Shown here piece after piece: positions 1 through 64,000 of a stretch of DNA of 64,000 nt. The stretch is from a virus. Made by a program: the position numbers and the translations under genes. Under the pieces are notes generated by a model. It ran no database searches, was not told the DNA's origin, and was given only the letters and a program-made list of their open reading frames with translations. The DNA is taken from IMG/VR virus record IMGVR_UViG_3300029286_000018, positions 30,350 through 94,349 of that record; one strand, 5' to 3'. The first letter of the stretch is position 1; each line of letters starts with the position of its first letter.

Positions 1-2
1 AG

Positions 3-395
3 TCTACCCCAATTGAAAAATCTGTTGATCGTTCAGTTTCTCGTATCTCTGAGTTTCTTCCTGATATTAAGCAAGAAGTCCCATCAGATGTTGCTGATGA
101 CTTGATGAAGTTCAAGGGTAATTTTTCTGAAGCTTCAAAAGCTGCAGGTTCTCACGGTTCTGTGCGCACAGATCGAATAAGTATGTTTGACGAGGGTGCT
201 TTTGATAGATTGCAGAAACCAGAGACAGAGAAGAAAGCAGCAAAGGTTGTTGAAGAAAAGAAAATTTCTAAGGCGATGAGAGCGACAGATATTGCTAACT
301 CAATGTGGTCAAAACTTTCTGATGACAATTCAGCAAAAGGCAAGATGTCGAGAGAGCGTGCAATCGATAAATTATTTGGAGACAATAATGCCTAA
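3..395 (+). CDS. Hypothetical protein, 5'-truncated by window edge
   Basis: The frame of track ORF 102..395 is open back to base 3 (STPIEKSVDRSVSRISEF...), so the true start lies outside the window. Confidence 0.75.
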   Translation, partial: STPIEKSVDRSVSRISEFLPDIKQEVPSDVADDLMKFKGNFSEASKAAGSHGSVRTDRISMFDEGAFDRLQKPETEKKAAKVVEEKKISKAMRATDIANSMWSKLSDDNSAKGKMSRERAIDKLFGDNNA

Positions 396-1446
396 ATTTA
401 ATCTTTTTAAGTTGGCACAAGCACAGCCTGGCCAGTTTAATATGAGCCAGCCAGTGATTCAAGGAGCCATGGAATCTGTTACTCCAGAGGGAACTACTGA
501 GGAGTCGCTAGAAGATGGTGCTGGTATGGGCATGGAAGGTGATACTCAGCTGTTGATGAATCCCGGTCAGTCTGATGTTGACTCAGAAATAGAGACTTTG
601 TCAGTTCCACTATTTGAAAACCATGTGCAGATGTATGAAAAGTTAAAATCTATGTCTACCGGAGATACAAAATCTTCGATGAACGCTGCATGGAATAATT
701 ATTTTGCACCTACTATCGGTGAAACTGAAATTGGCGATGATTTTAAATCTGGTTTGGGACAATTTTTTGACACTGATCCTGATTCTGAAGATGCAGTTGA
801 TATTGCTAATCGCCTTTATGACATGTACGCCAAGATTCATCCTTCCCATAAGGGTTCAGAGGCTGAGCAAGAGACAATTAATGAAGAGTTAGATGTAGCT
901 ACTGCTAGTACATTAGATGTCATCAAAATGGCTCAAAAAATGGCTAAGTCACAAGTGCAAAAAATGGCAACAGGATCTTTTAATCTTAAGAAGATTGCTC
1001 AGCATAAGGGACTTGACTCTTCTAATGTTATTACTGGTCCATCTCAGACATCTTTAAGCCCATTCACTCGTGACATTCAGGGCGGTATGCACTTAATCGA
1101 GCAGAACAAAGGGTTTGGACTTAAGATTGATGACATTCTTGACATTAACTTTGAAGCAATTTGGCGTGGTAATATTATGGATAAATATAATCAGCCATAT
1201 CGTGACGAACAAGGTAATTATGTTGGTGGTTATATAAATAGAAGATTTGAAGTTGATCGTAATATTCCAGTTGGTAATAATTTGCAGCTTCTTCCAGGAA
1301 CCCGTCATCGTCCATGGATGCCAGAATATTCTATTCTTGAGTCTCGCATGGAGTCTGCTAGAGGAAATAAGGATAAGTTAATTAATCCTTTTACTTTTGC
1401 AAAAGTCTCTATTGGCCCATTTAACTTAAAAAAAAAGAGCAAGTAA
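388..1446 (+). CDS. Head-associated protein with repeated FNLxKxAQ motifs; probable -1 frameshift extension to 1655
   Basis: GGAGA at 378-382 precedes ATG 388 (MPKFNLFKLAQ), a better start than 292. Contains FNLFKLAQ, FNLKKIAQ and FNLKKK; lies directly upstream of the portal. Confidence 0.7.
   Translation: MPKFNLFKLAQAQPGQFNMSQPVIQGAMESVTPEGTTEESLEDGAGMGMEGDTQLLMNPGQSDVDSEIETLSVPLFENHVQMYEKLKSMSTGDTKSSMNAAWNNYFAPTIGETEIGDDFKSGLGQFFDTDPDSEDAVDIANRLYDMYAKIHPSHKGSEAEQETINEELDVATASTLDVIKMAQKMAKSQVQKMATGSFNLKKIAQHKGLDSSNVITGPSQTSLSPFTRDIQGGMHLIEQNKGFGLKIDDILDINFEAIWRGNIMDKYNQPYRDEQGNYVGGYINRRFEVDRNIPVGNNLQLLPGTRHRPWMPEYSILESRMESARGNKDKLINPFTFAKVSIGPFNLKKKSK
1428..1437 (+). other. Slippery site A9G (A-AAA-AAG): candidate -1 frameshift or transcriptional slippage
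   Basis: TTA AAA AAA AAG lies two codons before the stop. The -1 frame is open from 1425 to TAA 1653-1655 and encodes CPVC...CVNCG. Confidence 0.6.
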
Positions 1447-1658
1447 AAATTAAGACTGCCAGTAAGTCTGGTTACAACAGAGCTCTGGACAGAGCTTTCT
1501 CTTTTGGGGCACCCGATAAAAGTACTATGTATGCAAGGCAGAAAAAAGTCTGCCCTGTATGCAATTCGGATAATTCTGCGGACACATCTAAAAACCAAGG
1601 AAAATGTGTCAACTGCGGATTTGATTTAAGTAAAGTTCAGGTCACAAGAGTATAATAA

Positions 1659-3911
1659 ATGGCAAAACAAACTAAAACACCTCAAGATAATATCGTTGAG
1701 CTCAATATTACTGACAATAAAAGATATGCTTCATCTGGCTCTGTGCATCTACCATTGACAAAAGCTGCACAATATATGGGTGGTAATGCTGGTACGATTT
1801 TTACACAGCCAATGTTTTTCAGTCCGTTGCATACGCCACAAAATTGGCAAATTGCAAGTAAGCGCAAAGAAGTTTATCAATGGGCTCGTTTCTATTATGA
1901 GAATGAACCAAAGGCTGCTGCAGGTATAGACTTCTACGCTGGTTTCCCAATGAATGGCTTATCTTTGGAATGCAAGGACAAAAAGATTCTTGCATATTAC
2001 GAGCATACAATTGAAAAAATAAATCTTGAGTATTGGCTAAGAAAAATAAGCCATGAATACTTTTTGCTTGGTGATGCATTTGTGTTTACGGAAATTGCAT
2101 GTCCAGTATGTAATGGGGTAGGTCATCTTTCTAACGGCAATATATGTAATCACCCTGATGGTACTATCAAGAGACTTTTAGTTTTAAACCCAGATTTTAT
2201 TGAAGTTCAAAGTACTCAGTTAGCTGACGAGCCAAGCGTTGCTCTTATCCCAGATGATGACTTAAAGAGAGTTTGTCAGCAAAAGAAGCCTAAGCAAGTT
2301 TATGATCGTATTCCAGAAAATATAAAAGAGTACGTTATGTCTGGTAGGCCAATCCCATTAAGTCCTAGATGTATTAGTCACTTAAGACATAAGGGCTCAC
2401 CATACGGTACTTATGGTGAAAGTTTGTTGCGTAGACTATTTACTATTATTGCTTATAAAACTAAATTAATGACAGCAAACTGGATTATGGCAGAGCGTCA
2501 TATTCTTCCTGTAAGAGTTGTTAAAGTTGGTAATGCAGAGCGTCCTGCTTCTGAAATTGACATTGCAGACGTTCAGGGTCAGCTCGCTGCTGTTGCAAAC
2601 GATCCTAATTTGACTATTGTTACACACCATGCATTTGAAATGGATTTCATAGGAGCTACAGGCAAGATACATGATATCAGCAATCAGATGGAGATGATTG
2701 GTAAAGAAATGCTCGATGGTCTTATGCTTCCCCAGACGTTGTTGAATGGCGAAATGGCTGCATATAGTGCTGCTGCAGTGGGCGTTGAGACTCTTATCCG
2801 TAGATTAGAAACATGGAGACTAGAGCTTGGCGAATGGGTTGCTAAAAATGTATTCCTGCCAATAGCACAGATGCAGGGTTTTGTTGATACTCAAAAGAGC
2901 AAGCTAGTTGGTGAAACAGTTTGGCTATACCCTACAATCAAATGGAACGACTTACGCCTAAGAGACAACTCTCAGTATTTGCAGTCACTCATGCAGCTCC
3001 ACGACAAAGGTCTTATTTCAACTCAGAAATTGCTTACTGAATTCAATATTGACTTTGATCAAGAAGTTAATCGCTTGCGGGAAGAACAGATCACTGCAGG
3101 TAAGGGCGGTCAGGTCGTTGGCGGACCTCCGGGTGGCGGCGGCGGTGGTCTTGACCTTGGCTTGGGCGGTGCTCCTAGCGCTGGTGGACTTGATCTTGGC
3201 TTAGGTGGCGGTGGTGGTCTTCCTCCTGGGCTGGGAGCGCCTCCTGGTGGCGGTCCTCCGGGTGGCGATGCCCTAATGGGTGGCCAACCACCAATGGGGG
3301 CACCAATGGGAGCGGCAGCAGCTTCTGAGGAAGATATGACCAAGGTCGCACAAATGATGCCAGATCCATCTGGTATGTCTATAGAGTCTGGCCGTATCTA
3401 TAAAAAGGGCAGGGAGCCAAAAAAGAAAAAGGACGAACAGGTTGACCAGTCTCAAAAAATATTTCTAACAAAGCCTGAGCAAAAGCTTTATCAAATAATT
3501 CGTTCTTTAAATATTCCATTGCGTTTGTTTGCTCAATATCAGCAGCATGTTGCTGGCAATCAGAATGCGTTTATGCTTGACTTTGCATTCCCGGATATTA
3601 TGTTAAATTTGGAAGCTGATGGAGATTTCTGGCACTCAGACTTTGATGCTTTAGAAAGAGATAAGGAACGTGATCTAAAGCTTGCATCGCTCGGATGGCG
3701 TGTGGTTCGTATACGCGAAAGTGCGCTAAATACAAACGCTCAAATGGTAACGCAGGTTGTTATAAATAATATTAAAGAAGCAATTGCACAGCGTAAGGCA
3801 ATGATGGCTAAACGTGCAAGCGTTGAGGACGAAAGTATTGCCTACGAAGACGGAGAAGACGTAAAAATTGCGTTTCAAAATTTAATATATCATAATGAGG
3901 ATAATGATTAA
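1659..3911 (+). CDS. Portal protein with Zn-finger insert, Gly/Pro linker and C-terminal Vsr/DUF559-like endonuclease domain
   Basis: Upstream of protease and capsid genes. Portal-like motifs (EYFLLGDAF, LNPDFIEV, HLRHKGSPYGTYGESLL, VRVVKVG, IKWNDLRL, GLISTQKLL). C-terminal TKPEQKL..DFAFPD..LEADGDFWH..RDKERDLKL..GWRVVRI. Confidence 0.85.
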   Translation: MAKQTKTPQDNIVELNITDNKRYASSGSVHLPLTKAAQYMGGNAGTIFTQPMFFSPLHTPQNWQIASKRKEVYQWARFYYENEPKAAAGIDFYAGFPMNGLSLECKDKKILAYYEHTIEKINLEYWLRKISHEYFLLGDAFVFTEIACPVCNGVGHLSNGNICNHPDGTIKRLLVLNPDFIEVQSTQLADEPSVALIPDDDLKRVCQQKKPKQVYDRIPENIKEYVMSGRPIPLSPRCISHLRHKGSPYGTYGESLLRRLFTIIAYKTKLMTANWIMAERHILPVRVVKVGNAERPASEIDIADVQGQLAAVANDPNLTIVTHHAFEMDFIGATGKIHDISNQMEMIGKEMLDGLMLPQTLLNGEMAAYSAAAVGVETLIRRLETWRLELGEWVAKNVFLPIAQMQGFVDTQKSKLVGETVWLYPTIKWNDLRLRDNSQYLQSLMQLHDKGLISTQKLLTEFNIDFDQEVNRLREEQITAGKGGQVVGGPPGGGGGGLDLGLGGAPSAGGLDLGLGGGGGLPPGLGAPPGGGPPGGDALMGGQPPMGAPMGAAAASEEDMTKVAQMMPDPSGMSIESGRIYKKGREPKKKKDEQVDQSQKIFLTKPEQKLYQIIRSLNIPLRLFAQYQQHVAGNQNAFMLDFAFPDIMLNLEADGDFWHSDFDALERDKERDLKLASLGWRVVRIRESALNTNAQMVTQVVINNIKEAIAQRKAMMAKRASVEDESIAYEDGEDVKIAFQNLIYHNEDND

Positions 3912-3970
3912 AATATTTCAAAACAAAGGAAAAATTTTAATTATTATAAAATGAATACCTTAGATTCATT

Positions 3971-4384
3971 ATGATAAAAATAGCTGGTAAGCGTATAAAA
4001 GATCGCCATATTAATTGGCAAGAGCACTACTCGGAAAGAACAGAACCTTTGCGTGATCGTTATTGGTCTGAATTAGGCACTGGTTCTTATCGTAGATGGG
4101 AAGGTCATGACTATACAACGAATAGTGATTATTACGTTGTTTGCAGTCCTGCTCAAACTAAATACGGAGAAAAATCTTACTTTGCTGGTATTAAAAAATT
4201 ACCACCCGCTTCGGTTCGTGAAACTACAAAAGTGTATTCTCCATATGGTAAGTACTTTAGTAGCATGGCTGCTGCTTTGAGTTTTTTAAAAGACAAGTAT
4301 GGTGTACCTTGGCCAAAAGATCAAGTGAATTACATGTCAGCGCAATTGCAAAATATTGAAATCCCTAGATTCGTGAAGGCATAA
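3971..4384 (+). CDS. Hypothetical head-module protein
   Basis: 137-aa ORF between portal and protease; begins MIKIAG; no recognisable family. Confidence 0.7.
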   Translation: MIKIAGKRIKDRHINWQEHYSERTEPLRDRYWSELGTGSYRRWEGHDYTTNSDYYVVCSPAQTKYGEKSYFAGIKKLPPASVRETTKVYSPYGKYFSSMAAALSFLKDKYGVPWPKDQVNYMSAQLQNIEIPRFVKA

Positions 4385-4390
4385 AATATT

Positions 4391-7300
4391 ATGGATAAAT
4401 TTACAATAACTACTGAACGTCAAATTGAACCTTTGAACATTCCACAGCATTGGGATGAAATAAATATTTCTCCTATTACAAAATATGCATCAAATGATAA
4501 GGTCTTTGAGGAGAGAGTGAAGGGCATGGATTTAGGCGGCTTTAACATTGTAAAAGAAGTCAAAGAACATCCAGAGCATTTATTTGTAAAAGTATTTGCA
4601 ATTAAGAAAGATGAAGTAAATGATAATGGAGATTACTTTAGTGAAAAAGAACTAAAGAAAGCTGCAAAAACATTTATTGGTGTTCCTGTATTTGTCAATC
4701 ATCAGAACGATGATATTGAAAAAGCAAGAGGAAAAGTTGTACATGCTTGGTGGGATGATGAGCGTGGTGGTATTTATACAATTAATATGGTTGATAAAGT
4801 TGCATATCCACGTCTTGCAAGAGGAATAGAGGCTGGATACGTCACAGGTAGCTCCATGGGGTGTTCAGTCAAGTATAGCGCCTGTTCAGTTTGCCATACT
4901 CGTGCAGCAAATGCAAAAGAATATTGCTCACATATTAAGGAAAGAAAAAAGAAGAATTTTACTGGAGAACATGAGTGTCTTTATCACAAAAGCGCTAACT
5001 CTGGTGATGAACCATGTCCTGTTTGTGGTTCTGAAAAAGGAAAGAAGAAATTAAACAAGTACGCAAGTCAACAGATATTTGAGCATAATTATGATGTTAA
5101 GTTTATTGAGGATAGCTTTGTAGTTAATCCTGCATGTCATGATTGCTTGGTAAGTGACATCATAAATCCAAGCGCTTTGTTTAAGAAAGTTGCCGACATT
5201 AGAGAGACTATTTCAAAGCTTGGTTTTGTAGTCGAATCAGATTCATCTTTTGGCATAGAATGCTCTACTGGCCAGTGCGGCTTACACAAGGCTGCTGGTA
5301 AGCAGGAGTTAAATGAACTTAATGATGCCATGAATCAATTGGAGCGTGTCGCTCGTTCAATGATGGCTCAGAAAAATAAGGTTAGCTTAGAGTATGTTTC
5401 TGATATTATTAAAGTTACTGCAGATATACAGAAAATATCAGATGAATTAGTTGAAATGGGTTATGCAGTATTACCAAGTCCAACTTCTGAGCAGGTTGCT
5501 TATGGAACAAACGTGCAGGCAAGTCCTGTTGTTGGTCCATCTTCTGCAGTACAAACACCTATTTCAGCTATGCCAAAGCCGTCTTCAGGAGCTCAGCCCT
5601 CTGCTCAGCCATCATTAGCAATGCCACCACAACAGGCTGCTCCGATGATGAAAACTGTTCCCGGCACAGTGTCTCCACAGGTTCAGGATCTTGGTGATGA
5701 CATTGGACGAGTAACAAGACCAAATTTTGTTCCAGTTCGTGCAGATTCCGCAAAGGATTTTATTAAAATATCTAATAGTATAATGAACAGGCTCTCGGAA
5801 ATTGCGGGAGTTTTAAATATTAATGGAGAGTTTATGTCTGAAAATTCAGGATACAAATACACACAAGGTGATGATACAATTGTAATTTCCTCTGATGTAG
5901 ATGGGGAAATTCACGTTGCTCATCTGAACCAGGATCGCTTGCTCAAGTGGGCAAGCATAGATTCATTTGATAATGAAACTCAAAGTTTAATAACTCACAA
6001 TCCGCAACAAGCCGCTCGTAAAATACTTTCTTCATATATGAACAACAATAATTCAGAGGAGTCAATTATTTCCATGGAAAACAACAATAAGATCGCACAG
6101 TCTCAGACTAATGATGTACACGAAGTTACCACCGAATCCCAACTCAATAGTGTTAAGGGTCTTGGCAGGCGTCAAGGAGAAGCCCCCACTGGTACTACTG
6201 AGAGCAAAGAGCAGCTTGGCTCTGGCAAGGTTTACTTCAAGGACGTGAACAGCGAGTCTCCCACCGCTCATCGTGGAACCTATGATTCCATCGTTGAGTC
6301 TACTCTGAATTCTAAGACTGGTGGATACATGGCGAGATGGGGTTCTTTCCCAGAGGTCATTACTGAGGCTCAATGGGACGACTTGTCTCGCGAAGTTAAG
6401 GCCAACATTCCTTCTGACTGGACATCCGTTGCTAAGGAAGGTCAGCTCGATGCCTTGCGCTCCACATTCAGCTGGTCAGAGCCAACAGCAACCACAGAAT
6501 CACAACTGTCAGGAAAGATGAAAAAGAAGGCTTCTGCCAAGGATCTTATTAAGGTCGCTCAGTCTGCAGTTGCTGATGCCATGGCATTCTATGGTGTTGG
6601 AATTGAAGACATTCAGAAGAGTGTCCAATTTGTGAACTCAGATTCTTCTCGTAAGTTTAAGTCAAAGGTTATGGTTGCACTAAATGCTGCTCCATGGGCA
6701 GTTAACGCACGTAAGGCTTACAATAGTCGTCTTGCTTCATTCTCTAAGGTTGCTTCAGAAGTTTATGGACTTGAGCCAGTTGATGCAGTTCTTGCAGCAA
6801 TTGGAGACAGTCTCGACAACAATGGCGCAGAGGACGTTCTCGCTGCAGTTACATTTGTTGCAGGCAACAAGTTGGCAATGCAGCAGGCAGAAGATTTGGC
6901 AGTTGAAAGATTTGAGTCTACTGTTTCTGGAAATAGTAATGAAGAAGACATGTTCCGTCAGGCCTTCAGTGAGCTTTCTCTCCCAGAGGATGGTCTTATT
7001 AAGGTTTGTATGAGCGCTCAAGATGATTTGGGAATGGATGTTTCAGGAGACAAGTCATTCATTGATGCAGTTCATAAGTTTGCGCAGAATATGGTCAGCG
7101 AAAATCTTGGCAAGCAAGTTGAAGTCGTTCCAGTCGCAGTTGATGTTGATGAGGAAAACGGACTTGTTGAAGCTACTTGCAAGCTTGCATCTAAACTCAC
7201 TGATCAGGAAAAACAAGCTTTTAGCAAGTGGGCATCTTCCGCTGAGGAAGCAACCAAGCAGGCTGAAGTAATAGAAGAAGTCGAAGAAACCAAGTTTGAG

Positions 7301-10192
7301 AATAAGCGTGCTTCCTTGATTAAGGAACTTAATCAACTAGAGAAGCGTGCTCAGCTTGCTGGTGGACAGATGCCAGCTAATTTAAATCCTGCTGGCATGG
7401 GAATGGGCATGCAGCTTCCAGGTGGAGCAGCTCCCGCTGGTGGTCCAGGCATTGAAGCTCTCACTGGTGAACTACCAATGGATGCTGGCGGTGCTGGTGC
7501 TGATCCTCTTGCTGGAGGAGATATGGGCATGGAAGACGCTGAATCTAAGCCAAAGCCACCAGGTGCAGTTTGCATTGTTTGCGGAGGAAATGACGTTGAT
7601 GTCCAGAGTGGCAAATCGAAGTGCAACGGCCCAGGCTGCGGCATGAACTACACCATCAAGATTGTCCCAGATGCATCCTTGCTTGACAAGATTACAGACG
7701 GAGATGTTGATCAAGAAGATGTTACAGCTGGTCCAGAATCCCCAGAGAAGGGCCTTGGCGGCTATGGTCCAATGGGCGCTCTTGACGCTGGCGCTGCAGG
7801 AATGCCAGCTCCAGCAGGAATGCCAGCAGGCGGAATGGCAGTTGCTGCATCTGCCAAGATCAGTGCTGATACCATGAAGAAGTTTGCATCTCGCCATGCT
7901 TTTGGATCAATCAGTCCAATCACTGGCGCAAGTAACACTATTCGTCTTGACCAGGAACACTGGCAGTGCCTAGATAGTGGTCAGATCTACCGTGTTCGTT
8001 TGGCTGCAAAGCAAAATGATTCAAAGCACGTTTATGCTCAATGGGAATGGGTTCCATTAGTAAAGAAGGCTTCTTGCGCTCCATGTCAGCGTCGTAAGAA
8101 CGCGATTGTCAGCGCTCTTTCTTCAGTTGGAATTTCTGAGAGCAAGTTTGACGGTATGTCTATGACTGACAAGGCAAATGCTTTGAATTCAATTAATGAG
8201 CGTGGATTGCTCGGCACAGTCAAGGAGGCTTCCTCCGATGGTGTGCGCAGCTTCTTTAAGCAGGCATTCACTGTTCACGGTGAATTCCCAATGGAAATGT
8301 GCATACACAAGCTTGCCAATCGCTATGGAGATAACGCTCTTGCTTTGAGCGGTCCATGCGAAGGTAAGAATCTTGCTGAGTGCGTATGCAGTTCTTTGTC
8401 CGATGAGAAGGTTTACACTACCGACTTGGCTCGCAAAGTAGCTTCTGCATGGTCTGAGCGTGATGGAATGTATGAATGCGTCGAAGACTTCGTGCGCGAT
8501 GGCCTTTCATTGAATAAGTCTGCTCAGGCATGTGAAGATCTGAAGACCAAATACATCAGTGCAGAGGAAATGTTTGCAGAAACTATTTCTAATGATGCAG
8601 TTGTTAAGGCTGCTCAGCTTGAAAATGAGGAGCCTATCGAAGAAGAAGATCCATTTGACTCATCAGATGAAATGTCTGATTCTTCTGAGGACGCTGATGT
8701 CGATTTTGAAGACATGTCAGACGATTCTGAAGGTATGGAAGATGACGATTCTGAAATGGACGGCGACGATGATTCGGGTATGCCATCTGGATACCACGAT
8801 GAATCTGAAGGTGGAGATGAAGACGAAAGCGAAGGCGATGAAGATTTTGAAGTTGAGATCAGCCTAGACAGTGGTTCTGCTGATGAAATTGAACACGGTC
8901 TTTCTCAGGTCCCTGAAGAAGAGGGTGGAGAAGAGATGGATTTGGATATGGAGATGTCAGAAGAAGAGATGGACGGCGAGTCCGATCATTCAGACGAGTC
9001 TGGTCATTCAGGTCATTCAGCTCATGAGGAGGGCAGCATGGAAGAATCAGGTATGGTTAGCGAGGCAGACCTTTATAAGGAGTCTCCAAAGCAGGCAAAT
9101 GAACTTGAAAAGTTTGAAAAAGAAGCTCATTCATTGCGTCGTGGTCGCATAGTCGGCGTCAACAAGCTAAACATTGATGTTGACAGCATCCGTGCAGCCC
9201 TCAATAAGAAGGCTGGCAAGGTTGAGCAGACCAGTGCCCAAGATACCGTGAAGGGTATTGCTAACGGCAAGCCTCACTCAGAGAGCACTCAGGAAGGTTT
9301 CGATGCAGAGACTCCAGACGTTCCGACACAGAACGGAAAAGTCCTGAGTAATGAGCATGGCGATGGATTTGATGCTGATATGCCAGAGATCCCATCCGGT
9401 AAGGGTAAGTTCCCAAATGAGACCAATGAAGGCGAAATGCAGGACACTGTAAGTGGTGGAACAGCTGGTCAGGGTTCAAACCATACTGGTAAATACCGCA
9501 AGGCTTCCAATATGTTTGACCAGGCACTTGCCAAACTCGCCAAGGACATGAACCTTGAAATCGGAGCAGCTCAAAATGATCCAGACATCGCACCAATTGC
9601 TGATGGTAAGGCTCATCCAGATGCTGCAACTGAGGAAGGCTTCAGCGCAGATTCGCCAGACGTTCCAGACAATGGTGGAAAGCCACTGAGCTCTGAGCAC
9701 GGCGAAGGATTCAAGGTTGATGGTCCATCAATCCCAGCTGGTGACGGCAAGATGGGGCATGAATCCAATGAAGGTGAAAAACAAAATGGAATCACTGGTG
9801 GTGGGCTCGGTCAGGGCAATCACACCCAGTATAAGTCTAAGAAGGCCAATAGTGCCAATAAAGAGGTTGCATTAAAGCTTGCAGCAAAAATGGTTGAAGG
9901 AGGCTTAATTAAGGCCGACCAGATGCCAGGCAAGATTTCGGAGTTGCAGAGATACGAGGTATCTCAGCTCCGTGACCTCGAGAAGGCGATGTTTAATCGC
10001 CCGAGTGCTATGAAGGGCCTGAAGATTGCGTCGAGTGGGGTAGAGCAGCCACTCGTCATCAGCGAAGCAAGCAGTCACAAAAATGCTTCGGTTGATCTAA
10101 AAGGTAAAATTGCTTCTCTGTTCCGCTTGCAACAGCAGGTCGAAGCGGCAGATGAGAGCGAGGCTGCTAAGTTACGTAGTGCGTTTAAATGA
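4391..10192 (+). CDS. Prohead maturation serine protease fused to a very long scaffold/inner-core polyprotein
   Basis: N-terminal HK97/herpes-clan protease motifs (NDNGDYF, PVFVNH, GSSMG, EDSFVVNPA) with CxxC inserts, followed by ~1,600 aa of helical, acidic and repetitive sequence. Directly precedes the cement and capsid genes. Confidence 0.85.
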   Translation: MDKFTITTERQIEPLNIPQHWDEINISPITKYASNDKVFEERVKGMDLGGFNIVKEVKEHPEHLFVKVFAIKKDEVNDNGDYFSEKELKKAAKTFIGVPVFVNHQNDDIEKARGKVVHAWWDDERGGIYTINMVDKVAYPRLARGIEAGYVTGSSMGCSVKYSACSVCHTRAANAKEYCSHIKERKKKNFTGEHECLYHKSANSGDEPCPVCGSEKGKKKLNKYASQQIFEHNYDVKFIEDSFVVNPACHDCLVSDIINPSALFKKVADIRETISKLGFVVESDSSFGIECSTGQCGLHKAAGKQELNELNDAMNQLERVARSMMAQKNKVSLEYVSDIIKVTADIQKISDELVEMGYAVLPSPTSEQVAYGTNVQASPVVGPSSAVQTPISAMPKPSSGAQPSAQPSLAMPPQQAAPMMKTVPGTVSPQVQDLGDDIGRVTRPNFVPVRADSAKDFIKISNSIMNRLSEIAGVLNINGEFMSENSGYKYTQGDDTIVISSDVDGEIHVAHLNQDRLLKWASIDSFDNETQSLITHNPQQAARKILSSYMNNNNSEESIISMENNNKIAQSQTNDVHEVTTESQLNSVKGLGRRQGEAPTGTTESKEQLGSGKVYFKDVNSESPTAHRGTYDSIVESTLNSKTGGYMARWGSFPEVITEAQWDDLSREVKANIPSDWTSVAKEGQLDALRSTFSWSEPTATTESQLSGKMKKKASAKDLIKVAQSAVADAMAFYGVGIEDIQKSVQFVNSDSSRKFKSKVMVALNAAPWAVNARKAYNSRLASFSKVASEVYGLEPVDAVLAAIGDSLDNNGAEDVLAAVTFVAGNKLAMQQAEDLAVERFESTVSGNSNEEDMFRQAFSELSLPEDGLIKVCMSAQDDLGMDVSGDKSFIDAVHKFAQNMVSENLGKQVEVVPVAVDVDEENGLVEATCKLASKLTDQEKQAFSKWASSAEEATKQAEVIEEVEETKFENKRASLIKELNQLEKRAQLAGGQMPANLNPAGMGMGMQLPGGAAPAGGPGIEALTGELPMDAGGAGADPLAGGDMGMEDAESKPKPPGAVCIVCGGNDVDVQSGKSKCNGPGCGMNYTIKIVPDASLLDKITDGDVDQEDVTAGPESPEKGLGGYGPMGALDAGAAGMPAPAGMPAGGMAVAASAKISADTMKKFASRHAFGSISPITGASNTIRLDQEHWQCLDSGQIYRVRLAAKQNDSKHVYAQWEWVPLVKKASCAPCQRRKNAIVSALSSVGISESKFDGMSMTDKANALNSINERGLLGTVKEASSDGVRSFFKQAFTVHGEFPMEMCIHKLANRYGDNALALSGPCEGKNLAECVCSSLSDEKVYTTDLARKVASAWSERDGMYECVEDFVRDGLSLNKSAQACEDLKTKYISAEEMFAETISNDAVVKAAQLENEEPIEEEDPFDSSDEMSDSSEDADVDFEDMSDDSEGMEDDDSEMDGDDDSGMPSGYHDESEGGDEDESEGDEDFEVEISLDSGSADEIEHGLSQVPEEEGGEEMDLDMEMSEEEMDGESDHSDESGHSGHSAHEEGSMEESGMVSEADLYKESPKQANELEKFEKEAHSLRRGRIVGVNKLNIDVDSIRAALNKKAGKVEQTSAQDTVKGIANGKPHSESTQEGFDAETPDVPTQNGKVLSNEHGDGFDADMPEIPSGKGKFPNETNEGEMQDTVSGGTAGQGSNHTGKYRKASNMFDQALAKLAKDMNLEIGAAQNDPDIAPIADGKAHPDAATEEGFSADSPDVPDNGGKPLSSEHGEGFKVDGPSIPAGDGKMGHESNEGEKQNGITGGGLGQGNHTQYKSKKANSANKEVALKLAAKMVEGGLIKADQMPGKISELQRYEVSQLRDLEKAMFNRPSAMKGLKIASSGVEQPLVISEASSHKNASVDLKGKIASLFRLQQQVEAADESEAAKLRSAFK
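5753..6076 (+). promoter_or_regulatory. Candidate internal promoter and two in-frame internal translation starts in the protease/scaffold gene
   Basis: AT-rich patch with AAGGA (5753) and TATAAT (5779-5784); GGAGAG then ATG 5834; GAGGAG then ATG 6074. Both ATGs are in frame. Confidence 0.5.
9236..9850 (+). repeat. Duplication of a ~92-aa unit in the scaffold C-terminal region
   Basis: AQ..IANGKPH..EGFDAETPDVP..EHGDGF..PEIPSGKGK..NEGE..GQG..RKAS versus AQ..IADGKAH..EGFSADSPDVP..EHGEGF..PSIPAGDGK..NEGE..GQG..KKAN. Confidence 0.85.
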
Positions 10193-10226
10193 CTTGCAAA
10201 TTAATTCTTAAAAGGAGAATATAAAA

Positions 10227-10802
10227 ATGGCTTTAATAGTATCATATCACACAATAGCAACCCAGCTTCCAACAACTTCCACAACCATTGTTGAGGGCAT
10301 GGGCGTTAAGTTCTCTGCTGTATCCGGTGCAGAGTCAAAGGTGGCCCTTGCTGATGCAACTACCTTCACTTTTGGTATCGCTGGCGATAGTTCAGTTTCA
10401 ACTGGTCCAAACAAGCCCTACGGTGCTTCAGTTGTAGTGAACGGCGCTGGCGGAACTCGTGGAACTAGTAACCGTGTTTCTGACTTTTTCAATGAAACAG
10501 TTGGCTCAGGTAAGATCACAGTTTATACTGGTATTGGAGAATTTTACACTGACCAATATAACACTAGTGGTTCATATACACCAGGCGCTAAGTTGTTTAC
10601 CAACAGTGTTGGTAAGTTGACCAATACTGATGGTGGCGGTAACTCAATTGGTTTCACCATGGACGGCCCACGCGCTTATCCAAGCGGTGTTCCTGGCGTT
10701 GATGACGGTGGCGTTACTGGCGCAAACACGACTATTAACGGTAGCTTGTCTTTAGGTAGCTACCTTCGTTTCTACATGAACATTTCTGGTATAGATTTAT
10801 GA
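10227..10802 (+). CDS. Capsid cement/decoration protein
   Basis: Strong AAGGAGA RBS; 191-aa Gly/Thr-rich beta protein immediately before the MCP; GSGKITVY..GEFYTDQY..YTPGAKLF..GKLT pattern. Confidence 0.7.
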   Translation: MALIVSYHTIATQLPTTSTTIVEGMGVKFSAVSGAESKVALADATTFTFGIAGDSSVSTGPNKPYGASVVVNGAGGTRGTSNRVSDFFNETVGSGKITVYTGIGEFYTDQYNTSGSYTPGAKLFTNSVGKLTNTDGGGNSIGFTMDGPRAYPSGVPGVDDGGVTGANTTINGSLSLGSYLRFYMNISGIDL

Positions 10803-10873
10803 TCGTAACTATATATTGGTATTCTCGTTGAGATCAATATATATAATATAAAATTTTGAAAGGATTTACAAAC

Positions 10874-11746
10874 ATGTCACTAAATAAAGATGGTTTGACC
10901 TATGATGAGAAAGAGGCAGTAATTGCCCAAGCTCTCGCTACAGAAGAGGGCCGTACTGCTCTCGCACAGGCAATGGTGGAGCCAATCCGCCGTTCTTTGG
11001 AGTATCAAGCTGTTGGTCGTAAGTTGCTCATGGTTGACGAGCTCCCACAAGGTGCTCTTCCTCGCTATGAGCGCGACGTAGCTTCTACCGCCACTGTCAT
11101 TGCTCGTCAGGGTGCAGTCCCTGACCAGATTCAGCAGGGCGAAGAAGTCCTTGTTCCAACATTCGAGATTGCTGCTCACCCAACAATCCGTTTGTCTGAA
11201 ATCAAGGCTCGTCGTTTCTACATTGTTGACCGCGCCCAGATCAAGGCAAAGGAAGCCATTCAGAAGGAAGAAGATCGCAATATCTTCAACGCTCTGATTG
11301 CTGCTGCCGATACCCGTAATGATCAGGTCGTTGGCAACAGTGGTGATCTTACTACTGATTCACTTAACGTTGCATACCGTTTGATTGAGACCCACGATCT
11401 TGTCGCAAGCAAGGTTGTTGCTCACCCACTTCAGTATGCTCGCTTCCGCGTTTTCGGCAAGACTTTCTACGATGAGGCTACAACTCGTGAAATCCTCACC
11501 ACTGGTCTCTATGGTCACCTCTGGACCGCTGACATTCACGTCAGCTCCCAGCTTGACCCTCAGACCATATTGGTGTGCGCTTCTCCCGACACCGTTGGAG
11601 CCTTCCCAATCCGCCAGGACATCACTGTCCTCCCAGCGGACGATCCGAAGAAGCTTCGCCTCGGTTGGGTAATTTATGAAGAGATCGGCATCGTTGTAAT
11701 GAACGATTACGCTCTCTCGAAGATTGAAGTTTACCGCACAAGCTAA
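10874..11746 (+). CDS. Major capsid protein, HK97 fold (no obvious delta domain)
   Basis: AAGGA RBS then ATG 10874; GRTALAQAMVEPIRRSLEYQAVGRKLLMVDELPQGALPRYERD; EEDR; GWVIYEEIGIVV; strongly biased codons; followed by a terminator. Confidence 0.9.
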   Translation: MSLNKDGLTYDEKEAVIAQALATEEGRTALAQAMVEPIRRSLEYQAVGRKLLMVDELPQGALPRYERDVASTATVIARQGAVPDQIQQGEEVLVPTFEIAAHPTIRLSEIKARRFYIVDRAQIKAKEAIQKEEDRNIFNALIAAADTRNDQVVGNSGDLTTDSLNVAYRLIETHDLVASKVVAHPLQYARFRVFGKTFYDEATTREILTTGLYGHLWTADIHVSSQLDPQTILVCASPDTVGAFPIRQDITVLPADDPKKLRLGWVIYEEIGIVVMNDYALSKIEVYRTS

Positions 11747-11775
11747 TAGCTGGGTAAATATAGGTTTTTTGAATT

Positions 11776-11813
11776 GCGACCCGCTCTCCGAAAGGAGGGC
11801 GGGTTGTTTTTTT
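11776..11813 (+). terminator. Rho-independent terminator after the capsid gene
   Basis: GCGACCCGCTCTCC-GAAA-GGAGGGCGGGTTGT stem with GNRA loop, followed by a T-tract. Confidence 0.93.
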
Positions 11814-11867
11814 GTTGTAAATAATTCTCATAGATAATATGACGACATATTCGTATATGAGGTTTTT

Positions 11868-13517
11868 ATGAGTGAACGCAAGATATTTAACTTTGAATCA
11901 AAAATATTAGATAATGAAACTCTTAGTAAATTTGGATATTATCCAGAATCTATTGGAAGATCATCTGCAAAGTTTGTAGTTGCTATATGTAGATTTTGTG
12001 GATATCAAATGGATATAAGGAAGGGCTTTTATAATAAATCTGGATCGGCTTGTCATAAAGATTGTAAGCTAAAAGAAATGAGTCTTTCTGGGTCCCCATT
12101 TTGTCTTGATAAAACAAGGGAAAAAGCAAAGGTCACAAACTTAAAAAAATGGGGTAATGAATGTCCTCAAAAAACAGAAGTGATTCGCAATAAGATAAGT
12201 GTGTCAAAAAAAGATGCAGAGTATCAAGCAAATTTTAAAGAAACCATGAGATCAAGGCACGGTGTTGATAATCCTGCTAAGATGTCCGATCATGCAGAAA
12301 AAGTTAAGAATACTTCATTAATTAAGTATCAAAAAGAACATTTTAATTTAAATGAATCAGTTCAAGCAAAAAGACAAAACACAAACATTGAAAAGTATGG
12401 ATGTGCTTTTCCTACGCAGAATGACTCTGTAAAACAAAAGATAAAAGATTCTTGGAAACAAGTTGTTTCACAAGACGATGAGAAATATTTTATGTTTAAT
12501 TTTGTTTCTAACTCTAAAGAGCTATGGAACGACATTGAGGCAGGTATGTCTTTATCTGACATATCTCAGCATTATCAAATTGATCGTATTGCCTTAAATA
12601 AAGTTCTTTTAAGTCAGCAATTTAAAAATAAATACCAAAAGATTTATTCGTATCCAAAACATCAAAAACAAAAAGAAATATATGATTACTTAAAATCGAT
12701 TGGTCTATCAGATATTGTTATGGATGATAAAGGTGTAATTGGTTTAGAACTAGATATTTATTCTCCGTCAAAAAAGATGGCAATAGAATTTAACGGTTCA
12801 TATTGGCACTCAGAAGCAATCTTAGATCCTGATATTGCTAGAAAAAAACATATCAATAAGACAAAGATGTGTGGAAAAATTGGTGTTAGGCTAATTCATA
12901 TTTTTGAAAAACAATGGGAAGAAAGAAAGGCTCAATACGAATCCTTTTTGACATCAGCGTTTGGATTGAATCTGGTTAATCTACATGGAAGATCTTGTTC
13001 TATTGATTTTAGTCCTGAGTACTCATTTATGGAAAATTATCACATACAGGGCAAGCCTAGAGGCGTTGAATTTTGGGTAAACTTAAAGTATGATGGAGAA
13101 ACGGTTGGGTCAATGTCTTTATCATCTCATCATAGACAGAATGGATCTGTAAATGAGGCTGTTTTAAGTAGAATGGCATTTAAGGCAGGGGTTACTATTC
13201 GCGGCGGAGCCTCTAGGATGCTTTCCTATGCAATAAAGTTGGCAAAAGCAAACGGATTTGATAGTATTATTACTTGGTCAGATGAAATGATTACAAGTGG
13301 GAATGTATATCAAAAAATGGGATTTATATCAGATAAAACTTATGGTCCAGATTATTTTTATTGGGATTTAAATAATAATCAGTATCGTTCAAAACAGTCT
13401 CAGAAAAAATCTGCAACTGGATGCCCTAAGGATAAGACAGAACGAGACTGGTGTTATGAAAATAATTTATATAGAATGTGGGACTGTGGTAAAAGACGTT
13501 GGAGGATAAAGGTTTAA
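11868..13517 (+). CDS. Free-standing homing-endonuclease-like protein (Hef-like; Vsr/PD-(D/E)xK core plus GNAT-like C-terminus)
   Basis: N-terminal CxxC; about four basic TNLKKWG/TMRSRHG/TSLIKY/TNIEKYG repeats; ELDIYSP..AIEFNGSYWHS..RLIHIFE nuclease core; LSRMA..GGASRML..ITWSD..GNVY..GF..WDCG tail. Confidence 0.75.
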   Translation: MSERKIFNFESKILDNETLSKFGYYPESIGRSSAKFVVAICRFCGYQMDIRKGFYNKSGSACHKDCKLKEMSLSGSPFCLDKTREKAKVTNLKKWGNECPQKTEVIRNKISVSKKDAEYQANFKETMRSRHGVDNPAKMSDHAEKVKNTSLIKYQKEHFNLNESVQAKRQNTNIEKYGCAFPTQNDSVKQKIKDSWKQVVSQDDEKYFMFNFVSNSKELWNDIEAGMSLSDISQHYQIDRIALNKVLLSQQFKNKYQKIYSYPKHQKQKEIYDYLKSIGLSDIVMDDKGVIGLELDIYSPSKKMAIEFNGSYWHSEAILDPDIARKKHINKTKMCGKIGVRLIHIFEKQWEERKAQYESFLTSAFGLNLVNLHGRSCSIDFSPEYSFMENYHIQGKPRGVEFWVNLKYDGETVGSMSLSSHHRQNGSVNEAVLSRMAFKAGVTIRGGASRMLSYAIKLAKANGFDSIITWSDEMITSGNVYQKMGFISDKTYGPDYFYWDLNNNQYRSKQSQKKSATGCPKDKTERDWCYENNLYRMWDCGKRRWRIKV

Positions 13518-13566
13518 TGTTTGTCAAGGAATGTTTTTCATAAATAAATGAGTAATATTTTATATC

Positions 13567-15132
13567 ATGAATTGGTATAAGTTCGCTGCAAAGATATCAT
13601 CATCTATTTCTCCTACTGCAAGTGAAGAAGCAATATTTAAAGTAATTAGAGCTGGCCGAGACGCATACGCTCCAGGTGTGCAGCTTCGAATTGCTGGTGG
13701 TTGGGTACGTGACAGGCTGCTTGGTAGCGTTTCCGATGATATTGATATCGCGGTAAGCGGTGGAGACGGCAATGCTGTAGCTGAAGCAATTAGGCGCTAT
13801 GATGTTGAAAACACTGGTGGTAAGCACACTAAAGATCCTTATGCAGTGAGCTTAGAAAAGACTCAAGCTGGTGATAAGAAAAGCAGCGCAGGTCTTCGAG
13901 TGGGTGCTATTGATATAAATGGCGTCAAAATAGAATTTGTACCAATGCGTACTGAAGTTTATAGTCAAGGAAGTAGAATTCCAGGGATAACAGCCACTGA
14001 TGACCCCAAAGAAGACGTGAAGCGTAGAGATTTGACGATTAACGCAATTTATTACAATATTGATACAGGCAAGGTTGAGGATTATGCTGGTGGCGTGAGC
14101 GACTTGGAAAAAGGTGTTCTTCGAACTCCTGTCAACCCCGTTGAAACACTGAAGGAAGATCCCTTGCGTGCACTTCGAGCATTGCGTTTTCTTTCTCAAA
14201 TGCATGGTTTTGAATTGGATGAATCTTTAGTTGAAGCACTAAAGCACCCAGAGGTTCATAAGGCATATCTTGAAAAAGTTGCCCCTGAGCGAGCCAGAAA
14301 AGAAATAGAAAAACTTGCACTTGGAAATAGGCCAGCCGAAGCTATTAGACATTTCTTTTCCAGCGGTCTATACTTACCTGTTTTTCATCATGATAAACTT
14401 TATGGATTTAAGCCAATACATATGGACCAGAATAATCCAAAGCATCAATACAATCTTCTTGAGCACACTGTTCACGTAGTAAAGAATTTGAACGATATGT
14501 TATTGGAGTCTGGTGTTTCCAAGAATGAAAGATTGGTTGCTGTGCTTTCTGCTATATTTCATGATTTTGGCAAAATGGATCCAGATTTAGTTCGTCCAAG
14601 CAAGTCAATGCCAGGTGCTTCTTCATATCCTGGTCATGAGAATGTATCTGCTGAATTAGCTGTTGATATATTAAAGCGTCTTGGTTTTGGATCTGAAAGA
14701 GATCTTGTAGCCAAAGTTGTTAAGGAGCATATGCGCCCTCATGGTGAAATGCATAGTCCAAAATCAATTGGCAAATTTTTACGTGATTTTGATGATCTTC
14801 CATCTGGTGACGATACAAAACCTCGTCTTTGGTGGCTAACTTTTATGCATGCTATTGCAGATTCTATGAGTAAGGGTGGCATGGACTATCATGAAGACGT
14901 GAAGGGCAAGCACGATCAAATTAAGACAATTGAGCAGTTCATAGAAGAGCGTTCCAAGATTGGTTCAAAACCATTGTTAAATGGTAAGGAAATTATGGAC
15001 ATTTTCCCAGACAAAAATCCTAAGACAGGCTTTATAGCAGATATGCAAAAAGCACTACTTGATGCTCAAGATTCTGGGCAAGTAAAAGATAAAGATGCTG
15101 CAAAACGGTTGCTTCAATCTTTATTCTCTTAA
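13567..15132 (+). CDS. cca: Class II tRNA nucleotidyltransferase (CCA-adding enzyme) with HD domain
   Basis: AGGWVRD..DIDIA (motif A), RRDLTINA (B), EDPLR (D, EDxxR), ERARKE (E); HD residues EHT..FHDFGK..GHE..EHM..AD. Confidence 0.9.
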   Translation: MNWYKFAAKISSSISPTASEEAIFKVIRAGRDAYAPGVQLRIAGGWVRDRLLGSVSDDIDIAVSGGDGNAVAEAIRRYDVENTGGKHTKDPYAVSLEKTQAGDKKSSAGLRVGAIDINGVKIEFVPMRTEVYSQGSRIPGITATDDPKEDVKRRDLTINAIYYNIDTGKVEDYAGGVSDLEKGVLRTPVNPVETLKEDPLRALRALRFLSQMHGFELDESLVEALKHPEVHKAYLEKVAPERARKEIEKLALGNRPAEAIRHFFSSGLYLPVFHHDKLYGFKPIHMDQNNPKHQYNLLEHTVHVVKNLNDMLLESGVSKNERLVAVLSAIFHDFGKMDPDLVRPSKSMPGASSYPGHENVSAELAVDILKRLGFGSERDLVAKVVKEHMRPHGEMHSPKSIGKFLRDFDDLPSGDDTKPRLWWLTFMHAIADSMSKGGMDYHEDVKGKHDQIKTIEQFIEERSKIGSKPLLNGKEIMDIFPDKNPKTGFIADMQKALLDAQDSGQVKDKDAAKRLLQSLFS

Positions 15133-15164
15133 GCAAATCTAGACTTAGTTGCATTACAGCTTTA

Positions 15165-15722
15165 TTAAACAACAGTGCTATCTATGAGTGCAACTGGAGA
15201 GAATCCATCGTTGCACTCTCCGCACACAAGAAGTTTATTGCCAAACATAAATTTCTTAAATGCGATTGGCTGTTGTGTTGTTGTTACTACCGCTAATGAT
15301 TTATTTGTATCTAATAGCCATGTAAACCCTGAAAAGTCTGTAAAGCTTGATTGGGGTACCGTTGAAGTTTGATTAAGCTTTTGCAGGCTTAGTATGTAGT
15401 CATTTCTTTCGTTTCCTGCCACTAAGACGGAGCATCCATTAAGAGTAGTTTTCTCATTATTTGACGTAGAAAATGTTCCGTGTAACCCAGAAATTGTTGT
15501 TACGTCAATTATTCTTATTGCAGAACGTCCATTGGACATTCTGTGCGCCACCATTGGTATTCCTCCAATATAATATCTATCCATGTCATATACATGTGAT
15601 GTAAATTCTGTACATGTTAGCTTTTTGTAGTTCTTGGTTGTACTATCCAAAGTAAATACCTTAGAAGAGCCCAGCATCATGAATTTTTCTTCATAACTGG
15701 ATGTGTCGTATGTGTAAGCCAT
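15165..15722 (-). CDS. Hypothetical protein; the only convincing minus-strand gene
   Basis: Fills the gap between cca and the GT gene without overlapping a long + ORF; probable start MAYTYD at 15722. Confidence 0.65.
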   Translation of the reverse strand: MAYTYDTSSYEEKFMMLGSSKVFTLDSTTKNYKKLTCTEFTSHVYDMDRYYIGGIPMVAHRMSNGRSAIRIIDVTTISGLHGTFSTSNNEKTTLNGCSVLVAGNERNDYILSLQKLNQTSTVPQSSFTDFSGFTWLLDTNKSLAVVTTTQQPIAFKKFMFGNKLLVCGECNDGFSPVALIDSTVV

Positions 15723-15769
15723 ATAATTTATTAAGATAAAACAAACCATTAACCTCTCGATAAATACTT

Positions 15770-17128
15770 ATGAAGATTGAAAATAGGACTGGACATTCTG
15801 TCAATATTTCAGATATAGAAAGAAATTTTGCTCCTAAAGAAGAAGTATCATTTTATGAAATATCTAAACAAGAGCTTTTAAAAAGTATGTCTCTCCGAAA
15901 TCTTATTAGGTCTTCTAGGTTCTATCCAATTGAAATTGATAATGAGTCATCATTGGAAGTAAATTTAAAAAAAGAAAGCGACATTGTCTTATCTATGTCA
16001 TCATCAGAAAAAGAGCAAAAAAATTCTGGAGTTATTTTAAGAGGTCAATTTTTGGATTATAGTGGTTATGCTAAAGTGAATCGCAATTTAGCAGCCGTTA
16101 TTAAGAAAAATAAGATACCAATTTCTATTAATGCCGTTGATTCTGCACATCCTAGATTGATAGGGTCTGATTTGGTTCTTAGCTCAAGCTTTACGTATAC
16201 TAATAGTTCATTTGGTGATGTTGTTATTGATAGTGTTGTCCCTTCGTTTGACTCTGGTCGTGGTAGGAAGAAATCCATTCTTTACACAACAGTAGAGGCG
16301 TATACTGTGCCTGACAGCTTTTCTAAAATATTTGATCAATATGATGAAATATGGACAACTTCTAATTTTTGTAAAACTGTTATTTCTGGCAAGACTAATA
16401 AGCCAGTGCATGTAGTTCCAGGAATCGTTGATTTTGAAAACTATACAGCTTCAGGTGAAAAATTTGACCTCCATGGCAAGGCAAAGTCATTTAAATTTAT
16501 AAGTGTTTTTAATTGGAATCATCGTAAGGGTGCAGATGCACTTATTAGGGCATATTGTCAGGCGTTTAGCGGAACTGATGATGTTTCTCTTATATTGGTC
16601 TGTAGGAAAAGGCGTGTTTCAGGTCCAGCTCGGGGGGTAAAGGACGAGGTTGAAAAAGAAATAGCAAATGTCAAAATGGCCAACCCTCCACACATTGTAC
16701 GTTTAACAAAAGAGATTAATGAGATACAGTTGGCTTCTTTGTATCGTAGTTGTGATGCGTTTGTCTTGCCTACTCGTGGAGAGGGCTACGGCTTGCCTTA
16801 TTTGGAAGCTGGCTTGTGTGGCATACCTGTAATTGGCACAAAAGTTTCTGCAGTTCAAGATATCTTATCAGAAGACACAAGTCTGCTTATTGATATAGAT
16901 GGTTTTAGAAAAGTGCCAGAAAATGCCACTGGTTGTTATTTTTGGGATGGACAGATGATGGCTGATTTAACTTCTAAAGATTTTATAAATAGGCTAGCAG
17001 AGGGCATGAGGGATATGGTTAATAATTATCACAAGTATGCCGAAAAAAATAAAGCATTTCAGAATTTTATTTACACAAAGTGTTCATCACATGCTGTATT
17101 TAATACCGTAAAGGACCTATTACCTTGA
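15770..17128 (+). CDS. GT4-family (GT-B) glycosyltransferase with extra N-terminal domain
   Basis: DYSGYAKVNR, DEIWTTS, HRKGADALIRAY, LYRSCDAFVLPTRGEGYGLPYLEA (intact EX7E). Confidence 0.9.
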   Translation: MKIENRTGHSVNISDIERNFAPKEEVSFYEISKQELLKSMSLRNLIRSSRFYPIEIDNESSLEVNLKKESDIVLSMSSSEKEQKNSGVILRGQFLDYSGYAKVNRNLAAVIKKNKIPISINAVDSAHPRLIGSDLVLSSSFTYTNSSFGDVVIDSVVPSFDSGRGRKKSILYTTVEAYTVPDSFSKIFDQYDEIWTTSNFCKTVISGKTNKPVHVVPGIVDFENYTASGEKFDLHGKAKSFKFISVFNWNHRKGADALIRAYCQAFSGTDDVSLILVCRKRRVSGPARGVKDEVEKEIANVKMANPPHIVRLTKEINEIQLASLYRSCDAFVLPTRGEGYGLPYLEAGLCGIPVIGTKVSAVQDILSEDTSLLIDIDGFRKVPENATGCYFWDGQMMADLTSKDFINRLAEGMRDMVNNYHKYAEKNKAFQNFIYTKCSSHAVFNTVKDLLP

Positions 17129-17742
17129 TAGCTATAATTGATCATTCAGAAAATAAAGTTGTCATTATTGGCGACAAGTTATATCGTATTTCTTTTGACG
17201 AATTTAGTCGTGTTCAAAATTATTTAAATGAGTGTGGGTTAGTTATTATTAATGGTGACAAAGCAAGTGGACAGCACTTTTCACATAAACCTCAACTATC
17301 ATCTCAATCACTTGTATCACAAGTTAATGCTGCGCCATCTTCACGGACTGAATCTATTAAAGAATATGTGGCATGTAAAAATGGGCAGTACCTTGTAGTG
17401 AATGGGCTAGAGCCTAAGCTTCAGTTCATGGGACTTGATGATTTTAAGACTATTGATTACTTGAATACCACATATGGAAAAGTTCCTAGTCAAGTTAAAA
17501 GTCTTATAGATAGTGGCGTTCTTATTTTAATAGATGAATCAGAAAAGGTTAATCGAATAAGTAAGATGAAAGAAAAGCAATCAGTGAAAGGCAAGCGAGT
17601 CCAGCAGTCTTCAAGCAAGTCTGTGAGGCTTGCAGAAACTTCTGGTCAAGACGATATGTCTTCAGATGTTAGTGATGCTGATTATGCAGATCTTGATCCA
17701 GAAGATAGGGTTTTGAGAAATGCCGTAAAAATAGACTTATAA
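17125..17742 (+). CDS. Hypothetical protein
   Basis: 205-aa ORF overlapping the upstream stop (TTGA); central segment resembles the N-termini of ORFs 15770 and 25720. Confidence 0.65.
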   Translation: MIAIIDHSENKVVIIGDKLYRISFDEFSRVQNYLNECGLVIINGDKASGQHFSHKPQLSSQSLVSQVNAAPSSRTESIKEYVACKNGQYLVVNGLEPKLQFMGLDDFKTIDYLNTTYGKVPSQVKSLIDSGVLILIDESEKVNRISKMKEKQSVKGKRVQQSSSKSVRLAETSGQDDMSSDVSDADYADLDPEDRVLRNAVKIDL

Positions 17743-17743
17743 T

Positions 17744-18457
17744 ATGAAAAAAATATTACTATCATTGCCCCAGACTGAGTGGTCTTGTTTTTTGGCTTCG
17801 CATACACAGGGAGTCATGCGTAAATTTGTTGATGGCCCTGTATCTTTTGACTTGCTTGAAAAAAACGTCATGGATAGTTTGACCTTTCCACATGTCGTTG
17901 GAATTCATTCTTGTGTTGAAATGTGTAGTCTTAATCAACCTTACGATATGGTAGTAAATTTTGATACTGATCCCATGCTTGCGGAATATTTTAATAGCAA
18001 GTACGAAAATGTAGTGAATATGCAAGCTGCTATATACGGGAATGAAAATAAATCTATTTGGTCGTCTATTTCTGATGCCTTTCAGGTTCAGTGTGAGTTT
18101 CCTATTTTTCAATTTTCTTTTTTGAATAAGACTCGCAATAATAGATCGGAATCTGGCGTGGCTATTAAAAATGATAGTTTGCGCATGCATATTAAAAACG
18201 CATTTTTTGCAGACGACAACAGGCTTTGGCATATCCCTGTAAGAATAAATCTTATTAAAAGATATGATGAGTGCAACACTGCAAAAAATATCGTGACTGA
18301 TGATATATTTTGTGCATTAAGTGCTTGTCATATGGGCAAGGATGTTATATTTTTAAAAACCAATAGCGCAGTCCCTAATATAGCTGTTGCAAATAAAATA
18401 CATGTACAAAATGTTGATAATTTTATAAATGCAACTTATACTAAAAAAACTTCTTGA
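17744..18457 (+). CDS. Degenerate GT9 (heptosyltransferase)-like protein
   Basis: MKKILL start, YDMVVNFD, and NIVTDDIFCALSACHMGKDVIFL, which resembles the GT9 'V.nDSgp.HlA.a.g.p.v.l' motif without the conserved DSG/H. Confidence 0.45.
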   Translation: MKKILLSLPQTEWSCFLASHTQGVMRKFVDGPVSFDLLEKNVMDSLTFPHVVGIHSCVEMCSLNQPYDMVVNFDTDPMLAEYFNSKYENVVNMQAAIYGNENKSIWSSISDAFQVQCEFPIFQFSFLNKTRNNRSESGVAIKNDSLRMHIKNAFFADDNRLWHIPVRINLIKRYDECNTAKNIVTDDIFCALSACHMGKDVIFLKTNSAVPNIAVANKIHVQNVDNFINATYTKKTS

Positions 18458-19280
18458 TAAGAAAAAAGCAGTTAAGCAAATAAAAAGTGCTGTACATTAT
18501 TTGCCAACTAATTTTGATTTTAATATACCAAATGTTAATCCAACAAATATAAAGATTGCAATTCTTGACACTGGAGTGCCTGGGCATACTGACATGGCCA
18601 ATATTGGAAGCAAGACAGAAGTTACTTGTGTTGACTTACTTGCATCCAAGACTAGCGTGTGGGACGAGCATGGTCACGCTACATTAGTGACTGGTATTTT
18701 GGCAAGTTCAAATCCAGGAGCAGTGATGGGTATGGCTCCATCTGCGCGTTACTATTTCTGCAAAGTCATGGACGACTTTGGAGACGGCGATACAAATAAC
18801 TTAACTGCTGGAATTATATGGGCACTTTCTCACAATGTAGATATTATTTTGATATGCGCAGGCTCTCCTATCTATGATAGGTATCTTGAAAAGATGGTTA
18901 AAAAAGCTTTTGATTTAGGATGCATCATCATTGCTTCTTCCGGCAAAGAAGTAACACGTGGAAATAGAATTTTATATCCAGCAGCATTTGACGGAGTAGT
19001 GTGTTGTAGCTCTACAAAAGATAAAAAATGTGAATACGATAGTAAGAAAAATAGACTGAATGTTGACATAGATGCATCGTCGGTGTGGTCAGTTTTTCCA
19101 CCAGATATTTTTATGAAATCATCTGGCAGTAGCATGGCTGCGGCAATTATGTGTGGCTGTGCGATCAACTTTATTGGCGACTGTCGGATGAGGAATATTC
19201 CCATTAATGGTGTAGGAGAATTTATGGAAAATTTTGCGAAGACTTTCCGGGCAGAAGACAATGGCAGCAATAAGCTTTAA
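18429..19280 (+). CDS. Subtilisin-like (S8) serine peptidase
   Basis: IAILDTGV (Asp), HGHATLVTG (His), SGSSMAA (Ser), GMAPSA, YPAAFDGV. Confidence 0.88.
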   Translation: MQLILKKLLDKKKAVKQIKSAVHYLPTNFDFNIPNVNPTNIKIAILDTGVPGHTDMANIGSKTEVTCVDLLASKTSVWDEHGHATLVTGILASSNPGAVMGMAPSARYYFCKVMDDFGDGDTNNLTAGIIWALSHNVDIILICAGSPIYDRYLEKMVKKAFDLGCIIIASSGKEVTRGNRILYPAAFDGVVCCSSTKDKKCEYDSKKNRLNVDIDASSVWSVFPPDIFMKSSGSSMAAAIMCGCAINFIGDCRMRNIPINGVGEFMENFAKTFRAEDNGSNKL

Positions 19281-20076
19281 TTTTACTACTCAGTACCCAG
19301 GCACATATTATGCCTTGGTTCATGACCAAAAGAATGCATTTTATAATAAAACAACTAGACTAGTGTCAGTTGATATAACCATTTTAAATAATTTTGTTAT
19401 TTCTCTTACAAAAGACAAATTAAACTCATATGTTGCTTCAATTGTATCTGACAATCTTGAATCTGGTGTTTATACTTTTAGAATTTATAAGCAAAATGGA
19501 TCTTCTCCTGATATTACAAAAGATGATTTAATATCAGTTGGCCAAACTGGGTGGAACAAAACTTTAAATATTCAAGAAAACCCCAATGACATCATAAGAT
19601 CTATCCAAGCTTATGAAGATCGTCAAGACAGCATATGGAGAATAGACATTCTTCTTGATTCTGTCCAGCTTGGATTAAGAAATGGGGAAACTGGATTTGC
19701 TCGCTTAGATGTAGACCAGATATCCTCTAGTCTTAAAATAAAGGCATTTTGGAATTTGCAGGCAAACGTCTCTGCGACTTTTTTAAGTATTCGTGGCCCT
19801 GCTTCTCTTGGTCAGCGCACAAGTCAATTATTGAGTTGGCCGTTAAGGCAAGGCACTAAAGAGTTTACTATCACATCAAATTTACCATCTGACGTAAAAC
19901 AGATGCTATTATCTAAAGCATTCTATGTAACTATAGAAACTGCAGGTTTTCCATTTGGTCGTGTGGGAGGATATCCAATCTACACTCCATCGTCTCCAGT
20001 TGGAGCAAGTGGCACGGTCTCTTTTTCTGTTCAGCCAGGAAATCTGTCTACAGGAGTTTCGTTCAGGACTGTATAA
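19261..20076 (+). CDS. Virion-associated protein with Ig-like N-terminus and CHRD-like C-terminal domain
   Basis: Probable start MAAISF. C-terminal GFARLDVD..LKI..IRGPASLG..LLSKAFYVTIETAGFPFGRVGG resembles the CHRD 'lYvnvht..P.GeirG' signature. Confidence 0.55.
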   Translation: MAAISFNFTTQYPGTYYALVHDQKNAFYNKTTRLVSVDITILNNFVISLTKDKLNSYVASIVSDNLESGVYTFRIYKQNGSSPDITKDDLISVGQTGWNKTLNIQENPNDIIRSIQAYEDRQDSIWRIDILLDSVQLGLRNGETGFARLDVDQISSSLKIKAFWNLQANVSATFLSIRGPASLGQRTSQLLSWPLRQGTKEFTITSNLPSDVKQMLLSKAFYVTIETAGFPFGRVGGYPIYTPSSPVGASGTVSFSVQPGNLSTGVSFRTV

Positions 20077-20084
20077 AATATATT

Positions 20085-21095
20085 ATGACAAATTATGGAC
20101 AAATCGCAGAACATATAGGCAATTTTTCACAAGCTACTGCCAACAATCTTTTTCTTAAATTAACAGACATTGATGGTGTAGCAAAGTCTGCTGAAGATGT
20201 TAAAATAACAATTTCTAAAGATGACGCATATGGAGATCCTGTTATTGACATGGCGACTGCCTCTGCAGTACAACAGGGCTATTATTTTTACGATTGGGAA
20301 ATAGCTCCAGATGCTACAGTTGGCTCTTACACCATCATATGGACATACACACTAGACGGCGAGGAACAGAGTACTTTGCAGTCTGTTATTGTAAGTAAAG
20401 CTCCTGAATTAGAGAGTCCATATTGGGGCCCAGTTAACGATTTACGAATTGCGCTTGAATTTCATATTCGTCCAGCAATGAATATTCCAGTTTATTTTGA
20501 ACAGGCAAAGCCAAGTCGTGATAAGAAGACTTATAGGTTTGGATTCCCTCGTTGGAACCAAAGTGCTGGCGTTAGAGTGTATAGAAATCAAGAAATTGTT
20601 GATTCTGGTGTGACTGTTAATTATTTTAAGGGCGAAGTTACTTTTGAAAGCCCACTATCTACATATGATGTAGTAAATTGTGACTATAATTTTAGATGGT
20701 TTGAAGACTCTCAGCTTTATAGATTCTTGCAATCTGGAGTTCAAAGATATAATTCTTTTCCTGCTGTATCTTATTATGGGTTACATGCATTGCCAGAACG
20801 TGCTATAACGCCAGTTATTTATGCTGCAGTTACCGATGCGCTTCGAGAAATGCTTATGTCTTTACAGTTCCAGGAGCCACAAATGGTATTTGGAAGTCCA
20901 GAGAGAGCTCAAAATGTGTTTAGTAATCTAGATAATTTGAAGAAAAATTACGAAGAAAGTCTTAAGGGTCTGCTCGACGCCAAGAAAAATGGTCCTTACA
21001 CTGGCCTTACAAAGGCTATCGTAGTTCCAGAATACACGCTACCTGGTGGACGCAGCAGATGGTTCCGTTACTTATTCACAGGTTCAAATGTCTAA
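20085..21095 (+). CDS. Probable neck/head-completion protein with N-terminal Ig-like domain
   Basis: GYYFYDW..GSYTIIWTY Ig-like part; VNYFKGEVTF..VNCDYNF; helical connector-like C-terminus; position between head and tail genes. Confidence 0.5.
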   Translation: MTNYGQIAEHIGNFSQATANNLFLKLTDIDGVAKSAEDVKITISKDDAYGDPVIDMATASAVQQGYYFYDWEIAPDATVGSYTIIWTYTLDGEEQSTLQSVIVSKAPELESPYWGPVNDLRIALEFHIRPAMNIPVYFEQAKPSRDKKTYRFGFPRWNQSAGVRVYRNQEIVDSGVTVNYFKGEVTFESPLSTYDVVNCDYNFRWFEDSQLYRFLQSGVQRYNSFPAVSYYGLHALPERAITPVIYAAVTDALREMLMSLQFQEPQMVFGSPERAQNVFSNLDNLKKNYEESLKGLLDAKKNGPYTGLTKAIVVPEYTLPGGRSRWFRYLFTGSNV

Positions 21096-21381
21096 TATGG
21101 AAAATAAAAACAATCAAATAAGAAACGCTATTTTGGATAGCCGCGCTACTATCTTTATACTTCCTAAACAAGAAATAAAAGATGCTATTATTAAATGCAG
21201 TGATCCAGACATCAATGCATTGTCTACAGAATTAAAAAGTATTTTTTTAGAAGGCAAAGGGCTTGCAGTAGAGAACAAAATGGTCGCAGATTATATTGAA
21301 GGTAAGCTTGATTCTAAAAATGCCAAAGTAATTTCAATGTGTGAGCTTAGGGTCGTAGAGGATACAGTCAAAATTAATTAA
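21088..21381 (+). CDS. Hypothetical protein
   Basis: ORF with probable start at ATG 21088 or 21097. Confidence 0.6.
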   Translation: MSNMENKNNQIRNAILDSRATIFILPKQEIKDAIIKCSDPDINALSTELKSIFLEGKGLAVENKMVADYIEGKLDSKNAKVISMCELRVVEDTVKIN

Positions 21382-21391
21382 AACATACATC

Positions 21392-21802
21392 GTGATCACT
21401 GGCCGTACTGATCAACTTATATTTAAAGACTATGGTGAGTATTTTCACCATACAAGGCCGCTCAGTCTATATCAAAAAACTAAATTGTTCGAACACTTCC
21501 CACATGATCTTCGTTATTTTTTAGAATCTAGTTATGAAAGTGACGGATGGGACGAAGTCGTAGAGTCTAACCTATTTGAGCAAAAACTTGAAGCCATTAA
21601 AAGACAATTCAACAAAAATTTGTTTCAAATGAGAGTTAAGCTAAATAATGGTTTTAGCATAAGAGTAAAAGAGATTTTTTGGAAATTTGTCCAGCAAGAG
21701 CTGTCTGACATTTCCGATTCTCGCAAAGAGCCACTTATCGGCGGGTTAAACTATCGTTCTGATCCAAAAGATAAAAGGTGGATAATTATTAAAAAGAGGT
21801 AA
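21392..21802 (+). CDS. Hypothetical protein
   Basis: 136-aa ORF tightly packed in the operon. Confidence 0.65.
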   Translation: MITGRTDQLIFKDYGEYFHHTRPLSLYQKTKLFEHFPHDLRYFLESSYESDGWDEVVESNLFEQKLEAIKRQFNKNLFQMRVKLNNGFSIRVKEIFWKFVQQELSDISDSRKEPLIGGLNYRSDPKDKRWIIIKKR

Positions 21803-21806
21803 TTTT

Positions 21807-22520
21807 ATGAGTAAGACAACTAAGACTAAGAAAAAGGCTGTTCAGGAGATAAAGACGGGAGGCACTTACACCTACAGTGCGTTCAAGCCTCGTGACAATT
21901 TTCAAAAACTTGCAGTAGATACTGTTATGAATAACCCAGTATCTTTTATCTATGGTGTTGCTGGCACTGGTAAGACGACAGTCGCGGTTGGCTGCGCCTT
22001 GCGCTTGCTGCTGACAGATCAAATTACTAACATTGTCGTTACTCGTCCATATGTTACTGCTGGTGAAAAATTAGGGTATTTACCTGGTAATATTGAGGAT
22101 AAATTTGATCCTTTTATCATGCCTATTAAGATGATTTTAGAAAAATTGGTTGGCAAGTCTACTGCTGGTCGCTATTTTGCGAGCAATAAGATCATGATGT
22201 TACCACTTGCATACATGCGTGGTCTGACTTTTGAAAAGTCTTTCGTTATTATGGACGAGGCTCAAAACAGTACTTGCGAGCAAATGCACCTTATTCTAAC
22301 AAGACTAGGAAAAGATAGCAAGCTTTGCATTACTGGAGATGAGTTCCAAACAGACATTGATAAAAGTCATAAGAACGGCCTCACAGACGCCATTAGAAGG
22401 CTTGGTAACATAGAAGGCATTGGTTTGTTTGAATTCCCTCCAGAGAGCTGTCAGCGTCATGCCTTGGTTGCGCAGATCGATTCTCGCTACAAGGATGGGG
22501 TAAAGAATTTTAGGCAATAA
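21807..22520 (+). CDS. phoH: PhoH-family ATPase
   Basis: GVAGTGKT Walker A, TRP..AGEKLGYLPG, YMRGLTF, MDEAQN, TRLG..ITGD..QTD, RH. Confidence 0.95.
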   Translation: MSKTTKTKKKAVQEIKTGGTYTYSAFKPRDNFQKLAVDTVMNNPVSFIYGVAGTGKTTVAVGCALRLLLTDQITNIVVTRPYVTAGEKLGYLPGNIEDKFDPFIMPIKMILEKLVGKSTAGRYFASNKIMMLPLAYMRGLTFEKSFVIMDEAQNSTCEQMHLILTRLGKDSKLCITGDEFQTDIDKSHKNGLTDAIRRLGNIEGIGLFEFPPESCQRHALVAQIDSRYKDGVKNFRQ

Positions 22521-22536
22521 GGCTTATTGCTAAAAT
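22507..22536. repeat. ~30-bp imperfect palindrome across the phoH stop
   Basis: ATTTTAG(G)CAATAAG-G-CTTATTGCTAAAAT: 14-bp arms with one bulge. Confidence 0.6.
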
Positions 22537-22602
22537 GTATTTATGGCAATGTCCTGGAGGGCATATGCTATAAATTTCGAAATATAATTGTTAGGAGATA
22601 TT

Positions 22603-25533
22603 ATGAAAAATTTATTCCACATAAACAGTATTTATCATACAGCCGCTAAAAATAGCAAGGGCTTAGGGTCTTCTGAAAAAGGCATTAATGTCAATGCCCT
22701 TAAACAAGAAGCTATTGCTATGATTAAACAACACCTAAATGAAAAAAAAACTGTTAACTCTATTCAGGCTGATCCTCGATTTACGGCAATCCAAGAGTTA
22801 TTGGCGATGGATGGATCTGACGATGCCAATGATGCTCTAGATACGATATTGACCATGTTAACTTCACATTATGTGGACCCAACGAGTGAGCCGGTAGAAG
22901 ACTGGAGGAAAGCTACTGAACTTAGTATTAACGTAAATAGTGATCCCTATAAACTTCTTACTAGATTAAATCAGGTTGCATCTGAAAAAATTTCTATAGT
23001 TATTAATGACTTTAGGAATTTTAACACTGCTCCATATGTAAACTGCGCTGACCCAGGAACTCGTAATTGGGCGTTATCTTATGCTAATACTAAAGCGAGA
23101 CATCAGGACGAGTATTATCAAGCGCTGGGTGACTTAGAAGGCCGAAAATTATGGTTTGTTGCAGAAGACTTTTTTAGTGCTAATGCTCCTGTTGTGTATA
23201 CGTATTACGCTCATGACCCATCAAAGCTTGCCGCTATAAATAACTATATGCTACAACGTTTTAATCTTTATGCAAATCGTAGCACATCATCAGGAGGTTA
23301 CGATGCAGAAAAGTTGCGTAAATCTTTACAGGGCGCGGTAGATGGCCCTTTGAAGGCTGCTCCTTGGCATCTGAATAGGTATTTTGAAAATGGTAAGGAA
23401 CATTTATTTGCTGAAAAATTACTTGCAGACTTTACTGAAAGATTAGCTCAAGAAGATCCTCAGGCAATGTGTGCCTTAATGGCTCGTATGCGAATTTACT
23501 TACACGGACATGAAGACGTGAAAAAATTATTTACTAAAGAACCTGAGTCAACTGATGGAGGATTAGCTGATTTTGATGAAAAAGCGCGATTTAGAAAAGA
23601 TGAAGCAAAAGAAAATCTATCTTTATCGGAATCTCTTCACGGCAGGGCTACTAAAGAAGTCGCTAAAACAGGCATAGTGGTTGGCGACAATTTGCTATCT
23701 GATGGCCCTGATTCTATTTCATATGAGTTTAATAAAGTATTCACAGAATATAATGAAGGCTTGCAAGGGATGCTTAATCTTACAAATCAGCAAGCGCATC
23801 CAATAAAATACGCACAGCTTGTTGCTCATAATGCAGATTTTCAAGATGCTGCTGCGCAGGCGCAAGAGAAAATAAATACTTGGAAATACAACTACAAGTA
23901 TGAAAAAAATATGAGAACTCAAAACGGCCAGTATGATAATAGATGGCGTGCATCTAATGTTGATATAATGTTCAATAGGGCCTTCTCGTCCGGATACATT
24001 GATGACCAGAATAGATTAAGATTTATGTTTAGTGGTAAAAATAAAATAGTCAACATAAAAATATATTTAAAGCCTAGTGCTAGTATTGTCAAGCATGACT
24101 CTAATGGCAGGGTTATTCGTAACACCAAACCAAGAACATGGACAGTAGATTTAATTGATGTAAGCTTTAGCTGGGCGTCACTTGATAAAAATGGGCTGAC
24201 TGGCAATACTGCAACTGGCTTTTTAATTCGTGATGCGTCAAAGGGCGATAATCAAATATCGGTAAATAATGCGTCCGTTTTTAAATCTAATGATCAAGTT
24301 TTTATTGCCTCTTCTCAATCTGTTGGAAGTGAAAATGTAGATGAGGCTGTTTATGAAGCTGATTTGGTTGTATCAAAAATTATTGATAACCAAAATATTT
24401 TGTTAAAATCTCCATTGCGTTTTAATTGGGATATGACTAGAAATCCATTTGTGCGCTTGAAGTCTGATAAATCGAAAAAAATTCCTGAATATATTTCTGA
24501 GGTAGGTGGTGATTGTTTGGAAGACGAGATTACTGTCTCTAAAAACATAAAAAATACTGCAAATCCTGCGGATTTTCCAAGTGGTCCATTTACCACTTTA
24601 AGTTCTTCTTATTTAGAGGATAAGGATAGGGAAGACATCTCATTAGCTGCTAGTATAGTTCGTGAAGAGCTAGCAGAAAATTTTCATTTATTGAAACCAT
24701 TATCTGCTGGTTTCAAGCAAGGTTGGGGAGACAAAACTCCTGCAGATGGTATGCGTAACCTGCAGAGAAATAATCCTGCAGAATACGCAAGCTATGTATC
24801 TTTGGTGAACGTAATAGTCGGGTACCTTAAGAGAAAACTAGTACATTTTCAAGAGAAGTCTGGGCTGACAGATGAGGCGATTGAATGCTATGTATCAATT
24901 GGAAATCCGTCTTTGCAAGCATCAATAAAAAAGCTTAATGACGCCATCGCCGATCCATCGAATGCAGATGATAAGAATAGACTCCAAGTTTCCTTAAAAG
25001 AGCTAACTATGGCAAAAGATCTATTTGATATAGTATTGATTGGTGGCAAAGACTCTTCATTTAAAGGTAAGCCTGGTGCAATGGATATCATAAAATGGTT
25101 TGAAACAAGTGTAATAGCTTTGATAGAAAGTGACAAACTTGAAAAAATACTTAAAAATACTCAAAATAGACAATTATATGAAATGATTCAAAGGCAATCA
25201 GCTGTGATTATGAAAAAGGAGCTTGAAAAAATTGATGATTTTCATGTACTAGATTTTGCTGCAACGATAATGCGTGGATCAAATGCTTCTGCAGAAAAAC
25301 AAGCTTGTAGAGTTGAAAGAAAAAACTTTGAGCCATACATGCTTAGATATCTTGAGTCAAACCCAAATGTTAAAATCTTGTACAATGCAATGTTTGGAGG
25401 ATGCAAACCTGATGAGAATAAGCAAGCAGATTGCGAAGACTGTTATAAAAAGACATCTAGCTTGTCTTCTGGCATTTATGAAAGTATTGATCAGTGGTTA
25501 AGACATATTGCTAGAAAGACATACCTTGAATGA
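22603..25533 (+). CDS. Large hypothetical protein, mostly helical, with one inserted beta module; possibly internal virion protein
   Basis: AGGAGA RBS before ATG 22603 (MKNLF); ~976 aa; module shared with neck proteins at ~24220-24430. Confidence 0.65.
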   Translation: MKNLFHINSIYHTAAKNSKGLGSSEKGINVNALKQEAIAMIKQHLNEKKTVNSIQADPRFTAIQELLAMDGSDDANDALDTILTMLTSHYVDPTSEPVEDWRKATELSINVNSDPYKLLTRLNQVASEKISIVINDFRNFNTAPYVNCADPGTRNWALSYANTKARHQDEYYQALGDLEGRKLWFVAEDFFSANAPVVYTYYAHDPSKLAAINNYMLQRFNLYANRSTSSGGYDAEKLRKSLQGAVDGPLKAAPWHLNRYFENGKEHLFAEKLLADFTERLAQEDPQAMCALMARMRIYLHGHEDVKKLFTKEPESTDGGLADFDEKARFRKDEAKENLSLSESLHGRATKEVAKTGIVVGDNLLSDGPDSISYEFNKVFTEYNEGLQGMLNLTNQQAHPIKYAQLVAHNADFQDAAAQAQEKINTWKYNYKYEKNMRTQNGQYDNRWRASNVDIMFNRAFSSGYIDDQNRLRFMFSGKNKIVNIKIYLKPSASIVKHDSNGRVIRNTKPRTWTVDLIDVSFSWASLDKNGLTGNTATGFLIRDASKGDNQISVNNASVFKSNDQVFIASSQSVGSENVDEAVYEADLVVSKIIDNQNILLKSPLRFNWDMTRNPFVRLKSDKSKKIPEYISEVGGDCLEDEITVSKNIKNTANPADFPSGPFTTLSSSYLEDKDREDISLAASIVREELAENFHLLKPLSAGFKQGWGDKTPADGMRNLQRNNPAEYASYVSLVNVIVGYLKRKLVHFQEKSGLTDEAIECYVSIGNPSLQASIKKLNDAIADPSNADDKNRLQVSLKELTMAKDLFDIVLIGGKDSSFKGKPGAMDIIKWFETSVIALIESDKLEKILKNTQNRQLYEMIQRQSAVIMKKELEKIDDFHVLDFAATIMRGSNASAEKQACRVERKNFEPYMLRYLESNPNVKILYNAMFGGCKPDENKQADCEDCYKKTSSLSSGIYESIDQWLRHIARKTYLE

Positions 25534-25720
25534 TAGTCAAATTAATTTATCTTGTGTGTGCGAGCATTGTTCAAAAACAGTGAGTGATAATATCAAGATA
25601 GAGCTTAATTTTGCAAGTAAGATTATTTACTGGTATTGCCCTGAGTGTAAGCAAATGAACGAAATAGATTTTAAGTCTCTTAAGGATTTAAAAGCACTTC
25701 CCAAGATGAGGTTAATGTAA
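25526..25720 (+). CDS. Small zinc-ribbon protein
   Basis: CEHC...WYCPEC; start uncertain (TTG 25526 or 25508). Confidence 0.65.
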   Translation: MNDSQINLSCVCEHCSKTVSDNIKIELNFASKIIYWYCPECKQMNEIDFKSLKDLKALPKMRLM

Positions 25721-26223
25721 TGTACAGTATAGTAAACACTTCTGGAAGATATTTGAGCATACAGGATTTAAGAATAATGCTTTCTCCAAGAGAGCGTATT
25801 GATTTAGATAATGTTTGTGAGAGAAGAGAGATTGAGAGTAGCGTTCATCTTAAATCTGCGCTTAAAAAAGGTTACATTAAGGTGGTGATTAAAGATCGCG
25901 AAGGCTTTGATCCTAACCAGTCAGTTAGCTCTCCTAGTGTGATCACAAAAGATGACCTTGACAGAGTTAAGCAGGACATTGCTGGCATTATTAAAGAGGC
26001 TCTTTCTTCCATAAAAGTTGTTGGGTCTTCCAATGAGACAGTTCCTCAAGTAAACGTCAATGTTGGTGGGATAGAAATGTCAGATACTATTTTAGAAGCA
26101 ATACATAAAAAAACAGTTGATAGGTTAATGATAAATTCTGAAAAAGCAGTTGAAGTAAAGCAATCAAAAACTAACAATGTTAATATGGATAAAAATCTCG
26201 ACGAGCTTGAGGGCTTATTATAG
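25720..26223 (+). CDS. Hypothetical protein; candidate adaptor for the adjacent actin-like ATPase
   Basis: N-terminal domain shared with ORF 15770; helical C-terminus ending NLDELEGLL. Confidence 0.65.
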   Translation: MYSIVNTSGRYLSIQDLRIMLSPRERIDLDNVCERREIESSVHLKSALKKGYIKVVIKDREGFDPNQSVSSPSVITKDDLDRVKQDIAGIIKEALSSIKVVGSSNETVPQVNVNVGGIEMSDTILEAIHKKTVDRLMINSEKAVEVKQSKTNNVNMDKNLDELEGLL

Positions 26224-26231
26224 GAGTAGTT

Positions 26232-27287
26232 ATGTCAATATCAGTAGGCTATGATGTCGGTACAATGTTTTGTCAAATGGCTAAGCAGGACTCAGGTGGA
26301 TCCACTGCCATGTCCACTATTCGCAATGCTTTCGTTGAAATTCCAGAATCAGAAGATGTTGAGGAAGTTCTTTCTCGCAATGGATGGCAATGGGTTCGTG
26401 ACGGGAAAAGTGTTTTTGTTATTGGAGAAGATAGCGTTCAGGTTGCAAAGTTATTTCCAGGCAAAGTTGAGATACGTCGCCCTCTTCAGGATGGAGTTTT
26501 GAACAAGAACGAAGAGAAGAAAAATATAGTTCTCGCTTCTATCATAGAAAGTCAGTTAGGTAAGGCTATAGGTGAAGGTTCTGTTGTTGCAACTTGTATA
26601 TCTTCTCCGTGCATAGATGGTAGCGGAGACAGCACTTTTCATACTGCTCGTTTGAAGGGCATGTTCTCTAGACTTGGTTGGAACGTAAAGGTAATTGAGG
26701 AGGCTCTTGCTGTAGTTCTTAGCGAAAGACCTTGCGTAATTGATGACGATGGATCTGAAGTTCCTTATTCAGGTATAGGTATGAGTTTTGGAGCTGGTAG
26801 GGCTAACTGCATGCTAGCGTTTAAGGGAATGCCAATACTGGGAATGAGTGTTTCAAGATCTGGCGACTGGATTGATAAAATGGTTAGCGAACAGACTGGA
26901 GTTCCTATTGCTCAGGTAATGGAGACAAAAGAAAAGAAACTAGATTTTAATAAAATTGATATGGATAATGATGTAATGTTTGCCCTTGATGCTTATTATG
27001 ACGCCATGCTTAAGCATGTTTTCTCTTTATTTGCTAAAAAATTCAAAGAAGTAAAAAGCGATTTTAACAAACCGCTCGACATCGTTTTGGCTGGCGGAAC
27101 AAGCATGCCAAGTGGATTTGATAAAAAAGTTGATTCTATTGTAAGGTCTTTTGATCTTCCTTTCAAAATAAACTCAGTTAGAAAAAGTAAAGACCCAAGA
27201 AATTCAGTTGTTACTGGCTTGCTAACTCAGGCAGAAATAGTAAGACGTAAGTTGGAAAAAGGACAAATAACAAAGGATAGCATTTAA
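26232..27287 (+). CDS. Actin-fold ATPase (MreB/MamK/ParM-like)
   Basis: VGYDVGT (phosphate 1), IEEALAV (connect 1), IGMSFGAG (phosphate 2), SGDWID, IVLAGGTS (adenosine), DPRNSVVTG (connect 2). Confidence 0.85.
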   Translation: MSISVGYDVGTMFCQMAKQDSGGSTAMSTIRNAFVEIPESEDVEEVLSRNGWQWVRDGKSVFVIGEDSVQVAKLFPGKVEIRRPLQDGVLNKNEEKKNIVLASIIESQLGKAIGEGSVVATCISSPCIDGSGDSTFHTARLKGMFSRLGWNVKVIEEALAVVLSERPCVIDDDGSEVPYSGIGMSFGAGRANCMLAFKGMPILGMSVSRSGDWIDKMVSEQTGVPIAQVMETKEKKLDFNKIDMDNDVMFALDAYYDAMLKHVFSLFAKKFKEVKSDFNKPLDIVLAGGTSMPSGFDKKVDSIVRSFDLPFKINSVRKSKDPRNSVVTGLLTQAEIVRRKLEKGQITKDSI

Positions 27288-28012
27288 TGGGATATTGTAC
27301 TCCACAACTTGTTCAGCGCATTTTAGTGCAATCTTTAACGTCTGCCACTACTCCTACGACTACTGGTAAAGGTTCTTTGCTGAACTTTGGCAACAGTATT
27401 GATAAGAATCTCATCACAGATGAAATAATGAATCAGCACATCAATATTGCTGATACTTTCATTAACAGTACTCTGAGTGTTCTTTATAAAACTCCGTTAA
27501 GAGAAATTGCTGACATTGAGTGCAAGCTCGCTGTTGACATTGATGTATACAATAATGAGGTGATACTTGTTTCTCCTCAAGCTAATGTATTTGTCCCAGG
27601 AGATATCATCGTAATTAATGATGGTGTTTATGAAGATAAGCTGACAGTATCAAGTATTATTGGTGATAATATTCTAAAGTTTGATGACATTATAGCGGGT
27701 ATTTTCTCAGCAGATTCTACAAGAATCTTAAGAGTTAGATTCCCAGACCCTATCCCAAATACGAGCGCAAGATTGGCTGCAGCAAGTATCTATGACAGAT
27801 ATTTTTCTGCACAATCAACAAGCCAGCAGTCTGATTTTGCCAAGACTCTTAAGAGTATGTGTAGGGCTGATTTGAATAATATCTTAAACGGACGTGCAGT
27901 TCTTCATGGTCAGCATAGAATTGGCGATAGATTCTTAAACTCGCACCTTAAGGACCGTTATGGCCTCAGGGGTATGGAGAGTGATTCTACAAGAGATGTG
28001 GGTGAATTCTAA
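27287..28012 (+). CDS. Head-tail connector (Mu gp36/HK97 gp6-like) with inserted beta domain
   Basis: MGYCT..INIADTFINSTLSVLYKTPL..[insert]..PDPIPNTSARLAAASIY..LNNILNG. Confidence 0.65.
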   Translation: MGYCTPQLVQRILVQSLTSATTPTTTGKGSLLNFGNSIDKNLITDEIMNQHINIADTFINSTLSVLYKTPLREIADIECKLAVDIDVYNNEVILVSPQANVFVPGDIIVINDGVYEDKLTVSSIIGDNILKFDDIIAGIFSADSTRILRVRFPDPIPNTSARLAAASIYDRYFSAQSTSQQSDFAKTLKSMCRADLNNILNGRAVLHGQHRIGDRFLNSHLKDRYGLRGMESDSTRDVGEF

Positions 28013-28305
28013 TGCCTTCACAAGATATAAGTAACTTGCAAAAAGAATTAAAACAGCTGCATGACTCATTGAATGTGCTGAAAGAAATTAAAATGAATAA
28101 GCCTATTTCATCAATGTCTTCTTCTGTGTTCTCTACCAGAGAAGCCGCTAAAGCTTCTGCTCCTTTTAGACCAGAACCTACAAAATCGCTATCCACCGAA
28201 GAAGTGGAAAAATTAGTGACAAATGAATCTGATATGGTTGATTATGTTGAAAATTTAGTATCTAAAAATTTGGATGATGTTATTGGAAAAATGTTAGGCG
28301 ATTAA
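28012..28305 (+). CDS. Hypothetical protein
   Basis: 97-aa ORF coupled to the upstream gene by TAATG overlap. Confidence 0.6.
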   Translation: MPSQDISNLQKELKQLHDSLNVLKEIKMNKPISSMSSSVFSTREAAKASAPFRPEPTKSLSTEEVEKLVTNESDMVDYVENLVSKNLDDVIGKMLGD

Positions 28306-28308
28306 TAT

Positions 28309-29208
28309 ATGGAAGAAGTACTTGATAGTCTTAGAAAAATAATCAACAGGTGGGTAAATACAGAAGTCGATCTCACTGAAGACGCTGAGGTCGGTGACGT
28401 ACTATTAAAAGTAAAAACTGCGATGCGCTTTAGAGATGGTGACGAGGTAATGCTAACTGATGGAAATGAATTTGAGCACCCTCTCTACGTAAAGAGTGTA
28501 GTTGATGAAACTACCATTGAGTTGGCTTCTTCTCTTAAGTTTGTGTGGTCTGTTTCTAAAGGAAGTAAAGTTAAAAAAGCAGTTGCTGGCAAGCTTGTTC
28601 AGAGTATTTTCTTAGGTGAGCCAAATGTAATTCAAAGATTCCCAGCCATCGTGGTGGTTGGAGATAATCAAAATTCACAATGGACTACTTTTGAGTCAAC
28701 GACTGAAACATATGATGTAAGTATATCTTCATATATTGAAGACAGTACTTTAGAAGATGGATATAGGGCATTGATGCGGATGACAAAGCTTATTGAATTT
28801 GGATTAAAAAGAAATATGTTTCCATTAGTGGGTGAACGTTCTCATGCTTCAATTATTCAGCCTATTGCTCCAGGTGATATATATTTAAAAGTTGATAGCA
28901 CTGCAGGAATGGTCTCAGAGCAGCTAATACTTCTTGAAAGTACCTTCCGAGCAGAGCAGGTTGTCATTAAGAGTATCCTTGATGAAAGCACAATCGAATT
29001 GGTGCAGGGCGCATATTACCCATATCCTTTAATTGACGATCCTCGTGCAATAATAGTGACAAGGTTCTTGTATAAGTGTTGGCCAAAAACAATTAATTAT
29101 GGATTTGTCCATAAGGACACATTACTTAAGGCTAGCAAAATTAGTTGGTCTGGCGAAGAAATTCAACAGCATGGCCCTATCGGATGGTGGGATACTCCGA
29201 GAAATTAA
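28309..29208 (+). CDS. Probable tail terminator/completion protein with two inserted beta modules
   Basis: IFLGEP..FPAIVV..YDVSISSY core; position before the tail tube; two copies of the inserted module. Confidence 0.5.
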   Translation: MEEVLDSLRKIINRWVNTEVDLTEDAEVGDVLLKVKTAMRFRDGDEVMLTDGNEFEHPLYVKSVVDETTIELASSLKFVWSVSKGSKVKKAVAGKLVQSIFLGEPNVIQRFPAIVVVGDNQNSQWTTFESTTETYDVSISSYIEDSTLEDGYRALMRMTKLIEFGLKRNMFPLVGERSHASIIQPIAPGDIYLKVDSTAGMVSEQLILLESTFRAEQVVIKSILDESTIELVQGAYYPYPLIDDPRAIIVTRFLYKCWPKTINYGFVHKDTLLKASKISWSGEEIQQHGPIGWWDTPRN

Positions 29209-29213
29209 TATCT

Positions 29214-30362
29214 ATGAAGATATTAATAATTGGTCCATCGCCCTACATGCATCATGATCCTGGTTTAATAGTAAGAGATGTTCTTGAGCAAGCAAGTGCT
29301 GACCATACATTGTATGGGTGTTTTTTTCATCACGATTTTTCTAAACATCCAGTTGATCACGTACAAAACTATGTACACGGAGAAGTTTCTGTGCCATCTA
29401 AGTGGATAGACAATTCGCAGGCTAATGCTGCGGTTATAGATACTTATGACTGCATTATGGATAATGAAATTGAAGCAGTTGTAAGTGTTGGTTCTACAAT
29501 GGAGTCAGAATTTATTAGAGCTGCAATAGAAACTTCTGGTAAATCTTTACCGTGGTTTCATGTAATGTCCATGTCAAATCACATGCATGATGATCGTTAT
29601 TCTGAAACTTTAAATGCGATTTCTCACATATGGACTTATTCTGAATCTCAGAAAGAAAACATACAGTCAAAGTGTGGAGTGTTAGAAGATAATATTTCTG
29701 TGTTGTCAAGACGTAGTGAGCTTTTATCTCAATCTAATAGTGAGAAAAAATGTGATCTCGTCTTTGGTGGATGGAATACCGAATCCTACAACTTGCGGTC
29801 AATCTTCGAAGCTGCATCATTAACCACATCATCTGTTAAGTGTTTGACAAATTATTTCGAGCATGGCGATTTCGATCTTGACAAGATGGGAAATTATTTT
29901 TTCCCAAAGATTAATCTATTCCCATCCGATTTTGCAAGCTTATTTGAAAAGCCATCGTTTTCTCAGTGGGATGATTTTATAGAAAATTCATATGTATTTG
30001 TTGATATGAGCATGACTCAGAACGGTTGCTCTACCCTAAAAAGGGCATGGAAGTCTGGTGCTCAATGCGTGGTTATAGATACACCTAGACACAGAGAGAT
30101 GGCTAGCCAGATGCCTGGTATCATTTTAGTAAAATCCTCTGTGTTTTTTAGTTTATCTGGGATTAAGCTGTATGTTCCAGATCATCTATTATTAAATCTA
30201 ATATTGTCAGACATTTTGCAGGATAAACATACAAAAGTCTGCAAACCATCTATAAGTAACGAATCTAAAGAAAAAGAACAGAAGGAATTCAGCAATTTAT
30301 TAAATAAATTAATACGAATAGCATCTTTAGGAAGGTTTCTAGATCTAGAGTCAATAACATAG
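29214..30362 (+). CDS. Degenerate GT4-like (GT-B) protein, probably catalytically inactive
   Basis: Start MKILIIGPSP. FIENSYVFVDMSMTQNGCSTLKRAWKSGAQCVVID aligns with GT4 'advfv.pS..EgFgl..lEAma.G.pvv' but lacks both glutamates. Confidence 0.5.
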   Translation: MKILIIGPSPYMHHDPGLIVRDVLEQASADHTLYGCFFHHDFSKHPVDHVQNYVHGEVSVPSKWIDNSQANAAVIDTYDCIMDNEIEAVVSVGSTMESEFIRAAIETSGKSLPWFHVMSMSNHMHDDRYSETLNAISHIWTYSESQKENIQSKCGVLEDNISVLSRRSELLSQSNSEKKCDLVFGGWNTESYNLRSIFEAASLTTSSVKCLTNYFEHGDFDLDKMGNYFFPKINLFPSDFASLFEKPSFSQWDDFIENSYVFVDMSMTQNGCSTLKRAWKSGAQCVVIDTPRHREMASQMPGIILVKSSVFFSLSGIKLYVPDHLLLNLILSDILQDKHTKVCKPSISNESKEKEQKEFSNLLNKLIRIASLGRFLDLESIT

Positions 30363-30381
30363 GGTGGAGGAATTAATCAAA

Positions 30382-30768
30382 ATGGCAAGCATCTCTTTTA
30401 GTAAGTATAAAATAATTTCTGACAACATAGGTGACGCTCGCACTTCCATACTGTCGGCAATCGACAATATGTTTGCCGCCGTTTATGAGGTAGCTGTACT
30501 TGACGATGTCCAGTCTACTCTAGATCTTCTACAGCCCATGTTTGCCGCCTATCAGCTGGCAGATCAGACGCTTCGTAGTATCAATACTTTTACTTCTGCA
30601 GTCACAGCTTTGAATAACCACGTTGTGCGTAGAAATTCGTCTTATACAACAGTCAATGATTTTTTGGCTGCAAATAATGCGGATCAAGTAGGCAACAAGC
30701 TAGATCCAGAGTTTATAGATATTTCAAACACGCTTGGATACGCAGTTCAATCTAAGTATTCTGCGTAA
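30382..30768 (+). CDS. Hypothetical helical protein, probably structural
   Basis: GGAGG RBS then ATG 30382 (MASISF); directly upstream of the tail tube. Confidence 0.7.
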   Translation: MASISFSKYKIISDNIGDARTSILSAIDNMFAAVYEVAVLDDVQSTLDLLQPMFAAYQLADQTLRSINTFTSAVTALNNHVVRRNSSYTTVNDFLAANNADQVGNKLDPEFIDISNTLGYAVQSKYSA

Positions 30769-30787
30769 TTAATAATAGAGGAGTAGC

Positions 30788-31897
30788 ATGTCAGTAGAAG
30801 GACAACCATCATTTAGCGTTCCTCCACCGTTGGGTCTTGCAGATCCAACGGCTCGTCCAGCATATGCTGGATATTCAGGCTTTGTAACATACGAGGCCAC
30901 TCTTGGCGGTGCACTTAAGAAATATTTGCTACGCGCAGATCGCTGCAGCTTGAAGGGCACGCAAGCGATTGATACTGTCAAAGATATTGATGGTTCTATT
31001 GATTCAACCAGATATGCTTTAAAGTCTTTTGAAGTAAACGGGGACGTATCATTCAATCTAGACTCTGCTCCAGACAGCGTTGGGTATAAAGCTTTTGCTC
31101 AGCTTTATTCAGATACAGTGTTGCGCAGTGCAGATGGTAGACTAAAGATTAGAGAGGTTCCTGGATCTCGCAATATGCTGGTGCGCTACAACAGCGAAGT
31201 TTCTTATAGATATCTTGATATAGTTCCAAGCAAAATGAGCATTGAATGTGCTGCTGGTGAAGCATTGCGTGTCTCCGTATCCTTCATGGGTAGAGGCCGT
31301 GAGGGGCCATTTGATGGCACTACAGCTGTCATGGGTGATGGTCTTGGCGCTACCGTGGACGGTAGTGTCAATGTTGCTCCCGTGCGCGTAGTCACATATA
31401 ACGACGTTACTATTGACATAGAGTCTGCCCCTATTTCAACAGGCGTTGTTGTCAATACTCCTCCTAGCATTACTCGTCTCCCTTTAGTTAAGAGCTTTAA
31501 AGTTGATATCGACAACGCTGTTGAGGCTGTTCATACGCTCAGCGGAACTCTCGCTGCATATGACCTTGTTGCTAAGAAAAGAACAATTAGTGGAAGCATA
31601 ACATTCTTGGGTAGAAACAGAGACATTGGTGACTACGCATTGTATAATGAAATTGGTCAAACTTCACGTGCCAACTTGCTGTTTAATGTAAGATTTGGCA
31701 ACGTGACAAAGACTTTGTTCAAGTTACGTGGCGTGGTCTTTAAGATTGAGTCTATGGATCTCACTAATGACGTTCTAAACTCAACTATGGAATTTATGGC
31801 TCTTGGAGATCAAGCATTTAACTATGAATCTATTTCAGCTCTTGAAACTCCAAACACCAGTGCCAACGGATCTCAACATCCGTACCCATTCATTTAA
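30788..31897 (+). CDS. Major tail tube protein
   Basis: GAGGAG RBS; EVNGDVSF, SKMSIECAAGEALRVSVSFMG, VKSFKVDIDN, RTISGSITF; precedes chaperones and tape measure. Confidence 0.75.
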   Translation: MSVEGQPSFSVPPPLGLADPTARPAYAGYSGFVTYEATLGGALKKYLLRADRCSLKGTQAIDTVKDIDGSIDSTRYALKSFEVNGDVSFNLDSAPDSVGYKAFAQLYSDTVLRSADGRLKIREVPGSRNMLVRYNSEVSYRYLDIVPSKMSIECAAGEALRVSVSFMGRGREGPFDGTTAVMGDGLGATVDGSVNVAPVRVVTYNDVTIDIESAPISTGVVVNTPPSITRLPLVKSFKVDIDNAVEAVHTLSGTLAAYDLVAKKRTISGSITFLGRNRDIGDYALYNEIGQTSRANLLFNVRFGNVTKTLFKLRGVVFKIESMDLTNDVLNSTMEFMALGDQAFNYESISALETPNTSANGSQHPYPFI

Positions 31898-31931
31898 AAT
31901 GTCGATAGAACATTGAGGTTCTATCGTATTT

Positions 31932-32339
31932 GTGAATAACTTAGTTATCAATCAAGACGTAAAGGCTTATATAATAAGCGGTGGCTTTGTTTCCGCTGAG
32001 CTATTGGCTGAGCAGCCAGAATATCCTCTCCCAGAAAATGTTTTTATATTAAAATTAGAGTCTACTTGGAAATATCCAACTATATCAAGTAGAAAAACCT
32101 TGGTAAAAGAACTTGAGGTTTTTGATCCAATCAAGGTTGAGATAACAGTAGATAATATTACATATAAAAATGCTTTTATTAAGCATTATATCCAATCTTG
32201 GAACATACGTGGTCCAGACATAGATGAAGGCGGCGACGCAAGTAAGATAGAAGACTTGCCATGCGACCTAGTTGACATCATGTATCAGGGTATTATGGGA
32301 GTGTCAAAAAAGGCGGAGGAAGAGCTGGGAAAAGTCTAA
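31932..32339 (+). CDS. Tail assembly chaperone (gpG-like)
   Basis: IQSWNI..IEDLPCDLV; ends in G-GGA-AAA slippery site. Confidence 0.75.
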   Translation: MNNLVINQDVKAYIISGGFVSAELLAEQPEYPLPENVFILKLESTWKYPTISSRKTLVKELEVFDPIKVEITVDNITYKNAFIKHYIQSWNIRGPDIDEGGDASKIEDLPCDLVDIMYQGIMGVSKKAEEELGKV

Positions 32340-32566
32340 AGGCGCTTCGTGATATGATGACAGAATCCAAGTTTGATGAAGCGCCTGAAATGTTAAAAGA
32401 GTATATCCTAGCTCAAGACTTAGGATGGTCTTTAGAATATATTAGATCTTTATCCGAAAATGATAGAGATAAATTTTTTATGTTAGCCATTACAAAAATG
32501 TCATATAAAAATTTCGATATCATGAATATGATGGCTATCACAACTACAGGTAAATCACTTATTTAA
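32327..32566 (+). CDS. -1 frameshift extension of the tail chaperone (gpGT-like)
   Basis: GGGAAAA at 32327-32333; the -1 frame reads GKSLKALRD into MMTESK...LAQDLGWSLEYIRSL. Confidence 0.8.
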   Translation, partial: GKSLKALRDMMTESKFDEAPEMLKEYILAQDLGWSLEYIRSLSENDRDKFFMLAITKMSYKNFDIMNMMAITTTGKSLI

Positions 32567-32576
32567 AGGAGAAAAT

Positions 32577-32963
32577 ATGGGAATTTTTATAACAGACAAT
32601 GACACAGTAGACGTTTCTTTTTTTGTTGGGGCAGTTGACAATGAGATGCTTTGTTCAGAGACAGAGGCAGAGGCCAAGGACAAATTTAAAGAAAATGCTT
32701 TTGAAAAGCATTTCATCAGTTTTAAGAAAATGAATTATGGTACAATGAAAAAAGTACAAGCTGCATGCATGCAGGAATCAGACGGTAAGTTTGTATTTAA
32801 TCCATTAAGATTTAGAGCAGAAAGATTTATGCAGTCTATTAAAAAGTGGTCATTCAAGGACGCGGCTGGCAATACTGTTCCGATTAGTTCTCAAACAATC
32901 GACAGTTTGTCTGACGTAGTAGCAAACTTTTTAATTGACTTGTTTGAAAGGAAAACAGGTTAA
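32577..32963 (+). CDS. Second tail assembly chaperone-like protein
   Basis: AAGGAGA RBS; SIKKWSFKDAAGNTVPISSQTIDSLSDVVA; immediately before the tape measure gene. Confidence 0.65.
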   Translation: MGIFITDNDTVDVSFFVGAVDNEMLCSETEAEAKDKFKENAFEKHFISFKKMNYGTMKKVQAACMQESDGKFVFNPLRFRAERFMQSIKKWSFKDAAGNTVPISSQTIDSLSDVVANFLIDLFERKTG

Positions 32964-32967
32964 ATAA

Positions 32968-35772
32968 ATGGGTGCAGGTGAGCAAATCTCCGGGTTATTA
33001 GTATCACTTGACGCTTTATCCAAGGGCCTTGGAGGCGTTGGTATAAATGCGCAAGCCATCACGGGAAGACTCACTACTCTTTATCAAAGCTTTGTTGCTC
33101 TGTCTGTAGTTACAAATACTACAGGCAAAGAAATGGATGCTCTTGCTGCTAGAACTCTGCAAATTTCTAAGCAGATGGGTTATACCCAAGAGTCAGTCAT
33201 TTCAATGCAAAAAACCTTGATGGTTGGATTTCAAAAACCAATTGATGACGTTGATACATTTAATAATCTTCTGGCAAGATCAGAGCAATTATTTGGAAGA
33301 AATGAGGAGTCTGCCAGCCGATTTATAGATACACTTGCAAAACAAAGTAAGGAAATGTCTTCTCTTAGAGATCTTACTCTAGAGATATCTAACATTCAGG
33401 GTCGTGCAGCCAAAGAAGGCAGGGAATTAAATGCCAGAGAGCTTCAGGGCTTGGAGGCTCAAGTAGGCTTAAGCCAGCAGATTTTAGAGATGAAGTTCAT
33501 GACCGGCGAGATTGATATAGACAAATATAATACAAGCATGAGAATTATAGAACAGCAAAAAGATGATCAGAGTAATATACTAAACGGGGCCAAGGCCTAT
33601 ACCGAGATACAACAAAAGCAGCTTGCCTATACGGTTGCTGAAGGCAATGCTCTATTCGAACTTTCTGGATCTAGAATTGCTCAAAAAGGTTTAGAGTATG
33701 TCACCACTGGAGGTTCTCAGCTTGGTGCGAAAGCACTTTCCATTACCGATCAGCTTAGGGGTTATGAAAGTACTCGAAAGGCTCCAGACAATGCAGATAA
33801 GTCGATTAGTTCAGATCAGCAAGAAGTTTTGAAAAGTTTTGCTGCCGATGTGGTTAAAAATACTGGTGCGGCGAATTTTGCAGCTGTACAAGAAGAAATT
33901 ATTAAAAAATTCAAAGAGCAGAACATTCTGCAAGATTTGAGCGTAGAAGATCTTAAAAAACAAGTAAGTTTATTGGCTAAAAGTAAAGAGGTTAACGAAG
34001 TACTGGCAGCAAATCAGGTTAGACTGAATGGTAGTATTAATGACCAAACTGGTAAGATTGAAAAAACAGTTGCATTAGAAGAAAAACGTAACAACAGGCT
34101 TGCTATCTCGCAAGCGCTCATGAAAACTATGTTGGACAACGCAAATGCGCAGGTTGCTGCATTAAATGCAAGTATAGGCGCTCTTGGTACAATAGGTACA
34201 CTTGCAGGATTGGCTGGGCAGTCAATTGATGCAAGTAAGTACGGATTAGACCCGAAAAAGATGATATCAGATGCTGCCGCTGCTTCATCTGCTCTTAATG
34301 AAGTTGCACAAATGGCAGAGAAACAGACTGCAATGATCAAGTCTATGGCTGCTAATACAGCAACGACTCAACAGCAGCTTGCTGAAAACGCAAAAACGTT
34401 GGCAGAATCATATGCAGATGAGGCCATAAAAATAGACAAACAAATTTCTGCGACTAGAGATGAGGGTACTAGAAAAACGCTTGAAGAGAGCAAGAAAGCA
34501 TCTCAAGAAAATGCAGATGCATATAAGTTGCTAAGTGAACGAGCAGCAGGAGGTGATGAAGGAGCTGCAAAAGAAATTCAAGCAAAAATTAATTCTGCTG
34601 GCAAGGCTGGATCTGAAGGTGAGATGAAATCATCAAAATTGAGGCAGCAATCTATTGAAGTTAGCTTGAATGCACAATTGCAATTAAATCAAGCAGTGCT
34701 GGCGGGTGATGAACAGCACTTAAAGAACTTAAACTCAGAATATCAAAAGATACAAGCTCAAATTTCATTGATGGATAGTCTTGCTGTTGGCATAGGCGCT
34801 AATGCAGCAGCACGTCAACAGGCCGCTCAAAATTTAATAGAGCAAGTTCGCGTGGTTAAAGAAGAAGAAGAAAAAGTTTTAGCATTAAAAGCAGAGTATG
34901 AGGCACAGGAAGCCAGAGCTGTTAAGGGGTCTCGGGAGCAACAGATTGCAGCTGCTGGTAGGCAACAGGCTCAGAATCAGTATAATGATTTAAAGACTAA
35001 AGAGGTTAATCTTACCAAGCAGGCTCTTGATATGACTCAAAGGTTACGCGAAGGATACCTTGATGCTATTCAGGCAATGGAGTCTGGGGCAGGTGTGTTT
35101 ACTGAAATAGTTGTTAATCAAGATAAAAATTTGGGATCATTAATTCGAACAACTGCTGAAGTTCCTCGCGTACTGAGGACAGGTGCAGGATCTGGAGGCT
35201 TGACTCAACCAACTGGATTTGGTCCTGGTGGAATGACTGGAGGCGCAGATCCTCGTAGTGAAGAATACGGAAAGAGTGTTTTAACTAATTTTGAACAAGT
35301 TAATCAGCTTATGGCAGAATTGCCAAAGCTGATTGGAGAAGAAACTGGAAAGAACTTGGCAATAGCTGCAAGTGCTCGCCCAGAGTATGGCGGTGTTATT
35401 CTTGACGGTACTTCTCCTGGTTCTGCTGGAACCGTGACGGTAGGAGGCAGTACTTCTCCTGGTTCTGCTGACAAGGCTTCTCCTGGTTCTGCTGACAAGG
35501 CTTCTCCTGATTATGCTAGCAAGGTTCAAGCTCAAGCTCAAGCTGAGGCGGATGCATCAAAACTGAGGCAGCTATCTATTGAAGTTAGCTTAAGGCAGCA
35601 AACTGAAGTTGCTTTAAATACACAACAACAACAATTACAACAATCTGTTAAGGCTGGTTCAGTCACCGTTGAAACAGCTGCTATAGCTGAGACTATTACT
35701 AAGGGAATGGTTGCAGCAGTCGAAATTGGAGTAAGAAACGCGCTTTCTGTACTTGAGCAAAAGACAGCGTAA
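32968..35772 (+). CDS. Tail tape measure protein
   Basis: 934-aa Ala/Gln/Glu/Lys-rich helical protein following the chaperones. Confidence 0.8.
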   Translation: MGAGEQISGLLVSLDALSKGLGGVGINAQAITGRLTTLYQSFVALSVVTNTTGKEMDALAARTLQISKQMGYTQESVISMQKTLMVGFQKPIDDVDTFNNLLARSEQLFGRNEESASRFIDTLAKQSKEMSSLRDLTLEISNIQGRAAKEGRELNARELQGLEAQVGLSQQILEMKFMTGEIDIDKYNTSMRIIEQQKDDQSNILNGAKAYTEIQQKQLAYTVAEGNALFELSGSRIAQKGLEYVTTGGSQLGAKALSITDQLRGYESTRKAPDNADKSISSDQQEVLKSFAADVVKNTGAANFAAVQEEIIKKFKEQNILQDLSVEDLKKQVSLLAKSKEVNEVLAANQVRLNGSINDQTGKIEKTVALEEKRNNRLAISQALMKTMLDNANAQVAALNASIGALGTIGTLAGLAGQSIDASKYGLDPKKMISDAAAASSALNEVAQMAEKQTAMIKSMAANTATTQQQLAENAKTLAESYADEAIKIDKQISATRDEGTRKTLEESKKASQENADAYKLLSERAAGGDEGAAKEIQAKINSAGKAGSEGEMKSSKLRQQSIEVSLNAQLQLNQAVLAGDEQHLKNLNSEYQKIQAQISLMDSLAVGIGANAAARQQAAQNLIEQVRVVKEEEEKVLALKAEYEAQEARAVKGSREQQIAAAGRQQAQNQYNDLKTKEVNLTKQALDMTQRLREGYLDAIQAMESGAGVFTEIVVNQDKNLGSLIRTTAEVPRVLRTGAGSGGLTQPTGFGPGGMTGGADPRSEEYGKSVLTNFEQVNQLMAELPKLIGEETGKNLAIAASARPEYGGVILDGTSPGSAGTVTVGGSTSPGSADKASPGSADKASPDYASKVQAQAQAEADASKLRQLSIEVSLRQQTEVALNTQQQQLQQSVKAGSVTVETAAIAETITKGMVAAVEIGVRNALSVLEQKTA
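35408..35509 (+). repeat. 24-bp tandem repeat (SPGSADKA) in the tape measure gene
   Basis: CTTCTCCTGGTTCTGCTGACAAGG at 35453 and 35477, a partial copy at 35501, and an upstream partial copy at 35408-35428. Confidence 0.9.
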
Positions 35773-35778
35773 TATGAT

Positions 35779-38700
35779 ATGGGAGACTCATATTCAACTA
35801 GTCTTAGTGGCAGCTTAAAAGCGAGAGCTAGAGGCTATCCTGCTTACTACTTAGGCGATTTAATCCCAATAGGATTTATAAAGCCATATGAGTTTGTGTC
35901 AGCTTCTGGCATAGATGAGCCTCCGATTACTTCCTATAACCTTACCACTAATGGCAATTTTGGTGTTTTGCGTTTTAGTGCAACAGATGAAGATTTAGAG
36001 GGACAAATTCCAGATGCTTCGGGTAAGAAAGAACGTATTTATACAGCGTATATTAATTATGTATGGCTTACTGATAAAGCACCCTTGGTTGGTGGCAAAG
36101 AAGCTGGGATTGGTTATTTTGAGATAGCAAATAGCTCTGGCGTACTAGTAAGAAAAATACATGTTGTCAATGAGAGGAGGTTTTTTCCTGGTCCTCCTAA
36201 TGATAGTGCTGGAAATTACAGTACTGAATCTGAAGTTTGGATATTGCCAGGGAACAATCATAGGTTCTCTTTTACTATTCCATATTTAGGTGACCCAGAA
36301 GACCTGCCATCAACATATATTCCACCGTCTTTTAGCGAAATTAGATGGTCTTCTGGAGTGGTTAAGCTACTACCGACATTAGCTCTAAGTTTATGGTTAG
36401 CGATTGGTGGAGGTGTAGAACTTATAGCAAGTTTTGATCCAGCCGATGCATTTCAACAATTTGCTGAAAACTTTGGATTTCTTGGAGCTGGAGTAATAGG
36501 TGCTTTTGGTTCGGCTACTGCAGAACAGACAAGACGTAATTCTCCAGTTATATATAAGCCATTTAACTTAAAGTTTGGATACTCTGTCGTTGGTTCTTCT
36601 GATTTGCGATATGATGACAAAATAGAAATAACTTTCAATGATTTATATGAAAGAGTTTATGATGATAAAAACAATTATGAGATTAAGCCAAAGTACATTA
36701 AAGGTGGAAATTATATCATTTTAAATAAGCAGATTGGTTCTAGCTCAGATTTTATATCAAAAGTGTTTTCTGTATCTTTACTGCCATTTAATTTTTCAGA
36801 TGGAGAGAAAAGATATATTGGCAAAGGTATAACTGATAGTGTAGATTTTAGAGATGGAATCCTAGCATCTAGATTCTTGCTGTCATCTCCTATTCCTTTT
36901 TCTGTAGTAAAAGAAAAAGCTATACCTGCTGCTTTTATGAGGCAAGTATCTAAGTTCAGATATCCTAATACAAGTATACCGGAAGAACACATTCCCAATG
37001 GAGATTGTAATATTCAGATATGGCTACCAACTGAGAATCTAGATATAAGTCAAAATAGATTTACTTCAACTTTTGTATATGTCACCTATAATCGTGTAAG
37101 GCGTCCAAATTTTCGCCAAGTTAATTCATATCGCATAATTGCAGCTGCTCAGTCCGCTTCAATAGCGGATGCGAAGGCTCAAGTTTTTTATCAAGGAAGT
37201 GCTTTTGCTTATGATGCTTTTTATATTGATAAAAGTTTAAGATATAGTTTTAATGCTTCTTCTTTTGAGCCTGATAGTTCTCCAATTGATTTTAATATCG
37301 TTAGTAATTTAACAGGTTTTCCTGCAATTTTTGATACAGGATATGTTCCAGAAACTTTTAAAGTTTCAACAGAAATTATTGGGAAAAAGCTTTATGAGAC
37401 ACAGGACGTGCCAAAAGTTTCTACCTATAGACTTTCTTCTAGAAGAGCAGCTAATGGAAGCGAAACATTTTCGTTTACAGAAGGAGTATTCGTTGCTGCT
37501 GCAAAGTTTAGGTATATTAATCCAGATGGCCTTACTTACTCTGACTATCCAGGAGGTATTGGGTTTATAGATGGTCTTGGTAACTTAACGATGTTGATTG
37601 ATGGTGGTAAAATACTAGATCAGGAATGGTGGAAAAACTATTTTGGCTCCGTTGGACAGACTTTGTCTGTACAGGGGTACACTGATGATTATGGTACAAA
37701 AATTGTAAAATATGATAGATGTATCGCAACAAATAGTTTATTTACTGATGATGAAAAAATAGGGTATGATGAAAAACTTGCGAGTGCACTTTCTGCTATA
37801 GTGCCCATGAGCTCAGGTGGACCTGGTATAGGTATATGTTTATTGGACTTTATAGATACTAAAAATTTTAACATCAAAAGCAGTGTAGGTGGCTTTACAA
37901 AAAATAGTTCATCATATGATCCTAATCTTAATTACTATTTAGATTTATCAGAAGCATACTTTAAAAACGACGTCAATCCAATATGGAGATTTAATATTGT
38001 ACAGTTGTTAAATCCTCCAATAACTGTTGCCGGAAATATCGCTAATCGTGGAACAATTACAGCAGAGTCTTTTTGCTTTGATGTTTTACCAGTTAGTTTG
38101 ACTTCAAAGGGAAGAGTTTTTTATGAAGGCATGGGCGGACTTGGAGCTGCATATGGAGTGGCCGCATTGGAGCAGCTTTACGTTAGAAGTAATTCTTATG
38201 ATGTAAAATTAGGTTTTGCTTCTGATTATCAAAATTTGATGGGCTTATATGCTCATCAGGTTGATGGAGAGTTGCGTGCTTACAGCATGAGAACATCTGA
38301 CTTTTTAATTTTTAACATATCAAGCAATACTGGGTATGATTATAGAAATGCAGTTATAAGTTCGAATAAAAAAACAAAGTCAAATCAAGCCAGTGATGTT
38401 AAATGGTTTGGATTTCCAGTAGACAAGACTCCATTCCCTCAGTATGGTCTTAACGTTGTAGAGACAGAGGGTGATTTTGTTCCAGCCGGTAAGACAGACG
38501 TGAAGGTTCAGTATAAGGATCTATATATAGATGGAAAAAACATAAAAAAAGATAGCACTGGAAATTTATCAATAGATTTAGAAAGTTCATACAGAATTGC
38601 AAATATACAAATATATATAGATAAAAAAATTGCTAGAAATTTAGCAAATTTTAATTCAAAAGCAGATTTATCTTACTATAGGTATTCGATTACTTTTGAT

Positions 38701-40398
38701 TATCCACAAGGCTCTACCTTATCTGAAGGTGAATCAATTGCATTTGCGTCATTTAATCATCATTCTGGTGACTATGCTTATGGAATAATGTCTTCAGTTG
38801 TAGTGCCAAACTACAGCGCAAAAAAAATATATCTTAAAGGTGATGATTTATCTTTAATAAAAGACTTAGTAGATTCTGGAGATAAGCCTCGTATAGTTAT
38901 TGCCGTTTATTTAGAAAGTAACTATGAAAACATCTCATTCAATACAAGTGATTGTTTTCCGGCAATTGATGGATTCACTCAAGGATATATATCTGTAATA
39001 AATAGAAAAGATACATATCCGTCTTTGGATATATATACTACCGGAGACCATGATCAAAGATGGCGCTTATATAGAAGTATATTCCAGCTTTTTAATGGAG
39101 AAACTATATATCAATGTGTTCTTAAGGCCGATCAAAAAGGCAAAAAGCTCCACTTAATGTTCTCTTTAAACGGGAATCTTTTATTTAAATCTATTGAAGG
39201 CTGGACTGTCTCGTCTCTTTATTACGCAGGGCAAAAGTCAGAATCTGAAAATGCTTTTTTGCTGGGAAACAATAACACGACTAATTATTATGCATTAAGT
39301 TCTACTGTCTATGATAGATTGCAAAATATAGGGTCTAAATCTCCTGCAGAGCTTGATCATTCAGCTCGCTTGGCTTCTGCTTATGTTGTACAGGCTAATT
39401 ATATTGATAATGAATTTCTGCAACAAGAGTACGTGAATACTTTGGTTACTAATGCAGTTAAGAGTGCGCTTCAGCAGGCAAACGCAGCAGGTAAAGATGC
39501 TCCCAAGACGGTTGTTGTTGAGGCAGAAGTTGATTCCAAGAAAAAGAACTTATCTGTTTCTATCCCAGATCAAATTACATCTAACTCAAGATTAATATCT
39601 CCTAGAATTTATATTGATCGTATACCTACATCCACAGACTCTGATATAAATTGGCCAGTTAATCAGCCATACACATTTGAAGTTTTAAACTCTGGTTCAT
39701 TTATATGCTTTGTTCTAAGAGAAGGGTTAGTTCATGTCATGGAAAGTGGCGATGGCAAAAATTGGGGTCCTGGTTTTGGGCTTGATAGCCTTTATGGATT
39801 TAGACCTATTAAATGGAGTAATGATGATCAAGATAGTGTAATAAGCACTGCAAGGAAAACTTTTTCTGTTGGTAGCTGCCCTCCAATAGATAATATATCT
39901 AGTTGCTACGATTGCCATAGTGGAAGACTCACGTTGTTTTATGTTATGGATAACGCAATATTTGGTCAAAATTTTTATATGGATCAAATAAAAGGTAATA
40001 TGTTCTATAATTTACAGACCATTAATTCTGACAATAAAGATGTACGATCAAAGCCATATTATATTATTGGTCAATTGCCTCCAGAAATGATTGAAAGCGC
40101 ACATAAAGGTAATAACTATGTAAATTTTGGAATAATATCTGAAGGCAATGTAAAAGAAAAATCAAGTTTACAATCTTTTAGATCTGTATTGGCGCAAACT
40201 ACATATCTAGAAAATACTAGTAATCTAAAAACTAATGGGAAAGCGCCTGGTGCTTGTTTTATAGGAGCTGGACTAATAAGGATGTATTACGAGGATGAAA
40301 ATGATCAAATTAGAGGTGTTACCATAAAAAGTAATGAAATCGTTATCGATTTATTAATGAGGAGCGCGTCTGTAGACGCAGGTATTACAAATGGCTGA
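35779..40398 (+). CDS. Large tail-tip structural protein
   Basis: 1539-aa beta-rich ORF after the tape measure gene; propeller-like segments near the C-terminus. Confidence 0.6.
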   Translation: MGDSYSTSLSGSLKARARGYPAYYLGDLIPIGFIKPYEFVSASGIDEPPITSYNLTTNGNFGVLRFSATDEDLEGQIPDASGKKERIYTAYINYVWLTDKAPLVGGKEAGIGYFEIANSSGVLVRKIHVVNERRFFPGPPNDSAGNYSTESEVWILPGNNHRFSFTIPYLGDPEDLPSTYIPPSFSEIRWSSGVVKLLPTLALSLWLAIGGGVELIASFDPADAFQQFAENFGFLGAGVIGAFGSATAEQTRRNSPVIYKPFNLKFGYSVVGSSDLRYDDKIEITFNDLYERVYDDKNNYEIKPKYIKGGNYIILNKQIGSSSDFISKVFSVSLLPFNFSDGEKRYIGKGITDSVDFRDGILASRFLLSSPIPFSVVKEKAIPAAFMRQVSKFRYPNTSIPEEHIPNGDCNIQIWLPTENLDISQNRFTSTFVYVTYNRVRRPNFRQVNSYRIIAAAQSASIADAKAQVFYQGSAFAYDAFYIDKSLRYSFNASSFEPDSSPIDFNIVSNLTGFPAIFDTGYVPETFKVSTEIIGKKLYETQDVPKVSTYRLSSRRAANGSETFSFTEGVFVAAAKFRYINPDGLTYSDYPGGIGFIDGLGNLTMLIDGGKILDQEWWKNYFGSVGQTLSVQGYTDDYGTKIVKYDRCIATNSLFTDDEKIGYDEKLASALSAIVPMSSGGPGIGICLLDFIDTKNFNIKSSVGGFTKNSSSYDPNLNYYLDLSEAYFKNDVNPIWRFNIVQLLNPPITVAGNIANRGTITAESFCFDVLPVSLTSKGRVFYEGMGGLGAAYGVAALEQLYVRSNSYDVKLGFASDYQNLMGLYAHQVDGELRAYSMRTSDFLIFNISSNTGYDYRNAVISSNKKTKSNQASDVKWFGFPVDKTPFPQYGLNVVETEGDFVPAGKTDVKVQYKDLYIDGKNIKKDSTGNLSIDLESSYRIANIQIYIDKKIARNLANFNSKADLSYYRYSITFDYPQGSTLSEGESIAFASFNHHSGDYAYGIMSSVVVPNYSAKKIYLKGDDLSLIKDLVDSGDKPRIVIAVYLESNYENISFNTSDCFPAIDGFTQGYISVINRKDTYPSLDIYTTGDHDQRWRLYRSIFQLFNGETIYQCVLKADQKGKKLHLMFSLNGNLLFKSIEGWTVSSLYYAGQKSESENAFLLGNNNTTNYYALSSTVYDRLQNIGSKSPAELDHSARLASAYVVQANYIDNEFLQQEYVNTLVTNAVKSALQQANAAGKDAPKTVVVEAEVDSKKKNLSVSIPDQITSNSRLISPRIYIDRIPTSTDSDINWPVNQPYTFEVLNSGSFICFVLREGLVHVMESGDGKNWGPGFGLDSLYGFRPIKWSNDDQDSVISTARKTFSVGSCPPIDNISSCYDCHSGRLTLFYVMDNAIFGQNFYMDQIKGNMFYNLQTINSDNKDVRSKPYYIIGQLPPEMIESAHKGNNYVNFGIISEGNVKEKSSLQSFRSVLAQTTYLENTSNLKTNGKAPGACFIGAGLIRMYYEDENDQIRGVTIKSNEIVIDLLMRSASVDAGITNG

Positions 40399-43300
40399 TG
40401 GAACTGATTATGGCTGGGATCAATCTGGCAGTGCTTTGCCTCACAATTCTGGAGTTGTGAGAATACAGGTCACCATATTTCCAACAACTGTACCTTTAAG
40501 AAAAAGAGTACGTCAACACTATTCTTATCAATTTAATGCTTTTACAGTTGGTCAAATACCAAGTAATCAGCTGGAAAATTTAGAAACTATTGCAGACGAA
40601 AAGAGCGGAGCAATTGGCATAACATTTAAAAAGCTTGATAACATAGAGCACACTATTTGTGGAATTCCATTTATTGATGCCATAATTGGCGTAAGCGAAG
40701 AGTCAGGTTCTCAAAATTATACGAACAATAAGCCTTCTAAGCCTCCTACCTATTATGATAAAGTCGGAGGTAAATACTATGTTGATGATATTGGTGATTC
40801 TTTGTATGGTAAAAATGAGTTGACAAAAAAAGAACATCAGACATTTGTTGCGGCAGGCTCTTTGTTTTCTACAGGCTTTATGACGGCCAATGACATAGTG
40901 TCTTATGTTGCTAATGAAACAGATCCCCTTATATATTCACAGAAACTTAAATTTTATCTTTCAATAAGGCCCGAACAGTCAACAGTCAGACTGGCTGAAA
41001 CTTTTACTGTTTCTGTTAGAAATTTTCAACAATATATAAAGCCAGCAAAAGCTGCAATTGCTGATTCGTCCTATATTGGACCAAATCCAAATGGTGCGTC
41101 TTTTTTTGAAGGCACAAATTCTGATCCAAATAACGATGGTGGTTGGTTAAAACAATTTCTTTTTGGGACTGAGAGTCAGGGGAATGCGCCAGACTTTAAT
41201 ATACAACAATTTGTTGGTTATGTTGGCGTAAATAACGTTTATATAGGAAATTTCCATACTCAGATGAGAAATGCTGGAATTTCACCAAGGCCGATTGTGC
41301 GTGGTGGTATAGATTTTAATGGCAAATTTTTCGATGCAAAAGTTAAAACTTATTCGAATCTTCCTCCAGGTGTGCATATAAGTTTTGTAAAAGCACTCCC
41401 TATATTTCCAGGAGAAGATTTTACAATTAAATTTAGAAAACTTTCTACAGATCACCCAATCGCTGCTATTGAAGATGAGGAAAGCGGTACTGTAAGATGG
41501 CAAATGAGAGATTCTTATAGATTTATAGACACTGGGTCTTTTCATACTGATTCTTCAGGTAACGGTACTGGAGCTTCTAACGATAATGGAATCATTACTG
41601 CAAATTTTGGATTGTGTCCGCCTGCATATGAGGGAAAAGATGGTAAGTTTAATCCAGAAAGAAGAATTCCAAAAGTTGCTGGCAGCTACTATCTAGCTCG
41701 TCAGCCTTATGTGATTGTTGAAATCGATGGTGGTATTGAAAATAGATATTTTTTAATTATACCACAAGATGGAAATGTGGTATTGGTAGAAGTGACTTCT
41801 GATTTTGAGATAGTTGATTATGTAGATGCTGATGGAAAATTTACAAAGTATCTCGATGGTAGTAGAATGCCGCATTCAAGATTGGTGCATAACTTTAATA
41901 TTAGTGGTGGCTCTCTGCTCGCGATGGACGCTTTTTCTATTCATTTTCAACATTTTAGAGGCATGTTGCAGATTGTATTTGATCCGATGCAAAAGTCTCA
42001 GGTTGTTTCAAGAAAAAGATATGGAGTCAATATCCCTGATCAGCTTGTTCCATCACGCGGCTTATTTGTTGATGATCCAAGTATAAAAGACAAGTTAAAT
42101 CCAGAAGTTATTCCAATAAAACTCGCCGGGTCTGTTGTAGTTCATATGGGGCATGCAAAAATGGCATTTAATTTTTCCCCTATTACATATCCTGCTAGCT
42201 CAACTATTAATCTTTCATACCCTGTTGGTATTACTAATCTTGAGGGCAAGGAATCAGCTATTAATATTTTACTTAGAGATTCTGGCGGTTTTAGTGAAGA
42301 TGAAAAGGGCAAAAAGAAAATTACTAAGACAAATAATTCACTTATAAAAGATGAATTTGGAAAAGCGGTTCCTGGTCAATCTGCTCCGCACTATTCTCAT
42401 CAGGCTAATATTATGTATGAGACACTGGGCGGCTCTCTTGCTCCAGTTTCATATGCCGATTTTTCACTTAATCAAAAACTTTGCATTACTGGCCCTTCTG
42501 GATCTGACGATCCTGCATGGGGGCAGCAGTATGGTAGTCTAGATAAACCCAGCTCTATTTATGCTTCATATAGACTTACAGATGCTAAGGAATATGTGAA
42601 TAGAATATATCCATATATAACTATAGAGTCTGGAGATATGACTTTCTCTGGAGACAGTGGCTCTTATTCATTAAAGGGGGCGATTAGACCAATTTGCTCT
42701 GGTTTTAGTGTATTTGTTCCTGAAGGAAAAAAAGCTGGGTGGACAGGAATCGGCGCAGATGTCACAAATAACGTAATGGAATTTTCTGATACATGGGACA
42801 GATCTGATAGATCGTTTCTTTCTCACACTGGTAACTTAAGATTTTATTTAAATAAGTCAGATGCATTACCAATACTTGAAAATATTACAGCAGTACAAAC
42901 AGAAAAAGGCAAGGTTACTGGGGGCGTTAGAAAAGCTGAAAGAATTAATAGCGGTTTTCTTGCTAGTTTTGGTGACAACACTGGAGATCAAACTTCACTA
43001 TTGGCCAGTTTGCAAGATAAGTATTTTTATGTAGAAGTAAGAGCTTGGAGAGATCCATATAAGACAAGAAGCCATCAGATGGGGGCGTCTGGGGATCGTG
43101 GTAATACTGGTCCATCTAACGTAGCAAACGCTTTTTATGCAACTTATAAAAACAATATTCCTGATAGTGAAAACACTTTAATGTTTACTGGTTTATGCAG
43201 AAAGTCTTCATACAGCATATCTGAAAGTCATGTAGAGATGTCTTGTAATCTTGAAGACTATTGGAGCATACTTGACAATATGACTTGGTTAAATCCTCCG

Positions 43301-44248
43301 TTCTATGACGCAATGAGAGATTATGATGCTGTTTTTGATGTAATGCAAAAAGCTGGATTTTTCTATGAGCGCAGTAATAGAGACCCCGGATATTTAATAA
43401 ATAAGTTTGTGTCAACTCCTTCTGATAGCGACTATTATGAAATTCCTTATGATGGCTCTAAAATACTTGCAAATGACTATGTGCTTCCCGGTAGCTACAA
43501 CACGATGAATCAGCCTATACTTAGACCAACGGGTGGAAGCGATAAATATTCGGCAATATTAAAGAGATTTGCAGAGATTTCAGGTAAGGTTATTTATTTT
43601 GATCGCAGAGGAGTCATGCATTTCGACATACCACCTGACGAAATGGAAATAATGCAAATGACTGGTAGGAGTAATGGTAGGCCAATGTATGAGGCTCCTA
43701 TCTATGATATATTCTCTCACACATATTCCAGCCCAATGGGGCAAACTATTCCTTGGTGGAATATTGTGACTGGATCATATATTTTTGAAAGAGCCGTTAA
43801 TGATATTGTAAATGAAATAAGAATTATGTCTTCAACTCCAGAGGGTAGTCTGGTGTCTGCTGCTCATATGAATAGGGCATCGCTTTCTGATATCGATTTG
43901 CCAGGGTTTATTGGCTTTAGAAGAACGTTCTTGCAAAAGAGCGGGTATTTTGGTTCTGGCGCAGCTGTTAAGAAGCAGCTTGAAAGATATACTACAATGT
44001 TTAATGCTCCAATTATTGCTAAATTTTCCATACTTGGTAGGGTTGGAATGCAAGCTGGTGAGACTATTTTGATGGATGGTCCAGGATATTCTGGTGCCTA
44101 CAGGCTTTTAATAACTAATGTTAGTAATACAATAAAGCCAAAAGAAAATGAATGGCTAGCAAGTATTGCTGGCAGATACTTTATACCTGGCGAAAAGGTC
44201 AAGTTTACTGGTAGTACAATCAGCCTTGGTGCTGGCACAGGAGGATAA
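40391..44248 (+). CDS. Baseplate hub/tail-tip protein (gp27/Tal-like C-terminal fold)
   Basis: MFTG..LEDYWSIL..AILKRFAEISGKVIYFDRRGVMHF..VNEIRI..FSILGRVGMQAGETI..ITNVSNTI..W pattern of hub proteins. Confidence 0.65.
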   Translation: MADGTDYGWDQSGSALPHNSGVVRIQVTIFPTTVPLRKRVRQHYSYQFNAFTVGQIPSNQLENLETIADEKSGAIGITFKKLDNIEHTICGIPFIDAIIGVSEESGSQNYTNNKPSKPPTYYDKVGGKYYVDDIGDSLYGKNELTKKEHQTFVAAGSLFSTGFMTANDIVSYVANETDPLIYSQKLKFYLSIRPEQSTVRLAETFTVSVRNFQQYIKPAKAAIADSSYIGPNPNGASFFEGTNSDPNNDGGWLKQFLFGTESQGNAPDFNIQQFVGYVGVNNVYIGNFHTQMRNAGISPRPIVRGGIDFNGKFFDAKVKTYSNLPPGVHISFVKALPIFPGEDFTIKFRKLSTDHPIAAIEDEESGTVRWQMRDSYRFIDTGSFHTDSSGNGTGASNDNGIITANFGLCPPAYEGKDGKFNPERRIPKVAGSYYLARQPYVIVEIDGGIENRYFLIIPQDGNVVLVEVTSDFEIVDYVDADGKFTKYLDGSRMPHSRLVHNFNISGGSLLAMDAFSIHFQHFRGMLQIVFDPMQKSQVVSRKRYGVNIPDQLVPSRGLFVDDPSIKDKLNPEVIPIKLAGSVVVHMGHAKMAFNFSPITYPASSTINLSYPVGITNLEGKESAINILLRDSGGFSEDEKGKKKITKTNNSLIKDEFGKAVPGQSAPHYSHQANIMYETLGGSLAPVSYADFSLNQKLCITGPSGSDDPAWGQQYGSLDKPSSIYASYRLTDAKEYVNRIYPYITIESGDMTFSGDSGSYSLKGAIRPICSGFSVFVPEGKKAGWTGIGADVTNNVMEFSDTWDRSDRSFLSHTGNLRFYLNKSDALPILENITAVQTEKGKVTGGVRKAERINSGFLASFGDNTGDQTSLLASLQDKYFYVEVRAWRDPYKTRSHQMGASGDRGNTGPSNVANAFYATYKNNIPDSENTLMFTGLCRKSSYSISESHVEMSCNLEDYWSILDNMTWLNPPFYDAMRDYDAVFDVMQKAGFFYERSNRDPGYLINKFVSTPSDSDYYEIPYDGSKILANDYVLPGSYNTMNQPILRPTGGSDKYSAILKRFAEISGKVIYFDRRGVMHFDIPPDEMEIMQMTGRSNGRPMYEAPIYDIFSHTYSSPMGQTIPWWNIVTGSYIFERAVNDIVNEIRIMSSTPEGSLVSAAHMNRASLSDIDLPGFIGFRRTFLQKSGYFGSGAAVKKQLERYTTMFNAPIIAKFSILGRVGMQAGETILMDGPGYSGAYRLLITNVSNTIKPKENEWLASIAGRYFIPGEKVKFTGSTISLGAGTGG

Positions 44249-44249
44249 T

Positions 44250-44465
44250 ATGGAACGATTAGATGGTATTTCCGCAAAGATATTAGACAATCTTGATGGC
44301 TTGATTAGAGAAAGAATAAATAGTAATTATACAAAAAATTACCATCAAGATAATTTATTTGAAGGTGGTCTTTACGGTGGTGCTCGTAGCGTCACTGACG
44401 TTTCGACTGGCTCAGAAGAAAATCATATGTCTGTTGGCATAAGGTCTGGAACTGTAGGTATGTAA
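44250..44465 (+). CDS. Small tail-tip-associated protein
   Basis: AGGAGG RBS then ATG 44250 (MERLDG); TAATG coupling to the next gene. Confidence 0.6.
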   Translation: MERLDGISAKILDNLDGLIRERINSNYTKNYHQDNLFEGGLYGGARSVTDVSTGSEENHMSVGIRSGTVGM

Positions 44466-47400
44466 TGGCAGGAAAAACACGTCATTTTGGTTTAGCTTAC
44501 TTTGACTATAAGGACAGACTTGACACGTCTGTATCTGTCAAATTGGAACGGGATAGATTCATTACAATTGATGATCAGCTATTTGGCTTATTTAGCATAT
44601 TTGGCAACGGCATCGTTAATGGCTTTAGAATGTCGAGAGACCAGGCAGCGGACGGTCGTTCTGTTTTGTCTATAGAACCTGGAACTATATTCTGTAGGAA
44701 TAGGAGCTACGAAAGCACTGAGACTCAGCAACTTCGTAATTATCCTGTTAACGGAGAATTTTATGTTTATGCAGATATAGTATCTTCTACTACTGGAGCA
44801 AAAGACTTAACCATATATGCATCTCGTTCTGGATCTGATCTTAACGCAGTACGCCTTGCTCGTATCTTAACCAATAATGGCGAAGTTACTACAATAGACT
44901 TTTCTTATAGAAATGAAATTTCTTTTAGAAGAATAATTGAGTCAGCTGTTGCTAATCACAAGCACAATGGAACAGTTTCGAAAATTGATCTCATTAAAGA
45001 AGTAAAAAATGCTCTTCCTGGAGCAAGACTATCTTCAATCGATGCTAACAAAGTTAAATACGGTACGTTCAACAAAGAGCGTATCCCTCAAATTAATCAC
45101 AATGACTTGAAGAATAAGGGTATTGTAAGTCATGCTGGTTTGGAAACTCTGGCAAGAAGCTTGCAAAACGTTAACCGCCAGTTGCTTGGTGAAGTATCTT
45201 CTGTAAATCTAATGAAGCATTCTTTACTTTTGAAGCGTAAATTTCCCAATGAAGCCGAAAGTACCGTTAATATGGTGACTTTTATTCCCGGGATAACTCC
45301 TGATTCCGCAATAGACTTTGCAAATAGTAGTGCAAATATTAGTCTTCCATCCAACTGTATATCTGGTCGTCAGGCAGCTGGTGGAAGGCAAATATCTGTT
45401 AAATACTTTGGCACACAAGCTTTAAGTAATTACTCTTTTATAAATAATTGTTCTGTTGGTCAAGACGTTGTATTTTTGAATAGTACAATATCTAGCTCTA
45501 CGGTTCAGTTTAAAGATAGCTTTGAAAATGCAACCGGTTCAGATAGACCGTTCCCAGGATTAACTGCTCAGGCAGAAACTGTAGATAATAAAATAACAGT
45601 TAGGAGTGACGGCTATAATATTGTGAGTGGTTTATTTTCTGCTCGCTTTACTTCTGGCAAAAAAGATAAAGCAGTTTATAGACGCACGGTGACTACGCAA
45701 AATAATTGGACATCATTCAACAGGCTTTTTCTTTCTGTAAAGTGCGCCCAATCTCCACATCCGTCTGTATTGTTTTATGTAGTAAACAAGAATGCTGATA
45801 ACACAACTACTGAAAGCGAAAAAATTCAACTGTTAGCAACGGATGAAGTTACGTTAAACCCGCAGGTAAGTAATTTTAAGTTAGTGGAAATCGACATCAC
45901 TGAATATACAAAAAACAATATTCAAGAACTTGTTTTTGAAGTGATAGACGCAAGCACTGAGTTTATATTTTATATTGATGACATAAAGACATCTTCTGTC
46001 TCTACTTCCGATATTAGATATGCGTCAACAGGAAGCGTCAGATATAGATATAGTGCCCCAACTCAGGTTGTTTTGGAGACAATCATTTTTAGTGTTCAGC
46101 AAGAAGACAATACTAGTGTGCAGTGTAGATTTAGAACAGGTGCAAATATAATTGAGCTTTTGAACGCTTCTTTCTCTGGGGCAACTGCTTCTGAAGATGT
46201 GATAGGTACTCCTTGTAATCTTGTAGAAGTTGAATTTACTTTGCGAAGTAATGAAAGCCAGACTGCTACTCCTAAGGTTAAAGATCTTACTCTTATTTTA
46301 GTGTCTCAAGGTGGAGAAAGAAGAATTGAAGTTAATTCTCTGCAAGAATGGCAACAAGGCTCGTATGCAAATGTAGAGTTTTTTCAAGAGTCAAATGATA
46401 ACGACTATGGGCTAAGAATTAAAACTCCGCTCGAAACAAATCATATTATTTATTCTTCCAATAATTATGTCCAGCAAATTAAAAATGCTTTTGCAAATGT
46501 GCCTCCTAGCGAAGCAAATTTGAGTATATTTGGTTATAATGGATCGTCCTTGCTACAATGTCCTCAGCAAATAGTATCTTCTACTGCGAATAATCCAGCA
46601 AGTGGATTTGATCAGCCAAGTAGTGTACAAAGATTGGACAATAGAAATTATTTAGTTTGCGACACTTTTAATCATCGAGTTCTTGAGATAGACAGAAGTG
46701 GTGGTTTAGTAAAAGGATTCGGTGGTGCTTATGTAGTCGAAAATGCGACTCAAGGAGGATACGTCCCTTTGTGCGCAAACTTGAATCTACAAACGGGAAT
46801 GTTACAAATATGTTTTGATACAGATTTTGCTTCTCGAGATGTAATTAACATACAATATTTGACAATAGTGATAGGTCAAACAGAGTTGAGGCTCGGAGAT
46901 CTTGACAAAAACTCAAATGATAACGTACCTAAAAATGTGGTACAGATTAAATTGTCTGATCAAAAAGTTCAGATTCTTAAAGACACAAACATTTCTATAT
47001 TTATTAAACTTGATCCAAGATTTATTGGGGAAGAAACGTTTAATACAGAATCTGCAACTTATAGTATTGCATATGGGATAAGTGGCTTGCGCTTGACAAA
47101 GTTTAATTTTACTTATGTCAAGCAAATATTCCACCCTATAGCTGCTATTGAGTATAGTAGTACTGATTGGGTTGTATGTAATAGTTTAATACGATTTGAT
47201 AGAATTAGGGCTGGGCTAAGACAGGATATCGATGAATTTTTCTTACCAAGAAGTGTTGACTCAACTTTTTATATTATAGCTACTTTGTCCAGCGAGTTGC
47301 AGAACCAAGACGTACAAGTTGTATTCTTGAATGATCCTGACGCTGCACAGTCTGCAAATGAAACTTCTGAAAATGTTATAGTTACAAATAGTAATAATTT

Positions 47401-48133
47401 AGGATTCTCTGGACCCATTACGGTAAAAACACAAAGCAATATAAGCGCTAAGGTTACAGTTACCCCCGAGGCAGGAATGTCTGGCCTAGACTTTACCTTT
47501 ACCTTTAGGGTTGTGGTTAAAGCTTATGACAGCGTGACAAATAGATATTTGCCAATAGCTGGCTCTCCATTTAGAATAGAGAAAAGAATACATATAATAC
47601 CGCAGGGTACCACAGAAGGATCTGCTCAGTCTCCAGAGCTTTCATCTTTAATTAGATTTAATACAGCCACTATGCAAACCGAATTTGCTTTTGGAAAGGC
47701 TGACCAGTTCACTTTTAGTGACTTCACGCTCGGTGGGGTATATAAGCTATCTGATGGTAGATTGCTAGTCGGTGGTATTCAGAAAATTCCAACAGAGTTA
47801 CAATTTGATACTTCTCCACCTAATGATGATGGTTTTAGATCTCAGGCTTTCAATCTTTTGAAAACTTATCGTGGAAAAGTGTATTCGATAAGCTCAATAG
47901 ATAGTTCGGTTACTTTTAACTATGATAGTCCAGATGGGTTGTTTGTAAGTGATTGTTCTATGACATCTGATGGAGATGTGCTGGTTGCTGAGTCTTCTAT
48001 CGTGCAAAATTCTGGCAGGACGATAAAGATCGATGGATTCGGGAATATAAATTATGTGTTGTCTAATGGACAGTTTAGTATAATTAACCATGCAAGAGAA
48101 TCAGGCTCTGGCCACATTATCATCAGCACCTAA
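44465..48133 (+). CDS. Tail fibre/tip protein with CBM-like jelly roll and NHL/beta-propeller repeats
   Basis: N-terminal FGNGIVNG..LSIEPG attachment-like region; NWTSFNRLFLSVK..FYIDDIK (CBM11-like); FDQPSSVQRLDNRNYLVCDTFNHRVLEIDRSG (NHL-like). Confidence 0.65.
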   Translation: MAGKTRHFGLAYFDYKDRLDTSVSVKLERDRFITIDDQLFGLFSIFGNGIVNGFRMSRDQAADGRSVLSIEPGTIFCRNRSYESTETQQLRNYPVNGEFYVYADIVSSTTGAKDLTIYASRSGSDLNAVRLARILTNNGEVTTIDFSYRNEISFRRIIESAVANHKHNGTVSKIDLIKEVKNALPGARLSSIDANKVKYGTFNKERIPQINHNDLKNKGIVSHAGLETLARSLQNVNRQLLGEVSSVNLMKHSLLLKRKFPNEAESTVNMVTFIPGITPDSAIDFANSSANISLPSNCISGRQAAGGRQISVKYFGTQALSNYSFINNCSVGQDVVFLNSTISSSTVQFKDSFENATGSDRPFPGLTAQAETVDNKITVRSDGYNIVSGLFSARFTSGKKDKAVYRRTVTTQNNWTSFNRLFLSVKCAQSPHPSVLFYVVNKNADNTTTESEKIQLLATDEVTLNPQVSNFKLVEIDITEYTKNNIQELVFEVIDASTEFIFYIDDIKTSSVSTSDIRYASTGSVRYRYSAPTQVVLETIIFSVQQEDNTSVQCRFRTGANIIELLNASFSGATASEDVIGTPCNLVEVEFTLRSNESQTATPKVKDLTLILVSQGGERRIEVNSLQEWQQGSYANVEFFQESNDNDYGLRIKTPLETNHIIYSSNNYVQQIKNAFANVPPSEANLSIFGYNGSSLLQCPQQIVSSTANNPASGFDQPSSVQRLDNRNYLVCDTFNHRVLEIDRSGGLVKGFGGAYVVENATQGGYVPLCANLNLQTGMLQICFDTDFASRDVINIQYLTIVIGQTELRLGDLDKNSNDNVPKNVVQIKLSDQKVQILKDTNISIFIKLDPRFIGEETFNTESATYSIAYGISGLRLTKFNFTYVKQIFHPIAAIEYSSTDWVVCNSLIRFDRIRAGLRQDIDEFFLPRSVDSTFYIIATLSSELQNQDVQVVFLNDPDAAQSANETSENVIVTNSNNLGFSGPITVKTQSNISAKVTVTPEAGMSGLDFTFTFRVVVKAYDSVTNRYLPIAGSPFRIEKRIHIIPQGTTEGSAQSPELSSLIRFNTATMQTEFAFGKADQFTFSDFTLGGVYKLSDGRLLVGGIQKIPTELQFDTSPPNDDGFRSQAFNLLKTYRGKVYSISSIDSSVTFNYDSPDGLFVSDCSMTSDGDVLVAESSIVQNSGRTIKIDGFGNINYVLSNGQFSIINHARESGSGHIIIST

Positions 48134-49238
48134 AGTAGATTATTATTCTTTTCTTGCACCAACTGGGTACACTCAGGCGGCTATGGATAATTTAAAGTCT
48201 ATGCAAGTGTCTGGCGTAGATATTGCTTTGCGTTGTGTTCACGGCAAAATGGTTGGCACAGGTTTCTCTGTGGCGGAAAGAAACTGGCTAGCAAGTTTGT
48301 TGTCTAAAAAACATTTAGGTATTGACGCCCAAATAGTCCATGCCATACCTCCACGATGGAACGTGATTCCTAGTAGCTCAAAAAGAATAGCTTTATTTGT
48401 TTTTGAAAATGAAGTCATTCAGCCTGCTTGGATCGACCAGCTCTCTAAGTGCATGGGGGTAATTGTTCCGTCGAGATTTAATCTTCATTCTTTACAAAAA
48501 GCAGGATTAAAAAATGTACATCTAGTTCATCATGCAGTGGATGTAAATATATGGAATAATGATATAAAGTCTCCTAGAATAGACGAATATAAGAAAATTC
48601 GAGTAATTACAGTTGGAACTTGGCGTCAAAGAAAGAATTGGAAATTAATGGTCAACTGCATGGCTGAAGCATTTAAGTCATTAGAAAATTTAGAATGGAC
48701 CATTAAAGTGGATAAAATCAATCCCGCAACTACTGAGATCAAGACTTGGCTGTCTGAATTAGGATGTCCTGATGTCTTGGGCACAAAAATTAAGATTGAT
48801 TCTAGAATATTGGACGAGGCATCTATTGCTCGCTTAGTTGGCGCTCATGACATCTTGTTGAGCGCCTCACTAGGGGAGGGTTTTGGACTTCCTGCCCTTC
48901 AGGCGTCCTTCCTAGGGCTTCCTGTGGTGTGTCCAAGGCATGGCGGCTATGAAGAGTTTTTCGATCCCATGTCTTATTTTGAGATAAAGGCATCTGGTTT
49001 TTCTAAAATACCTAAAATGGATAATCTTCCGCAATTCGATAATTTAGAGTGGCCAATATATGACAAGGATTCGATATTAGATGCCTTGTATTTATGTATA
49101 GGAAATCTCCCAAAAGCTAAGGAGCTTGCGCGTATTGTAGCAGAAAAAGCTGCTCAAAAGTTTAATCATAAAACTATTGGTACGTCATTTCTAAATGTTA
49201 TAAGTTCTTTCGATGCTATCACCAGTAATAAAAATTAA
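48090..49238 (+). CDS. GT4-family glycosyltransferase within the tail-fibre cluster
   Basis: PTGYTQA, VIVPSRF, RQRKNW, HDILLSASLGEGFGLPALQASFLGLPVV. Confidence 0.85.
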   Translation: MQENQALATLSSAPKVDYYSFLAPTGYTQAAMDNLKSMQVSGVDIALRCVHGKMVGTGFSVAERNWLASLLSKKHLGIDAQIVHAIPPRWNVIPSSSKRIALFVFENEVIQPAWIDQLSKCMGVIVPSRFNLHSLQKAGLKNVHLVHHAVDVNIWNNDIKSPRIDEYKKIRVITVGTWRQRKNWKLMVNCMAEAFKSLENLEWTIKVDKINPATTEIKTWLSELGCPDVLGTKIKIDSRILDEASIARLVGAHDILLSASLGEGFGLPALQASFLGLPVVCPRHGGYEEFFDPMSYFEIKASGFSKIPKMDNLPQFDNLEWPIYDKDSILDALYLCIGNLPKAKELARIVAEKAAQKFNHKTIGTSFLNVISSFDAITSNKN

Positions 49239-52200
49239 CGATTTTGACTCTATTAGTGGCCTAGTCAGCGCTTCTTTAATCAATTTAGATTATAAGAAAA
49301 CATATAAGTTTGAATTTTCTAATATTAATTTTAATGTACTTAACGGTAGAATTTCTACAAATGTTCCAGATCTGGAAAAAATAGAACAACGCTCGCAAGT
49401 TGATTTTTCATTTAATGTAAAAAATGATGAAGACAAGTTTTTGTTTTGCAAGATATATGAGTGGGACCTTGACATGTGGAAAGAGGTCCATATATCAACT
49501 GCAGTCGTCTCAGAGCAAAAAATTATTTCTGTAGACTCTAACCTTATTCAGATAGAACAACCATATGTTGGTCCAAATGATAAAATAAGTGTTATAATTA
49601 AAGCCGAATCCGAGCACAGATACGATGTCAGAATTGACAAGAAAACTTTTGGTATTAAAACAGACAAAAACGGTGTCGGAAAGTTACTTGTCAATACAAT
49701 TAATGCCGTTGACTATCCAACATATATTGGCAAATTTGTTAAGAAAATTTCTTGCAGCCTTATAGATACTGTAAAAAAAGAAGCAATATCTTTGGCTGAA
49801 TGTGAATATGTCCCAGAGAATTTATATGCATTGGCGGCGACTAACGACCCTAATAGACCAAGCTGTGTAATACTAGATCCTGATCCAGTCGCTGTGTTTT
49901 CTGTTAATACTGATGCATTTAACGCTCAGTGTTTTCCTCAGCCTCTTGTTGGTTCTGCATTTACTACAAGTGGTTCTAACTTTGCGAATACTACTCGCCT
50001 TGATGATAGTTATATAAACTGCAATGATGGCTATGTCAGTTCAGCAAAAACAGTTGTTGATTCTTCTTGCAAAATATATCATCAGCCTCGCATGGCTCGT
50101 ATAGCTCCTGCTGTTTCCTCAGAAGCAGATCTAAGGCTGAATTCGCTTTATGGTTCAGGAAGTAGTCCAATTGATAAATCTGCGTGGTCATCTCGTCCAA
50201 TTGGATTTGTCTATAGTTCTTGTGATGCTAATGCAAATTCAGAGAATGTAAGTGTTGATCCATGCTCTTTTACTTCTCAGGAGATAAAGAAGATACCTAG
50301 AATCTTCCTTGGCTGCACCACAGATGCTACAAATGTGAAAATATTTGGTCTTGCTAGAGGGATTTTAAAGGCTCCTCCTGCTTATTTTCATAGCATTCTG
50401 GTTGGAGATCCATCTGTTGTTTCTGGAGTATTTGAAGACGGAGACATAGTAAACGTAGTTTTTGATCTTCCTTCTGGGGAAAGAATTTCTAAATCTTTAG
50501 AATATCAGTCGTCAACCTATTCGTCTTTGGCTGCATTTATAACTGCATTTGCTTCTGAAATATCTTCAGATGAAAATATAACTAATGCTGGAATTAGCGT
50601 AAGAGTTTATACAGATAAATATAGAATTGACGTTTATTCTGATACAAAGTTTAATATATATGCTGGTCAAGTTAATTATGTTGACAGTGAAACTGGTAAT
50701 TATAAGACTAATAACAAAATTTATATTATAAGAGATTCAAAATATACTTTTGATTTTGAGATAACAAGTCCAGTAAATTATGATGATATAAAAACTTTGC
50801 TTTCCTCTGGCGCTACTCATATGCTTTTCTTGGACAGTCAGTTTAAAGGTATGACAGTTTCTATTACGCAGTCTGAAGATAAGGGAACAATTGTACTCGA
50901 TACATGTCCAAGAGTTACTCAATCTCGTCGTGGTCTCGGAGCTTTTGTTGTGTCAGAAGACACTAATTGTGTCCATGTGGCATTAATAAACGACTCAAGA
51001 GTTTCTGATGATGACGGAACAAAAGTTACTGCATTGCCATTTGCGCGTAATAGTTTTAATGAAGTAATTCCATCTTCGAATCCTGTTATCACAAAATTCG
51101 GTCACGTATTTTGTCAGGCCTTGATTGACAATAAGTGGCAAATATTTTCTTACTTCCCTAGTTTGAGCGACTCTCCGTGGTTGCAGTTAACTTATAATGG
51201 AGAAAATAGAAACGTAAGCGCATGTTCTGATGGCTTTGGAAATGTTCATTTGTCTTGGGAGACAGACAGATATGGGTATACTTCTGTGCAGTATGCGTGT
51301 ATCGGTCCTTCTTCTAAGCTTATCAATCGACTCAGCTTATCTGGAATGATATCCAAGCAATTTGTAGATGAGTTGTATGAAAAAACGTTTACAATCAATC
51401 CTTTAGAGAGTGCTGTTAATTTTGTCCAGCAAAGTTCCGCCAATATAAGTTTGATTCCAGAAACAAGTTTAATTAGTCTAGTAGAAGGTGCTCAAATAGG
51501 TGGAGGTAGTTTCAGTATAGCTAGAGAGTTTACTGGATATGTGCGCATAGAAAAAGACGAATTTAATGCACTTATCACAGAGAATCGCAGCGTCAAGCTT
51601 GGCTTTGTTGATTGGGGCCTAAAAGTTCAGCCAAATATAAATTTAGGAGATTATTGCACTAGCTATCTCGTTCACTTTGAACAAGTGGGAACAGAGACTG
51701 GACAGACGCTAAGCTCATTATTCTCAGCAAAATTTAATGGTAAAATTTTAAGAGTATTTGCTTCTCCTACTGATTTTGGATTATCTTCTAAGTATTTTAG
51801 GTCAAATAGAATTTCTTACCCATCTAATTCAAGCGTAACATTTGACAACAATGGGCTTGTTGAGAGTGGGTCCATATCTGTTGGTTCTGATGAGACGACA
51901 TTAGATTTTTCTTTTTCCTATCTAGATGGGGGTGGAACGGGACCGCTTGAATTTAGAGTTCTGGTGGAAGGTGTAAAAAATCAATCTTCTATTGAGCAAT
52001 CTAATTGGAATAGAATATTCTCAAACAATGGTCGAGTCAGTGTGTCTGAGGATACAGCTGTATGTGTAGAATGTGCGCCTAGTAGTGACTGTGCCGTTGC
52101 AACCTTGTCTGTATCTCAAGATCATAATGGAACATATTTTCAGGGCCAAGAAGCGGAAATTAATATATCTGCTCATGCGCTTTGCAGTATTGGACCTAAA

Positions 52201-55200
52201 TCAACTGACAAGATATCTCCAATAGGATTTGGCATACAAGATGTTTTTGAGAGTGACTACATGGATTTGATTGAGCGCACCGGTGGTTACAGTAGTCCAT
52301 GGGATTTGATTAGTCAACCAATACATTATGTATCAGAATTTTCTGGAGAGCCAGGCTTTACGCAGACAAGGCAATACGCATCAAAGTATAAAGATCAGTC
52401 AAATTCTCCGATTGTAAGTTTTGAAGATAATGACAATAGATATTTCCCTGGATTCTTTAATAATTCTAAGGTGCAGTCATTTACTGTATCTATTAATGCA
52501 GGTTTTCTTGTAGATAATGTTGTTAGAGAAATTTCCTTTCAACATCCTATTTTGGCTCTTTACATTGATCAGACTGACTTGGATTCAACCGATCTTTCTC
52601 TGGGGAATGGATCAGCTAATCGTGCAAATCTGCTGCCAGATCAGGGTGTTAAGATAACGGTCAACAAATCAAGAACTACACTCAAAGTTTCAATGCCAGC
52701 AGCCATTGAAGTAGATTTTAGTATTCGTGTAGTTGTTTCTTCCGAGCAATTTGACTATCCATTTGAAATAAAAGATGACAAGAAAATTAATGGATTGTAT
52801 AGTGACTTTTTAAATGGTTTTGTAAAATCACCCGATGAGTCTTACTTGTTGGCAAATAACAAGTTTACTATTAGCTCTACAGATAAGCGCTATGATGAAA
52901 TCATTCCTTTACTTGGATTTTTAAAATATGATGATATCAATATAAATCCAAATGCATATGCTGCTAACTTTAATAATTTAACTTCTATTATCTATAACGT
53001 AGATGACATAGACACCACAACATGTAGCGATCTGGTGTCTCAGGGCACATACAGACTGGATGATCAATTTAATCTTGATGGAGATGATGCACATGTGCAT
53101 CATGCATATGTTTGCGTAATTCCAGAACGTGTTTCATTTATGGCTAGAAATAATGAGACTCTTGATGAATATGTTCTTAGAACAAAATCTATAGCTGGTT
53201 ATAGAGAGGCGATTGTCAAAGATGTTTACACTGGATATGGAAAAGTATTTATCATAAATAATAGTATTTCTTCTTCCAGCAAGAGAACTAGCATATCTCT
53301 TGGTACAACAACAAAAATATCAGATCTTCCATCTGTTGATTTATCCGGCTCTTTTAGAGTACAAGTTGATGGAAATTATTCAAGACTAAGCGAAGAAGAT
53401 AAAAAGCTTCTTTCTAATTGGTCGTATCCATCTAGTGATGTCTTTTATCCATCTTCTAAGTCACATCCGAATTACCATTTTATGTGTAATGTTTACATAA
53501 ATGATAAGCCAATACTTTCTCATAATGCTCAAGTCGATTTGGGCGACAAAACGCGTCAATGGGAGGTTGGGTTTGGCTCACCATTTGGTCAGTACCCTGT
53601 TTGTAGAAGCTCTGATGCAAGTTTCTTAGACTTGATGTCTAATAAAAACTGGTCAATTGATTATTCTGATATTAGAATTGGGAATCCAAGAGTTATAGTT
53701 GATCCACGCATCACGGACGCTAGTGCCATAAATGTTTCTAGTGTATTTATTTCAAAATTAGTACCAAATTCTGATTCGAATGTGCAAAACGAGTCTTTTG
53801 CTCAATCTCTGATTGACCCAGGCGATTGGGTTTCCCTTGAGCATGGCAGCTTACTTATTGATGGATGGGAGACATTCAATGGAGGCGCAGTATACGTTGG
53901 TTCTTACACTGCATACACTCCAAGTAAGCGTTCAGTTCTTCTTGAATCATGCATGATATATAATGATAGCTCCCCTGTCAGTTATGCATCATATCCGCAA
54001 TACAAGTCTAGAAGAGGAAGAATTTCTACTGGACAACATGGTGGAATTAACCAAACGGCAGGGACTTTAAAGCCAAATGAAATGCATCAAATATCTTTGA
54101 CGACTGGTATGCGTCAGGTGCAAGAAAGCTATCCTAAGCTGCAAAGATCTATTTTAGTTCAGGCTGATACATCAGTATTTACATGCAGGCACACTCCTGG
54201 AGTAGGCGAATTTGTTGGCCCAAATTCACAGCTTGACTATAAGACATTTAGATCATCTTTCATTCCAAGTTCAAGTAGTTTTGATGTGTATATAAGAAAT
54301 GTTTCAGAAAACCTGAATAATTTATTTTCTTACTTTCCGCTCAACACTGTTGACTATACCGAATCATATGGAATTGACCCGTTCACAGGTCACGAGCAGG
54401 GCGCTTTGACAAAAGATGTTATATTTTATGTGGATGCTAGTGGAGTGTTAAAGCTTTATCAATCGTACTCTGGGGCAAGTGGGTTAATTGTAACGGAAGT
54501 TGAATTGTCAGATCCTCTTGAAATTGTCGCAGTTGATTCTCGCATTAAGTATACAAGTGAAACTAGTCAAAATCCATTCTGTGTTGCAGTGACTTACAGC
54601 GGCTTTTTGCAAAGTTTTACTTACGATGGAACAGAAAATAATATACCTAACTTTGTAAATCAGTCAAATTTACCATCCGCACAAGGTTTTGTCTCTGTTT
54701 CTCTTGGATATGACCACGCATGCGCACTAAAGTCTGACGGTACAGTTGTATGTTGGGGTAGTAATACGTATGGTCAAACTGCAGTGCCATCTGGCTATAA
54801 GTTTGTGCAGGTAAAAGCTGGTCAATATTTTACAATTGGCATTAATGAAAGCGGAGATATTATTGCTTGGGGCAGAAATAACCATGCTCAAGTGTCTCCA
54901 GTGCCATCTGGCAAGTTTGTAAAGATTGATGCAGGCGCTGAGCATGCAGTTGGCATTAAGTTTGACGGAACTGCTGTTTCATGGGGAAGAAATGCAAATA
55001 CCGGTGACCTTGTCGATCCTACAGTAAAATTAATTGATGTTGCGGCTTGTGGCGGAAATATGTATAGTCTTAGCACATACTCAGATTCATCATCTTCATC
55101 ATCTTCTATGGGGACTTATAACGTTGAGCCATTCAATGTCGGTATTGATATAAATGGAAATGTTATTAAGTGGGGTATGTGGAATGATGCATTTACAGCT

Positions 55201-58200
55201 TCTGGTAGGGAAAAATTTCACGCTGTACCATCTATTCCTTGCGTTGCAGTGAAACATGGAATTAAAAGTTGTTTGCTTTTGGGTATAGACGGAAAAGTGT
55301 ATGCTCATGGAATCGCATTTGGTCCATCTGAGCCTGATTCAGCTTCCAACATAAATTCAGTTTACAAAACAGATCTTGATTTTGCTTCTGGTGGTCCTTT
55401 TATTGAATCGGTATATTCTTATGCAGAGTCAGATTTGATAGAAGAAGATGTAGATGTTGAGGCTTATCGCTTGTTCGGGATGGCGTCTAGTGATGCATTT
55501 AACCAGTCATATGGCTTGCCGCTGTTGAATAGTTTTTCAAGTATTCCTTTGTCTTGGCAGTACGGTAATTTACAAAAGTCTCCATCATGTGAAGTTGACA
55601 AATTTAATAAATGCACTTTGATTTGGGAAGATAATTCATATGGAGTATGGGGTATATATGAGTCTTCTAATATTTGGATTAATAGATCATTTAGTGATCG
55701 TATATTCCTTTCTGATAAAGAAGTGCCTTCATTACGTCCTTCTATTGCTTCTGATGGAGCTGGTAGAAGAGCTGTAGTCTGGGAATCCATTTCTGGGGAT
55801 AGTCATGCAATACGCATGGCTTCTCACATTAAGCACCCTGATTATGCTTCCGACTGTGATGTTGATAAGGTAGTTTCAAACAGCAGGCTCCTTGGCTTTG
55901 ATCCTGATCCATATGATCCATATAATGTAGAGCAGTCTTTGATGTCTTGCAAGGTTGACCTGTCATTTACCGCACCAGAATTTGGCAATTACTTCTTTAG
56001 TATAGCATTTAAAGATTTGAGTGATGTTAATATTATATATAAACAATCTTCTTCTAAAACTGAATCTGGTAAATGGCTTATAAATGGCAAGTTCATATCA
56101 TATGATGGACAAGTGATTGCTCAAGGAGAAACCGTAACTGTATCTTATGTCCCAGATTCTAACGATAATGTTTTTAATAAAGTTTTAAAAGTTGAGCTTA
56201 CCTATAGTACCGAAGAGACATCTGGTGAGTCTATGCTATTCTATGCCAGCAAGTCAACGCAGGTCACGCCTGGAGTTACTTGGTGGATGAATGATTTATT
56301 CCCAGTGACTGTGGATTATCCAGTCTCTATTAATGGTTCTGCTAGAATACCATATTTAAGTGAATATATGGTATTTGCAGAAGCTGCCAAAAACTGCCCT
56401 GTTACTATTCTGCCACAGGGTGCTGGGTATTTTGAAACTCAAGGAGTTGGAAAAGATCAAAACTTTATATTCCCTTCTGGGGTTTCTAGTCTTCCAGGCG
56501 TGACAGCTGGAACATTCGTAAAGAGTTTCTTGTTTGTTCTTGGAGATGATGATGGTACTACCTTGAATCCAGTAGAGGCCACACTGTCATTCAATCAGCC
56601 AATTGTTGCCGTATTAATAGATGAGGAAAATATGCAGTTCAGTGATGGGTATTTCACTGACCCACTGGCTCCCATCAATGTGTCACGCAAAAATGTAGTA
56701 GATACTTTTCAGTTTTATGATGGTGAGTACATGAGACTTGATGAGGACCGAAAGAAGTTGCATATAAGATTTTATCAACCTCGCAAAGCAACATGGCCAA
56801 CTCCTCTGACAAAAGTGTCTCCTAAAGCACTCAAAGGATTTGTAACTGCATCTCCTACAGTCACTGACACTCCTATAGCCACTGACACTGCAGCGACTGC
56901 TTCTATTAATCTTGGGAAGGATGAAGCGAGTATTGTATCTTTTTCTGAGGAAACATTAGGGCCACTTGTATCTCAAGAAAATATAAAACCTTACGCCACA
57001 TTTAGAGTTATTGTGGCGAACACTGGTCGTGTTTCTGGTCAAATTGTCACCACATATTTTTGCCCAGCTCCTCTGCGTGCTCTATGTAAGATAAGTACTG
57101 CTTACACCAATAATTCATCTCAATCTAAAGATGTTCATTTTAAGGTTTCTGTTTATTCAGATTCATCTTACAAAGATGCAATCATGGCATTTAATTCCAA
57201 AACAGATGCAAGACTTTGGTCTAGCGGAAGTAATGTATTCCCGGTAAATGGTATAACTATTTCTCCAAGCGCAACAGGTTCTGTTAGCTTTGCTCCACCT
57301 ATCATTAACATTCAAAATGGTCAATATCCAATAGACGAATCTTCTGTAAATACGCAAACACGAGCAAGTTCTATATATGACTATTATAATTTGGCAAGAA
57401 CTTCACTTATATGCGGAATCAAATATTATATCATCGCAGAAGCTACTGTTAATAATGATGATATAGAATTGTACAGAACATCATTTCTATGTGGTTGTAA
57501 CGACAATCTTTTTGACAGAGAGGACGAGTCTGAGTGGCGTAGTGTGATGAATAGTTCAATTAATACTGTGATAGCTTCAGCAAAATGGTATATTGGTAAT
57601 CCAAGTGTGAGTGCAACAAGAAATGGTTTATTTGCAATTTCATGGGAAGATTCCCGATCTAGTGCAAATTTAAATGGCCTTAATAATAAGGAAAATCAGA
57701 ATTTAGACATATATTGTGGCTTCTTTGATGCAATCAATGATTCAGTTGATTCAGCATATCATGCTGGAATTGATCGTTTGTTGTTAAATAATTCAGTAGC
57801 AGACGATGTCGCAATAAGAGATCAAAGACTTCCACAATTGATTTCAGATCCTTTTGGTAATTTTACTATGTTTGCGAGCAAAGATTACAATAAGATTATA
57901 AAGCGTTATTTCAGCGTTGGCTCTAAAGTCACTCCAAATATAATAGTAGAGTCTGCAATTACAACTGCATGCTCCTTTACCCTTACTGATATTAATACTT
58001 ATCAAACTGCTTTTGATGGTGGCGAATTTATGCAGATTCGTGTTAATGATAAATTCATAAAGGGGTATAAATCTATTGCTGCGGCTGCTCCAGCTCCAAT
58101 TGTGAATGATTGCTTTGTTGATTTAGAAATAATTGGAATACCTGGCGCAATGGCATATCGCATTAAGAATGAATCGGAATCAGACTTTACCGACTGGATA

Positions 58201-59052
58201 CCTATTAACCTTCCATTGCAGCCGCTTGACAGTGCTGGCAAGGCAATAAGTCTAGACGCAAGTGTTTTCCGTGAAACATTTAAAGGTAGATGGATAGCAA
58301 ATGATATATTTACTGCTCCCTGGGTGCTCAGTAAGGCCGATGGAGTTAAAAGAGTTTGTATAGAAATTTTGACTCAATTTGGCAAAACTCAGCAGTTCTG
58401 CATGGATATTATTGCCGAATACGCATCACTATCTTATATTGTAGAAATATTCTACTCACCTATTGATTCAAACAGCAAGTTGTTTAAGCCTGTTCGCTAC
58501 AAGGGCATACCTGTTGTTAATAGAAAAACATATTATAGTCAAGCTACAGACTCTCAGTCAGCAGTCACTATTTCAAAAGAAGATTTACGTAGCTTGGACT
58601 TAGACTCTTATACTGAAGTAGATGTTTATGTGCAGGTTACTTTTGAGGATGCAGAAAGAATAGCTAGACTGGATGCCCTAAATAGTATTTCTAGTTATGC
58701 TAGTCGCCGTAAAGATAACGGTTCTATGCAGCTTTCGCTATATCAGCAAGGAAATCGAGTACAGACAGCTTCGCTGGTTGTCAGTGATGCTGTAAACGGA
58801 ATTTATTATGGAAAATTTAAGATAAATAAAAATAATGGGGTAACAGACAAAGATGGGCTTGCATTCGTATTTGTGGATCTCCCGTCAGAGTGCCTTAATC
58901 CGTTTGTTAAGAATTTTATATCTGTATTAAGACTGATAAATGATCAAAACCTAGATATGTCTCAAGCAAAAGTCGTTGACTCAAATGCATTTATTGAGCA
59001 GTATATACAGAACGATAAGCGTAATGCTTTCGGTAAGAGGAGGATTAACTAA
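49213..59052 (+). CDS. Giant (3279-aa) multidomain virion/adhesin protein with RCC1 repeats, DUF642-like domain and Ig-like modules
   Basis: VSLGYDHACALKSDGTVVCWGSNTYGQ / VKAGQYFTIGINESGDIIAWGRNNHAQ / IDAGAEHAVGIKFDGTAVSWG (RCC1, ~54690-55310); internal repeats. Confidence 0.75.
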   Translation: MLSPVIKINDFDSISGLVSASLINLDYKKTYKFEFSNINFNVLNGRISTNVPDLEKIEQRSQVDFSFNVKNDEDKFLFCKIYEWDLDMWKEVHISTAVVSEQKIISVDSNLIQIEQPYVGPNDKISVIIKAESEHRYDVRIDKKTFGIKTDKNGVGKLLVNTINAVDYPTYIGKFVKKISCSLIDTVKKEAISLAECEYVPENLYALAATNDPNRPSCVILDPDPVAVFSVNTDAFNAQCFPQPLVGSAFTTSGSNFANTTRLDDSYINCNDGYVSSAKTVVDSSCKIYHQPRMARIAPAVSSEADLRLNSLYGSGSSPIDKSAWSSRPIGFVYSSCDANANSENVSVDPCSFTSQEIKKIPRIFLGCTTDATNVKIFGLARGILKAPPAYFHSILVGDPSVVSGVFEDGDIVNVVFDLPSGERISKSLEYQSSTYSSLAAFITAFASEISSDENITNAGISVRVYTDKYRIDVYSDTKFNIYAGQVNYVDSETGNYKTNNKIYIIRDSKYTFDFEITSPVNYDDIKTLLSSGATHMLFLDSQFKGMTVSITQSEDKGTIVLDTCPRVTQSRRGLGAFVVSEDTNCVHVALINDSRVSDDDGTKVTALPFARNSFNEVIPSSNPVITKFGHVFCQALIDNKWQIFSYFPSLSDSPWLQLTYNGENRNVSACSDGFGNVHLSWETDRYGYTSVQYACIGPSSKLINRLSLSGMISKQFVDELYEKTFTINPLESAVNFVQQSSANISLIPETSLISLVEGAQIGGGSFSIAREFTGYVRIEKDEFNALITENRSVKLGFVDWGLKVQPNINLGDYCTSYLVHFEQVGTETGQTLSSLFSAKFNGKILRVFASPTDFGLSSKYFRSNRISYPSNSSVTFDNNGLVESGSISVGSDETTLDFSFSYLDGGGTGPLEFRVLVEGVKNQSSIEQSNWNRIFSNNGRVSVSEDTAVCVECAPSSDCAVATLSVSQDHNGTYFQGQEAEINISAHALCSIGPKSTDKISPIGFGIQDVFESDYMDLIERTGGYSSPWDLISQPIHYVSEFSGEPGFTQTRQYASKYKDQSNSPIVSFEDNDNRYFPGFFNNSKVQSFTVSINAGFLVDNVVREISFQHPILALYIDQTDLDSTDLSLGNGSANRANLLPDQGVKITVNKSRTTLKVSMPAAIEVDFSIRVVVSSEQFDYPFEIKDDKKINGLYSDFLNGFVKSPDESYLLANNKFTISSTDKRYDEIIPLLGFLKYDDININPNAYAANFNNLTSIIYNVDDIDTTTCSDLVSQGTYRLDDQFNLDGDDAHVHHAYVCVIPERVSFMARNNETLDEYVLRTKSIAGYREAIVKDVYTGYGKVFIINNSISSSSKRTSISLGTTTKISDLPSVDLSGSFRVQVDGNYSRLSEEDKKLLSNWSYPSSDVFYPSSKSHPNYHFMCNVYINDKPILSHNAQVDLGDKTRQWEVGFGSPFGQYPVCRSSDASFLDLMSNKNWSIDYSDIRIGNPRVIVDPRITDASAINVSSVFISKLVPNSDSNVQNESFAQSLIDPGDWVSLEHGSLLIDGWETFNGGAVYVGSYTAYTPSKRSVLLESCMIYNDSSPVSYASYPQYKSRRGRISTGQHGGINQTAGTLKPNEMHQISLTTGMRQVQESYPKLQRSILVQADTSVFTCRHTPGVGEFVGPNSQLDYKTFRSSFIPSSSSFDVYIRNVSENLNNLFSYFPLNTVDYTESYGIDPFTGHEQGALTKDVIFYVDASGVLKLYQSYSGASGLIVTEVELSDPLEIVAVDSRIKYTSETSQNPFCVAVTYSGFLQSFTYDGTENNIPNFVNQSNLPSAQGFVSVSLGYDHACALKSDGTVVCWGSNTYGQTAVPSGYKFVQVKAGQYFTIGINESGDIIAWGRNNHAQVSPVPSGKFVKIDAGAEHAVGIKFDGTAVSWGRNANTGDLVDPTVKLIDVAACGGNMYSLSTYSDSSSSSSSMGTYNVEPFNVGIDINGNVIKWGMWNDAFTASGREKFHAVPSIPCVAVKHGIKSCLLLGIDGKVYAHGIAFGPSEPDSASNINSVYKTDLDFASGGPFIESVYSYAESDLIEEDVDVEAYRLFGMASSDAFNQSYGLPLLNSFSSIPLSWQYGNLQKSPSCEVDKFNKCTLIWEDNSYGVWGIYESSNIWINRSFSDRIFLSDKEVPSLRPSIASDGAGRRAVVWESISGDSHAIRMASHIKHPDYASDCDVDKVVSNSRLLGFDPDPYDPYNVEQSLMSCKVDLSFTAPEFGNYFFSIAFKDLSDVNIIYKQSSSKTESGKWLINGKFISYDGQVIAQGETVTVSYVPDSNDNVFNKVLKVELTYSTEETSGESMLFYASKSTQVTPGVTWWMNDLFPVTVDYPVSINGSARIPYLSEYMVFAEAAKNCPVTILPQGAGYFETQGVGKDQNFIFPSGVSSLPGVTAGTFVKSFLFVLGDDDGTTLNPVEATLSFNQPIVAVLIDEENMQFSDGYFTDPLAPINVSRKNVVDTFQFYDGEYMRLDEDRKKLHIRFYQPRKATWPTPLTKVSPKALKGFVTASPTVTDTPIATDTAATASINLGKDEASIVSFSEETLGPLVSQENIKPYATFRVIVANTGRVSGQIVTTYFCPAPLRALCKISTAYTNNSSQSKDVHFKVSVYSDSSYKDAIMAFNSKTDARLWSSGSNVFPVNGITISPSATGSVSFAPPIINIQNGQYPIDESSVNTQTRASSIYDYYNLARTSLICGIKYYIIAEATVNNDDIELYRTSFLCGCNDNLFDREDESEWRSVMNSSINTVIASAKWYIGNPSVSATRNGLFAISWEDSRSSANLNGLNNKENQNLDIYCGFFDAINDSVDSAYHAGIDRLLLNNSVADDVAIRDQRLPQLISDPFGNFTMFASKDYNKIIKRYFSVGSKVTPNIIVESAITTACSFTLTDINTYQTAFDGGEFMQIRVNDKFIKGYKSIAAAAPAPIVNDCFVDLEIIGIPGAMAYRIKNESESDFTDWIPINLPLQPLDSAGKAISLDASVFRETFKGRWIANDIFTAPWVLSKADGVKRVCIEILTQFGKTQQFCMDIIAEYASLSYIVEIFYSPIDSNSKLFKPVRYKGIPVVNRKTYYSQATDSQSAVTISKEDLRSLDLDSYTEVDVYVQVTFEDAERIARLDALNSISSYASRRKDNGSMQLSLYQQGNRVQTASLVVSDAVNGIYYGKFKINKNNGVTDKDGLAFVFVDLPSECLNPFVKNFISVLRLINDQNLDMSQAKVVDSNAFIEQYIQNDKRNAFGKRRIN

Positions 59053-60557
59053 TGGCAACTCCTGCAACGCCCGTACTTGAATATCCACTTGGTTCTGAAT
59101 CTATTTCAACTAAAATTATTGAGATAAAATGGAAAGCGCAAAATGCTACAGTTGGTCAATTTGACCCAACTTATTTGTACGAAATTTTATATAAAAGTGC
59201 TGATCCTATTTTGGCTGCTCAGGCAGGCTGGGAGAGATTAGCAACACTGCCTTCTTCTTCTCAGCTATATAATTGGATTATTCCTGAGTATCTTTTTGGT
59301 TCTAAGATAATGATAGCTGTTCGTTCATTGTCAAAAAATGGAAATGGTTCTAGTTATGCTCAAAGTGGTATTTTTGAAATTGAGCCTAAACCTTTACCTA
59401 AGCCTTCTGTCTCAAATCCAGTTGCAGGCAAGGTCTATGGTTCACAAATAGTGATTCAATTAAACAACCCTATGCTCATAGAAGATACATCCAAATTAAA
59501 TAGATATAGAATTAACTTGTATTATTCGAGTCCAAGTAATTCAGTATCTTATGCTCCAATAATAGAAAGAATTTCTGGTTCAACCACTCAGGTTATATGG
59601 GAAACTTCGCAGTTAAGTCCAGCTGATGATTATGTAATGTACGCTTTCTATAGTGATGACTTTGGCAGAAAAGGCCCCCAGGTGTCAATAGGTCCGTTTG
59701 TTGTTGAGAACCAGGGGTACATGTTGATCGACACGGACGGACCAGAAGTTGCGGTTAAAATAAATTCATTGAATGGATATTTAAAGAATAGAGATATAAG
59801 TGTTGAACTATATGCATATGATGAAATTGATGACATTCATGGATTTAAATTAATAGAGAATATCAGAACCTCTGCTGGTGACATTGCTGAAGTGATGGCA
59901 AGTGAGCCAAGGTTCTATCAAAAGAATAATTTCTTATCACTGTCAGACGTTGATGGCTCTTATGTGATTACAGCGCTTGTTGAGGATTTGGGTGGAAATC
60001 GGGCTAATGAGGAAGACGCCAGCGCTGTAAAAGTTCAAAATAAATATAGAAAGTTTTTTAGTAAAAATAACTTTAAAATTACCGCACTTGCTAAAACATC
60101 AGACAGTCTATACGCTTGTATGTATGATGGAACTTATACTCAGGTAATAAGAGTTAAAGATGGTAAAGTATATTTCATAAGTTCTTTTCCTGGAAGAATT
60201 ATTGCTCTTGCAGTCATAAATGAAAAAATATATGGTAGTAAATTTAACTCAGATAGAGTATTAGAATTGGTTTCTATTGAGTCTACGGGTTTAGTGCCAC
60301 TAATATCCCTTATGTCTCCTGATACGGAAATGTCTGCATTACATGACTCAGGTGACTCTGGAATATTGTTGGGATGTATCAATGGTGATGTATATAGATA
60401 TTTTAATCAAAATATTACACTTTTAAGAAATTTAGGATCTGGAATTTCTAGTATGTATCCTGGTCAATTTAGTTCAGTTTTTATATTGACTCAGAGTTCC
60501 GAAAAAGTATTTATATACAACGATGGAATTTTAAATAAAGTACAAATAACTATTTAA
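59052..60557 (+). CDS. Ig/FN3-like plus beta-propeller virion protein
   Basis: PVLEYP..IEIKW..YEILY..W..YNWIIP..IAVRS; second copy with VIWETSQL; LIDTDGP..IN; propeller-like C-terminus. Confidence 0.6.
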   Translation: MATPATPVLEYPLGSESISTKIIEIKWKAQNATVGQFDPTYLYEILYKSADPILAAQAGWERLATLPSSSQLYNWIIPEYLFGSKIMIAVRSLSKNGNGSSYAQSGIFEIEPKPLPKPSVSNPVAGKVYGSQIVIQLNNPMLIEDTSKLNRYRINLYYSSPSNSVSYAPIIERISGSTTQVIWETSQLSPADDYVMYAFYSDDFGRKGPQVSIGPFVVENQGYMLIDTDGPEVAVKINSLNGYLKNRDISVELYAYDEIDDIHGFKLIENIRTSAGDIAEVMASEPRFYQKNNFLSLSDVDGSYVITALVEDLGGNRANEEDASAVKVQNKYRKFFSKNNFKITALAKTSDSLYACMYDGTYTQVIRVKDGKVYFISSFPGRIIALAVINEKIYGSKFNSDRVLELVSIESTGLVPLISLMSPDTEMSALHDSGDSGILLGCINGDVYRYFNQNITLLRNLGSGISSMYPGQFSSVFILTQSSEKVFIYNDGILNKVQITI

Positions 60558-60558
60558 C

Positions 60559-63500
60559 ATGAATTATATTAAACCATTATTTCGCATCGATAGACGGCCA
60601 ATAGTAAAAATCAATTGCGCCAATATTCTGAATGACACCAATTCAGACTTGCGAAATTTACCATGCCCAGACTTTAACAATGACGGAATTGTTGACTCAA
60701 AAGACTTGGGAATCTTGACGGCAAATATAGGAACACGTAATAGTCTTTACGATTTAAATGGTGACGGGATAGTTGATATCGGTGATGTAAACTTATTAAT
60801 TTCATATTATGGTCTACTTAATTGCGCTCAGTGGAGTGGATCTGCATATAGCAACGTATGTAATTCTGCAAGAATGAGTAGAGGCGTTGCTTCCCTTTGT
60901 CAGCCTAACGGGTTTTATAATTTTTTCAATATTAAGTTACAACGATTATATGATGCTGGAGTAAGGCGTTTTGTTTTGCAGTGTCCGTCTGGAACTTTTA
61001 GTAATACTATTTTGTCATCTAATATTCGTGACCCGTTTGATGCTAGTGGTGCATATAGCGTGTTGACATCACAGACCAAAGAAGTTCTTAATTGCAATGA
61101 ACCTGGTATTCCATTTGACAAATCTAATAATATTAGTGGTGGTTATTTTGAAAGCTTTCGTGGCCTTATGAGGGAATGGGTTGGTTCATTAGGCGAAAAT
61201 GTTGAAATATTTATAGAAATTAATTCTTCTGTTTTGATGCTTGGTGCAGAAGTTGATTATAGCAACATAATGCTCAGAGCTGATTTAGGGGATTCGCACT
61301 TTTATGAAAGCTTTGATCCAGACAATATAAAGCACGTCGAATGGTTGAGCTACAATACTCAAGAGATGGACACCGATGGGTTGTCTGGCATAGCCCTTAA
61401 TAACTTTGGGGCAAAATCTTTAGGTAGATTTGATGGGTACAAAAACATAAATCATTTTATGTCCTCAACTTTTAATGGACAAGAAGTGATGTGTACCAAT
61501 TTACCAAATATCAATGGAAATTTATATAATTTTGAAGAGTATTCAAAGTGTAAATTTGTATTTGATCAAGATAATTTTAACTTGGCAACATTCAATAAGA
61601 TGGCGAATGCTCGCTTGTTCCAGTATAATGCTGAGATTCACGCAATTGCTTCAGCGAATATATCAAAAAGTGAGTCTGATTTTTATGATCTTGCTTATAA
61701 TTACGGATGTGTTCCTGGCCTTAAGCTTACCTACAATGACGACATTGACGTTGGTTCAGTTTCTTCTGCTATTGGCAGAATGAAAAACGCGATTGAATCT
61801 GCTGAAAGAAAGATATCACTAGGACAAAACGGTAGAAAGTTTTACTTGTTTAGCGAATATGCGGGAAATACTGCAGATTCTAATAACGTAGTTTCCTCCA
61901 AGAATAATTACTTAAGATCTGATTTAGCAAAAGCAAAAGACACTATAGTCCCTGTAATAAAAGCAAATTGCTCTGTAAATATTAGCAATTTATCTATTGA
62001 CATAGCTCGTACGTATATTCCAGCATGGTGGTTTACAAATAATCGTCAAAGCTGCATCGATAGTTCGATGCTTAATTTTGTTTCAGATTCATGGACTGTG
62101 CCAAATAGTTCAAGCATTTTAAATGCTTCTGTGCCAAGTCCATATGGTACTATTGGTCCAGAAAAATGTGCAGATGCTGTTTTTGATCAGAATATTTATT
62201 ATCAAATATTTTATAATGGCACTTCTGCAGCAAAGATAGATTTCAAGCAAAGCAAAAATTTTATAGTAAAATTAGAAAATTGGGGAGATTTGCATGATCA
62301 CATTTATAGTGATTCTCCATTTGAAGGCACTACTTTGGATCAAAATGGGTGGTGTCGTCTGTTTACGCATGGAGCAGACAAAGTTCGTCCTTATCGGGAC
62401 AGCGATTTGAACCTTGACTACAATCCGATAGACCCAGCAAAAAATCTCTTTGCATATAATGGTTCACAAGAATGCGCCATGTGGGTTAAGCGTTTCATCG
62501 CAAGATTTAAGTGGAGGCAAGGTTATCTTGCTTCTTATGATGCAGATTATGTGGTACCAAGTCCTTCCTTGATTTATATAGATGAACAAACTACAATTCA
62601 AGTTTCAGATTTTATTAATTATAAAAATGTAAATACAGGGCTTATGTCTCGTAAATATTTCGGCAGTTGGTTTAATCATTTCAATGATTCTCGTTATTCA
62701 TTGCAAACGATTGGATTTAAATGGCGTGATTCAGTTAGTTTAAGCGATGCTTTCTTTGCAGCTACAAGTCAATATTCTAATGAATTCTCAGTAATTCGCA
62801 CTGATGGAAATAGTCAAAGTACTTTCGGTAAAATTCTTCCTAGCGATTATAAGCCAACGTCAAATCAAGTTACTTATGACAATCAGTCAAATGCAAGCAT
62901 GGAAAAATGGCTGCAAATATTGATTGATGAAGTTGTTGCTCGTCGTGTTTACGAATCATTTGGTGTGCAGGTAGAAAAAGCATTTTCTAATGGTAGATAT
63001 TCGCAAAAAGGATTTGTTGGTTATGTTCCAAGTTCAGATTTGTATGGCAATATACATGCTCCATTCTACCCCCTGATTAATAGATGGCAAAATTATAATG
63101 GTAAATATGGATTTAATGATGTAAAGTCATCTTCATTTCTAGTCTCATATATTCATCCTGTTTCTGTAATAGCAAGTAAATTTGCTTCCACTAAGCTTGG
63201 ATGGTCTCCAAGTATTTTAAATTCCGACATTAATATAAGGTTTGAAATTTTAGATTATTATAGTTCAGCCTTTAGTGGTGATCTGCAAAATTCGCAATGG
63301 GGATGGCCTATTTTTTACAATAATGATTCAGATGATCGTGGATCATATATTTACGGAACTGGTAACTCTGATTTTGCTACTGGCTATTCAATAGGTGATG
63401 CTCATCAAAGATCTTTACGTACAAATTTAATTTACAACCACAAAAAATATATTAATTATTTACTTAATACAATTGATTCTCTTGACAGCAATTCTACATT

Positions 63501-64000
63501 TTATAATAACTTGAAAGTTATTTTCACGCATGGTGTAAATATTGGTAATATAAAAAATATAGTGCTTCCAAAAACTGTTTCCAACATAGGAGATCTATCT
63601 ACCGGATCAATACTATCTAGTGACTCTGATGGATATACATTTGATCAAAAGACTTTTTCTGCGTCATACTCTGAATATGCTAAAAAAGTAGTAAATTCAT
63701 CGATACCAGAAAAGAATGTAGTTTTTATTCACAGTCATCCTAATCACAGTATATCTGACTGGAATGAGCTTATCTATGGAATTGATCAGGCAATTAGTTT
63801 ACCATTCGCGCTGCGTTCAAGCGTAAATCCGAATCAAACCGACGCCGGTGGTGGCCTATCCACTGATGATGATAGTGGTTCTTCTGGTAGCTCTAGTTCT
63901 TCTAGATTACTTGGAGACATTAATGGTGATGGAATTGTTAATAGTCAAGATTTGGGTGAATTGCTTGGTAGCTGGGGTCCTTGTCTTGGGTGCCCTGCGG
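60559..64000 (+). CDS. 3'-truncated ORF (>1,140 aa) with dockerin/EF-hand-like motifs at both ends; absent from the ORF track
   Basis: ATG 60559 (MNYIKPLF). No stop seen when read by hand to ~62600, and the final lines are in the same frame. CPDFNNDGIVDSKDLGIL..DLNGDGIVDIGD near the N-terminus; GDINGDGIVNSQDLGELLGSWGPCLGCPA at the window end. Confidence 0.85.
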   Translation, partial: MNYIKPLFRIDRRPIVKINCANILNDTNSDLRNLPCPDFNNDGIVDSKDLGILTANIGTRNSLYDLNGDGIVDIGDVNLLISYYGLLNCAQWSGSAYSNVCNSARMSRGVASLCQPNGFYNFFNIKLQRLYDAGVRRFVLQCPSGTFSNTILSSNIRDPFDASGAYSVLTSQTKEVLNCNEPGIPFDKSNNISGGYFESFRGLMREWVGSLGENVEIFIEINSSVLMLGAEVDYSNIMLRADLGDSHFYESFDPDNIKHVEWLSYNTQEMDTDGLSGIALNNFGAKSLGRFDGYKNINHFMSSTFNGQEVMCTNLPNINGNLYNFEEYSKCKFVFDQDNFNLATFNKMANARLFQYNAEIHAIASANISKSESDFYDLAYNYGCVPGLKLTYNDDIDVGSVSSAIGRMKNAIESAERKISLGQNGRKFYLFSEYAGNTADSNNVVSSKNNYLRSDLAKAKDTIVPVIKANCSVNISNLSIDIARTYIPAWWFTNNRQSCIDSSMLNFVSDSWTVPNSSSILNASVPSPYGTIGPEKCADAVFDQNIYYQIFYNGTSAAKIDFKQSKNFIVKLENWGDLHDHIYSDSPFEGTTLDQNGWCRLFTHGADKVRPYRDSDLNLDYNPIDPAKNLFAYNGSQECAMWVKRFIARFKWRQGYLASYDADYVVPSPSLIYIDEQTTIQVSDFINYKNVNTGLMSRKYFGSWFNHFNDSRYSLQTIGFKWRDSVSLSDAFFAATSQYSNEFSVIRTDGNSQSTFGKILPSDYKPTSNQVTYDNQSNASMEKWLQILIDEVVARRVYESFGVQVEKAFSNGRYSQKGFVGYVPSSDLYGNIHAPFYPLINRWQNYNGKYGFNDVKSSSFLVSYIHPVSVIASKFASTKLGWSPSILNSDINIRFEILDYYSSAFSGDLQNSQWGWPIFYNNDSDDRGSYIYGTGNSDFATGYSIGDAHQRSLRTNLIYNHKKYINYLLNTIDSLDSNSTFYNNLKVIFTHGVNIGNIKNIVLPKTVSNIGDLSTGSILSSDSDGYTFDQKTFSASYSEYAKKVVNSSIPEKNVVFIHSHPNHSISDWNELIYGIDQAISLPFALRSSVNPNQTDAGGGLSTDDDSGSSGSSSSSRLLGDINGDGIVNSQDLGELLGSWGPCLGCPA

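Follow-up and report, generated by a model that had tools for sequence, protein, structure and literature searches.

The stretch of DNA analysed here (the window; 64,000 nucleotides, GC content 37%) is a fragment of an uncultured lake-water bacteriophage with a genome of roughly 400 kb. Between the phage head genes and the neck and tail genes lies a cassette encoding a large variable protein, a Zn ribbon, a small partner protein, a predicted actin-fold ATPase and a putative head-tail adaptor, all on the plus strand. ORF calls, Pfam and PHROG indicate virion genes on both sides of the cassette, in the same orientation and with minimal spacing. This order, continuing into neck and tube genes, is kept in 16 of 16 related IMG/VR loci (contigs up to 548 kb), and the three-gene set (Zn ribbon, partner, actin) that an earlier note had placed beside the adaptor has a fixed arrangement in all of them. 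DNA of this phage was found in lake and freshwater metagenomes, which come from 17 studies.

Layout and conservation of the cassette

The conserved block opens, judging by position, with an ORF at 22588..25533 that encodes a protein of 981 aa and probably has its true start at ATG 22603. This protein has no Pfam or PHROG match, and the neighbours of its Atlas record, which starts at residue 6, were not useful; Atlas searches with it and with the partner gave no usable lead. All 16 related loci have a large ORF (714-1034 aa) at the equivalent position, without BLASTP similarity to the 981-aa protein. The Zn-ribbon gene follows at 25508..25720; its start is one of two candidate TTG codons, at 25508 and 25526, and its product accordingly has 64-70 aa. 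The predicted protein has a CxxC...CxxC pattern, an I-E-I-N-F core and a basic tail, with weak Pfam Zn-ribbon matches, and its four Cys are invariant in nine homologues, in agreement with the earlier assignment. Of the 16 related phage loci, 14 have it; in L002 it was uncalled, and the 75-aa ORF at that place in L058 gave no match.

The gene junctions are plain in the sequence itself. Between Zn ribbon and partner there is a TAATG stop/start overlap (25718..25722). The partner stop TAG (26221-26223) overlaps AGGAG (26222..26226), the ribosome-binding site of the actin gene, whose ATG at 26232 comes 5 nt later. A second TAATG, at 27285..27289, confirms that the actin stop overlaps the start of the next gene. 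The translational coupling proposed for this junction would not be universal: in relatives the two genes overlap by 1 nt at one extreme and are 83 nt apart at the other. In some relatives, HNH or methyltransferase genes are interposed between partner and actin. A scan for sigma-70 promoters was at chance, with 41 sites versus 42.8 expected.

The gene after this overlap (27287..28012) encodes a 241-aa protein with an inserted module that resembles the Mu gp36/DUF1320 head-tail adaptors. Its PF07030 match falls short of the cut-off (22.6 versus 24.7 bits; E 1.2e-4) and phrog_195 matches at E 3.5e-5; the sole PDB match is the DUF1320 protein 8rka (E 0.79). PF07030 also matches five of nine relatives at E<=0.01 (best 7.1e-5), and tblastn of the adaptor found nothing. 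The head-tail connector of the earlier note is plausible, on matches under the cut-off.

Across the first 13 related loci (contigs of 42-548 kb) the actin is 53-68% identical, with lower values for its local neighbours, the adaptor (38-52%) and the tube protein (26-37%). That the actin might be the best-conserved gene of these phages overall was ruled out by the capsid protein, with 75-76% identity in comparisons that give 59-60% for the actin. Two near-complete relatives have a single actin copy and no tubulin, and the tubulin/FtsZ domain PF00091 is absent from the record of the window and from four relatives, among which two are 98-100% complete.

In lake metatranscriptomes, the RNA-library contigs have a depth of 46 and 21 over the MCP gene versus 2-4 elsewhere; these are assembled contigs, in which DNA carry-over is possible and genes cannot be ranked. 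One contig, from run X19, covers 27112-27460 and crosses the actin-adaptor junction. In the runs used, the contigs leave much of 25474-26807 uncovered, and this gap is uninformative on expression.

A volactin-family actin fold

The ORF at 26232..27287 is predicted, from profile matches and a structural model, to encode a volactin-family homologue of actin that binds nucleotide (351 aa). It scores 184.7 bits against the cut-off of 35 for Pfam PF25216 (Volactin; E 3.9e-54), which places it in that family; the match runs from residue 5 to 334 onto model positions 3-321 of 321, and the whole record gives the same result. The MreB/Mbl family PF06723 stays below its cut-off of 27 bits, with a score of 21.6 that covers just residues 58-124. 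No PHROG family was found for the actin or the partner, and phmmer of the actin against the PDB returned nothing significant. The AF2 model has a pLDDT of 88.5 and a pTM of 0.88, and together with the profile score it bears out the actin fold proposed earlier. Homologues number 498, and among the best 120 of these identity is 58-99%.

All the actin-fold motifs that had been noticed are present: phosphate-1 (D8-x-G10-T11), connect-1 (R82-R83-P84...G88-V-L-N91), the catalytic region (I-E156-E157), phosphate-2 (G181-I-G-M-S185-F-G-A-G-R-A-N192), adenosine (A287-G-G-T-S291) and connect-2 (P322...G329). Residues D8, G10, T11, E156, E157, G187, G189, N192 and G288-G289-T290 are invariant in an alignment of 26 homologues. 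The phosphate-2 loop (aa 181-192; 26772..26807) is non-canonical in having Ser185 where actin, MreB and ParM have Asp, a replacement that alignments show to be family-wide, cellular volactins included. Inteins occur in the actins of relatives at three sites in or beside this loop (after S185, at N192/C193 and before S210), with endonucleases of the LAGLIDADG or HNH type, and an intein-free actin allele is 99% identical across the matched segments. Inteins typically home into functionally critical sites, and those found here point to actin residues that matter.

In Haloferax volcanii, the founder of the family, volactin (VolA, HVO_2015), assembles in vivo into dynamic filaments, a behaviour reported for this member of the family only, and it controls cell shape (PMC10869688). 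The phage actin belongs to the same family by profile, and cellular members share its S-x-G-x-G-x-x-N variant of phosphate-2; the difference is that here the gene is viral and sits in a morphogenesis operon with Zn-ribbon and partner genes. The closest solved folds are those of MreB, MamK, crenactin and BeeR (Z 20.9-24.9, 289-316 residues aligned), although their identity to the phage actin is 13-19%. BeeR and crenactin lead the VIA neighbours (Z 24.9 each), followed by MreB at 23.1, and the top Foldseek matches are MamK and MreB (E about 1e-12 to 1e-13). ParM structures are farther away (Z 18-20).

Hsp70 nucleotide-binding domains (Z 20-21) and FtsA lie only about 3.5 Z under the best filament formers, so the fold alone is compatible with a non-polymerising ATPase. 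Such a protein could be an assembly chaperone for neck or tail proteins or for head-tail joining that works, like Hsp70, by ATP-driven domain closure, with the partner as a co-factor; the atypical phosphate-2 loop and the place of the actin among morphogenesis genes, its stop overlapping the adaptor start, would fit this role. However, the ORF has no substrate-binding domain, its best structural neighbours are filament formers, volactin itself polymerises, and coupling to the adaptor is not conserved. Actin and partner are also paired in Planctomycetota chromosomes without virion genes nearby (see below), and we consider a chaperone improbable.

The partner protein and its cellular counterpart

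The 167-aa partner (25720..26223) has its gene close to that of the actin in each of the 16 related loci. In alignments it consists of an N-terminal alpha/beta domain (aa 1-58), a linker that varies, a helical part and a nearly invariant D-E-L-E-G-L-L at the C-terminus. Its AF2 model reaches a pLDDT of about 90 in the N-domain and 68 overall. The C-terminal peptide (aa 156-167; 26185..26220) is a candidate docking helix, with E162 and L163 invariant and with conservation of 90% or more at E164 and L166. As regards the amphipathic C-terminal helix claimed earlier, the conserved tail stands, but the helix (156-166) is modelled at low confidence only. A docking-like N-terminus had also been thought to be shared with other proteins of the window. 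The likeness to the glycosyltransferase at 15770 is marginal (BLASTP E 0.28, hhalign E 0.028); an N-domain HMM run on 317 window ORFs matches it at E 0.007 (next match 1.3), and all these alignments begin right at the N-terminus. For the third copy that had been proposed (17125-17742), the comparison gave no support. The ORF upstream of the LR745208 actin gave no significant match to the N-domain HMM (E 0.79).

The model of the N-domain is a beta-rich alpha/beta fold with YqbF (2hjq) as its best local match (prob 0.66; VIA Z 4.3). Foldseek had no match at E<0.001, Pfam had none, and neither an RHH nor an HTH fold could be detected in the partner. These results bear on the possibility that an actin filament with a DNA-binding adaptor segregates or positions phage genomes. 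In ParMRC of plasmid R1 and AlpAC of Corynebacterium prophage CGP3, as here, an actin-fold ATPase is encoded beside a small adaptor, which could attach to the filament by its C-terminal region; the order of adaptor, then actin, is similar, and the C-terminal helix of the partner, in its low-confidence model, recalls ParR. Salactin, another haloarchaeal actin, aids DNA partitioning, as cited in the volactin report (PMC10869688), and AlpC is the precedent for a phage-borne actin (PMC4446434).

Unlike those systems, the present one has no centromere repeats and has a genomic context that is structural, not replicative. Scans of 21000-29000 and 20000-33000 revealed no repeat array; what repeats there are in these regions are short, in two copies and at chance level. 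The earlier note had likewise seen no parC-like iterons. Because the partner is without a detectable RHH or HTH fold, ParMRC-type DNA partition is unlikely, as that note had also concluded, and we regard DNA positioning as a whole as very improbable.

The actins of the phages group as a single clade, whose sister is that of the chromosomal volactins of Planctomycetota (SH-aLRT 98), with a stem of 0.97 substitutions per site and 30-37% identity to cellular members. Phage and Planctomycetota actins share an insertion of about 8 aa before phosphate-2. In one Planctomycetota subgroup (L022-L028), a homologue of the partner, a coiled-coil protein of about 272 aa, is encoded directly upstream of the actin (HMM E 1e-13 to 1e-15), and actin and partner are therefore a conserved pair. 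The two versions of the partner have in common the N-domain and the order of domain, helical linker and acidic-hydrophobic C-terminal peptide, which ends A-D-L-L-G-G-I-D in Planctomycetota and D-E-L-E-G-L-L in the phage. The Planctomycetota pair differs in its longer coiled-coil linker, its GC content (64-70% versus 37% in the window), the absence of a Zn-ribbon gene from these loci and its cellular neighbours, which include an RNase D-like exonuclease, a lysyl-PG synthase-type membrane protein and an ABC transporter.

The occurrence of a partner homologue beside the closest cellular volactins gives independent support to the idea that it is an adaptor. Actin is the only other component common to the phage and Planctomycetota settings of the partner, and, because the partner is also conserved in a capsid-free cellular setting, actin is a likelier contact for its conserved ends than any part of the virion. 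This weakens the idea that the partner docks on the capsid. A candidate binding partner can now be tied to the volactin family, whose biochemistry is barely known, and the Planctomycetota gene pair is a cellular system in which the same module could be studied.

The pair was probably captured once by phages. A tblastn search with the actin against 50,697 phage records matched only two uncultured huge phages (28-29% identity), the neighbours of whose actins have no BLAST similarity to window genes. The same search found no actin match in Bacillus phage G, which shares the capsid protein (52%) and has a different gene order. Other volactins are located in gas-vesicle clusters.

A cellular sister clade also allows for a host-takeover factor, in which actin and partner would remodel or freeze the shape or division of the host, for instance so that very large virions fit, rather than act on virions directly. 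Such control of cell shape is known for volactin in Haloferax, and huge virions plausibly require cell-level changes. Against this, the cassette is fixed within the neck and tail block in all 16 related loci and no membrane-targeting helix is evident, and we think that such a function is unlikely.

A possible role late in infection

Given that these giant phages have their own actin and a dedicated partner between head and neck/tail genes, they probably build late actin filaments. Our preferred reading, with moderate confidence, is that the volactin-family actin and its partner form filaments late in infection that organise a step of virion production. In this scenario, the actin would polymerise together with the 167-aa partner, which may contact it through the conserved N-terminal domain, the acidic-hydrophobic C-terminal peptide or both, and which could nucleate, bundle or anchor the filaments. 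The filaments would then organise a late virion step, such as the positioning or joining of filled heads and tails.

A more specific history is conceivable, if doubtful. An ancient cellular module of volactin and coiled-coil partner would have been captured once by an ancestor of these 0.35-0.55 Mb phages, gained the Zn ribbon, become fixed in the neck/tail operon and come to build a scaffold or track for head-tail assembly. If the scaffold were real, it would be the first case, among prokaryotic viruses, of a virion assembly line driven by actin.

To our knowledge, the cytoskeletons built by phages are mainly the PhuZ tubulin spindles of nucleus-forming jumbo phages, together with one prophage actin that acts on DNA, AlpC. 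No description of a phage volactin or of a huge-phage actin was found in the literature searched. PhuZ/TubZ forms the cytomotive filament of jumbo phages and has been proposed to organise virion production (PMC7950403). Both systems belong to very large phages, but PhuZ/TubZ is of the tubulin superfamily, whereas the present protein is an actin encoded in a late structural block. If late filaments are indeed formed, bacterial viruses would have a second, independent way to organise their factories, in a globally distributed clade of huge phages that lacks tubulin.

In one subclade of the relatives (L005/L006), a small protein of 72 aa that copies the N-arm of the capsid protein adjoins the actin gene, and this look-alike may mark a link to the capsid.

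Virion-gene setting and fold of the actin

The window lies on a 94-kb contig classified as viral in IMG/VR, and given that CheckV places its completeness at 23%, the genome is probably about 400 kb. Nearly all genes are on the plus strand. Virion genes include a Mu-type portal fused to a DUF559 nuclease (1659-3911), the major capsid protein (10856-11746; phrog_2522, E 7.6e-63; 52% identity to Bacillus phage G gp27) and the tail tube protein (30788-31897), with a good terminator-like hairpin 3' of the tube gene at 31903-31926. Auxiliary genes occur among them, encoding a GNAT acetyltransferase, CCA-adding enzyme, glycosyltransferase, subtilase and PhoH. Apart from the capsid protein, the window and phage G have no gene order in common. 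The window's DNA was found in lake-water and freshwater metagenomes from 17 studies.

The Zn-ribbon, 167-aa partner (25720-26223) and actin (26232-27287) ORFs and their junctions read from the sequence as the earlier note described them. A TAATG overlap joins the Zn-ribbon stop to the partner start (25718-25722), an AGGAG overlapping the partner stop lies 5 nt before the actin ATG at 26232, and a second TAATG joins the actin stop to the start of a 241-aa ORF (27285-27289). The 351-aa actin matches the Pfam Volactin model (PF25216) over its full length (184.7 bits, E 3.9e-54); the MreB_Mbl model gives only 21.6 bits, under its cut-off. All five actin motifs previously claimed are present in the alignment and invariant across homologues. 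The phosphate-2 motif is S-F-G-A-G-R-x-N, in which Ser replaces the Asp of actin, MreB and ParM, as it also does in the cellular volactin-family members examined.

The AF2 model, built with 26 homologues as input, has a pLDDT of 88.5 and a pTM of 0.88. Its top Foldseek matches are MamK, MreB, actin and BeeR (E about 1e-12 to 1e-13), and in an exhaustive VIA search BeeR and crenactin score highest (Z 24.9), ahead of MreB (23.1), with FtsA and the nucleotide-binding domains of Hsp70 at Z about 21 and ParM at 18-20. On balance, we predict that the actin polymerises and works with its partner late in infection. One rival reading is a non-polymerising assembly chaperone; another is an effector of host shape or division. 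Literature searches found no description of a phage volactin system like this one.

Contigs assembled from two lake metatranscriptomes cover the capsid gene at depths of 46 and 21, versus 2-4 for scattered pieces elsewhere, a pattern more in keeping with RNA than with carried-over DNA. The junction between the actin and the 241-aa ORF is crossed by one contig of 349 nt with 3 mismatches. These assembled contigs, from which genes cannot be ranked or co-transcription proved, hint that the phage is active and that this junction is transcribed.

Gene order and conservation among relatives

At E<=0.001 we found 498 actin homologues, the best 120 of which have 58-99% identity, many on contigs of 100-465 kb. 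Around the actin, 16 IMG/VR loci (contigs of 42-548 kb) have a common gene order: PhoH, a large variable protein (714-1034 aa), Zn ribbon, partner, actin, adaptor, then ~88-aa, ~300-aa, ~380-aa and ~125-aa genes and the tube. The Zn ribbon was undetected in two of the 16 (L002 and L058). Of the genes in the shared block, the actin is conserved best (53-68% identity in the first 13 loci; the adaptor reaches 38-52%, the tube 26-37%); the capsid protein is conserved more, at 75-76% where the actin is at 59-60%. It is near-certain that ORF 26232-27287 encodes an actin-fold protein of the volactin family and is a core gene of a huge-phage clade. Two relatives of 494 and 548 kb, 98-100% complete, each carry a single volactin copy, and a search of both for a tubulin gene found none.

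The adaptor is the 241-aa protein (27287-28012) taken earlier for a head-tail connector. It is plausibly a Mu gp36/DUF1320 head-tail adaptor, to which its matches are consistent but sub-threshold. Actin and adaptor genes are adjacent in all loci examined, from a 1-nt overlap to an 83-nt gap. The partner-actin junction tolerates insertions, since one subclade has small ORFs as well as HNH and methyltransferase-like genes between the two. By eye, translations of L005:6666-7580 and L006:5870-6436 show, within the cassette, an HNH endonuclease that carries multiple Zn-fingers and a gene resembling a DNA methyltransferase.

A subclade has a 72-74 aa ORF between partner and actin genes (L006:7524-7742, L005:7590-7814, L018:1313-1531). 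It copies the N-arm of the capsid protein (aa 14-47 in the window) at 53-56% identity and ends in N-R-F-(E/K)-I-L-D-L; N-R-F-E-I-L-D-L-E recurs in an adjacent 114-aa ORF (L006:7178-7522). The 72-74 aa ORF may belong to the actin cassette as an accessory that mimics the capsid. L018 is a 7.6-kb contig (JBECUL010000084.1) binned as Candidatus Asgardarchaeum abyssi, with Zn ribbon, partner, actin (59%), adaptor and tube. Its synteny is that of the phage cassette, and the contig almost certainly comes from a huge phage and was binned into the Asgard MAG by mistake.

Two further observations concern the neighbouring genes. A 336-aa protein (20085-21095), with no Pfam match and a weak PHROG match to a family of unknown function, is found at 43-55% identity in most related loci covering its position. 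In translations, judged by eye, it is plausible that the 981-aa, 241-aa and 299-aa proteins (24220-29060) each contain a copy of one ~65-aa beta module, which if real would mark them as related virion parts.

The partner protein and cellular volactins

In alignment, the partner family has a conserved N-domain (~58 aa), then a linker that is variable and of low complexity, and then helices whose terminal D-E-L-E-G-L-L hardly varies. AF2 predicts the N-domain confidently as a small alpha/beta unit (pLDDT about 90) and the remainder as low-confidence helices. Foldseek and VIA found no convincing solved fold for the N-domain; top in both is the N-domain of B. subtilis YqbF (2hjq), a weak match (prob 0.66; Z 4.3). 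Neither search detected an RHH or HTH fold in the partner. No tandem or dispersed repeat array lies around the cassette (20000-33000), in line with the earlier note, which saw no parC-like iteron array. We regard a DNA-positioning system as the least likely reading.

When one genome per prokaryotic species was scanned, cellular volactins with 30-37% identity turned up in MAGs of Planctomycetota, Patescibacteria, Nitrospirota, Chloroflexota and Thermoplasmatales. Seven Planctomycetota loci encode, immediately upstream of the actin, a ~272-aa protein whose N-terminus matches the phage partner profile (E 1e-13 to 1e-15), followed by a coiled-coil middle and a C-terminal end A-D-L-L-G-G-I-D. Actin and partner are thus a pair that is conserved across two settings with little else in common. 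No Zn-ribbon homologue was found in the Planctomycetota loci, and the flanks of one are ordinary cellular genes (RNase D-like exonuclease, lysyl-PG synthase-type membrane protein, ABC transporter). Since the actin is the only other component common to both settings, the partner's conserved ends most likely contact it.

The earlier note also saw the partner's N-terminus elsewhere in the window. The N-terminal ~50 aa of a glycosyltransferase (15770-17128) do align with the N-domain in register from the first residues, but the statistics are marginal (BLASTP E 0.28, hhalign 0.028, and HMM 0.007 among 317 ORFs), making this a lead rather than a finding. If real, the shared domain would suggest recruitment of proteins to the actin system.

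Gas-vesicle clusters in Nitrospirota, Patescibacteria and Chloroflexota MAGs (L030, L037, L038) also contain a volactin-family actin. Pfam identifies GvpL/F fused to DnaJ in L038, a GvpA and GvpK fusion in L037 and GvpH/Hsp20 in L030; neighbours in L031, L033, L040 and L044 resemble these. A protein of ~130-173 aa, helix-turn-helix-like at its N-terminus by eye only and with no Pfam match where tested, is encoded immediately upstream of the actin. These loci hint at a link between the actin and gas-vesicle formation or positioning.

Phylogeny, inteins and double actins

In a quick IQ-TREE search (LG+G4, rooted on E. coli MreB and FtsA), the 33 phage actins group as a single clade (SH-aLRT 100) with a long stem (0.97). 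Its sister is the Planctomycetota clade (SH-aLRT 98), a placement compatible with transfer in either direction, and both carry an insertion of ~8 aa ahead of phosphate-2. Two other huge phages have actins that fall outside, that of LR745208 among archaeal sequences and that of LR756511 on a long branch at the base, and more viral contigs carry volactins in unrelated contexts. Phages therefore acquired the family several times.

An exhaustive profile search at E<=0.001 gave 750 clusters (50% identity). In many proteins of ~700-800 aa, among them P0121, P0122, P0124, P0130, P0132 and P0138 (loci L048-L064), a volactin is split by an intein that combines Hint with a LAGLIDADG or HNH endonuclease. 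Three intein sites are used: one within phosphate-2 directly following S185, one at N192/C193, and one preceding S210 in the S-G-D-W motif. The usual targets of inteins are functional sites under the strongest constraint, and finding them grouped around the nucleotide-binding loop is an argument that the atypical phosphate-2 loop is functional. One intein-bearing volactin falls in the megaphage clade, with an intein-free allele in a standard cassette at L056; alleles with and without inteins coexist, at 99% identity in matched segments. Two other long proteins (P0134 and P0177, ~730-750 aa) carry a tandem pair of volactin domains, making each a covalent double actin.
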